Source: Octopus vulgaris (taxonomy: Eukaryota). From it: a stretch of 64,000 bases of DNA. Position 1 is the stretch's first letter; every line of letters begins with the position of its first letter. The DNA lies in contig OX597815.1 in the NCBI GenBank assembly GCA_951406725.2, positions 64,170,001 through 64,234,000 on the forward strand, read 5' to 3'. This document shows positions 1 to 64,000 of this stretch, one piece after another. The translations under genes and the position numbers were made by a program. The notes beneath the pieces were generated by a model that searched no databases, was not told where the DNA came from, and saw only the letters and a list, made by a program, of their open reading frames with translations.

Positions 1-810
1 TTGAGGTGGTGGTTGTGCTGCTGCTGCTGCTGCTGCCGCTGATGGTTGTGGTGGTGATGATGACGATGATGGTTATGAAGAAGTTGTAGAGGAAGAGCTG
101 GCGATAGGAGATGAGGAAGAGAAAGGATGAATATTAGTGATGAGTGCGATTCCCTCTTAACAATCGTCGAGCCCGCCGCCATCACACTCTCCACCACCTG
201 TTCATTAATAAATATCATTTCATTTCCTATTCTTTTTTCGCCACCTTTCTTTTCCTCTTCCTTAACACCAGCGACCGCTTCCATTATATCACCACCACTA
301 CCACCATCATCTTTACCCACAACTAAATGGCACAACAAAAATGTGACCTTGACGAGGATTTTATCCCCACCACCACCACCACTATCATCGCCACTACCAC
401 CGCCATCACCATCTCCACCAAAACCACCACCACCACCACCACCACCCTAAGTTGGAAGACTCTTAGACGATCGTTTAGGCAAAAGCATCTAGCTCGGTCT
501 CTGTTCAAAGTACAAAAACTGTGACCCGATAACCAACACCACTATCAGTACTCCGAACCCTACACCCACAACTGACATCAACAGCAACAACAACAGCAGT
601 ATCGTCACATACTCATCCTTATCATTTTCATCCTCTTCGTTACAATCTTTTTCCATCATCATCACGAGCAACACATCCTTCCCAAAATCATCACCATGAT
701 TACCTTATTCGTCATCATTGTACTCCCCCTCCTCCTCCACCACCTCCTCATATTTCTTCTTCTTCTCCTCCTCCTCCTCTTCCTTTTTCTTTTCTCTCTC
801 TCTCTCTTTT
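1..810. repeat. Low-complexity (CAC/CCA/CAT/CTT/CT)n region
   Basis: Runs of ggt/gct/gat, then ccacca, catcat, cttctt and ctct; the ORFs here are poly-P/T/V translations. Confidence 0.85.
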
Positions 811-909
811 CAGTTCATTATCCTATCAACAACTAACTGACCACCACGACCACGTAAAAATTACAATCAACATTTTATCACCCTTCCACTATAATCAAAC
901 GTATCAGAT

Positions 910-1260
910 AAGTGTTGCGTTAAGAAATTTCTTCTCAAGGGACATGGTCCCAGGTTCTATCTCTTTGTGCGGCACACTGGGAAAGTATTTCCAACTCTGG
1001 CCTCATTTGCCCTAATATTTTTGTGTGAAATCCCGTCAACAGAAACTGCAAAGAAACCTGCCGTATGCGCGAGCGCGCGCCTGTGTGTGTGTGTGTGTGT
1101 GTGTGCACGTTAATTCGTGGTGTGGCGTGTATCTATGTTGATTTTTCCTGTGATAAATCAGTGGTGTGTGAAAAACAATAACTTAGTCGTTCGAAAAATA
1201 TCTATCGATAAAATGCCAGATTGAGACAAAAGCAGAGTCGATATGATTGACTAAAACCCC
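910..1260 (+). mobile_element. Degenerate SINE, family B (tRNA-like head, internal (GT)n)
   Basis: 'catggtcccaggttc...ggcacactgggaaagt...cagaaactgcaaagaaacctgccgtat', then (GT)n, then 'acttagtcgttcg...gtcgatatgattgactaaa'; collinear with the better copy at 50251-50643. Confidence 0.55.
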
Positions 1261-2863
1261 GAGAAGAATCTCTCAATATAAGAATACTTTCTAGTAAATC
1301 AACAAAGTGCATAAAATTTTTGAGAATTAAGTTTTTGAACCAAGTTACAATTTTTAAAAATGTTATATATTTAGCCTTACTGTGAACATAGCAGAATGAG
1401 GTTAATTTACAAAGGTCTCGGAATCCAGGAAAAAGATAGAATGGAATGATTTGTTGCTTCTCATCAAAGCTGTTGTCAGGGTCCGTTTACTTTCACGGAA
1501 GAGCCCATAGACAACGGTAAGGATATTATACTAGCAATGTAAGCGCGACTAATCGATTAGTTGACTCGATTTTTCTCAGTGACAACAACCCTTTGATTGT
1601 TTAACCATGGGTCAGTTTTCCCAGTGAAGAAAAGAATAAACAGATATTAAGAATGAATAGATGCGCTATTGGTTGTAAATTTGCTTACAAATTTAGTCTC
1701 ATATACATTGTGTTGATGGTCTTATTAATTAATACACCAGACGAATTTTACACCATCGTGTAAATACGACAGGGCCTAGCTTGACCGCACTTACGTATTT
1801 CATAAACTTGCATCTAATGCAGTCAGTACAAAATTTAGCGCTGCGGATGTGGTAATAAAGAATCTAAAGACCTATCTTTCAGCAATATGACAATATCATT
1901 TGCAACAATTAATGTAAATGATTGGTATTTTACGCTTCATTGCAATTTCTTTACCTTGTATGAGAAATAAAATCGTATTTGCTACTTTGTGAAGCCTAGC
2001 GGTATTTAATGACTGATCAATCAGGAACACAGACAAGCTACTGGCGGGAATATGATAAATGAAATCTTACCTAAGAACTCTAGCAAAATGTAAAATCCTT
2101 GCCAGAAACCTGGTACAGTTGATTGGGTACACGCCATATTGCTTTTTGCAAACCATCAGATATATGAAAATTAAGATTAACAGAGGGAAAAATTAAACGT
2201 AGATAGGAAAAACTATAGTTGGCAAGATGATATTCATATTTGTATTAATATATAATATAAAACCATGCAGACGATGGGTTTGAAGCGGTAGAGTACCGTA
2301 GGAAATATTTGCGGTATTTGTTTAGTTCTTTACAATCTAACGTTCAAATATTCTCAACGTAAACTTCATCCTTTACATTAACTAAAATACCAGTCAAGCA
2401 CTCTCAAGAACTCTCCCTCAATTTGTGTAATGTACAAAATCATAAATATATATCCACACCGTAGCAAGGCGACAAACTTGTGTTCGGATGCAATCGAATT
2501 AAACGACCCCAGTACTTGGCTGGTAGTTTATTTGAAAACGAAAGCATGAAAGGCAGAAGTTAACTTTGATGGTAATTGGAATCAGATATATTTTCAATGC
2601 ATCAACAATTTATCTTGTGTGTTATTCAATATACCCCGTATATACACATATACATATAAGTATGTGTGTGTCTGTCATGCGTGTTCGTTTCTCTTTTTTT
2701 CCATCTGTGATTTTATATTTGATCTTCTATATAAAGGAAAATATTTTCCCCGTCAGGCTGCTTTTCTGCCTACAAAACGAGAAGTTACATTGCGGAACTG
2801 TTATCTTAACGAGTTGCATCTATTTATCACTCGACGAGATACACCTGCACCGCCAGATGCTCC

Positions 2864-2972
2864 TTAATCAGTTGTTGAGTGGCCCACTCATAAGGGAATG
2901 ACGCTGAATGTGTTTGAAACAATCATCGTGATTAACAATAAATTCTCGTACATCTCCCGTCTTTCATTTGAC
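2864..2972 (+). mobile_element. Degenerate HHR-bearing Penelope-like repeat; inverted partial copies at 3148-3228 and 3669-3749
   Basis: ttaatca-gttgttga...tttGAAACAATCATC-gtgattaa (stem I ttaatca/tgattaa, decayed core); the other two copies read gtcGAAACAATCGTCgtgattaa on the minus strand. Confidence 0.55.
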
Positions 2973-2986
2973 ATATATATATACAC

Positions 2987-3029
<43 letters not shown>

Positions 3030-3049
3030 ATATACATACATTATATGTA

Positions 3050-3148
<99 letters not shown>

Positions 3149-3369
3149 GGCAAATGAAAGACGGAAGATGGAATATAAGAGAATTTATTATTAATCACGA
3201 CGATTGTTTCGACACATCTATCGTCGATATATATATATATGCAAATACAATAAGAGGCTTCTAAATAGGAAAGCCTTGTGCTAGAAAGAGCAATAGAAAA
3301 CTTAGGATATACAGGCAGTTAGTTTTACATGTGGATCTGGCTGTATGTATATTTGATATCTAAAGGCTG

Positions 3370-3438
3370 TCCCACTGATGAAACTCGCCTTCAGCGAATA
3401 TATTTTTGCTGGAAATAGTTAGAAACCATGGTCTGGGA
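3370..3438 (+). ncRNA. Type I hammerhead ribozyme motif (stem II base imperfect)
   Basis: tccca CTGATGA aact..cagcgaa/tttgctg..agtt a GAAA CCATGG TC tggga; homologous to the minus-strand motif at 45020-45087. Confidence 0.7.
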
Positions 3439-3769
3439 AATTATTGAGATGGTAAACGTTTTTAATTTTCATTCCTTTCGAGAATTTATCTTTATTTGGT
3501 GGTTTTGAGTTTTCTACTGCTCTTTCTAGCACAAAGCTTTCCTATTGGGAAGCCTCTTATTGTATTTCTATGTGAATGATATATAGTCTAATTACTAATT
3601 CGTTTTTGTGCTAGGCCACTGGTAATAATAATTTCTTATTACCCTATTTTTATTTATATATATATATATGCCAAATGAAAGACGGAAGATGGAATATAAG
3701 AGAATTTATTATTAATCACGACGATTGTTTCCACACATCTAACGTCGAAATATATATATATATATATAT

Positions 3770-3958
3770 TGTTGAAAGTTATAGAAAAACAAAAAAACGA
3801 AGACAGGTGTATTAAAACAAGCACGAGTATTAGTTTGACGCTCGGAAAGGTGAGAAGGTCTTTTATGTTTCGAGCCTACGCTCTTCAACAGAAAGAAACA
3901 CGATGAACTAAACAGAGAGAGAATAAAAAAAAATCTTGTGGATTTAGCGGTCAGTCAT
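3770..3958 (-). mobile_element. (TA)n-bounded HHR-bearing repeat (motif 3859-3896, CUGUUGA core variant)
   Basis: Minus strand reads tcttt CTGTTGA A GAGC GTAG GCTC GAAA CATA aaaga; same family as 42290-42516 and 40585-40792. Confidence 0.7.
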
Positions 3959-4429
3959 ATATATTATACTTAACGAGAATATTGTTGACTGTGACTTTGA
4001 GGTTCCCGCTAGCCGGATTATTATCCGACGATGGCTTTGCTTGCCAAACTTCCATGCGACTCTCAACAATTTGTATTTGTACTCTACAAAAATATATAGA
4101 GTAACCCATTAGATTAATATAAACTTGTTTTTATTATTATAAATGAAAATAATATACCACCCATGTAACTTAGCGGTTCAGCAATAACGACAAATAATAA
4201 GTAGTGGGGTCGACTAAAGATCCTTCAAGGTGGTGCTGCAGCATGGTAGCAGTCTAAAACATATTATTACATTTAAATTTCTATCTTACAAACTGAAAAG
4301 GGAGCTTGACAAAATTAACTCAATTAGTATAGAATGATGGTTTCATATTTTCTTATAATTAAGACCTAAACTGTTAATATATATGAATGCGAAAGAGATA
4401 GTTGAATAACTGTAAACCTACTTTTGGGC

Positions 4430-4520
<91 letters not shown>

Positions 4521-4847
4521 CATACATACATACATACATACATACATACATACATACATGCATACGCACACACACACACATACACACATATATACGCATA
4601 CACCTATGTACATAATGCATTCTCCGATTATCTGTCATTTGCCTGATTTTTTTTTTTTGTCTTTTGGTGTTTGTATTTTCCAGTTTTATGATCTCGAAAA
4701 ACTCAATAGAACTAACTACAGGAATTCTCTAGTGCTGTTAATGTCTCTATGGAAGCCAGAACTCCACAGTGATAAATTCTCTAAAGTCAAAAGTCATCTC
4801 GCGTATTGGCAATAATAATAATGATAATAATAATAATAATAATAATA

Positions 4848-5323
4848 ATTTTGTCTTGGTATAAAAGATGGGCTACAGCAAATATTCTGCTCAATACCAC
4901 AGATTTGCTTGTCAGTTGTTTGACCTTAACCAGTTGAGCATGTCCCTTAGTTGCTGACGATATGTGCATCTCTGATTATGAGCAGAAGTAGTGGGGGAGC
5001 ATCATAGCCATGTGTTGAGAGGGAGTCTTTGGGGTTTGAATAATTCACCTCTGGAAACATGGGTGGTTCTTTCAACATCCTTAAACAACCCTTATTCAGG
5101 GACCTTTTGAGCGGGATGGGCTACTCAACCTGAAGAAAATTCTAACTGGGCCCCACCTGCAAGGTCATGTGCTGTTTATCTTGATATGAGATCACCATGT
5201 CGCGCACATATGGTTGTGATGCATGTGCCTGGTGTACCTTTATCAGACGGGTAGTCATGATGGGTATACTGGGATTCGTATATTTTTACCCCAGTGCCAC
5301 TTTGATGGCATGCTCTCTCACTC
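4848..5323 (+). mobile_element. Non-coding interspersed repeat embedded in an (AAT)n array; second copy at 38185-38620
   Basis: About 350 bp clearly shared with 38263-38620 ('gtcttggtataaaagatgggctacagc...catatggt'); (AAT)n on both sides. Confidence 0.8.
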
Positions 5324-5451
<128 letters not shown>

Positions 5452-5475
5452 CATTATTATTATTATTATTATTAA

Positions 5476-5675
5476 TTTTCCACAAGGGCAGCTTGGGAGA
5501 GGTGGGGATGAGTCTATTACATCGACTCCAGTGTTCAACTGGTACTTAATTTATCGACCCCGAAAGGATGAAAAGCAAAGTCGATCTCGGTGGAATGAAA
5601 CCCAGAACGTAGCGGCAGACGAAAAACCGCTAAGCATTTCGCCCGGCGTGCTAACGATTCTGCCAGCATGCTGCT
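5476..5675 (-). mobile_element. tRNA-derived SINE, family A (Meta-like central domain)
   Basis: Minus strand gives ctggcagaatcgttagcacgccgggcgaaatgcttagc...tttcatcctttcggggtcgataaattaagtaccagtt; the family recurs more than 10 times in the window. Confidence 0.85.
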
Positions 5676-5677
5676 TC

Positions 5678-5687
5678 AATAATAATA

Positions 5688-5781
<94 letters not shown>

Positions 5782-5792
5782 TAATAATAATG

Positions 5793-5865
<73 letters not shown>
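5678..5865. repeat. (AAT)n microsatellite
   Basis: About 190 bp nearly pure AAT. Confidence 0.95.
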
Positions 5866-5867
<2 letters not shown>

Positions 5868-6289
5868 CAAGAAGTAATATATATGGAATGTTCACCCTTC
5901 AGTTTTGATTCCTACTCTCACCTAATTGACTTATGCTCGTAACGCTCTTTAGAAAAGAGTGACCATCCCACATCAGACAAGATCATACTCCCCACAAGCT
6001 CAAAATAAATTAATGCCTTTTGGTCCAAATAAGAAATCAACATGTTGCATTTTGGCAAGGTTCTCTTTTCTTATTTCCTTTTATGTAAAAAAAAAAGAAG
6101 AAAAGAAAATGTGGGGTTGATGATGTTTTTATCGACCCAGTATATTTTATCGTATTGAAACCCCGATGATGGATGAAAGACAAAAATCGACGCACGAAAG
6201 AACTAGACTTGGATGAAAAAAGAGTATAAACCCTGTAATACAATTAATTCAGTTATATCTTATTATCTTATCTCCCGTTATGACATAAA

Positions 6290-6294
6290 GTGTA

Positions 6295-6346
<52 letters not shown>

Positions 6347-6377
6347 ATATATACATGTATATATGTATATATATGTA

Positions 6378-6455
<78 letters not shown>

Positions 6456-6464
6456 TACATATAT

Positions 6465-6552
<88 letters not shown>

Positions 6553-6563
6553 GTATATATGTA

Positions 6564-6630
<67 letters not shown>

Positions 6631-6718
6631 CGGGAAGCTTTATGAAAATAGACAAAAGACGAAATATATATATATATATATACATACATATATATGTATA
6701 TATATATATATATATATT
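6290..6718. repeat. (TA)n/(TATG)n microsatellite containing a 35-bp 3' stub of an HHR-family repeat (6629-6663)
   Basis: aacgggaagctttatgaaaatagacaaaagacgaa is the reverse complement of 42482-42516. Confidence 0.85.
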
Positions 6719-6759
6719 CTTTCTTCAAAACTTAATCGTACATCTGTCATTATTAGGGT

Positions 6760-8030
6760 CAAATTGATCTGAAAAGATATGAAACATTCAGTAAGTAACG
6801 GGGAAGTACGATTAAGTTTTGAAGAAAGAAAATTTATAAAGTGTTATTGGAAGCACGAAAATATCATGGAAGTGCAAAGACAGTTTAGAGAACATTTTCA
6901 CAAAGATCCCCAAACTTATCTTGCATACGAGATAAGTTTGAATCCGATGGAACTGTACATAACGTCCATCAGGTGCGTTGAGGAAGACCATGGTCATCAA
7001 TCTGCCCTGCAAAGGAAGAAGGATTGCTGAAAACCCTCCGGCAGTCTTTACAGAGATATGTAAGACAAATGGCTCATGAGATGGGAATCCCCAAATCAAA
7101 CGCCCATTGCATTTGAAAGCAAGTTGGTTGGAAATGTTATACTCCAACATTTATCCACACTCTAAATGTAGACGATCCTGACTGGAGAGTTGAATTTTGT
7201 GAGTGGTACCTGAGCAAACGCGAGGAAGATGCAGCATCTCATCCAAAACTGGTTGGGCTGATGAGGCCAGTTTTAAGTAAAATGGCTCGATTAACCGACT
7301 TAATTGCACCTACTGGGCTCTGAAAATCCGTACGTTACTATGGAACACCATCTGAGCTTACCTGGTATTAGTGTGATGTGGGATATAAGCATTGGGTATC
7401 ATAGGGCCATTCTTTTTTGACCAAACTACTACTAGGGATACTTACCTAAACTTGCTGCAGGAATCCGTCGTTGCACGAGTCGAAGAGTTGTTTGATGACG
7501 AAGAGATGTACTTTCAGCAAGATGAAGCAGCTCCCCATAACCATCGTGATGTAAGGACCTACCGCGATGCAACTTTTCCGAATAGATGGATTGGACGAAG
7601 AGATAGTGTTGAATTCTCGGCGCATTCACCACACCTCACTCCAATGAACTTTTTTTAAGGGGATATCTAGAAGATTAGTTTTATTGTTCAAAACCAGGAA
7701 CAGTTGATGAACTGAGAGAGGAAATTGAAAGATCATGTCTCGCAGTTCCGAATAAAAGGATTTGTAACGCTTTTGAATTCATTGGTCCACGGGATCAGCT
7801 GTGTTTGGGGAGTGGTGGTCGTTAGTTTGAACATTTATAAAAAGGCATTTATCCATTTTGTGTTTAACCATTAATCACTATCAATAAACAATGTATTTAT
7901 TGACATTTAAAGAGTTAGGGCATTTTGACCATGTATTTGTAAATTTGAACTATTAATCTTGTTTCTAAGTCAATAAACACTGAATTAATTGTCATTTAAA
8001 GACGGAGTACATTTTTTGGGACATCCTATA
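6760..8030 (+). mobile_element. Decayed Tc1/mariner-superfamily transposon, DD41D (rosa/Visitor-type) transposase pseudogene
   Basis: N-terminal 'LSFEERKFIKCYWKHENIMEVQRQF'; C-terminal '[41 protein letters not shown]' with 41 residues between the last two catalytic positions; TIR-like end 'ttttgggacatcctata'; many frameshifts. Confidence 0.85.
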
Positions 8031-8031
8031 C

Positions 8032-8089
<58 letters not shown>

Positions 8090-8119
8090 ACGTGTGTGTG
8101 TGTGTGTGTATGTTTGTGT

Positions 8120-8345
8120 GTGTGTGCATCTGTTTGTCTCTCTGTCCGCCACCACCACCGCTTGACAAATGGCATTGGTATGTTTATGTCCTCATAATTT
8201 ATCGATTCGGCAAAAGAGACCGATAGAATAAGCACCAGGCTTTAAAATAAATATGTACTGGCGTCGATACATTCGACTAAAAGTTTTTCAAGACGATGCC
8301 CCAGCGTGGCCGCAGTCTAATAACTGAAACAAGTAAAAGATAAAA
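8120..8345 (+). mobile_element. SINE family B, 3' half
   Basis: caccgcttgacaa...ttcggcaaaagagaccgatagaataag...ccagcgtggccgcagtctaataactgaaacaagtaaaag. Confidence 0.8.
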
Positions 8346-8365
8346 GGAATACCTTTTACACTGTA

Positions 8366-8657
8366 TACGAGGTAGTATCAAAAAGTTCCAGGAATAGTTC
8401 TGTCGCGCGCCAACAAATGCCCGCAAACTGTTGCGTGCGCAATGAGAACTAGCAGTGACCTTGATGAGGCAGTGTGCCGAGTGACATCGCTAAGTTCATG
8501 TTTTTGTGATCACATGTATGCTGTAGTCTGAGACTTGTTATGGACAGGAAGTTGGAACGAGAAATTTTGCGTTAAATTTGGATAGTCTGCTAGAGAGACA
8601 TTGGGTATACTTCGGCAAGCTTACGGCGACGAGGCAATGGGTTGTTTCGGGTGGCAA
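8366..8657 (+). mobile_element. mariner 5' fragment (TIR plus N-terminal HTH)
   Basis: TA-cgaggtagtatcaaaaagttcc TIR-like start; degenerate MDRKLE.R..FCVKFG*SARETLGILRQAYGDEAMG. Confidence 0.7.
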
Positions 8658-8659
8658 CA

Positions 8660-8790
8660 AGGACAACGCAAAAAGGGCACCCTCAGAATCATGGAGGCCC
8701 TCTTTATCCACAAATTGAGACCAGCCACTTACAACAAGAGGTAACTACATGAAGCAGACTGGTTATTATAGTAACACCAGTCTGCGTATA
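8660..8790 (+). pseudogene. Possible Penelope-like element GIY-YIG endonuclease C-terminal remnant
   Basis: Translates TLRIMEALFIHKLRPATYNK, resembling the terminal 'L.I.EAL.I..L.P.LN' motif of Penelope ORFs; followed by the hairpin gcagactgg..ccagtctgc. Confidence 0.5.
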
Positions 8791-8926
8791 TCACCTGCGT
8801 CCCTCCTCCTCCTCCACACATCTGAGCGGCGAATTTTCCATCCCTCGCTTTTCGAAAAGTCCTAAATAAGACATAACCCCAAAATATAGAAATACAAGGT
8901 AAAACTGCAATTTTTTGTTTTCTTTT

Positions 8927-9165
8927 GTGGAGGCGCGTGGCTTAGTGGTTAGAGTGTCAGCACCATGATCGTAAGATTGTGATTTCGATTCCTGGACCGG
9001 GCGACGCGTTGTATTCTTGAGCAAAACACTTAATTTCACGTTTGCTGGCAAAAATGAGTAACGCTGCGATGGACTGGCGTCCCGTCCAGCTGGGGAACAC
9101 ATACGCCATAGAAACCGGAAAACCGAGCCCATGAGCCTCGCTAGGCTTTAAAAGGGCGCATTTAT
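8927..9165 (+). mobile_element. tRNA-derived SINE, family C (CORE-like and V-like segments)
   Basis: A box tggcttagtggtt, B-box-like tttcgattcc, 'ttcttgagcaaaacactt', 'ctgcgatggactggcgtcccgtccag'. Domain names are from recall. Confidence 0.7.
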
Positions 9166-9189
9166 TATATTTATTTTTTGTTTTCTTTT

Positions 9190-9482
9190 CTTTTTGCATT
9201 GTTCCGTATTATTATTTTTTTCCGTTTCTCACCGAATGTTTTCCGTACACCTAGGGCAGAGAATCTTATTGTATGCATTCCTAGATTACACACGCAAATT
9301 CACAGGTAAAATATGTAATTAAAAAATTAATAAATAAATAAATTCATGAATGGATGTTGTTTTCAATAATGCTTTTCTCAGTACATGAGTCGTTCCAGTT
9401 AACACGAATTTTTGCACTTCCTGTAGGGATGGTAAGCCTGGTATCATTTTCAAATAGGTTTCAGTACCTTTTTTTATCATTC
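9190..9482 (-). mobile_element. 5'-truncated 3' end of an R4/Dong-like LINE
   Basis: Minus strand encodes MIKKGTETYLKMIPGLPSLQEVQKFVLTGTTHVLRKAL, close to the C-terminus of the 33829-36846 ORF; abuts (TAA)n at 9483-9538. Confidence 0.85.
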
Positions 9483-9538
<56 letters not shown>

Positions 9539-9539
9539 G

Positions 9540-10010
9540 ATTTGACTCAGGTTCGGTTTTATTCCTGGCAGGATTTATGCGGTTTAGCGAGTCACTATCT
9601 GTAACCTTAGATATCCACTAGCTTTCAATAGCTTTTCAAGTGCTTAGAGCCCTCCTGATAATCCTTACCATCCTTAAGAGGTAAACTTTCTGTAGAAGCT
9701 CCACAGGACGTTCTATTCCAATCTCCTTCAACCATTTGCCCATATCTTTGCTTACAGTTCTCTATGTACAAATTATTATAGGCACATCCTTTCTTTTTGT
9801 AGTTTACAATTCAAATTTTAAGGGATTGTATTGTTTGGTGTTTTTTTGCTCCTTTTTTATTTTTTTTTTTTCATCTTCATTCTTCACGATCATGGAATCA
9901 AATGGACATGATGGATCAATTAGTAAACAACTTTGCTTTTCCTTGTCTATTATTATGTCTGGTCTATTATTTTCTAGCTTCTTGTCCATTTGAACAGGAT
10001 AGTCACAGGC
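9540..10010 (-). mobile_element. Second R4/Dong-like RLE-domain fragment
   Basis: DYPVQMDKKLENNRPDIIIDKEKQSCLLIDPSCPFD...KYNPLKFEL is a PD-(D/E)xK-type RLE motif; its 3' end runs into the (TAA)n array. Confidence 0.8.
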
Positions 10011-10829
10011 ACTGGCTCTCATGGCTTCTGATATTAACTGATTGGAAGTGTGATGCAAAGTAGGTTCCTCCAACTGGTGTGATGTGTGACTGCCGCTGTA
10101 TTGTAGTTGCTAGTCATCGCATACTGTTGTATCTCTTCATACCGGAATAGTAATACACTAGCTTGTCTTACTATTGCTGATAGCTCCACAAGATACCGAC
10201 TAGAAAGAACTGTCGACTCTCGACTCTCTCTTGACGACCGGCTACTGGTTTATTTATAATGGCCTTTCCTGCCACCTTTTACCAGGAGGAGTATACAGCT
10301 TCACTATACATCTCCCCTTTAAATTATTTTATTTAACTAGCAATTTCTTTTATTCATCCCACCTCCTCCTTTATATATATATATATATATATATCTTCTT
10401 CTTCTTCTTCTTCTTCTTCTTCTTCTTCTTCTTCTTCTTCTTCTTCTTCTTCTTCTTCTTCTTCTCCCCCTTCTCCTTCCTAGCTTTATCACTAATGCTT
10501 TTTAGTATAACACCTACGCAAATTCTATAAACAAAACTTTCAATAGAAATATTTTCATGAACTGAACAGCAACTGCTAGCCTTCTCTGACCATTCAAAAT
10601 ACTATAATCAAGGCACTCCCAAATTCTTCGACTTCTTCCTCCCCTTCCCTCCTCCTCCTCCTTCTTCCCTACCAAGAATTCACAACGATCTCGAACCCAC
10701 AAGAGTAAACGAGAGACAGAGAAAGGCAGAAACAAGGAAAATGCCACTTATATTTGAACACTATACAAATATTCTTTAAAAAGAAAAACTTTTCTTTTAA
10801 TTTTTCTAAATTTAATTATTTAATTGTTA

Positions 10830-10865
10830 CAGTTGAAAAGGTCTCAATGACTGAAACCGGTACTG
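10830..10865 (+). ncRNA. Minimal hammerhead ribozyme motif, U3-A8 variant
   Basis: cag TTGAAAA GGTC tcaat GACT GAAA CCGG TA ctg; lies in a repeat (about 10690-10918) ending at (TA)n and related to 46930-47265 and 47675-48075. Confidence 0.7.
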
Positions 10866-10911
10866 AAATATTCTTTATAAAATTATTTTAGCATTTTCAA
10901 TCCTGACTTGT

Positions 10912-10962
<51 letters not shown>

Positions 10963-10979
10963 ACATATATATGTATTCT

Positions 10980-13900
10980 TCTTAAGGTCTACTTCTAGAA
11001 ATTCAGTGTTCTTCCTTTTCCTTGTATATGTGGTTTCGACTTCTTGTAGCGGTGTTGGAACCTGAAAAGTGTTATATAGCCAATCTTTCTACTCTTGTTG
11101 ATTCCTTTTCTATGACTCTTTCCTTAAGCTGATTTCTATATCTCCTTTCCATTCCATTTCTGCTTCTTACGCCATACATCATTCTTCCTGTGTATGTTAC
11201 AATTTTTCCTTTTTCCTAGTATTGCTGACCATTTTTGTACATTCTTACATATACCTTATCACCGATTCTAAAGAATGTTGGCATGTCTGTACTAGCACGT
11301 ATATTTTTCTTCACTGGTATCAGTTAATCATATATTGACTTCACCTTTCTGGCAAACATTAATTCTGCTGGTGAACTTCCTTCTGGCGCATTTGGGTTCG
11401 GAGTTACCCAGTATACCTCTAAGAATTGTTGGATCGCGATCTCATCCGTGGCTTCCTTATTAGCTTTATTTAAGGCTTTCTTAAAAGTGTCCACGAACCG
11501 TTCAGCCTTTCCATTCGATCTAGGATATAAGGTGCTATAGTTTTATATTCTAACGTGATCATCTCGTAGAATCTTTTAAACTCACAGGATACAAACTGAG
11601 TTCCGTTTTCAGGGACAATTATATCCAGTACACCAAATCTTGCGAACAGCTCGTGTAAGAAGTTTATAACCGTATATGAGATTGGTCGTTTACACCTCGA
11701 AACCTCAGGCCATTTTCTGTAGCTGTCCACCCTACCATTTACCGGGCCTGCAAAATCAATATGCAATTGGGACCATAGTATTTTCACTTCCGGCCAAGGT
11801 TCTCATGTTGTAGTACGTAGTTTCGCTGCCAGTGTACATCCTCTGCAGCCTTTTACCAGGCTTTCAACTTCCCTGTCCATGCTTGGCCAGTATACGAAAC
11901 TTCGCATCAGCGCTTTCATTCTAGAAATGCCTGGGTATCCTACATGAAACTCTTTTAGCATTCTCTTCTGTAATGTTTGTGGTATGACCACCCTCTCAGC
12001 GTACATTAGCACACCATCACATAAAGAGTACACGCTCATATCTTGGCAGATATTTGCATTAGACCTTTCTTTATTTCCTTTTGTGGACCACAGTTTTTTT
12101 TGTCTCATTAAAAAATTTGTCATTACTCGCATTTCTTTTTATTTCTTCCAAAGTTACTGGTAGTCCATGTACGATGTTCTACATCCCTTTTTTGTTTCCA
12201 CAAAACGTAATAGCAGCGCTAAGAGCGGATCTTAGCGCTGCTATTACGTTTTCTTCACTGGTTCGTTATTTCTCGGAATTAACCTAGACAGACTATCGGC
12301 ATGCCCCAACATTTTTGAAGGCAGATATTCCATTTTATTATCGTAGTTTAATAGAATGGTACCCCACCATTCTATTAACAAGGCAGAAAGCTGGCACAAT
12401 TGTTAGCAAACAGGGCGAAATGCTTAGCGGTATTTCGTCTGCCGCTACCTTCTGAGTTAAAATTCCGCCGAGGTCGACTTTGCCTTTCATCCTTTCGGGG
12501 TCGATTAAATAAGTACCAATTACGCACTGGGGTCGATATAATCAACTTAATCCGTTTGTCTGTCCTTGTTTGTCCCCTCTGTGTTTGTCCCCTTGTGGGC
12601 AATAAAGAAATAAGAATGGTACCCCCCGCTGCAGTCTGTTTGCCGTATATATTGGGATTCCTTTCTTGGATCCGTATATCATTTTTAGTGGTCTATGGCC
12701 TGTCTGCAACCAAAAACGTCTGCCATGGATGACCTGTGGAACTTTTCACGCCACATATTATAACCAACACCTCTTTTTCAATCTGGCTATAGCTCTTTTC
12801 CACCGGCAATAATGTCCTTGATGAGTGAGCTATGACCTTTCTCCTGCCATCATTATCCTTGTGAAGGAGCACGGCTCCTATCCCATACTCGCTAGCGTCT
12901 GCAGCTAGTATTATCGCTAGCTTTGAGTCGAAACGCATAAGATATAAGTCTGAAGCTAACGCTTCTTTTAACTCGTTAAATGCTTTCTGGCATTTCTCTG
13001 TCAAAACCCATATGGCATTTCTTTTTTATTTTAGTAATTCATTAAGTGGTGCCTTTACCTCATGTATATTTGGGATATATACTTGGTAATAATTTACCAA
13101 GCCTAGGAATGCTTGTAGCTCTGACACATTCGTCGGGGACGGCATATTTCGTATTGCCGTCGCCCTTGATGAGTACAGTCTGCGTCCACTTTCGTCGATT
13201 ACTTGACCTAGGTATTTTATTTTTCTCATCAAAAATTCGCATTTTTCTTCTGTCAATTTTAGTCCGTATTCATTTATTCTGGCTCTTTATCAAAATGTCA
13301 TCGAGGTAAGCGATGGTACGGCTCTGAGAGGTCTAACTTCCAGAACATTTTCCCTCCGTTTAGTATAGCAAATACTTATTCTGTGAGTAAGCAGTTGTTT
13401 AATCCGGCTGAGAAGTCTGCACACACTCTTAGCTTATTATTAATTTGTTTTACGTAGACCGCCGGTGTTGCCCAGTCTGCATTGTCAATCTTTTCAATTA
13501 TATTCAAGCCTTCCGACTTTTCTAGCTCCATTTAGGCCTGAAAATAGGCGTTGAATTTTCTTTGATAGCATTCCTTGCTTTTCATTTTGTGCAGCAGCCT
13601 CAACCTTCCGAAAAAACTTTTGGGAAAGTTTCTTACATTTTATTTATTTATTTATTCATTTATTTATTTTGTCTGTTTATCGACCTCATTCGATCATTTG
13701 ACTGCTCCGTTTGCGTTATTGCACAAAAGGCTTATGTGTGTATCCCATAAATTAAATTTCTCCATACATTCGATGTCAAATAAATTCATAGATTTTTTTC
13801 AATATATAACCAAGTCACTTCTTTAGTTCGACCTTTGAACATTATATTACAAACGCGTTCGCCCGTGAAATATAATTTTCTTCCCCGTAACACCATACTC

Positions 13901-14815
13901 TATTTTATTTGCACTACATAATTTTGGTTTACCTATTTGTCTCCATGTTTTCTCATTTATGATTGTGATATCACTTCCCGGGTCTAATTGCATTCTGACA
14001 CTAGTGGTTTCGATTCTCACATTCACGAATTTTCTGTTTGTTGTAGTCACAACTTTTCCTGCTGACAAGCTATTTATTTTTTCTTGTTTGTTCTATTTTC
14101 CTATCATTCTAGTTTTGCAGTGCGATATGTCCTATATACCCGCATCGAAACTACTTTGCTTTTTTATACGGACGATCTTTTTTGAGGTGCATCCCACCAC
14201 ATGCGATACATGGGTCTACATCTACATATTTTTTTCTGTTTTTCTTGCAACACTTTATTAGTCTTCCGACATTTTTGCACTAGTCTTATGTGAAAACACT
14301 CTTTCCATTGAAATTCTTCCGTGTCATACTTTAATTTTAATATCATGTCACACTCTTCCGACAGTTTCTGCACTGTCAAATCCTCGTTCATTTCCAGTTT
14401 TGCTAGAATTTTCGTTTGGATTTCTGCATCCCTTTTATCACTCAATCCTTGTGCAAAAATCAAACACTTGAAAGAATCCGGAGTAAGCCTAAATATTTCA
14501 CATTCTTTGTTGACTCTGCCTGTGTAAGTAGTGACATCTTCGCTCTTTTCTATGTTTAAGCATTTCCGTCTAGTATTAAACAGTGAGCTCTTTTCATTAA
14601 GCATTTTGCACAGAATGTCAACTGTGTCGATGAAATTTATGTCGGACGCTTTTTCTTTTGGCAATATGAAGTTACAATACTTCTCATGCTCTGCTGTCGC
14701 TAGTTTTCTTATAACTAGACGCGGTTTTATTTCGTCCGTCCAATCCTGACATTCTTTCTCAAAAATTTGTTGACATCTTCGAAACACTCGAAGGTTACTC
14801 CTTAAACATCGATCT
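10980..14815 (-). mobile_element. Decayed Ty3/Gypsy retrotransposon gag-pol (no LTRs seen)
   Basis: Minus-strand order: gag-like (14164-14826), protease 'MQLDPGSDITII' (13847-14068), RT 'KCEFLMRKIKYLGQVI..LQAFLGLVNYY', RNase H 'AADASEYGIGAVL..YSQIEKE', integrase Zn region 'FHVGYPGISRMK..YWP..CRGC', rve 'WSQLHIDFAGP'. PR-RT-RH-INT is the Gypsy order; many frameshifts. Confidence 0.92.
12379..12612 (+). mobile_element. SINE family A inserted in Gypsy pol with a 13-bp TSD
   Basis: agaatggtacccc at 12353-12365 and 12613-12625 flanks a near full-length copy. Confidence 0.9.
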
Positions 14816-15237
14816 ACTTGTTTCAATCATTTGACTGCAGTCATGTTGGAGTACCGCCTTGAAGAGTCTTTGGTGAACAAATCGACTTATTTTTGAAGCC
14901 TTGTACTAATTCTATCGGTCTCTTTTGCCGAACTGCTAAGTTACAGGAAAGTAAACACACCAACACCGGTTGTCAAGCGGTGTTGGGGACAAGCACAGCC
15001 ACGCACACACACACATACACACAAACACACACACATACACGCACACGCACACACAGGCACTGATATACACATACACGACGAGCTTCTCTCAGTTTGCGCT
15101 TATCAGATCGATTGAGAAGGCTTTGGTCACACTGAGGCTATAGCAGGAGATACTTCTTTGCTCAAGGTGCCAGGCAGTGTCACTGAACCCGAAACCATAT
15201 GGTTGGGAAGTAAATTTCTTACTACACGGCAACACCT
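14815..15237 (-). mobile_element. SINE family B, near full length
   Basis: tttcaatcatttgactgcag...ctatcggtctcttttgccgaac...(CA)n...ctcaaggtgccaggcagtgtcactgaacccgaaaccatatggttgg. Confidence 0.85.
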
Positions 15238-15554
15238 TCATTGAATGCAACGAAAGCGTCAGTTAATATCAAAGGAAGACAACTTCTCTTCTCAAACTAG
15301 GAATATTGCCTTTGCCTTGGTCTCTTCTCTCTGCCCTGTAACGTATATTTTCTCTCTCACTTCTGCACTTGACTTCATATGCACCTACTTCTCCTTTTTT
15401 AACAAGCTAATATACACCATACCTAATTTGAATATATATTGTTTCATCATCAGGTTGATGCCTCTCCCAGAGAAAAATGTCTTGAAAAACCAAATTAAGT
15501 GGCAAGCAAAACTGAAATTCCGAAATTGCTGTCAAACTTTTCTTTGTAAAAGTT

Positions 15555-18870
<3,316 letters not shown>

Positions 18871-18967
18871 CTATATTAGGCAATGCACAAAAAGACGAAG
18901 ACCAATCGATCGGAATAGATTTAGACCACTGTTGTTTTGGTTTAAAGTTTAAAAGGAAGAGAATGTT

Positions 18968-19003
18968 TCTTGACGTTTCGGACCTGAGTCCTTCATCAGT
19001 AAT
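18968..19003 (-). ncRNA. Minimal hammerhead ribozyme motif, canonical core
   Basis: Minus strand: tta CTGATGA A GGAC tcag GTCC GAAA CG TC aaga; stem I weak or truncated. Confidence 0.7.
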
Positions 19004-19459
19004 GTGAAAATAAAAGTATATATATATATGTATTTATATGTAATACTTATAGGTGTCCTTATATTTATAGATATTGATAGAAATATATGCATATATAAAC
19101 ACAAACACACATACACACATATATATATGGCATTTTTCATACATATAAATATATATGTGTATGTTTGTGCTTCTTTCAGTCTGTATCTGCGTGTGTTTAT
19201 GCATGGATATATATTGCGAGTGTTGCAAACTCTAATGCACCACAATGTCCTGTAGTTTAATTGTCTGTTTGAAAGTTCTAGCAGCACAACACATTCCACT
19301 CAATGAACTGCAAATAGTCACTACGAAGAATGGTGTTTTGCAATACATACAACAAAGATCAAAATTTCGTCTTATGTAGTATTAAGTTCTGGCTTTAATG
19401 ATGTAATCATTGTTATTACTCAAGTCTTATCCTTACAGGACGTGCCACGCAGAAGATAT

Positions 19460-19950
19460 ATTAGATTGAAGACCATAATGAGGTGTAGTAATCCAGGTTA
19501 CTGAGCACAAATGTTCACCAGAGGGTTAACACGGTTTCCTTTCTCCGTGTCCTGAATGATTTCAGAATCTAACCAGTCAAACGCCTGCTCACTGCGGCAA
19601 TCTTTGTAATATGCACACGGAACGTTGCATCGGTACTAATATAGATTCCCAAGTCACGCACACACGGGATTGCAATATTTCCTGTACCATCTGATTGCGG
19701 TCTGTTTATGGATTGATAGCGGCGTGCTTGAAACTTAGTCGACTTTGAACCCTATGTTGATTTGAGCAACCAAAATGTAAATTCCAGTCTTTCCGTAGTT
19801 TTGAGTCTTTGATTGTTTTTAATATTTTTGTACCATCAGTACAACTGATGAGTGTGGCTGGCTTTATGCCTGAGCGCGTGTCTGACGGGGCTGACACAAA
19901 TAGTAGTGGTCCCGGTATATTTCCTGTGAGACTTCACTGAGAATTGACGT
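19460..19950 (-). pseudogene. CR1/L2-group LINE reverse transcriptase fragment
   Basis: Degenerate 'PGPLLFV..SD..TLISCTDGTKILKTI' (YADDTK equivalent) and 'CVRDLGIYISTDATFRVHITKI..RRLTG*ILKSFRTR..TFVLSNLDYYTSLWS'. Confidence 0.8.
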
Positions 19951-20199
19951 CTTCTAAGACAGAGCAGCATTGACTGAAACCGTCTGACTCCTATCTTTTA
20001 AAAAATCCACCTAGTCATTCTCTTAGTTTTCCAACGATATCAAGGTCACGTAGTTTGTGACATTTCATCCTTTGATCGACTTCGTAAGATCACAGTTATG
20101 ATGTCACATCCATCACAGTCGCTATATGTCAAGAAGAAGGGGATGAGGAAGAGGAGGTGGTGATGGTGGAGGAGGAGGAGGAGGAGGAGGAAGAATCTC

Positions 20200-20319
20200 T
20201 TGTATTATAGTCCACTCAAGTCTCGGGTCAACCGAAGCATTGTGAGTGGATTTGGTCGACAGAAACTAAAAGATACATGTTGCGTACATACACACGCACA
20301 CACACACACGCACACACAC

Positions 20320-20391
<72 letters not shown>

Positions 20392-20964
20392 ACAAACACA
20401 GAGTTCTCGAATTATTTCATTTCGAATATTCTCTCCTAATGATATTCCTAGAATGAATCTATCCATGGCCCTTTGTGCCAGCATCCATATCTCGGCGCAT
20501 GCTCACTGTGTGCCCTAAGTAGACGCACTCCTTTCCCTCCTCGATTTCGTCGCCTCCCGGCTCTTTTCGGCCTTGTGCAACGTCTACCGTCTGCCTATAT
20601 TTTGTATTCAAGTGTTTCATTTCAAGGCCTACTGTTAATTTATAAGGCTCCAGCTTTGTCAGCCTGATTTGCAGCTCGTCTGTGATTTCAGCGAGGAGAA
20701 CGGAGTGAATTGAGCGAGGTGAGCGATGTGATCGCAAAATCCCGAGAGTATAAGTACCACTGAGCCGAATATGTCACAACGCTCACAGACAAGTGGCCCC
20801 GCATAGTTGCCAAGTAGTATCCAAAAGAACGGAAAGGCCTCCACGGTGGTGGAAAACGGTTTAGCTAAGCGTTTTAGATCAAGATGGAAAACAATGACCC
20901 AATCAAGACAAAACTGGCAGTGTACAATAGCATCTTACGGTCAGGTTGATACGCTGATATGGTT

Positions 20965-20995
<31 letters not shown>

Positions 20996-21245
20996 CGTGT
21001 GTGTGTGTGCGCGTGTGTATGTGTGTGTGTGTGTATTTGTCTATATTTGTTCCCCAACACCGCTTCATAATAATTGTTAGTGTTTACGACCCCCATAACT
21101 TAGCGGGTCAGTAAAACACACTGATAGAATAAGTACTATGTTTGAAATAAATAAGTACTGGGGTCGATTCATTCAACTAAAATTCTTCAAGGTGATGCCC
21201 CTGCATGGTCGTAGTCTCATGTGTGCAACAAGTAAATGCTAAAAG
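20200..21245 (+). mobile_element. SINE family B split at its internal microsatellite by about 560 bp that includes an RTE-like RT fragment (20459-20710, minus)
   Basis: SINE 5' part at 20200-20285 and 3' part at 21040-21245; the insert encodes VLLAEITDELQIRL..VGLEM..NTKY..EIEEGKECVYLGHTVS. Confidence 0.65.
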
Positions 21246-21270
21246 ATAGATAATTATAATATTAATATGT

Positions 21271-21494
21271 TGTTATATTTCGGGACGGTCATTTTTTAGT
21301 CCATTCTGGATTAAACAGAACAGGAGTAGACACGTGGGATGGATGAGTCACTGAAGAGGTCGCAGGTGTGTGACGAAAGATTTCCATACAATAGACGTAT
21401 GATAAAATAAAAACAATAATAAACGAGTGAAGAACGAATATATAGTGCGTGTGTTTATTTGGCAAGAAAAAAATGACCACCCCGAAATATAACA
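21271..21494. mobile_element. TGT...ACA terminal-inverted-repeat element with a 6-bp flanking direct repeat and an internal HHR motif (21347-21384, +)
   Basis: tgttatatttcgggacggtcattttt / aaaaatgaccaccccgaaatataaca; atatgt on both flanks; gtca CTGAAGA G GTCGCA ggtg TGTGAC GAAA GATT TC. Confidence 0.7.
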
Positions 21495-22921
21495 ATATGT
21501 TTCAACAAACGACTTCACATTAGGAATCTCGCAAACAAATTTGTAAATGCAATATACATATTCATTTATGTCTATACAAATAAATATATACATACAAAAA
21601 CACATATTACACACATACACTAAGTATTTCAAAAATAATTCAATGCTACAAATATATATTTCTTTTTCTCCTCGTGAGAGTTTGTCAGGCTTTAAAATAA
21701 CATTATCAATTATCCGTATATATATATATAAGGAGAGAGAAAGAGAGTGAAAGAGAGAGTTGTAACAAATATCTAATACTCAAGTAACAATACAAATCCA
21801 AGCTTGAATGTAAGAACGAAGTACTTAGTTGTAAAATAAGATGAGTTCTGTATTATTAAAGGCAAACACTACTCGGCTAATACACACATCGTAAAAGCCT
21901 TGTGAGGTTTCTCAGGTGGAGACGCATCTTAGGTTCAGGTTTTGCAATGTTAAAGTTTTATTGGCCAGTTATAAATGAAGTTTGCCTGTTTTGAAATAAG
22001 ACTTAAAATTTATTGTTTGAAATATATGTGGAGAACGTTTCTTTGGAAGAAAGAAAATAAAAGATTTATAACATATTTTAAATTATATGGAAAGTATGTG
22101 GCTGTAGTAGGTGAATTTTACAAAAACAAAAACAGAACAACTCATTTGGAGGACTTTATTTATGCAAAGATAAAAAAGAAATTGTAATCTATTTTTTAAA
22201 GGATTTCAATATCTGTCACTCAATTTCTATCATATGAACACCCTCATGTTCTCTCTCATTTTTCTCTCTCCCACCCCACCTCTCTCACTGTGTCTTGGAA
22301 ACATAATTCATGCACAGATACACTTTCGTACATAAGTTGACCAAACAAGATGTACCTATGTAGATATGAAAAATCTTTGTTAGATGTATGTATATAGAAA
22401 ACACAGTTTATATGCATAAATTCTGTTGGATGGTCACGGCAAACATTGTGTTTTACTCTAGGTAACAGAGATTTTCAAAAAGTCAAAGCATTGGTTGATG
22501 TGTGGTGAAGATAAGAGAGTACGCTATTAAAAGCATTCCTCTAACTATCAGTATAGTACATTATAGGTTTTAAAGTTTCTGAAAGTTTTCTTTAAGTTAT
22601 GTCCGCAGGAAAAGATTATTTTCCAATGTCTATTTATATGAGTGTTCTTTTCATCAAATATGATTTCGTAGGTGTCTGTAGCGCATAAATTATGCTTTGT
22701 TCCCCTTATATAATCTAGCATTCGTAATTATATTCCATTACATATTTTATAGTTAATTTTTGTTTTACACTTCTCATATAAATGAGAATAATGAGCTGTC
22801 TTTATTTCTAGCTTTGTTACGAAAAAATGTGTGTGTTGGTTATAGCGATGTTTGAATTGATGTTTGAATTGTACATACATACATACATACATACATACAT
22901 ACATACATACATGCGTATGTA

Positions 22922-22965
<44 letters not shown>

Positions 22966-23011
22966 TACACACGCATATACATACATACATACATACATAC
23001 ATGCGTATGTA

Positions 23012-23055
<44 letters not shown>

Positions 23056-23402
23056 TACACACGCATATACGCTTACATATATATAGTGAGTTAGAGTGAG
23101 GAGAGATAGATTAGTTTTTATTGTGCATTGGTATGTTATGTAATTAAGAAGCTTCCCTTTAATGAACATATGGTACTGCTTATGGAGTTGTAGTTACTAT
23201 TGGTTGTATTGATATTTCAATGAGTTTGAAGAATTTTAAAGAAATTTATGTTTACAATGTTTGCTGTGGTAGAATTCATGAATTTGATTATGTTTGTACC
23301 GAATATTTGGCGGTGTTTATAGAGAAAATGGAGGTATTTAGCAAATAAGTTTTGAAAAATATTTGCTATTGTGGTTCTTACTGCAATATTAGAGTGATGT
23401 TT

Positions 23403-23623
23403 AAGGCGGCGAGGTGGTAGAGTCGTTAGCACGCCGGGCAAAATGCTTAGTAGCATTTCAATGTCACTATATTCTGAGTTCAAATTCGGCAAGTCCACTT
23501 TGCCTTTCATCTGGTCGGGGTCGATAAAATAAGTATCATCTGAGCACTGGGGTCGATATAATTGACTTACCCGCCAACAACTGAAATTACTGGAGTCGTG
23601 CCAATAATTTAAAATCAGTATTA
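23403..23623 (+). mobile_element. SINE family A
   Basis: aaggcggcgaggtggtagagtcgttagcacgccgggc...ttgcctttcatctggtcggggtcgataaaataagta. Confidence 0.85.
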
Positions 23624-24099
23624 AAGTGATGTTAATATTAAGTTTTTTGTCTTCTTGAGGAAAATGGCGTCGCTTCAGATAATTATTGGGGAAAAGAAAC
23701 ACGTGTGAGATTAGAAACCATAATTTCGTCCACCAATAATTTTGCCATGACCTTCATTGTCTATATTGCTTACATGCATATATGCGCACACCAACACACA
23801 CACACGTATGTGTGTCTGTGCGTGCGTGCATGAGTGTGTGTGTATGTATATGTATGTATGTTTAAATATATGCGTGTATATTTATGTAGTGTATATATGT
23901 AAGTGTAGAAGTAAATATAGATGGATATGCATGCATAAGATATGATAGAGGCAATTATGCGGATAGGCAAATTAGATAATTAAATATATTAAGTATAATA
24001 GATATATCAAATATAATATTTTGGGTATGAAATATAAAATATATATATATTTGTGTACATGCAAAACGAGAGAAAGCAAAAGGTGGAGATCTTTAGACG

Positions 24100-24320
24100 A
24101 TGGATTTTTACGACAGAGAAACTTAAAGTGGTGGAAGAAAGCTGTTTCTGAGGGATTGGAGATCCATAATAATGTTGGAAGATGCAGTTCATCAGAATAT
24201 GCAGCCATAATGGATGCAATTAATGTTGGATAAGACAAGCTTCCGTCATCAGGGTAGAGAAGATCTTACAATTACGCATAAATATACGAATATGATTCAA
24301 AGACAGCGTCTAACAGGTCA
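24100..24320 (+). pseudogene. Highly decayed RTE-like RT fragment
   Basis: EKLKVVEESCF*G...NNVGRCSSSE resembles the 'EVV.EF.YLGS.I..G.CS.EI' region of RTE RTs. Confidence 0.4.
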
Positions 24321-24434
24321 AATGTTACTACTACTAATATTACTACTACAATATGCATTCAAACCACAGACATATATTATAAATATAGTTGTATATATAC
24401 ATATACGCACGTGCACGCACATACATACACATAC

Positions 24435-24481
<47 letters not shown>

Positions 24482-24580
24482 CGCGTGTGTGTGTGTGCGT
24501 GTGTGTATGCGTGTGTGTGTGTGTGTGTGTTAATTGCTGATAATGACAGTGTATTTCATTATGCAGCCATAATATATTAC

Positions 24581-25094
24581 CAAGTATATTAAAGGTTTTA
24601 TATGTCAATAGTGTGTTCTACCGTGATAGCTGTACAAGTCAATCAATTTTTAAAGTCATCTCAACAGATTTTCTAGAACTTCTAGAAATTATAGACAGCA
24701 CTGGAAATTAAGACGTTTCGTACACTAATACGTCCATGCAAACTATGTGATCGAAGATACAGAAACAGGTATTGGGTGTACATCCATATTTCAGGAGTTC
24801 TTGCTCTTACATCAGTACCACATCCAACCCTTTGACCATCTACGAATACATTGTTTAAATAGTCACTAAATTTAGCGGTGTAACACAGTTGGTTATACCA
24901 ATTTTACATATTAAACACATTCCTGGCAAGATGGTAGACCGTAAATATTAATCGCTGGTAGGGGCACTATATTTTGCTATCAAGTATATTAAAGGCTTTA
25001 TAAGTCAATATTGTGTCCTACTGTTTTAGCAGTGCAATTCAGTCACTTTTTAAACTTATCTCTACAGATTTTCAATAGAAATTATAGTCAGCAC
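24581..25094 (-). mobile_element. Partial tandem repeat unit (period 400 bp) with a decayed HHR 3' half
   Basis: 24581-24701 is similar to 24981-25094; GAAACGTC on the minus strand at 24712-24719, adjacent to the repeat. Confidence 0.5.
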
Positions 25095-25236
25095 GTTTGT
25101 TTGTTTGTATAGAGAGAAAAAGAGAGAGAAAATGAGAGGGAGACAGCTAATAATAGGAAGCTTACGAAAATGAAACCATACATAGAATTTAATAAAATCA
25201 AATACAATATAATATGTATATGTGTATGTATGTGTG

Positions 25237-25308
<72 letters not shown>

Positions 25309-25395
25309 ATATATATCTGTGTGTATTTAGACATAACACTCTCAATATACATAAATTTGTATTTTTGTGTGTGTATATGTATATGTACATGCACG

Positions 25396-25439
<44 letters not shown>

Positions 25440-25752
25440 AACATACATATATGTACTTATATATATATATATATAGTATAAAAATGTAGATGTGAATCTA
25501 AGGACATCATTGTTAATGTTGCGACGACGTTATCAATTTCCTGCGGACATGTCTGTGATGAATTATTCCTGCGTCTCTTTGTGTCTGGAGATTTCAAACA
25601 CATTTACATCACTAACGCATTCATAACAATATATTAATACATACATACATACACACGTGCATACATACATATATACATACATACATACATACATACATAT
25701 ACATACACACATACATACAAAGATAGATAAATAGATAGATAGACAGATGTAC

Positions 25753-25783
<31 letters not shown>

Positions 25784-26164
25784 TACTTATAGATACTTAT
25801 ACATATACATATATGCACTTATATTTATACACACATACACGTATATGCATGTATGTATATATATATATACACACATATACATATATATATATATACATAC
25901 ATATATACATATATTTATATAATACACATATACATGCATATATATATGTGTGTGTGTATATATATTTATATGTATGTGTGTATATATAGTTAGATAGATA
26001 GAATGATAGATAGATATGCTGCCAGTGAACTATAAATCCGGAAAAGAAGCACACTCTAAGTTATAGAGCAGTAGTGTATGTATATATATATGTGTGTGTG
26101 TGTGTGTGTATGTGTGTGTGTGTGTACGTGTACGTGTACGTATGTATGTATACACACACAAGAG

Positions 26165-26460
26165 TGAAGGTGCATTGTTCAGTGGTTATAGCGTCCGATT
26201 TTTAATTCTATTCCCGTATCGGGCTGTATGTTGCGTTCTTGAACAAGACACTTTATTTCACGTTCCTCCAGTTCACTCAGCCGTAGAAATGACTTGCAAT
26301 GTTACTGTTGCCAAGGTGTATCCTCTCTGCCTTTCCCTTGAGCAACATCGGTGGAACGGGGTATGGGAGACTGGTATGCATGGGCGACCGCTGGGCTTTC
26401 ACAAACAACCTTGCCGGAAGGGAACTTTCTCGATGCAGTCCCATGGTTATTTAAAGCAAG
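26165..26460 (+). mobile_element. tRNA/CORE-like SINE related to family C; followed by a family A fragment (26465-26580, minus)
   Basis: ttgttcagtggttatagcgt...gttcttgaacaagacactttatttcacgttcctccagttcactcagc. Confidence 0.65.
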
Positions 26461-26772
26461 TTTACATGAAAGCGTTAGTCGGTTACATCGGCCCTGGTAT
26501 TTAACTGGTACCTTATTTCATCGACCCCGAAAGGATAAAAGGCAAATTTGATTTCGGAGATGTTGGAACCCAGATCCTGGGCGTTAAGGCCGCTTATTTT
26601 GCTGGTTTGAGGTGTAGATTTGAAATAACAATAACCGAATGATAACATTAAACAGAGAGTGTATACAGCAATGAATATGTTTGGGATCCAACAAATTTTA
26701 ACAACGGTAACAGTTTGATAAAACTGTTTATGCTTATCATAAGCAGCTTCAATATATGTATATGTATATATG

Positions 26773-26867
<95 letters not shown>

Positions 26868-28330
26868 TGTATGTATGTGTGTATGTATGTATGTATGGAT
26901 GGATGGTTGGTTGGATGGATGGATGTATTAAATTAATTTATAGTTTGCATGTTCTTTTACCTCAGTGTTCCTTCATTAAATACCAGTATATACCAATTGA
27001 TCAATATGCACTGATATCATCTGATAAGTTAGTATTTAAGTTTATAATATGTATTAATATTAAACTATTTCTGGATAATTTTCTTTTCCTCCCTCTATTG
27101 TGGTAAAAGTTTGTTATATACTCAAAAGTTTTCATAAAACATTTTATCCTTTTGTTATAATTATTCTTCTTAATAATCCTCTGAATAATCCTAAACTTTA
27201 ACTTTATACAATATGACAATATTGTTTAAAATATTTAACTATAGTTCTACATGATAAGATTTCCCCTGTTTTCATTATCAATGGTCTGCTAGTGGCCAGA
27301 GCCCTTAATTTTCTGCTAACATCTTGATTTAAGTTTTCCTTTACTAAATCTCATGAAATTGCTTCAAATAAGTCTTGATTCTTATGACTATACCCACTAT
27401 GATTTCTGTCGACTCCCTCAGCCCTACCCCTAACAGATTCGGCCTTAGATATACAAGGATTTGATAAAACTAGTCTATAAATTAAAACTGACCCCATATA
27501 ACAGTGATAAGCAAAATCTGTAACAAGTAGTTTCTAAATGTTCTTTGCATGTTCTTTGTCTATCTCCTTAACGTCTTGGAGATTTCAGGCAAAATTATAC
27601 TAATGTGTCCATCTATTTTAATTTAATTAAATTCTGTCTTTGTGCAGCTGAGGATTGCTCTGCATTTAAAGTGATGTAATGGTTGCATTGTTCAATTAAA
27701 TGGAGTTGCGTGAAACGATCGTACTGCATTACCTCTGGATATACTTGTTGCTTATTTTATTCTAATCACCTTATTTTAAATTGTATGGATAATACCGTAC
27801 TAAATTCTGGTACCTCAACTTAAGTACCATATTCATCTGAATCTAAATTTTTGCTGAACTCATATATATATATATATATATATAAAGAACACACACCCAC
27901 GGCTTTATACTTTCCAGAATGAAAACAGACCAACGAACACTGTTATATATACCTACACCCCCCGAAATAATTATACATATGACACTGCTACACATACTAC
28001 ACAAGCCATCCCCACAGGAGCACCGCATTAATAATACTTACTTCTCTGACTTCAAGATAAATGTTGTTGGCTTCACAGCATACCTAATTCCTAAACTAAT
28101 CCTCTGGCCTTTTCTCATTTCACCACCTTTTTCACAGGAGCCGCTGACCCGTTGTGCTAATCCACCTCCGATAATAGAGAACAATTACCATATTCCTTCT
28201 ATATCGGCTTGCTCTGATGAGTGTAAAGTTATATAATCGGTTTGTTGCCTAACACTCCATTGTATTCTTTACGTGAAACAGATTGGTAAGGTCAGCCGTG
28301 ATGGATATTTAATACTATACATTTGGAATA

Positions 28331-28379
<49 letters not shown>

Positions 28380-28674
28380 TCATGATGTAGTGGTGCAAAT
28401 GCACATTGTGCCCCCATGAATCACTTCTAAGTAGCACAACTTTTAGTAATCCCAACATTAATGCAGCATGCAGCGTTATGCCTAAAGCTGCTTTGATCTT
28501 TGATTGCTTCATTGTCACTGGAACTCAAGTCAGATTTGTAGGAGCATTACAACTTCATGTACAACCTCATCAACTGTTGGAATATCTGCAAATCGTAGCC
28601 TAAATGTGTTGAGTTCAGTATATTTTGGAAGTTGCTTTAGTAGCACTGTTTCTTTAACAATATTACTAAGGCTG

Positions 28675-28886
28675 AAGGCGGCGACCTGGCAGAAACCTTA
28701 GCACGCCGGGCGAAATGCTTAACAGTATTTCGTCTGTTTTTACGTTCTGAGTTCAAATTCCTCCGTGGTTGATTTTGTCTTTCATCTTTTCGGGGTTGAT
28801 AAATTAAGTTCCAGTTGCGTACTGGGATCGACCTGATCGACTCACCAAAAATTTCAAGCCTTGTTCCTAAAGTAGAAAAGGATATT
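28675..28886 (+). mobile_element. SINE family A
   Basis: aaggcggcgacctggcagaaaccttagcacgccgggcgaaatgc...tttcatcttttcggggttgataaattaag. Confidence 0.85.
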
Positions 28887-28894
28887 TTAATAAA

Positions 28895-29510
28895 CTTGAA
28901 AGAGGCCAGCTGGCTTAATCGTTCATCCTTTTGAGCCAGAGTCAGTGAAACAATCCATGCAATGGAAGCACACTCCTCACCTGCTCTCAAGGCCATTTCA
29001 TCTGCAAGGACGGTGATTGTCTCCGTTTTGTTTGGCACGCAAAAGGCATTATGTATATTAACTATTTTCAAAATGGCTACACCATCAATGGAGAATATTA
29101 TGCCAACTTGCTCAGGCATCTACGAAAGGTTATTAAGATCAAACGCCCGGGTAAACTGACGAAAGGGGTCTTGTTTTATTAGGACAGTGCTCCAGCACAC
29201 AAGTCCTTCGTTTCAATGGTTGATCAGCCCGTCCCTGCTATACTCTTGATTTTCCCCCATCTGACTATCATATATTCCCCAACATGAAATTGGATGGGAT
29301 CCAGTATCGCATGATGACGTCATGTGTGCTGTTGATAACTTTTTTGACCAAGACGATGAAAGCTTCTGCACCAATGGGATTCAAGCACTGCAACAACGAT
29401 GGAAGAATTGTGTACACCGCAAGGGGGACAATCCTGAAAAATCACCTCATTTGGTAACATTTCATGAGAGTATCTTGGCTGGCCTATAAACTTTTCAGTC
29501 GACCCCTGTA
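28895..29510 (+). mobile_element. mariner transposon, 3' half (pseudogene)
   Basis: Degenerate 'FEPES..QSMQWKH', 'GYTINGEYYANLLRHLRKVIKIKRPGKLTKGVLFY*DSAPAHKS', 'PPSDYHIFPNMK', 'GIQALQQRWKNCV'; TIR-like end 'aacttttcagtcgacccctg'+TA. Confidence 0.85.
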
Positions 29511-29521
29511 TGTTTGTATTT

Positions 29522-29598
<77 letters not shown>

Positions 29599-29883
29599 CA
29601 GACTGACAGGCAGACAGACAGACAGACAAATAGATAGATAGATGGGTGGGTGGGTGGGTGTTTTTGTGGATGGATGGATGGATGGGTGTATGAATAGATA
29701 CATAGACAGACAGACAGATAAATAAATAGATACATACATACATACATACATACATACATACATACATACATACATACATACATACATACATACATACATA
29801 CATACGTACATATCTATATGCATGTATGCATATATCATAATCTTCATCATTTTAACGTTCGCTTTTCCATACAAGCATATATA

Positions 29884-31158
29884 CGAGGGTAAGCCAAACG
29901 TTATTCGCACTTTCGCCAAAACCATTTTTAAGGTGACTGCACTCCCCTCAGTTCGCGCGAGCTGAAATATGGTACACTTGTAGTTAAGTAACCGAGGTTT
30001 GACTGTGATTGCTCCAGTTTTCTTTCTTGTGTCACAGAGCAAACATGGCTGCTCTTCTGGCAGTGTGCACCAAAGAAGAACAGAGGTCAGTGATCCTTCC
30101 CTGGAGTGAAAGTGTGTTCGGGCTAAAAATCAGCGCAGACTCCTGCTGCAGTATGAGAACAGCGCTCTTTTGCGTTGAAATGTGCTGGAGTGTATTGAGA
30201 AGTTTAAAATGCCAGGACAAGTGGGAAGATCGAAGAGGGAGGTGGACATTCATCAACTTTAACGACTGATGTGAAGATTCAACAAGCTCGAAAGATGGCT
30301 TTGGCGAACCGACAAGTTATCAGCGATAAGGTGGCATATTCTCTGCAAATTAGTCATGATTCCGTATATAAAATCATCCACGAAAAGCTTCTCTATCATA
30401 AAGTCTGAGCGAGATGCGTACCAAGAAAGCTCACTGAAGTGCAGAAGTGCAATCGTGGGAGGATTTGTTAAAGCATAATCCAGCGCAACAACAAGGAAAG
30501 CTAAGCTTCCTTTTAAAAAAAAGAACAGAAAAATATAATGATCACAGATGAGACCTGAGTAACCACTTTGAGTCAGAATCCAAAAGGCAAACTATAGAGT
30601 GGAAATACCCGGAATTGCCAGGGAAACAGAAATTCCGCAGAAATAGGGACGCTAACGTTTTATTTGGTGGGGGAACACAAAAGGGATTATACTAGAATAT
30701 TACCTGGAAAAGGGGCCTACAGTCACCAATGTAGGCTACAGTGAAATGCTGGCCAAGAAACTGAAACCAGCAAGTCGCACCAAACACCGACGTCTAGTGT
30801 CAAAACTAGTGTTATAGTTGCACGACAACGCATGCCCACAGGCGATCTCACACATCGTTCAATTCCGGAAGAAATTGAACTTCGAGTTGCCGGAACACCC
30901 TTCATACTGTCCAGATCACAACTCTTCCTACTACCACCTCTTTGGACCACTCAAACATCCTTTTACGAGGTCGTCGATTTGCTATGGACGAAGAAGTGTG
31001 GAAAGTGTAGAAAGCAGTGCATAAATGTCTGCACGACCAGTCGAAATCCTTCTTCTCGAATGGAATAAGCAAGCTTTTGGATGGCAGGAAGGAGGGCATC
31101 GAAACGCAATGAGTCTATGTCGAAAAACTGAGTGCGTATAATTGTTGACTAACCCTAG
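29884..31158 (+). mobile_element. Full-length (1275 bp) but inactivated mariner transposon with TIRs and TA TSD
   Basis: TA-cgagggtaagccaaacgttattcgcact / agtgcgtataattgttgactaaccctag-TA; ATG at 30045 gives MAALLAVCTKEEQRSVI; motifs ARCVPRKL (WVP equivalent), TDET*V, HDNA, HPSYCPDHNSSYYHLFGP (YSPDL equivalent). Confidence 0.92.
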
Positions 31159-31235
31159 TATATTCATGTGTGTGACATAGACACACAGATAGAAAGATTG
31201 ATAGATCGATAGATAGATAGATAGATAGATAGATT

Positions 31236-31292
<57 letters not shown>

Positions 31293-32261
31293 GTGACATA
31301 AGCATGTGTGCGACACACACACACACATATACACACGCACAAGCACACACACACACACATATACACACGCACAAGCACACACACACACATTCACATTCAC
31401 GCGCGCGCACTCGTGCGTACACGCACACGTACACACACACGTTCGCATACAAACACACACACACACATACACACATACACTCAGTGCTTGTGCGTGTGGC
31501 ATAGTCATTCTGAATTTTGATCTGCAAGAGACATAACTGCAGATGATGATGATGATGATGACGGTAGTGGTGGTGGTGGGGTATTCTGGTGATGGTAGTG
31601 GGGTAGCAGCCTCTGATGTTGATAATGACGTTTATAAAGGAGTGGTAACAGTATTGTTGTTGTTACTGCTGCTGCTCCTGCTGCCGATGATTATGATGAT
31701 GATGATGATTACAATTAGTGATACTGTATTAATTGGGACGTTGTGTTGCTGTCTTCCATAAAATAAGTTTCTTCTCTAATGAACACCAATATCTTAAGTT
31801 CTTAACAACAGCAAATTTGAGTCATTTAACTACGCGCTCCGTCCATACGTAAAACACATCTTTGCGCTTCTATGTTATATTCCAGCATCGAATATATTTA
31901 TCTCCCTTGATTTACAGTTACCTCCCTTTCAACCAAGAGTAACTGATATTTTTGTTCTTAATTTTAAGCTTATCGATTATTCTCATCTGCTATCGAATCC
32001 CTTATCTATCTGTCAGCCTCTCTAATTTACTTCGTTCTTTATTTCTCTCTCATTCTCTCTAGTATTCCGTCTTTCTCTCCCCCTCTCGCTCCTTCTCCAC
32101 ACTCGTTCTATTTTTGGCACTTTACATGCTTACGCTTATACCTATGTTTGCTTATACCTATGTTTGCATACGTATGTATGCATGTATGTATGTATGTATG
32201 TATGTATGTATATGCTTATATATATGTGTGTATGTGTGTATGTATATATATATTCTTTCCT

Positions 32262-32455
32262 TTTACTTGTTTCAGTCATTTGACCACATTCATGCTGGAG
32301 CACCGTCTGAAAGGGTTTTAGACGAAGAATTCAACTGCAGGACTTTTCTTTGTAAGCCTGTCGGTCTCTTTTGCCGAACCGCTACGTTACGAGGACATAA
32401 AACACCAGCATCGGTTTTCAAGCGATGGCGAAGGGAACAGAAACAGACATACACA
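32262..32455 (-). mobile_element. SINE family B, 3' half
   Basis: ttttacttgtttcagtcatttgacc...catgctggagcaccg...tcggtctcttttgccgaaccgcta. Confidence 0.8.
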
Positions 32456-32478
32456 CACAAATATATATATATACATAT

Positions 32479-32606
32479 ATACTTTATTTAAAAGCAGCAG
32501 AAATATAACAAAAGCTGTTACTCAGTTTCACATTCCCGTGACGAACGGGAACGGCAACCTCTGAGTAACAGCTTTTGTTATATTTCTGCTGGTTTTAAAT
32601 AAAGTA

Positions 32607-32608
<2 letters not shown>
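32479..32608. mobile_element. (TA)n-flanked foldback with decayed HHR halves (family of 41300-41527)
   Basis: tactttatttaaaagcagcagaaatataacaaaagctgttactcag / ctgagtaacagcttttgttatatttctgctggttttaaataaagta. Confidence 0.8.
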
Positions 32609-32704
<96 letters not shown>

Positions 32705-32762
32705 TATATATATATATATATAAATATACATTTATATATATACATGTATATATATATATATA

Positions 32763-32793
<31 letters not shown>

Positions 32794-33597
32794 GTATATA
32801 CATATATATATGTATGCATGTATGTATGTATGTTATATATTTATATATATGTATATATATATAAGTATATATATATATATACATGTATATATATATATAT
32901 GTATATACTCATATGTATTTATATATATATATATATGTTATATACATGCATATATATATTATATATATATGTATAAAAAGAGGTGAGGAGGAGAGTAGGG
33001 ACCACGAGAGGGTGGAAGAAAGAGAGAGAGAGAGAGTTTCAGTAATTTCCTTCGAGTATTTTCCTTCAACACCAGGTGCACTTCTATATTGCTGGTGAGT
33101 GTGAAAAATGTATGGAAGTCCGTCCTTTGGGAGGGCATAAAATGTTTGTGTGTAAAATCCATTTTACAGCGTTTTCTATTTGCCTTGTTTTTTTAAATTG
33201 TATATTTAATGTAGCGTTTGTTTGTTGATGGACCTTTTTACAGCCTAGGGACCCTGAGTGTATAAAATGTATGCCATGTAAGTGGTGTTATTATATTGAT
33301 TGGTGACACTGTGACGTATCGTATGTGTCAATCCTGTCATAGTGTAGGGAGGTGATTGAGTGGAACATGAAGTGTGTGGCTCCTCATAAGAGATAGTTGA
33401 GTAGAATATGTTGTTCTGTGAGATATACAATATGTTCATTGGTTAGTAAAGTTGAATATATTGTGTCATAGTTTGGGGAGTTATTTATGTGTGGAAGTAT
33501 ACAGTGTTGATTACAAAGGTAGTAGAACCGAATGTAGTTTTGTTACTTTTGTTAATGTCCGTAATTATTATTGTTGTCATTGTTGTTGTTGTTGTTG

Positions 33598-33631
<34 letters not shown>

Positions 33632-33639
33632 GATTATTA

Positions 33640-36600
33640 CTTTTTTTTTCTTCTTTCAAATTTGCTTCCATTTCTTGCCGAGTGTCTTCCCGACTCCTAC
33701 GGCAAAGAAACTCATAGTATACAATGGTAGGCCATTAAACCAAACTCAGTAGATCGTTCATTTTTTTTAATTTTTTTTTTTTTTTTTTTTTTTAAAGTTA
33801 AATTAAAATACATGAGCAGCAACAGTTCTCACATCGACAATGCTCTTCTCAATACGTGTGATGTACCAGTTAAGACAATCTTTTGCACTTCTTGCAGGGA
33901 TGGTAAGCCAGGGATCATTCTCATATAATTTTCGGTTCCCTTCTTGATCATTCCTAGTGCTCCTACGATCACTGGTATTGTAACCGCCTTGAGATGCCAC
34001 ATTTTCTCAATTTCAATGAGTAGGTCTTTATATTTTCTGAGCTTGTCAAACTCTTTCGCTGAGATATTATGATCACAGGGGATGCTCATGTCGATCAATA
34101 AACAAACTTTATTATTTTGGTCTTTCACAACAATATCTGGTTTATTGGCCTTGATGGTTCGGTCTGTATGTACTGGAAAGTCCCACAGAATGGTTACATT
34201 TTCTCCTTCAGTTACAGCCTCAGGGTGGTGATTATACCACTTGTCGGCAGTTTTGATATTGTAATGCCGACTTATTAGCCAGTGGAGATATTGGCCAACT
34301 CTGTCATGTCTTAATTTATACTCCACTGGTGCTAAGACTTTACATCCAGAGATTAGGTGGTCCACTGTTTCAATCATGTCGTTACAGAATCGGCATTTTG
34401 GGTCTGCTCCATTTTTCATCACATTGGCCTGGTAGTTCCGGGTTAATAGGCTTTGATCTTGAGCAGCCAGGATGAAACCTTCGCTCTCTGCTTTTAGCCC
34501 TGAGCTCCGTAGCCACTGATGGGTTTGCTTCTGGTCAACATCAGCTTGTTTGCTGCGGGTCACATATTTGCCGTGCAGAGGTTTCTCCTCCCACCTATCA
34601 GCCAATTGCTCGTGCGCTTTTTTCATTGCCATCATTTTCACCTTCTTTGCAACAATAGTTGCCGTACTTCCCTCGGGTTATTCAGTTTGGGTATCCTGCA
34701 CGAGATCAATAGCAAATTTTTTGCTTTCCTTTATGATAGAATGAAGCTTCTTTCGTCTCTCGTGATTTTCCACGAGCTTTAGCATCCAGTCATTCGATAT
34801 TTCGAGATATTTGGCCAGTCCAATTGTGGTTGTTTTGTAAGCTAGTTCAAATTGGATCAGGCCTCGACCTCCTTGGGCTCTGGGAAGGTAAAGGCGATCT
34901 ACGTCTGCCTTTGGGTGGTGCATCCTATTACAACTCAGCAGCTTGCGTATTTTCCTATCTATATTCTTTACTTCACTCATATTCCAGTTCAACACATTGT
35001 AGCTATAAGTAACAACTGGAACTGCTAAGGAATTTATAGCTAACACCTTGTTACGTGCATTTAGTTCAGATTTCAGGACTGCACGAACTCTCCTATAACA
35101 TTCTTTCTTGATTTTCTCTTTCATGCTTGCATGCTGAATACCAGAGCCTTCATTTATCCCTAAATATTTGTATGTTTGTTCTTGCTCAAGCTCTCTTATG
35201 ACTGTGTCAACATCTAACACGACTGAATTTGTGGTCTTCACTTTCCCTTTCTGGAAAGTGGCCTTGGCACACTTCTCAAGTCCAAACTCCATCCCGATGT
35301 CATCGCTGAATGCTTTCACGGTGCACAATAGGCCTTCAAGTTCATTATTGTCTTTACCATAAAGTTTTAAGTCATCCATATAAAATAGGTGGCTTATTTT
35401 TTTATTGGCAATATTATACTCATACCCTGTTCTATTTAATTCACTTGTAAGGGGTATTAGGGCTATGCAGAATATTAAAGGTGAAAGTGAGTCACCTTGA
35501 AAAATTCCACAGTTGATGTTTATATTTTCTGAGGCAAGTACTCCATTAGAGTGGTATAATTGGAGATTCGTATTCCACAACGACATATTGTGCTTCAGGA
35601 AGTTTGAAATCACAGGGGAAATTTTGAAGATGTCCAGCGATCTCAAGATCCATGGATGCGGTATACTGTCGAAGGCCTTTTTGTAGTCAATCCATGCGGT
35701 GCTGAGATTTCTGCGCTTGTTGTGACAGTTCTCAAGGATCATACGATTGATTAGCAGTTGATCTTTGCATCCGTAAGAGCCTCGGCGGCACCCTTTTTGT
35801 TCAATGGGGAAAATATCGTTCTTCTCCATGAATGCATATGTTTTCTCCGCCAGGATAGATGTTAGGATTTTATACGTGGTGGATAGACAGGTTATAGGCC
35901 GATAGTTTTTTGGAAGGTTGGTTTCGTTATTCTTTGGGAGTAGGTAAGTAATGCCACTTGCTAACCATTCAGGTGTTTTCTTTGGGTCTCTCATAATTCC
36001 ATTGAGCAGCTGAACTAGCTTACCGTGTGCGCATGGGAGCGATGCGAGCCAGAAATTCGGCACCCTATCTTTACCGGGGGATTTCCAATTATGGGCCTTC
36101 GTGAGTGCCTTTCTTAGGTTTGCTATTGTGATGTCTTCCCATGCTTGTTGTTGTAAATTTAGGTAGGATCCTTCAGTTTGTATAATCCAGTCTGCATTTA
36201 TGTTGTACGTCTTCTTGTCACTCCAAATCCTTTTCCAAAAGTTTTGAACTTCTTCCATGGGAGGTGGTTCTTTAACGGTTGCTTTCTCCTTCCCTATTTC
36301 TCTGTAGAATTTTTTGGCATTGGATGTGAACAGCTTATTTTGCTTGTAAAACTTGTTTCTCTTCTCAAATCTTCGTATTCTTTGGGCTTTTGCTTGGACT
36401 TTTTGTTTCAGCGTTTCTTTTATGGATATCAGTTCTTCTCTTGGTAAGGATCCAAATTTTCTCTTCATCTTTCTTCCTGTTCTGGATCTTACATCATTTC
36501 CACATATTAGTTCATTTAATATTGATATTTCCCCTCTCATAAATTCAATCTCTTTTTCAATTTTACTTCTCCAGGTTTGATTTCTTCCCAGGTTTTGTTT

Positions 36601-36851
36601 TCTTTGTTTTTTCGGGGGCATACAGCTGGTTTCAATTGCCCTAGCAGAAGCGTAAATAATTTCATTTAACTCAGTAAAATCAGGTTTTAATTCTCGTATT
36701 ATTTCATTTGTTACATAGTTGCCAATTTGGATTTGTTTTTTATTTTGGTTTGTATTTGAGAGTTTATGAAGTGGTTCTCTATCATTCATACTTGTATGTC
36801 TTACAACTTCAAGCGTATTCAGGATTTTCTGCCTCATTTCTGCCATAGACT

Positions 36852-36854
<3 letters not shown>
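33640..36854 (-). mobile_element. R4/Dong-clade RLE non-LTR retrotransposon, probably 5'-truncated, inserted in (TAA)n
   Basis: RT plus CCHC plus RLE ORF, about 190-bp 3' UTR and A-rich end; (TAA)n arrays at both ends (33600-33640 and 36855-36928). Confidence 0.92.
33829..36846 (-). pseudogene. Reverse transcriptase-CCHC-RLE polyprotein (about 1005 codons) broken only by a TAA at 34678-34680
   Basis: Track ORFs 34678-36846 and 33829-34641 share one frame. Motifs: YRPITCL, WIDYKKAFDS, GIFQGDSLSP, YMDDLKLY, YKYLG, GGRGL, CRFC..ETVDHLISGC, RHD, KPDIVV..IDMSIP..KYKDL. Confidence 0.92.
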
Positions 36855-36928
<74 letters not shown>

Positions 36929-36929
36929 T

Positions 36930-37755
36930 GCATTTGCGCAGCTTCTAACGCTGGATATGTGCTACGGTGTCAGCTGTTCACCACCTGTGAACCAAGGTAA
37001 CACCTCATATTTTTCGAGCACCTTCCGGAGTATTTGAGCGTTTCCAAGCAGTGCTGTTTTCTGCAAGTGCTCCACCCTTATTGCAGCCCCTATTTGTTCC
37101 ATGTACTTCTCGAGATGTTTGCCCACTGTTCCCAGGGCTCCGACAATTATTGGTTCTACTACCACCCATTTCATCGACCACACCTGCCTAACCTCCCAAG
37201 CTAACCTGTCATATCTATCGACTTTTCTTTCTTCCTTATTGTATACCTTGTTGTCAGCCGGGCATGCTATAGCTATGATCCAGCATAGTTTGCTTACTTT
37301 CTCAATTAAGACTATGTCCGGCTTCTTATTCCGCCCGTTTAATTTCCACTTAAGGATCAGTCTCAGTCTGCGCAAGTACCTCCACCTTAAATTTTGCTGT
37401 CATTTCTTTCTCATCAATTTATCCATTTCCAATATCTCCAAGTACTTATGGCCAGTCTCTTCTATCTGTTTAATAACCTCCCCCGACGGTATCGATAGCT
37501 CGTCCATACATTTGATTTTGCCTTCCTTCAAGACTAACGCACCACACTTTCTCAGTCCGATCTCCATTCTGATATACTGAAAGTATACAACGTATCAACG
37601 AGGGAACTGACTTAGGCTTCATCTTTACCATCCACGAAGAACAAATGGTTGATTTTCTTTTGGCGGATTTTGAATACATACTCAGCTTTTGCTTTCCTCA
37701 GAATTAGTGTTAGTGGTATCAAGCACAGTACAAAGATCAGTGGTGACAGGCAATC
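36930..37755 (-). mobile_element. Second, older R4/Dong-like family copy, 5'-truncated and internally deleted
   Basis: DCLSPLIFVLCLIPL..INHLFFVD (RT), then RRLRLILKWKLNGRNK fused directly to KPDIVLIEK..IACPAD..PIIVGALG (RLE); bounded by (TAA)n at 36855-36928 and 37756-37813. Confidence 0.85.
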
Positions 37756-37756
37756 A

Positions 37757-37815
<59 letters not shown>

Positions 37816-38184
37816 TTCTACTACTACTACTACTACTACAACTAATATTATCATTATTAATAGCTGGCCCCGTGCCGTCAAAAATGACGGCTAATTGTAG
37901 TATGTAAAAGAGTAAAAAAAGGTGAAAAAAAGTGCTTCAACTTTGTGTGTTTGTGTGCGCGCGCGCACACGCGTGTGTGTGTGTCTGTTGTGATCGCGGT
38001 TCTCTATAGTTTCTCACAGCTTGCTTCTATTCTATTTAAGTGTTTCTGTTTATATATATATATAAATTCAGGCTTTGTGTCTATATTGGAAAGGGTTATA
38101 ATTATTATTATTGCTGTTGTTGTTGTTGTTGTTGTTATTGTTGCTGTTGCTGTTGTTGTTGTTGTTATCATTATTAATGATAAT

Positions 38185-38620
38185 GAATACCTCGATGCAC
38201 TACCAGTCGGTGACTGTCATGGCTTCTGCTCTTTACTGATTGGAAATGTTATCATGTACGGTCTGTCTTGGTATAAAAGATGGGCTACAGCTGATATTCT
38301 GCTCGATACCACAGATTTGCTTGTCAGTTGTTTGACCTTAATCAGCTGAGCATGTCCATTGATGGTTGACGATATGTGCATCTCTGATCACGAGCAGAAG
38401 TAGTGGAGGAGCATCATAGCAATGTATTGAGAGGGATTATTTAGGGTATGAATAATTAACCTCTGGAAATATGGGTGTTTTGTTCATCCTCAAACAACCT
38501 TTATTCAGGGACCTTTTGAGCGGGATGGGCTACTCGACCTGGAGAAAGTTTTAACTGTGCCCCACCTGCAAAGTTATGCGATATGATATTACCATGTTGT
38601 GCACATATGGTAGGGATGCA
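38185..38620 (+). mobile_element. Copy of the 4848-5323 repeat (longer at 5', truncated at 3')
   Basis: Direct sequence similarity. Confidence 0.8.
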
Positions 38621-39164
38621 ATGATATCGGTTAATCTCTTCCCCTTACAATTACTGACCTTGTGCCAAAATTTGAGTCAATATTTATTATTCGAGCTAGA
38701 AGAATCCTTGCAGGCAGAAGAGAGAATACACCGTTTCTTGACAACGATACAGATTCAAGAAGCACCTACATAATACAGATTAATTTGTTGACGCTAAAGT
38801 TAAAAACTCAATGTTTTATATTTATCTCAAAAGGCACACATTATTGTTGTGATAAAAGTGAACACCTCTCTCTATCATCAGGTATTTTAATTAATTATTT
38901 GATGAATATATATACATACAAAACACATAATTAAGACTCTAGTAAATGATACCAACCTATGTATTATTTCAAAAGAATAGAGGAAGATAACGGCTACAAT
39001 TTATTAACGTATATAGGATACACTAAATACAGAATAAATAATTTCATTTGAAATAAACGATAACAAAATAAAAACCAAAATGAAACGTAATCTTGGTATA
39101 GTGCACGCTTGAAAATAAGAAGCACATGGATGACGAAGCTAAGCCCACCATGAACTATTAAATA

Positions 39165-39312
39165 TCAGTTTCAAATTTTGACCGAAGAATAGCAATTTCG
39201 GGGCAGGAGGTAAGTGAATTACATTGACACCAATGCTCAACTGGTACTTACTTTATCGACCCCGAAAGGATGAAAAGTAAAATCGACCCCGACGAAATTT
39301 CAACACAGAACG
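39165..39312 (-). mobile_element. SINE family A, 3' part
   Basis: caactggtacttactttatcgaccccgaaaggatgaaaag. Confidence 0.75.
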
Positions 39313-39690
39313 GTGTATTAACGTATGCCTCAAGCAGATTTGAACTGGTAAGTAGTTTGTATTTATGCAGGTGAGTTTTTAGCGATGTCAACCCGTATAT
39401 GCATTATGAAGGAGGCAGTCAGTTCGATTGAATAGACGAAAGCGCTTATAAAGAATTATCCAAAATTCTGACTGCCTCCTTCTTAATATACGATATCTGT
39501 ACATCACTTCAAACGCTCTAAACACAGACGCGCGCGGACACACACACACACACTCACACACACACACACACGCACACACAAACACACACACATACACACA
39601 CATACACACACACGCACACACACACACGCATACATACATACATACATACATACATGCATACATACATACATACATACATACATACATACA

Positions 39691-39726
<36 letters not shown>

Positions 39727-40232
39727 TCAGAAAAAGAAATTTAAACTCCACCACATATCAATAAAGGCGAATTCTACATTAAAGATACGATTTTCTCTAT
39801 CGGTTTTTTTGTTGTCAAATACTTTGAATTTCTCGAAATTCTTCTAAAGGATATCTGGATCTACTTGTACATGAAGAATTACCTTCGATGTGTATTCTAC
39901 TTACATTTACTGGTGTCTGATTGTTTGATATAGTTGACCAAATTCGTTTAAAACTGAGTGCCTTGTTGATATCTGCCTGGGTATCTTATTTCCCTCTAGT
40001 TATAGACTTTATTAATCTCTTAATTTGGAATACTTACAGCGGATTATCTTTGAAATGGAATAATTTTTACAGACACATTTTTAAAAGACATACCATTACC
40101 GCCTAAAATGTCGGCTTTATAAAGTGAATTCTAGATTAAAGATGTGATTTTCGCTGTACGTATTTTTGTTAGTCGTGTGTGTATGTGTATATATACATGT
40201 ATATATATGTGTGTTTGTGTGTGTATATATAC

Positions 40233-40290
<58 letters not shown>

Positions 40291-40485
40291 TAATAAAGGG
40301 TTTTTTGCAACAAGTTGCTTAAACCACATACCGAAAATATTAGAAATAGCAGTCAAAGGACTACTATTACTATTACTACAAAAATAAGTCTCCACAAACA
40401 AGAGTATTTGTAACTCATATATGGTAAAAAAAGAAAGGAAAAACGAAATACTACTAGGTGAAATTTATTGATTTTATTAAATTAA

Positions 40486-40574
<89 letters not shown>

Positions 40575-40584
40575 CTGTGTGTGT

Positions 40585-40792
40585 GTAGTAAATCCCAAGA
40601 AAAATGGAGAACAAACACAAGAAGAAAAAAAACAACGCGACGACGTGGTACATGCAAAGTATTCGCAGACGCTCAGTGAAGGAAAGAAAGGTGGTTTTAC
40701 GTTTTGAGCAAAGCTCTTCATCAGAAACAAGAGATGGAAATGAGTCCAAGAGAAAAGGAAAATGGAGGGAAAAAAATCGCCAACGATCCACG
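40585..40792 (-). mobile_element. HHR-bearing repeat (motif 40694-40728, G12 mutated)
   Basis: Minus strand: gttt CTGATGA A GAGC ttt GCTC AAAA CG TA aaac (cGAAA decayed to cAAAA). Confidence 0.7.
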
Positions 40793-40922
40793 AACCTTTT
40801 GAAGGAATTTTTCTTTGTTCATTCCCTCGATTTCAGCCGTGTGTGTATATTTGATAAAGTATTTTGACTTTGGCATCCCTCTCTAGCATGTGACTTTACT
40901 TGTAGTAACAGCCCTTAAAGTA

Positions 40923-41011
<89 letters not shown>

Positions 41012-41085
41012 TGTATATGTGTGTGTGTGCGTGCGTGTGTATGTATATATATGTAGATATATATATATATATATATATATATACG

Positions 41086-41128
<43 letters not shown>

Positions 41129-41226
41129 GTGTTCGCGTGTGTGTGTGTGTGTGTTCGCGTGTGTGTGTGTGTGTGTATGTGTGTGTATATGTGTGTGTGT
41201 GCGTGTGTGTGTATGTATATATATGT

Positions 41227-41299
<73 letters not shown>

Positions 41300-41301
<2 letters not shown>

Positions 41302-41527
41302 GGAGTAAACACATAAATGTGAACAAGGTGGAAAAAAGAGTACTCAAATACCATGTGTAGAGTAATATGCTTTATTTTAAGCAGCAGAAAATTCAACAAA
41401 ATCTGTTACTCTGAGTTTCTCGTTGCCGTTCATCAGACAGTTTTTTCTAGCAAAAACTGTCTGATGAACGGCAACGAGAAACTCAGAGTAAATTTTGTTG
41501 AATTTTCTGCTGCTTAAAATAAAGTAT
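41300..41527. mobile_element. (TA)n-flanked foldback with two head-to-head HHR motifs (41403-41440 minus, 41457-41490 plus)
   Basis: ctgt CTGATGA A CG gcaa CG a GAAA CTCAGAG TA acag; arms of about 75 bp. Confidence 0.8.
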
Positions 41528-41549
41528 ATATATATATATGTATATGCAT

Positions 41550-41590
<41 letters not shown>

Positions 41591-41591
41591 T

Positions 41592-42251
41592 ATTGTCCTG
41601 AACTAATCTGCATTTTTGTTATTTTTTATTTGCCCTGTTCGTTGGCGCTAGTAGTCGTGCTAACTTTCATCGGAAACAATCTTTGTGGCTGAAATCTAGC
41701 AGATCTATTTTTAGTGCTAGAGTCGACCACATAGTGGTTACTCTCTTATATTTATGTATAAAATTTATTGTATTCCTGGTTTTGATGCACTCAGCCACTT
41801 GGTGTTAAATGGATGTACTATTAAATTAGTATCCAATTTTCTCACCCTTATTAGTTGATTGTAATTATACTACATTTAATTTTGGATGTAGTATCCGTTT
41901 CCGTGAATTTTGGCGGGCTGTGGCAGGGGCCCTTGAATTATAACAGCGAATGCAATCGACTGAACCGCACGTGTGTTTATCGTTATGGTAAAATCTAGCG
42001 TGCGGTTGAGTAAATTGTATTCTGGACGGGTTCGGCTGAAGAGCTACAGATATGTTGTGTGAGTAAAATTACATAATTTATTAATAGCGAAACAATTGTC
42101 CTGAACTAATCTGCATTTTTGTTATTTTTATTTGCCCTGTTCGTTTGCGCTAGTAGTCGTGCTAACTTTCATCGGAAACAATTCTTTGTAGCTAAAACCT
42201 AGCGGATCTATTTTTAGCGCTAGAGTCGACCACATAGTGGTTACTCACTTA

Positions 42252-42258
<7 letters not shown>
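41592..42258 (+). mobile_element. Retrozyme- or Penelope-like 503-bp unit present as 1.3 tandem copies
   Basis: 41592-41756 is nearly identical to 42095-42258; flanked by (CA)n and (TA)n; no ORF. Confidence 0.85.
42030..42106 (+). ncRNA. Complete type I hammerhead ribozyme motif, predicted cleavage after 42100
   Basis: gttcgg CTGAAGA GCTA (38-nt loop) TAGC GAAA CAATTG TC ctgaac: 6-bp stem I, all core residues canonical. Confidence 0.85.
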
Positions 42259-42289
<31 letters not shown>

Positions 42290-42290
<1 letters not shown>

Positions 42291-42514
42291 GGCCGAAATC
42301 AGATCGCCATGTTGATTCGTTAGTTACTGCACGCATTTTTTTCTCTCCTTCTTTCTGTGTTTTTTTTTCTCTCTGTGTATCTTTCTGTTGAAGAGCGTAG
42401 GCTCGAAACGTTAAAGACTTGTTTTATTTATATTTCCTGAGCGCCATACTAATACAATTGTTTGTTTGTTTTCCACCTGCCTTCGTCTTTTGTCTATTTT
42501 CATAAAGCTTCCCG

Positions 42515-42516
<2 letters not shown>
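42290..42516 (+). mobile_element. (TA)n-bounded HHR-bearing repeat (motif 42380-42417, CUGUUGA variant)
   Basis: tcttt CTGTTGA A GAGC GTAG GCTC GAAA CG TT aaaga. Confidence 0.75.
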
Positions 42517-42564
<48 letters not shown>

Positions 42565-42639
42565 CTGTACTGTTGTATAGAGCACTCCAGTTCTGTTCAC
42601 ATATATTTACGGCATATATATATATATATATATATACCA

Positions 42640-42700
<61 letters not shown>

Positions 42701-43212
42701 CATACACATATATATATATATGTATGTATGCATTGTACATATGGAAATATGCACATATACATGCGTATATGTATACACACACACATACATTACATACATA
42801 TATATCCATAAACAAAGGTGTAAAGCTTAATATATCTATAATTTACGAAATGAATAGTTAGTTGAATGTCGAAGTGCATAGACCCACATGCACTCAAAAC
42901 ACACACACACGCTCACACACACACACACACACACACACACTCCCATACATGTATTTGGCTGCCTGTTTTACATAGATATGAACATGTAAATTCAAATACA
43001 TAAATAGATACGATCATGTGTAAATGTATATGAGTAAAATTTGTGCATTTATATGTATATATGCCGGTTTGTATATGTGCATACCAATACTGCTATAGGC
43101 CCGTATACATACGCATATATATATATGTGGGGGAGTGCATAAATACATCAATGCTTGTGTGTTTTGCATGTTTCTATATGAATGTATGTGTGTATGCATG
43201 TATGTATGTATG

Positions 43213-43245
<33 letters not shown>

Positions 43246-43351
43246 ATACGCACACATATATATACTAATATATATATATGCATATATATATGTGTATATA
43301 TATGTATGTGTGTATGTGTGTGAGTGTGTATACATATGCATGTACGTATAT

Positions 43352-43416
<65 letters not shown>

Positions 43417-44213
43417 TCTATGCAGTTGCATGTTTATATTTATAAACTTACTTAGTATAGTAGTTTTAATATTCATATATACAGTTATAAAATTTTGATC
43501 GAAGTAAATATATCTTAGCATGCGTGATAGATTTAATAAATATACTAAATCTACTTTATTTTAGATTAGTTAAAATCCGAATTAAAATTAGATATGTGTT
43601 AAAAAAGCATTTTTTAAATATCCAAACAAAAATATACAATGACAGTTTCGCAATAATTTCGAAATATTTTCTCTCGATATGAAAATAAGGAAGAAATATT
43701 ACGCTAATTTATATTAATTTTGTTATTTTACTCTAGTGCGATTTCGAAAACGTACATACATGCGTGGTATTTGCTAATATGATACCATATTTATAAAATA
43801 TTCAGTAATAACCCATATTAAAACCGATAGAAAGAATTTATTGCAAATAAGACATAAAGCTTCTTGAGATGAGATTGAATATTTCCACAGACGCTTCGGC
43901 GCCACATCTTGAGGTTTTAGCTGGTCGCAAGATAGCCCCATATAACAAGCAGACCTTGTCAAACTATTACCGTTTCGAAACTGGTTGAAGGTGTGTCTAC
44001 AAAGAAAATTGCTTCGGTGTCGAAGCTGTGTCTATAGATAAAACTGTGCCGTTCGTACGTGTTAAGTCTGTCTCTATGAACAAAATACGCTGGGGTTTTG
44101 TCAATGAATATGCCACTTGGATTCCAACACTTACTTTTACCTTATTCTAATGTATTTACATAATAGAGTGCGAAAGTTCCCCACCGTATGGGTCATCAAT
44201 ATGGTATAAGACC

Positions 44214-44430
44214 AAGGCGTCGAGCAGGCAGAATTGTTAGCACGCCGGGCAAAATGCATAGTGACGATCGTCCGTCTTTATGTTCTGAGCTTGAATTCGC
44301 CGAGGTCGATTTTGCCTTTCATCCTTTCGGGGTCGATGCAATAAGTAGTAGCTGAGCCCTGGGGTCGATATAATCGACTTGCCCCCTCCCCTAAATTGCT
44401 GACCTTGTGCACAAAACTTGAAACTAATAT
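44214..44430 (+). mobile_element. SINE family A
   Basis: ggcagaattgttagcacgccgggc...ttgcctttcatcctttcggggtcgat. Confidence 0.85.
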
Positions 44431-44550
44431 AAGACCTGTGTCTCGTTTGGTAGGATGTATCAATGTTCTAAAATTTACTTCCATATGAATAGCCAAAAGA
44501 AATGATAGATTCCAAGTGGAAAGAATCTTGCTATATGCAGGCATATGCAT

Positions 44551-44585
<35 letters not shown>

Positions 44586-44772
44586 CGTGTGTGTATGTAT
44601 ATGTGTGTGTGCATGTGTGTGCATGTGTATGTGTACTTGCATGTGTATGAGTGTGTGTGTGCTTCTAGCAGAGGCGGTATAGTGTGTGCCATTGCGTATG
44701 GTTGTACGTGTGTATATATACCTACGGATGTATGTGTATACGTACGTACGTATGCGTACATACATACATACA

Positions 44773-44853
<81 letters not shown>

Positions 44854-44878
44854 GTCTGTCTATATATATATATATAAG

Positions 44879-45471
44879 TTAGTGTACATTTATACACAAA
44901 AAGGCAAGCCATTAACAGGTTGCCTAACATACTAGAAAGAACAGTCAAAAATTTCAAACCACATTTTAAGAGCAATTTTGAAGGGAATGAAAAATATTAA
45001 CATTTACCATGTTTTACAGCCGGACCTCAGGTTTCGAAATTTAATTAGCAAATAAAATAATTTGCAAGGCGAAGTTCTCATCAGTGGATACGCAAAAACA
45101 TTAATATATAAATTAGAGACCAAATAACACGCGTATCATGCTTATATATTATAATTTTTCAAATCCACCTTGCAAGCGCAGTTTCAATCGGCAGGGAATA
45201 AATATTCCGATTAAACTTCAGAAATTGCTAAAATCATTTCTTAAATTTATATAGGGTAGAAAAAAATTATAGAAATTCTTTTCTACCAGTGGCCTAGTAT
45301 GTATACAAAGTCAATAGACATATTTTTCATACAAAAATTAGTGTACATTTATACACAAATGGCAAGACATTAACAGGTTGCGTAATATATTAGAAAGAAC
45401 AGTCAAAAAGTCGAAATCACATTTTAAGAGCAATTTCGAAGGGAATGAAAAATGAAAACATTTACCATGTT
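44879..45471 (-). mobile_element. Retrozyme- or Penelope-like 459-bp unit present as 1.3 tandem copies
   Basis: 44879-45013 is similar to 45338-45471; homologous to 3241-3655 (shared ctaggccactggta and atggtaaa..ttttcattcc). Confidence 0.8.
45020..45087 (-). ncRNA. Type I hammerhead ribozyme motif, predicted cleavage between 45023 and 45022
   Basis: Minus strand: cca CTGATGA GAA..gcaaat/atttgc..TTC GAAA CCTGAGG TC cgg. Confidence 0.8.
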
Positions 45472-45557
45472 ATATGAAAAATATGTCTATTGACTTTGTA
45501 AAACATTCTAAATTTTTCCTAACCTATATAATTTTAAGTATTATATATATATGTATA

Positions 45558-45610
<53 letters not shown>

Positions 45611-45616
<6 letters not shown>

Positions 45617-45895
45617 TGTTGTGTCTGGAGAGAGTCATTCTCTTTTGGTGCCTTATAATTTAACATACTCAACAGTAAAATTTCCACTTATTTCTTTTTT
45701 ATTTTTCTAAAATTTTCGTCGTGTCTTGCAACCTTTTCAATAGTCACTGAAAAGAGTCAGTGACAATTGAAAATGTTGCAAGACGCAAAGAAAATTTTAG
45801 AAAAATAAAAAAGGAATTTTGGAAATTTTACCGGTGAGTGTGTTAAATTATAAGGCGCCAAAAGAAGATGACTTTCCCCAGACACAACAGAATAT
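45611..45895. mobile_element. Foldback with ~140-bp arms and two head-to-head U3-A8 HHR motifs
   Basis: Arms 45611-45750 and 45757-45895; minus 45707-45743 reads cta TTGAAAA G GTTGC aagac ACGAC GAAA AT TT tag. Confidence 0.8.
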
Positions 45896-45951
45896 TCTTC
45901 AACACACGAACTCACATACAGAATTTTGCAAACCAAATCTATAAAATCGAA

Positions 45952-45996
<45 letters not shown>

Positions 45997-45999
<3 letters not shown>

Positions 46000-46832
46000 G
46001 GGTAGATAGGTAAATTATCACCACTGCACATGCACATTGCTTGTTTTTGATTTTGTCGTTTACACAGTATAGTAAGGTCCGTTGGGTACCGCCTGTGAAA
46101 AAAAAAACAGTATCATGACGCAATTCACTCTGCTAGAAATTTGGAAATGACATGCTGCACTGCTTGGCATTCATGCCGGAAGCGCCATTACGAACATTTC
46201 AGAGGGTTTGAGTGTCAATCTGAGGACACTGCAATCTGAGGACATGTATCGAGAGTGATAAAAATCAAATATCCAGTCAACATCATGGTGTTTGGATTGA
46301 TCACTAGTGATCCATTCATCTTCCCACACGGTCTCACACAGCACGGAGGCTTATATCAAGTGCCTGGAGGAGGTAGTGCTGCCCTGGGTCAAGAGGGTGA
46401 CTGCTGGAAGACCCTATGTCTCTGCACCATCTCACACAAGCAGGAGAACCCAATCATGGCTGTCAGACAATTCCTGCGACCACATCACTCCTATCATCTG
46501 GCCACCTAACTCCCAAGACTGCAACCCGCTTGATTATCATGTGAGGGGCACAGTTAAGCGAGATTCCAACAAAACTCCTTGTAACACCAAAGAGGAACTG
46601 AAGGCAAGGATTATGTCAGCCTCCACCAACTTAAACAAGGAGACCGTCAAGAAAGGTTGCAGGAGGAGATTCCGAAATCGTCCGGAAGCCAATGACGATT
46701 TCAATGAATAAATTTACTCTTTAGTATTTCAAGATATTTGAATGTAATTTTCGTAAATACATGTTAAAATAAGATGCCAGTGTTATTTTCAATTTTGCGC
46801 AATTTAGATGACAGTTTATTCACCGCATCCTC
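45997..46832 (+). mobile_element. Internally deleted DD37D (maT-type) Tc1/mariner transposon
   Basis: KYPVNIMVFGLITSD; TEAYIKCLEEVVLPWV; SAPSHTSRRTQSWL..WPPNSQDCNPLDY (37 residues from SAP to the final D). Confidence 0.8.
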
Positions 46833-46929
46833 GGTGTGTGTGTGTGGGGGGGGCGTGTTTGTTTGCGTATGTGTGTGTGTGTGTGTGCGCGTGTGTGTAG
46901 AAGGTAGGAAATGAACACACGAGTTGATA

Positions 46930-48130
<1,201 letters not shown>

Positions 48131-48794
48131 ACACGAACAGTGTTTAAAGTTTACTTCAGCTATGTAGGTAAAATTTTATTTAATGTAGTCGTAAAAGATT
48201 GTATCATAATATATAAGCCATCATCATCAGGTTAGATTTTAAACAGTCGACCTGGACATTTGTTGGGCTTGTGTTGCTTTCAAGTTCTACATTCGAATTT
48301 ATAGGGTTGGAAGGCGTGGTCTAGAACACACCTTCTAATCTTTCTATAATCAGCTCCGTATGACTTAAGCTGTCGAGATACAACCATCTCTTCAGTTGTT
48401 AGAAGAAGAGTGAGAGATCTGAGACAAAATCAACGTGGCTTATAGGCATTAGGCCTGTATCACTCAGCTAAGGACACGTGATATTCATGTCGTGAAAGCG
48501 ACACCAGCTATAGTTCTTTTGCTATAGCTATCAACGTTTACAAACTATCTCAGACTTCAGTGAAACACATTTACAACTGGGCGACTTACGTTTAACACAC
48601 TTTAGGATACAATATGATGCATATGGCTTCGCAGTTCTATGTCATTGAATCCAAATACAGAAAAAGATGAAATGAGAAGACCGTCAGCATTTCAATATGA
48701 TATACATGCATACGTATTTGTGGCTGTGTGTGTATGTGTGTGTGTATGTGTGTGTGCGTGTGTGTATGTGTGTTTGTATATATAGAATGTATAT

Positions 48795-49110
48795 CTTTTA
48801 TTTGTTTCGGTTATTTGGCTGCGGCCATGCTGGAGCACTGACTTGAAGAAATTTTAGTCGAGCAAATCAACCAAAGGGTTTATTTTTTAAGATCAGTACT
48901 AATAGTATCGGTCTCTTTGCCGAAGCGTTAGATTACGGGAACACAAACACACGAAACACCGGTTGTCAAGCGGTGGTGGGGAAAAACACATATACAAAGA
49001 CACACAGACACACACACACACGTACTTACTCAAAGACGTACATACATGCATGCATACATACATACACTCACACACACACACATATCTCTCTCTATATATA
49101 CAACGGAATT

Positions 49111-49153
<43 letters not shown>

Positions 49154-49302
49154 GTGCGTGTGTGTGTGTTTCTGAGTGTGTGTGTGTGTGTGTGACTGTC
49201 TCTGTGTGTATAGCTTCTACCAAATCCACTCACAAGGTGCCGCGCAGTGTGACTGTACCCGGGACCGAGTGGCTGGGAAGCAAAGTTACCACACCGCACG
49301 TA

Positions 49303-49340
<38 letters not shown>

Positions 49341-49792
49341 ATATATATCACGCTAAAAGATATATTTGCAAGTCGTAGCAATGTTATTTTCAATAATAAA
49401 AAAGCGTTTAATGTATTTGCGCTTCTTTTTATATTTAGATTTCAGAGCACTTTGGACAATAATGTGACGGAACAAAAATTGTCTTTGGACAAGATTTTCA
49501 GTTCAAAATACTAGAAAAGCAAACACAATGATTGGTTTGTTTTATGAAAATATTGCTTTGTTTTGGCGGTCAAACTTTTGTTCGCATTTATACATCTGAA
49601 TACTTCCAGAGAAGCTTATAAACTAATTTTGAATCTCACAAATTAACCCCAGGACTTATTTCTTAAGCCTAGTACTTATTCTATCGGTATCTTTTGTCGA
49701 ACCGCTACGTTACGTTGACATAAACACACCAACACTGCTTGTCAAGGTGTAACAGGGGACAAACACAAGCACAAAGACACACACACATACCC

Positions 49793-49869
<77 letters not shown>

Positions 49870-50203
49870 CACACACACATATATATACGACAGGATTCTT
49901 TCAGTTTCCGTCTACCAAATTAACTCACAAGGCTTTGGTTGGCCCGAGACTATAGTAGGAGACACTTGCCCAAGGTGCCACATAGTGGGACTGAACCCGG
50001 AACCATGTGGTTGGGAAGCAAGCTTCTTATCATACAGCCATGCCTATGTATATTTCTTTATATAGTATATATGTATGAGTATGCGGCGTGTGAATATATA
50101 CATGTATCTATTGTGTACGTATCTATGTATATATGTATGTGTGTGTGTGTTTGTGCGTATACATGTATTAGTACGCACATATATATACATACATATATAT
50201 GTA

Positions 50204-50246
<43 letters not shown>

Positions 50247-50643
50247 CAAGTTGCAGTCATTTGACAGCGGCCATGCTGGAGCACCGCCTTTAGTCGAGCA
50301 AATCGACCCCCAGGATTTATTCTTTGTAAGCCTACTACTTATTCTATCGGTCTCTTTTGCCGAACCTCTAAGTTTCGGGGACGTAAACACACCACCATCG
50401 GTTGTCAAGTGATGTTGGGGGGAAAAAACAGATACACAAACATACACCCGCACATACATATACATATATATATATATACATATATACGACGGTTTTACAG
50501 TTTCCGTCGACCTAATCCACTCACAAGTCTTTGGTCGGCCCGAAGCTATAGTAGACGACACTTGCCCAAGGTAACACGCAGTGGAACTGAACCCGGAACC
50601 ATGTGTTTGATAAGCAAGCTACTTACCACACAGCCACTCCTGC
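48795..50643 (-). mobile_element. Three co-oriented SINE family B copies (48795-49300, 49640-50046, 50251-50643)
   Basis: Each has ctatcggtctcttttgccgaac, an internal (CA)n and a tRNA-like head (minus strand gtggctgtgtggtaagtagcttgc...ggttccgggttcagttcc). Confidence 0.85.
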
Positions 50644-50644
50644 C

Positions 50645-50827
50645 CCAAGGTCAGCTTGGGGGAGGAGATTAAATCGATTAAATCGATCCTAGTGCGTAAC
50701 TGGTACATAACTTAATCGACCACGGAAGGATGAAACGCGAAGTCGACTTCGGTGGAATTTGAACTCAAAGCGTAATGCTATTAAGCATTTTGCTCGGCGT
50801 GCTAACGATTCTACTACCTCACCGTCT
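50645..50827 (-). mobile_element. SINE family A
   Basis: gtgcgtaactggtac...gaaggatgaaacgcgaagtcgacttcggtggaatttgaactc...cggcgtgctaacgattctac. Confidence 0.8.
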
Positions 50828-50831
50828 TGAT

Positions 50832-50872
<41 letters not shown>

Positions 50873-51388
50873 AAAGAAACTCTAAGAGATGTACATAAAA
50901 GCTACTCGATAAGGAAGAAGGTACTAGAAGGCATCTAACAGAGATGATAACAACAGTATCCCCAAAATAAGTAGCTAATGGGAACAGTCGCAGTTGCTTT
51001 TATATCAGTAAATCTCTATGAAACGTAGAGTCAGATTAAATATATCTCTCTCCGCCATTACTAAACAACAACATGGAGAAGCTTTTCAAATAAGCGCGAA
51101 GACTTAGGAAATCTTGTTGAATGAAAAAGATGGAGTAGATGTGTGTATTAGAATAATATTAAAGAAAATATGGTAAATGTAATCTTGGAATAAAACATAA
51201 GAAGAAGGAAGAAATAAAAAGAGATTAGAGCAGAATTAAAGGACATCAAACGTGATTTTATTTAAAAGGAAAAAACAAGAACAGTCTAAATAGTTCTTTG
51301 ACTTCATGTGTGACTGTTTAAAAGAAGCCCCAGAAATTTCGTCCGAAAATTTAATATAAGAGAACGAGAGGATAATTCTCTCTCTCAC

Positions 51389-51434
<46 letters not shown>

Positions 51435-51511
51435 ACTCTCTCTCCCGCATACACGCATTCTTACATAAGTACATACTCACACAAGTACATATACATACAT
51501 ATATACATACG

Positions 51512-51557
<46 letters not shown>

Positions 51558-51596
51558 AATATACTCACACATGTATATATATATATACACACAATA

Positions 51597-51633
<37 letters not shown>

Positions 51634-52114
51634 TATATATACATATATATGTGTGTGTATAAGTGTATGTACATATACATGTATGTATGTTTGTGTGTAT
51701 GTGTAACGGAGAACGGATACCATATTAACACCGACACAGTAGTAAAACAATAAAAGACCAATAAGAGAGAAGATCAACGGAGGAAAGACAAAAAAAGGAA
51801 ACAATAATAACGACCGGAAGAAGATGGCAATTGATTGAAGTATTTAAGAGATATTTATATAAGGTGGTGGTGGTGGGGGACGATGTAAGTGGATTTGTCA
51901 GATTTTTTTATATCATTCCCTCATGTCTTAAATAAGGGGATCTCTCATTGGATAGTGAAGTTCTAACAAAAATTAACGTTTAAAACTCAGTGATTAGAGA
52001 TGAATCGTCTTTGATCATAGAATTTTATTTTTCCTGGCACTACACATCAGCAACAACAACAATAAAATCATGAATAAAGCTCTAATTGTGAAGGTAATAT
52101 GTTGAATATATGAA

Positions 52115-52178
<64 letters not shown>

Positions 52179-53429
52179 CGAAGTGGCAAACCAATTCAGT
52201 CCAAGACATAATGAGGGCAGGAGTTTGGCAACGTCTGGAAAACGGTAATGGGAATATTCAACATTAAACAAAATATTGGAAACAAAAGGTGACATACCGA
52301 CAAACACTAAACATCAATTAATTAATTAATAATATGAGGGGTGAACAGCACCTGAAACACATGTCCCCAGATTGGTGAGATCAAATAAATTAGTCACATT
52401 TTAAAATCTCCTACAGTACAACACACACACCACCCTAGTACAATCTGGTACATCATGTAAAATATCTCTACATCATTTGTGAAAGAAAGTGTGAACCCCA
52501 TCCCTGATCCATTTAAAACAGTTGAGTGACAGAAACCTTTTTGATAGACATGTTCCTTCGAACACCTTACACAGCCAAATGCCCCTTTTCACCCATCACC
52601 ACTATCATTCATCATAACGCTAACAACTACAAAGCATTCACTCACCGACACACTCTGATCTCTAATCCCTAAGTGTTCTGTGTCCTCTTTCTGTCTTTAC
52701 TATCGCGATTACAGTTGTCTCTACTCCTTACAGTTGTCACGTGTCATCTCCACTCAACCACCTTTGACTGATCTCGCATTTTCTCTTCCTCCATATTGTG
52801 TCCAGCCTCACAAGTCTGCCGTAACCCCTACATCCAGTACTTTCTCCTCAGAAGGGCGGTCCTTAATTCTCTCCCTTTAAGTCAAAGGCTTAAAGCATTT
52901 TAAGTGGGACGTCAACAACTTCAGCCTTACTGGTCTTGAGGACCTGTGAAAGACACTATCAAAACCCACCTCTGCATCATTCATATAAAAATTTTTGCAA
53001 CATTTCCATTTATCACATTGCAGCAGGGCTTTCTGCATCGTACCTATGATGTATCTACCAATGTTGTTATAACCACATATCCACCACCTTTCCACTGAGA
53101 TAACTCCGGCAACTTTTACTGCCATATCTCAACTGGTATATAAATGGCCGCAAGTACCCCACACTATTAAGTTTAACCTTTCACTCATCGCAAAGCTGAC
53201 AGAGTTACGAAATATGCCGCTACCCAACATACTACGATCTCTGATTACTTGATGTTTTGTGTCCTCTCTCTTCTTTTGCAACCACGTGTTTAGTAATGTG
53301 TTTAGTAAATGGCGAATATACCTGCATTTACTAAACTGTTCGCTTCACATTCTACGATACGTTCTCTGCGTAAATCTTTCTATTACTGTATTGTACACGC
53401 CAAAGCCATAATTGTTTTGAAAGCACAAT

Positions 53430-53900
53430 TCGGTGAAGGAGGTTATTCGATAAAATCAACCGTTTTACTTAACTTCTACTTTATTTTATCGATCCCAGAA
53501 GGATAAAAGATGAGGTTCGCGTCAGCGGAATTTGAACTGAGAAACGAAAGAATCGAGGGGCGGGCAACACTGTTAATAACTGTTTCTAACAGGTAAAATT
53601 TCTGAAATTTTGCGGGAAGGATTTGGTAGAAAATTGAACTCGATGAGATTTGAACTTAAGGATGTCTCAAAGCGTAATGTCTCGGCACTCTAACGATTGT
53701 AACAAATCGACTGCTCTTAAGAATTCTTCGGCACATAATCATCAGGCCTAAAATTTGGCAGGAGGGGTTAGTCGATTAAATCGGCCTCAGTTTTTGACTG
53801 GTACTCAACTTTACAGCACACAAAGCCTAACTCTGTTCAGAACACAAAGTGTCACAACAAAGACCGCAAGGCATTTTAGCCATGCCCTATCAATTCTGTC
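53430..53900 (-). mobile_element. Cluster of decayed SINE family A fragments
   Basis: ttttatcgatcccagaaggataaaag, gcggaatttgaactgag, ctctaacgattg, gactggtactc. Confidence 0.55.
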
Positions 53901-55217
53901 GATGTGCCCCGCTCCAGATGTCGAAGAAATAAGTTTTGCCGAGGAAGTTTAACAAGACAGAAACAGGTCTGTTGTTGACTCCCATACTCGCCCCAGGTAT
54001 ATATAAAAAAATTTTTTTATCCAAGGTGTTGCTGCCTGCAGTCATCTTTGTATTAAATAATTATGTTAATACGTAATTAAAGATTGCAATGTTCATGTGA
54101 TTAGCGCGAAACAGTAAATAATATTAATTAATAATATCATCATTATAGTCAGCTATCCGCCATCACCACCACCAAACTATCACAACAATTTTCACTTCCA
54201 TCATAAGTACTATCACAATCACCGACCTAGCAACATATCGACACCACTACTTCCATGAACTCCACAACCACCACCACCACTATCATTATCACCATCACCA
54301 CTACCAACACCACCATCACCACCATCACAACTATCACTACTATAGCCCAAACAATCACCATCATTATTGCTATAGCCCAAACCACTACACAACCACTACA
54401 GCTAACATCATCATTACCACTGAAAATACCAAGATAACTACCGTCACCAGTAGCACCTCCACCGTCGCTACTACAAGAAGTACTACCACTACCAGCGCCA
54501 CAACTACCACCACCAACAACAACACCAACACCAACAACAACAACAACAGCAACATTGCTAACAACAACAAATGCTCGGAGAAGGATGGTTGTCGTTCTGC
54601 CACTGCTGTCATCACACGTCTGTGAACGACCCCATCCAATGAATTCCCCTCTCTTTGCACGTCGCCCCCATTCTTCTCAACTCCCACCACTACCATCAAC
54701 ACCCCCGTCATCACTATCACCAATACCATTAGTACCACCCAGGAAGGCAATAGCGAAAGACATAATGAAAATAGGCAAATGTTGCGGTCTGATGTTTTCG
54801 CTGCTCTCAACACCAGTTTGTAAATAGTGTGATGGTGTCATTGAATCCGGCAGAACAAATAACAGAGGGCTGTGAGACATGATTGCCCAGGACTGGGCAG
54901 AGCTGGGTTGTTTGTTGGTTCTGGAATGAATGGCAAGTGGAGGACAGGGATGGAGAGCGAAAGTCTGCGTGGGGGCGATGGCCTGAGATACAGGGTTATA
55001 ACAGCTGTGTATGTTTGCGTATGTGCGTATATAGTAGTGGGTACATACATACACGGGTGTATGAATGTATGTGTGTATATATGTGTGTGTGTGCGTGTAC
55101 ATGCATACATACACACGCATATGTAACTACCCAAGTTTGTTTTCGTATTTATGTTGTTTTCGTATTTAATGTGGTTTACATTTTGTGACGTCCTGTACCC
55201 ATATATGAATATATATA

Positions 55218-55275
<58 letters not shown>

Positions 55276-55312
55276 TATTAATATATATATAAATATGTAC
55301 GTATTTATGAAT

Positions 55313-55343
<31 letters not shown>

Positions 55344-55377
55344 AATATATATTAGTTATATTATTATAGATAAATAA

Positions 55378-55439
<62 letters not shown>

Positions 55440-55585
55440 GTAGAAGAATCACGAATGACAAAGAAAGGGACCTTTAAAACGAATGTAGGAGAGACGTGCG
55501 TGTATATGTATATGTGGGGATTAGTGTTTGTAGATGTGCGCATGTGTAAGTTTGTGTGTGTGCATGCGTGCGTGTGTATGTGAGT

Positions 55586-55617
<32 letters not shown>

Positions 55618-55751
55618 GAGTGGGAGAGGTAGAAAGAAAGAAAAGTGCATGATATGTCAACATCATTGTCTATTCGAATGTGTGTGGCAAGTATATATTC
55701 GTAATTATCTGAATACACACAGATACATAAAATGTATATACATATATGCAG

Positions 55752-55782
<31 letters not shown>

Positions 55783-56138
55783 TGTATGTATGTATGTATG
55801 TATGTATGTATGTACCTTTATATCTATCTATCTATCTATGCACATATATATACACACACATGCTGATATACATATGTATATGCATGTCATGCGTGTACTT
55901 TCTTCTCGGATAGGATCACGTGTGAGAAAAAGGAATGGATTTGTATATATATATATACGTGCATGTGTTTAAGTGTGTGTTTGTGCACGCTTGTGTAAAT
56001 ATACACGTATTTGTGTGTGCGTGTGTGTGTGTGAGTTGATATGCACATAGAAAAGTAGAAATAACATACAAACACACATATGTATATGTACGTACATATA
56101 TGTATACATATTTTTATGTATATACATATACATATTCT

Positions 56139-56177
<39 letters not shown>

Positions 56178-56548
56178 ATGTGTGTGGATGTGTGTGTGTA
56201 TATATATGTATATATATTACACATATTCATACACGCATGAAGATGTATAATCTAATTAAGACAAATTTAGTAATATGTTACTCATGTTGTACGAAACATC
56301 CCTCTGCTAACCAAGAACACGCCATCTATAAGCATTACGTGTCCGACGCACAATTAAAAAAAGACGTTACTGACATATAACGCACACAGGTACTCAAACA
56401 CATATGCACTTGTGTCTGTGTACGCACACACACTCACACACACACACATGTATATATGTATATACATGCGTGTGTTTGCACATATATATATATTTATATT
56501 TTTATATATATATATTCATGCAAGCATACATTCATACATACTTACATT

Positions 56549-56581
<33 letters not shown>

Positions 56582-57029
56582 GTGTGTGTGTGTGTGTGTT
56601 TGTGTACATGTGTAAACAGGATAAAGAGAACTCAAAACATGAATATATATGTGTATATATATATTATTTACATACACGTGGTAGGCTGCGCGTGTTTGTG
56701 CGTATGTGTATATGTGTATACGTGTATGTGTGTGTGTGTGTGTGTATGTGTGTGTGTGTATGCCTATGTGCATGATAACAAATGATTAACAGAAAGAATA
56801 CATACACAAATTTATGAACATATGCAGAATCGTGTGTAGAAATATATACACAAAATTGTACATATACACGTGAAACTGCGTATTTTAGCGCGCTCATATA
56901 CGCTAAGACGAACTGTCAAGTGCACACGTAGACATATTATTTTAATGATTTATTCATAAAATTCAAATTTAATAACAGAATGACCACAATTCTAGAGTTG
57001 TTCTTCCTTGCAGTGTATATTTATATGTT

Positions 57030-57139
57030 TACTGCAAAAAAAGGGGAACCACTTTTCGGAGGATTATGAACTTATTTCCGAGGTAAAGTCTTGGCTCCAG
57101 ACACAACCTACAGCCTTCTACAGACAAGGTCTTCATAGC

Positions 57140-57143
<4 letters not shown>
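57030..57143 (+). pseudogene. mariner transposase C-terminal fragment
   Basis: KGNHFSEDYELISEVKSWLQTQPTAFYRQGLHS. Confidence 0.7.
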
Positions 57144-57171
<28 letters not shown>

Positions 57172-57178
<7 letters not shown>

Positions 57179-57356
57179 TTCGTTGCGTCTTGCAACCTTT
57201 TCAATAGTCTTGACTCTGAGAGTCAAGACTATTGAAAAGGTTGCAAGACGCAACGAAAATTTTAGAAAATAAAAATAAGAAATAAGTGGAAATTTTACTG
57301 GTGAGTATGTTAAATAATAAGGCACTAAAAGAGAATGACTCTCCCTAGACACAACA

Positions 57357-57360
<4 letters not shown>
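57172..57360. mobile_element. (TA)n-flanked element with a perfect 46-bp palindrome and an intact U3-A8 HHR motif (57229-57265, +)
   Basis: cta TTGAAAA G GTTGC aagac GCAAC GAAA AT TT tag; arms 57172-57217 and 57219-57264; same family as 45611-45895. Confidence 0.85.
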
Positions 57361-57394
<34 letters not shown>

Positions 57395-57405
57395 ATATAT
57401 ATATT

Positions 57406-57597
57406 GAATCGTTAGCACGCCGGAAGAAATACTTAGCAGCTTTTCGTCTGTCTTTACGTTATGAATTCAAATTCCGCCGAGTACGACATTGCCTTCCATC
57501 CTTTCGAGATCGATAAATTAAGTACCAGTGCTTCACTGGGATCAATGTAACTGACGAGCCTCCAATTTCAGACCTTTTGCCTTTAGTAGAAAGTATA
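57406..57597 (+). mobile_element. SINE family A
   Basis: gaatcgttagcacgccgg...gccttccatcctttcgagatcgataaattaagtaccagt. Confidence 0.8.
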
Positions 57598-57929
57598 TAT
57601 TTTGAGACCTTCTGTGACGGTTTTCCATCCGTTTGTGCACTCACTATACGTTTTTCCGTTCGTCTGAGCACTTATCATTCGCTTTTTACTTTTAGTTTGT
57701 GCCCAAAAGTAGTCTTGTTCCGCCTTGGTAGCATCTTGAAGTCTATATTCCTGAACTAAAATTTAATAAACATATTTGACATTCAATTACTTTGCATTGG
57801 GCCCTTAACTCTTCATGGAGTCGTAGGGGCGCCGTCATGACGGACTTTGAACACACAGCCTCAGCGCCTGAATGGTTACCACAAAGCAATCAATTCGACG
57901 CTCTAACGACTTTGCCAGTTTGCAGTGTG

Positions 57930-58130
57930 TGACTTACAACCATGGGCTTCCAAATGCTTTTCCTGCTGTTTTATATTAATTCCAAAGACTCTGCACATCT
58001 AATGCCACTTCCACTTGTCTTCATTTCTTCAATACTTTCATTTCAAACACACTTTACTGCATATTAATGATGTTACGCCAATTGTTCCATGCAAGCCTTC
58101 TTAATGCTCACTCATCCGTGTTTATTTTTA
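57930..58130 (-). pseudogene. Possible decayed RTE-like RT C-terminal fragment
   Basis: Minus-strand VFEMKVLKK-like motif followed by a W-rich stretch. Confidence 0.3.
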
Positions 58131-58372
58131 AAATTTAATTTGTCATACACTTCTTATTAGAAAGGTTTCATAGTTTTACAGCTTAACTTGAACGTAATTC
58201 GCCGATAGTCTTTAATTCTCCCGCGGTCTGTCTGAACTAAACTACGTTAGGTATTTTTTCATGAACTGACCATTCCACACACATACTTGTAATTTGCTAA
58301 AACTACAGGTATTAAAAAGATAAATTAAACTAAAATAAATCATCATCATCATCATTATTATCAACAACAACA

Positions 58373-58700
58373 AAGGCGTCAAGCTGGTAGAAGCTTTGAG
58401 TGTAGAAAAATGTTTTGCGGAATTTCTCCCTGTTGTATATTCTTAGTTCAAATCACACGGAGGTCAAATATAGTGATTTTAGAGTCGATAAAATGCAGTA
58501 TCAGTCAAGTACTGTGATCGATTGTATCGACTAACCTCTTCTCAAAAATAGCTGGTCTTGTACCTTTATGGTTATTACTTAAGACGGCGAACTGGCAGAG
58601 TTAAGTACTGGGGTTAATGTAATTGGACTACTGTCTTCCCTCAAAACTACTCGACCGTGCCAATAATTTGCCAATAATTAGAAAGAATTATCATTATTAT
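58373..58700 (+). mobile_element. Two decayed SINE family A copies, the second internally deleted
   Basis: aaggcgtcaagctggtagaa...gtcgataaaatgcagtatcagtc; aagacggcgaactggcagag-ttaagtactgggg. Confidence 0.6.
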
Positions 58701-60159
58701 CTGCTGCTGACTCTCTCATTTTGTTGTAAAAGCTTTCTCCATCGTTCCATATGTTTTTCGAATGTGAGGAAACTGATTTTCAGTCTGACTATTATTCAAT
58801 GAAGTGCATTCATTGATCCTTTTGGAATGTCTACCACGTACCGAGGTGATAAAATAAGGTCAGTTTATTTTCTGTTTTTTTTTTTAATATTTCTATTTCC
58901 TGTTTATTACATCGTTTAACTCCAAGACAAAAATAACTTCATGTTATATTGGAACCGCACCGATAAACTGCATTGAATAAAGCGACACACTTGAATACAC
59001 AAATAATCGCAACAAAGTTTTTGAAAATTACTATTTCAAGAAGAAAAGTAGCAAAACTAACTACACAATTAACAGCAACATCAATAATAATAAACATAGT
59101 TTGTCAAACGAAAGTTCGCAAACACTAACCACATCCCATATTCTGCAAGTGAACTTTCTAATAAGCAAACTTTGGATATGTAACACTTTCCTGAAAGCAC
59201 CAAAGCATGGCAGGATTTGGTTCGCAGGTCAAGCGCCTCTCTGCTTGACATTATCAAATAGTCATGCAAGAGGATGTGTGTATCTGTGCCTTGCCAAAGC
59301 CATAAAGTTTTCCTTTTTTTCATCCAAGGAAGACCTGGAGAACGCCCTGGCAAACATGTTAAGAAAATTTTACTTATTTGGAGTGAACGTGGGTGTATGG
59401 TTCTATATAAACCATCTTCAAAACCACAAAAGTCAAAAACGTATGAAGAACAGCAGCCAGTAACCTAGAGGAATACTAAGGTCACAATCAAAGCAATGGT
59501 GAGAGCATTAACCTTGGAGCGTGGTAATTCTGTATCACAATATGAGTAGGTGGTCAGGTGTGACGTAAATTTCATCGATGTGTAGATGCGGAGGTATAAG
59601 GCCACATGACTCGGTAGTACTACAAAATTGTACCAGAATTTTCCTCTGTAAAGGGTACTGAGAGAAAGGCCTTAAAACTCGACTTCAAGGGCAGGTAACT
59701 CAGCTGCTGCATGTGTGGCAGTAAAAGTCATTCAAGTGCTTTACCACCCAACATCTTAAAATAACAAACGGAACGTTGCTGGTTTTGGAGTAGATATCGC
59801 AACGCCAGACAGCTCACGGTCCAGCTCTGGCGCTGTCAGATTTAGCCATTCCTCATTACCAGGAGATAAACAAGAGATTCAAGTACTGCTTTTCAGTTAC
59901 AGTCAACGAAGACATTGAGAGCCATTCAAAACATAAACAACAACCGGAAGTGGTTAATGGAGGCGTTGACATCGGGGATGATAGCTCTGACTTTTTAAGG
60001 CCTTCACAGCAGTAGATTACATTCTTCCATTATGTCTGAAAATAAATGCTTATTTTCAGACATAATGGAAGAATGTAATCTAGCGTAATCTCAATTTGTT
60101 ATAAGGGAGGTCACATTGGTTTTTGTTTTATGCATGAACTGTTGCTTTGATGATTTCTT

Positions 60160-60392
60160 ATTTTTTTACTGCCCACAAGGGGCTAAACATAGAGGGGACA
60201 AACAAAGACGGACAAAGGGATTAAGTCGATTACATCGACCCCAGTGCGTAACTGGTACTTAATTTATTTACCCCGAAAGGATGAAAGGCAAAGTCAACCT
60301 CGGCGGAATTTGAACTCAGAACGTAACGGCAGACGAAATACGGCTACGCATTTCGCCCGGCGTGCTAATGTTTCTGCCAGCTCGCCGCCTTA
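60160..60392 (-). mobile_element. SINE family A, young full-length copy
   Basis: Minus strand aaggcggcgagctggcagaaacattagcacgccgggcgaaatg...ccccttgtgggcagtaaaaaaataag; same tail as the 12379 copy. Confidence 0.9.
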
Positions 60393-60990
60393 ATGCTTTG
60401 ATGATTTCTACGAAGCATTGATATAAACCACTTAATGACACTTTCGAAGAGGAATTAAAGTTCGAAACATGACATCTATACTATAATGGAGAAAGCTACT
60501 TATTAATTAGGCATGTAACAATTTATAATAGTATTAAAAGAAAGCAATTATTAAAGGGCTGACCGTCTGGAAATATTTTTATAAATTTGTATTCTAAAAA
60601 TTTCCTATAATTTCGATTTCTCAAATGTTTTAACTCCAATTTCTCGCAAATTTAAATATTCATCGCATTCATTGCGGAGTATTCCATTTTCATTTGCAAA
60701 GTCTCTCACTTACCCTTTGAGTTTTAATTAGCTATTTGGAAAAACCGACAGTTTATTCTATTAATGTATACGAATGTAAAAACATTCATTGAATCAATTT
60801 TTTTTTCAAATACTTGTATAATTTTTGATAGCTTGTGAGAAGAGCCTAGAAAGTTGAGTAATTACTATTATAAGACGAGGAGAAAAAGTTACCAACAAGT
60901 ACTCGAAACTTGCACCTTATTCACAGTTTCCAAACACTCTGTACCAAGCCAATACATACACAAACAAGTTGCACGAGCGATTTTAACAGT

Positions 60991-61037
<47 letters not shown>

Positions 61038-61189
61038 ACTCGCGCACACACACCAATACACACTCGCGCACACACATAGATACACATACACACAAATGAA
61101 AGGCAATGAATGTGTGTGTGTGTGTATGTGCGTGTGTGTGTGTGTGTGCTCACTGACAAAACTTCGTGCTGCATCACTTTTAAGAAGTT

Positions 61190-61236
61190 TGTCAGTGAAC
61201 AGGTCGCGGTCTGAAAGCGACGAAAACATTTTGACA
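61190..61236 (+). ncRNA. Minimal hammerhead ribozyme motif, G3-C8 variant
   Basis: tgtca GTGAACA G GTCGC ggtctgaaa GCGAC GAAA ACAT TT tgaca; preceded by an inverted copy of its own 5' end (61150-61165). Confidence 0.65.
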
Positions 61237-61266
61237 CAAATGAAATTTTAATGTTGAAGTGTAACT

Positions 61267-61534
61267 GGCACTACTTAAATACAGAGGTCTTTTAACGGTA
61301 ATATTTAAATACAGAGGCACTACTTAAATACGGGTGTTACGTACAAAGCATTTTAAATGTATGCTGTGTGGGCGTGTAATGGCATCCTAGCCCTAACTAT
61401 AACCCTAACCCCAAGTAAGCCTAAAACTAACCCTAACACTAAAAACTACACTAGAACTAAACTCCCTTCATATCGTTTCGTAGATGTATCGGAACTTCTG
61501 CATTTAAGCGGTACCTCTGTATGTAACTAGTGCC
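61267..61534. mobile_element. Merlin-like MITE (268 bp) with internal telomere-like TAACCC repeats
   Basis: 22-bp TIR ggcactacttaaatacagaggt / acctctgtatgtaactagtgcc; 8-bp TSD gtgtaact / gtgaaact (7 of 8 match); GG termini. Confidence 0.75.
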
Positions 61535-62513
61535 GTGAAACTAACAGTTTTTGTGTATTCTTGATTGGCTTACAAATATCTTCCACGCTGAAATTGTTTG
61601 TTTCAGCACACGATCTCAGATCAAGTCACTTGCTATGCAAGTTCATCTCGGTAATATTTTAAATCACTGTAGATAAATGTCAGCAATGGCCTTCTCAGGC
61701 CCTCCAGTATTTTAGCTTCTAAACAGAAACAATTAAGGGCAGGGACTGGGGTTGCAAAACATTCATTATTTCTTAAATTCTCTTTTTTATAGCATATAAA
61801 TGTATTTATGGGGGAAATTATAGAAAAAACATCAATACATGCGAGAGGGATAAAGAAATGAGGAGGGTTGTCTTTGGATGTGCTAGAAGCAACAATCAAA
61901 TCGCCCTTAAATCACTGTTTTCTCTCTGAAAATATTAACAATTTTTTATCATTTTTTTTTAACGAACATGCTCTTCCGTTAGTTTTGCAGTGCAAAAAAA
62001 ATCGGTCAGAATAGGTCCGGAGTGGATGATAAGGTGGGGAGGGTAAAAAAAGAGTTTTTAAAACTTTTTTCATAGAAAGATGCCACCACCCCCGGCAACC
62101 CTATCATTTCGAAGGCTGTGGCTTAAAAAAAAATGGAGAAAATCCCAGTAAATATTTTCTCCACAAATTTCTCTGTAATCGTAATCTATGCTGTTTGAAA
62201 GGGATTAGTATAAATTTTCTTTAATAGATACCCATCTTCCTGAAAGTTATGAGGGAAAAATGTCAGATCGTGTGAATTTTCCGAAACTCTTCTCTCCACC
62301 ACCTCGGAAAAAATTATTTCCCATAAATTTCTATATACTCTGAAGCCACAACATCTAAGCGGTATTTGTAGAAAATTTTGTTAAAAAGTATCTATTTTTC
62401 TGAATTCCATGAAGCAACAAAGTCGGGGCATATACATCTGTAGTAATGCCATTTTACTTATACGATTTTTTCAATTCATGTTTATTTCATTCATTGTATG
62501 CAATGTTCTCTCT

Positions 62514-62626
<113 letters not shown>

Positions 62627-63100
62627 AAGCTTACAGATGGACTGCTGAACTGAAATCTCTATGTTGCTTTGAGGGGAAGGTAAACTTGACAAACTGCTTC
62701 CTCTTTGTTGTTGGACTACGGTTATGTTTGTTTAAAAAAAGAGAGATTGTGACTGTGTTAAAATAATGAAAGTAATATTTACCTAAGAAAGTGAGCACTT
62801 TTATACAAAGAATTAAGTATACGTAATATATAAAAATTATTAGAATTGAGAATCAAATGTGAAAATATTATCAAGGGACCAGCAAAAAAACCGCCCGGCG
62901 GGCAGTCTTTCTGCTACTATAGATTAATAGTGCTAAAGTCATGAATAGATTAAGAGTGGGGAAATAATAATAGCACAACGAGAAACTGGCGCTATGGTTT
63001 CAATTCCATTCCAGCTGTGGAAAACTACTTTTAATTACATAATTCTTATTGAAAAAATATATATAATGTATACTCATCCGTTGAAAATAATATATGTTTG

Positions 63101-63200
63101 NNNNNNNNNNNNNNNNNNNNNNNNNNNNNNNNNNNNNNNNNNNNNNNNNNNNNNNNNNNNNNNNNNNNNNNNNNNNNNNNNNNNNNNNNNNNNNNNNNNN
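63101..63200. other. Assembly gap (100 N)
   Basis: Run of n. Confidence 1.
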
Positions 63201-63950
63201 TGTGTTTGTATGAGATTGATGGCGCCTATGCATGTGTATATATATATACACACACACACACATATATATATAGTATGCGTGTGTATGTATGTATACACAC
63301 ACATATATACATATATATATGTATATATTCTTGTATATCTGTGTGCTGTGTGTGTAAAAGTGTATATGAGCATGAGTGTGTTTGGGTGTACTACAAATAC
63401 ATATGCATACGTGTCTACACATATACGATGACATACATGTCCAGAGGTGAATATGTCAAGGCTTTTCTCCACCATAGCGAATCAGTGATCCAGAAAGCGG
63501 ATGTGACACTGTCTGTGCGTAAAATAGACTTAAAAATCATCACAATGGCTGCATACAAACCGGAAGCCAACCGATATACAATATTTTGACATTTTTCACT
63601 TAGAACGGAAGAAGAAAATTTCAGAATGATAATTAGAACACGTTTACGAGAAATTTGTTATGTTTCTGTAGACTTTTCTGTAAGTGGTGAGGAACAAAGC
63701 TTGGCTTTTGTTCAAGAATTAAAGCCAACAGCTTCAGGAAACTCTCTCTCTCCGCTCCTAATCTCTATTTATCTCTCACCAACAGTTCTGTTCTTCATTA
63801 TATGCTGTCTATAATGTTCTTTCGTATGCATGTATGTATGTATGTATGTATGTATGTATGTATGTATGTATGTATGTATGTATGTATGTATGCATGTATG
63901 CATGTATCATGTATGTATGCATGTATGTTTGTATGTGTGAGTGTGTTTGC

Positions 63951-63995
<45 letters not shown>

Positions 63996-64000
63996 GCATG

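Follow-up and report, generated by a model that had tools for sequence, protein, structure and literature searches.

A 64,000-nt stretch of the Octopus vulgaris genome (contig OX597815.1, positions 64,170,001 to 64,234,000; here called the window) holds, on its minus strand at 44879-45471, a sequence that a first-pass annotation described as 1.3 copies of a 459-bp unit, with the upstream partial copy starting 9 nt past the predicted cleavage site of a hammerhead ribozyme (HHR). The same annotation saw this layout in a second unit of 503 bp, found no similarity between the two sequences, and proposed that a replication mechanism is shared across families. The locus raises the question of what kind of element this is, how it came to be inserted, and whether the ribozyme sets its 5′ end.

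Extent and architecture of the element

We found that the element spans 44876-45540, between two (TA)n tracts. One tract (44861-44875) flanks the end of the long arm and is followed by (GATA)n and other microsatellites, and the other (45542-45614) flanks the tail end; with (TA)n on both flanks, a target-site duplication is not delimitable inside the TA repeats. The direct repeat, 45329-45474 against 44870-45016, covers 147 nt at 88% identity, and base-by-base alignment gives the repeated segment, which we call A, clean boundaries at 45471-45335 for the upstream copy and 45013-44876 for the downstream copy (123 matches, 14 mismatches and 1 gap), with a period that changes from 458 at the 5′ end to 459 at the 3′ end. 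Position 45471 is equivalent to 45013, with a junction ambiguity of 2-5 nt, and the start of the upstream copy lies 9 nt beyond the position that corresponds to the scissile bond (± 2-5 nt of microhomology). The downstream copy, 137 nt long, has its 3′ end (equivalent to 45335) after a small hairpin, at what may be an internal RT start site (site 1).

Between the two copies of A lie, in minus-strand order, segment B or "tail" (45240-45334, about 95 nt), with a 14-bp hairpin at 45287-45255 and a 3′ end at about 45240-45250 that may be a second RT start site (site 2); segment C (45092-45239), a single-copy non-coding spacer upstream of the HHR; and the HHR itself. Beyond the upstream A copy there is a further piece of 70 nt that had been missed: on the plus strand, 45471-45540 repeats segment B (45334-45240) in inverted orientation, with 63 of 70 aligned letters matching and about 26 nt deleted. 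The inner boundary of this piece (equivalent to 45334-45331) abuts the stop of the downstream A copy (equivalent to 45335) within 0-4 nt, and we estimate the rough chance of such an abutment at 0.02. Read along the plus strand, the locus accordingly has a (TA)n tract, the inverted block [A B C HHR A], then B and a second (TA)n tract. The inverted B continues the far end of the element rather than mirroring the sequence adjacent to it, and its junction consists of 2-5 nt of TA microhomology; TA-like microhomology is present both at the target end and at this inversion junction. Divergence is alike between the two A copies (14/137) and between inverted B and B (7/70), about 10% each, as expected of one old event. 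The element is about a 1.5-mer, with its last ~95 nt flipped to the other end, rather than a 1.3-mer, and 44879 is not its only 3′ end, since a second end lies ~95 nt further on, in the flipped tail.

The longest stop-free stretch of the unit in any frame is 45 aa; the unit is non-coding, and a coding function was rejected on this ground. Compared with shuffled sequences, better folding was found for the region of the A end and B (z -3.74, none of 200 shuffles as good), for segment B in a further test (z -3.46, 1 of 200) and for the whole unit (z -3.27, 0 of 100). Two-sequence consensus folds contained zero compensatory pairs.

The hammerhead ribozyme of the unit

The predicted type I HHR occupies 45016-45091 on the minus strand and is composed of stem I (45091-45085 / 45022-45016), the core (45084-45078), stem II (45077-45075 / 45038-45036), a loop II containing a 6-bp hairpin (45065-45048), the GAAA (45035-45032) and a short stem III (45031-45025). 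The core motifs CUGANGA, GAAA and UH are present in type I order, with the predicted cut after GTC at 45023 (45023/45022). A strict hammerhead descriptor found 2 motifs in the window, while 2 of 200 shuffled windows gave 1 motif. The repeat, its 458/459-bp period, the core, the scissile site and the +9 start of the first-pass annotation are all real.

The description of this HHR as canonical holds for the core but not for the stems. Stem I pairs at 5 of 7 positions, with an A-C mismatch beside the cut, and stem II has 3 bp; three stem pairs are broken in this copy (at 45085, 45088 and 45039), with the core intact. The forced HHR fold has -2.7 kcal/mol versus -10.3 kcal/mol for the best fold (a gap of 7.6 kcal/mol), and free folding of the HHR region was no better than that of shuffles. 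Rfam gave zero matches at gathering in the window, and at E<=10 four chance matches, none of them a hammerhead; the long loop II may explain why Rfam misses the hammerhead.

In other copies of the family, with variants not phased, the pairing letter is present in 42-65% of the summed depth at 45085, in 28-54% at 45088 and in 71-82% at 45039, where it gives a fourth stem II pair. A minority of other copies (7-15%) change 45022 instead, likewise closing the first stem I pair. None of the 40 difference rows between the unit and other copies (the best 40 of 164) falls in the HHR core. Stem III exists in the family as two 7-nt forms and one palindromic 6-nt form, and with these three variants we dropped the reading of stem III of this copy as an insertion. 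Judging from these comparisons, the family ribozyme looks conserved and this copy decayed, and the ribozyme of this copy is probably dead.

Copies of the family in other sequencing runs

A run search for the stretch showed that 20 of the 24 runs listed contain part of it, with five organism labels among them and no run exceeding 0.20 of its words. None of the listed runs that contain part of it is an RNA run, which does not bear on expression, and the exact locus is absent from the runs listed. Four of the 24 runs were aligned to one unit (44945-45403) at 80% likeness. Contigs matching the unit numbered 872, 1154 and 1002 in three runs with three organism labels, summed depths not being taken as copy numbers, and one RNA run (6% of it) yielded 75 family-like reads in both orientations. 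This is a high-copy family. Pattern scans gave 0 hits in viral contigs and 2 in metagenome contigs, the latter matching just the 21-22 letters of the pattern and so attributable to chance.

These copies bear on another explanation of the locus, a local 137-bp tandem duplication followed by an unrelated later inversion in an unstable microsatellite field; a local duplication was what the first-pass annotation had named as the case against its own reading. Microsatellites and palindromes do abound in the region, a (TA)n tract is identical to its reverse complement, and no single other record spans both repeats. A local duplication, however, predicts one junction that is unique to the locus, and we found the junctions of the unit in other copies. 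Among 24 pieces of 3127, HHR-A is bridged by 6 pieces and B-C by 3 pieces with at least 31 letters on each side, with two more marginal; C-HHR is likewise bridged. Outside the locus, the A-B junction is seen in the copy at 3243-3660 of the window and, in 21 contigs and 6 RNA reads, as a common loose end at 45320 that extends into the last part of A; strand-change joints also recur elsewhere. No piece among the 24 of 3127 covers the whole unit, so redundancy in single other copies is seen piecewise only, and 45361-45403 is thinly covered, in one run almost not at all. Because the unit closes on itself outside the locus, an origin by local duplication is very improbable and already largely refuted.

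Joints with a change of strand make up 8 of the 15 listed (15 of 40). Four of these have one side at 45329, 45329, 45331 and 45346, each in one contig of one run, with partners at 45113, 45253, 45245 and 45267, three of which lie at the B/C border. These joints run toward B, as judged from a shorter side of 39-58 letters and a depth in that run of 2.05 at 45361-45376 and of 0 at higher positions. For the remaining four strand-change joints a fit to the tail pattern is not clear. Joints are known here from coordinates alone, and indels near 45320-45333, which often break alignments, may fake a common boundary. With this proviso, the same inverted tail seems to be present in several other copies. 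Truncation at points other than the cut site is seen in other copies of the family. None of the joints listed (15 of 40) has a side near 45013-45022, and the 75 reads of the RNA run show no pile-up of ends.

Related and unrelated hammerheads in the window

A relative from a diverged subfamily lies at 3243-3660 on the plus strand (local score with the 459-nt unit 81, with 0 of 200 shuffles as high). It comprises part of C, an HHR (core at 3375, cut after 3433, palindromic stem III), A and B, with HHR-A-B in a row, ends after the same 3′ hairpin of B, and has (TA)n on both sides. It is preceded by an inverted piece, 3243-3302 (equivalent to 3567-3508, 56/60), which overlaps the body rather than abutting it. 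A 77-nt segment is repeated at 97% on the two flanks of this relative (3151-3227 and 3672-3748), like an unusually long target duplication, and a third, inverted copy of it is present at 2900-2970; read on its reverse strand, the segment looks by eye like the 3′ half of a further hammerhead.

The 503-bp unit (41592-42253, plus strand) has its partial tandem at 41592-41750 and 42095-42252 (7 mismatches in 157) and its HHR core at 42036. The absence of similarity to the 459-nt unit was confirmed (local score 22 against a shuffle mean of 24.1, with 170 of 200 shuffles as high). The upstream copy of the 503-bp unit starts 6 nt before the scissile bond (41592 = 42095; cut after 42100), and no convincing inverted piece was found beside it. 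An AT-rich 20/25 match to its left was set aside as low-complexity sequence. In both partial tandems of the window the start lies no more than 10 nt from the cut (+9 and -6), for which the rough joint chance is 0.002, calculated post hoc.

Two more type I hammerheads of unrelated sequence, with a long loop II and each ending at (TA)n, were observed on the plus strand at 27648-27862 and 28214-28335. In the former, stem I has 6 bp, stem III is palindromic and the end lies 139 nt after the cut, a distance close to the 147 nt of the 459-nt unit and the 153 nt of the 503-bp unit. The palindromic 6-nt stem III is found in three hammerheads of the window other than that of the 459-nt unit, those at 3375, 27648 and 42036, and this short palindromic form is said to work as dimers (PMC4209133). 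A near-perfect palindrome of 155 bp (95%) at 41370-41524, missed by the descriptor scans, has by eye a minimal hammerhead-like core on each arm, at 41461, and looks like the head-to-head end of a Penelope-like element (PLE). A 93-nt direct repeat (83%) at 24578-24670 and 24978-25070, with 400-bp spacing, resembles a partial tandem; no hammerhead and no similarity to the 459-nt unit were found in it.

Comparison with known elements

The unit is non-coding and low in GC, carries a type I HHR and exists in many copies, which are the features of metazoan non-LTR retrozymes as given in the accessible text of PMC7229834 and bioRxiv 10.64898/2026.07.22.740005: a non-coding unit of a few hundred bp with low GC and a type I HHR, high copy number, head-to-tail junctions and structured RNA. 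The size quoted there is 150-450 bp, with the 459 nt of our unit at the upper edge. This locus has one HHR, and the head-to-tail junctions of the family are seen piecewise. The rule of Li et al. for active retrozymes (bioRxiv 10.64898/2026.07.22.740005) is two or more HHRs, and with its one, decayed HHR this copy counts by that rule as a derivative rather than an "active" retrozyme. The same two papers report derivatives that are dispersed monomers. An inverted tail and two fixed 3′ ends, as in the element here, are not described in the accessible text of either.

According to PMC8557442, PLE insertions are partial tandems, often with an inverted 5′-truncated copy at the 5′ end; they carry a tail of 30-40 bp at one end or the other, have (TA)n as their target and include derivatives that are non-autonomous. 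The same layout is shown in PMC3846280. The element here likewise has a partial tandem (the pseudo-LTR, or pLTR) with an adjacent inverted 5′ piece that corresponds to a tail, and an AT-rich/microsatellite target, (TA)n both at this locus and at 3243-3660. EN+ PLEs such as Penelope/Poseidon, Neptune and Nematis (PMC8557442, PMC3846280, PMC4209133, as far as these texts go) are alike: their partial tandem forms a pseudo-LTR, the 5′ end bears an inverted piece, a tail is optional at either end, targets are AT-rich/(TA)n, and the HHR has a short, often palindromic helix III. In contrast to them, the element here is without an RT or GIY-YIG ORF, its tail measures ~95 nt rather than 30-40, and its HHR lies just outside the repeated part of the DNA. 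No RT-GIY-YIG ORF, as an autonomous PLE would have, was found within the element.

Three further systems compare in part. PAc, a Poseidon element of Anolis, is reported (PMC11167929, in the portion available) to have two internal RT starts that bound a tail and lie beside stem-loops, to extend both target strands, and to use an AT-rich target; PAc differs in being autonomous, in its AC-rich start sites with no need of target homology, in an HHR cleavage that is dispensable in vitro, and in having no RNA ends at the cut site. In 5′-inverted L1 insertions (available text of PMC2912911), the inverted segment and the direct one are contiguous on the template, and microhomology is found at the 5′ junction and at the inversion junction; the element here differs in lacking a poly(A) tail or definable target-site duplication, in having terminal redundancy and an HHR, and in an internal site that may be fixed rather than opportunistic. 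Chlamys elements, e.g. MRC1 (PMC8557442, likewise in part), are non-autonomous, non-coding PLE derivatives that form pLTRs and head-to-tail insertions, but they are algal, Naiad/Chlamys are without canonical HHRs, and their autonomous partners are known.

A SINE or LINE tail was rejected, there being no poly(A) and a terminal redundancy, and a MITE was rejected because the inverted piece does not form a terminal inverted repeat with the far end. By its structure and target, the element appears to be a decayed member of the known non-autonomous PLE/retrozyme kind. We hold this class with higher confidence than the whole explanation given below. The family is probably undescribed. A literature search on octopus Penelope hammerheads (listings) returned no paper on this 459-nt family, and the supplements of bioRxiv 10.64898/2026.07.22.740005 may list related families.

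Probable insertion by twin priming

We consider it likely that the locus is an old insertion of a non-autonomous PLE/non-LTR retrozyme, made by a PLE protein acting in trans through twin priming at two sites. Under this model, the protein would nick the (TA)n tract, and both DNA ends would serve as primers on one RNA of more than unit length (A B C HHR A B). One end would prime after the 3′ hairpin of B and copy just the 95-nt tail; the other would prime at the A/B border and extend through A, an HHR left uncut, C, B and A again, stopping ~9 nt short of the upstream cut site, which is probably the 5′ end of the RNA. The two cDNAs would then join head to head over 2-5 nt of microhomology, and the copy would later decay by ~10% between its repeats.

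Twin priming is defined in PMC2912911, with microhomologies at its junctions, and it is suggested here by abutting inverted and direct segments: the inverted piece starts 0-4 nt from the stop of the downstream repeat, with TA-like microhomology, and the A/A and inverted-B/B divergences are alike. The model is further favoured by the strand-change joints in other copies, four of them with a side at 45329-45346, by the relative at 3243-3660 with the same 3′ hairpin and a 5′ inverted piece, and by what the accessible text of PMC8557442 and PMC3846280 says of PLEs, in which a partial tandem goes with an inverted copy at the 5′ end, a tail at one end or the other and (TA)n as target. Priming at two sites is consistent with the purified PLE protein of PMC11167929, reported to extend both target strands from two start sites that bound a tail, and the use of a PLE protein by retrozymes with the report (bioRxiv 10.64898/2026.07.22.740005) that retrozymes are tied to pLTRs and share sequence with those of PLEs.

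Several observations count against this model. The tail is ~95 nt against the 30-40 bp reported, the inverted piece of the copy at 3243-3660 overlaps instead of abutting, and RT start in PMC11167929, as far as its text is available, proceeds without target homology, unlike our reading of the microhomology. No autonomous PLE with the same end was found in the window, moreover, and the RT remnant there looks like a LINE of another class.

The overlap at 3243-3302 would be more in line with self-priming or fold-back on an antisense template as the source of the inverted piece, the proposal made for Adineta Penelope, or with a 5′-end template jump; PMC3846280, in its available part, attributes head-to-head inverted pLTRs to self-priming. 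That model rests on long junction palindromes, whereas the junction here has just 2-5 nt of TA microhomology and the inverted piece continues the far end rather than mirroring its neighbour, and we regard this origin as quite improbable.

A second alternative differs from twin priming on a multimeric RNA in the template alone. Copying of circular RNA to more than unit length by PLE proteins is proposed in PMC4209133 and PMC7229834 (accessible text), and the same class of element might have been copied from a circular monomer RNA (retrozyme circRNA), with the RT going through more than one round and its stop near the cut due to chance or to a structural stall. The unit closes on itself across the family and folds better than shuffles, as noted above, and three of the four tail-type joints have partners (45245, 45253, 45267) that make tail plus body approximately one unit, the sum predicted for two primers on a circle. 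A tandem linear RNA would yield identical junctions, however, and a circle has no 5′ end, yet both partial tandems start less than 10 nt from the cut. A circular template at this locus thus seems to us unlikely, though less so than fold-back.

Returning to twin priming on a linear RNA, the +9 start fits the 5′ end of a cleaved RNA. The -6 start of the 503-bp unit cannot be a plain cleavage end and needs an added step, e.g. a jump across the nick, and this start counts, together with the lack of an end pile-up among the 75 RNA reads, against a 5′ stop at the cut. The ribozyme-anchored 5′ end of the first-pass annotation was not borne out, given the -6 start, the truncation of other copies elsewhere, the RNA reads and the dispensable cleavage in the one PLE assayed in vitro (PMC11167929); anchoring by the ribozyme is suggestive only. 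Its proposal of a mechanism common to families is right in outline, in that unrelated families here share the PLE-type layout, which is already published for PLEs and retrozymes (PMC8557442, PMC3846280, PMC4209133, PMC7229834).

More tentatively, retrozyme RNAs may be integrated by PLE proteins through a programmed twin priming at two fixed, hairpin-marked start sites, a generalization that we hold possible but doubtful. If true, the PLE "tail" would be a short second cDNA, flipped at the 5′ end; an inverted tail plus body of exactly one unit would derive from a circular template, and 1.5 units ending at the cut site from a cleaved linear multimer. One high-copy family would then let circular and linear templates be counted and the in vivo role of the ribozyme be tested. 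The origin of the PLE tail and of inverted pLTRs, the HHR's function, and whether retrozymes use PLE proteins and circular templates are treated as open in the available text of PMC8557442, PMC11167929, PMC7229834 and the 2026 preprint. With a short, high-copy family that has two apparent start sites, such questions are testable by junction counts in one assembly. The points to retain from this locus are how exactly the flipped tail fits and a hint of its recurrence at fixed sites. A literature search of titles and abstract starts, with few subscription journals covered, found no paper on a twin-priming mechanism for Penelope; the twin-priming reading of the PLE tail may already be in print.

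Other features of the window

The window is AT-rich and full of microsatellites. A nearly intact LINE-type retrotransposon lies between (ATT)n tracts at 33829-36852 on the minus strand. It has two frames in one phase separated by a single stop, a 724-aa one for the RT (Pfam RVT_1, E 2.7e-29) and one of 282 aa; it may resemble R4/Dong elements with a restriction-like endonuclease. A second, decayed LINE piece is present at 36962-37399. A decayed stretch at ~6790-7830 (plus strand) by eye resembles the remnant of a Tc1/mariner transposase, and a chance match to the hammerhead core falls inside it, at 7258.

A dispersed repeat pair (4852-5223 and 38264-38620) is 85% identical over 372 bp. An exact 90-bp duplication within microsatellites at 22887-23070 is possibly an assembly artefact, and a scaffold gap of 100 N lies at ~63100-63200. 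An abundant SINE-like family of ~170-240 bp is found at 5481-5674, 12380-12616, 23401-23572, 28675-28888, 44214-44430, 57406-57601 and 60155-60394, among others, and a second family at 8149-8346, 14812-14992, 21054-21245, 32260-32455, 48792-48985 and 50250-50438. Finally, a palindromic MITE-like element at 45611-45895 adjoins the 1.5-mer across the (TA)n tract, and has a second copy 11 kb away, at 57174-57357.
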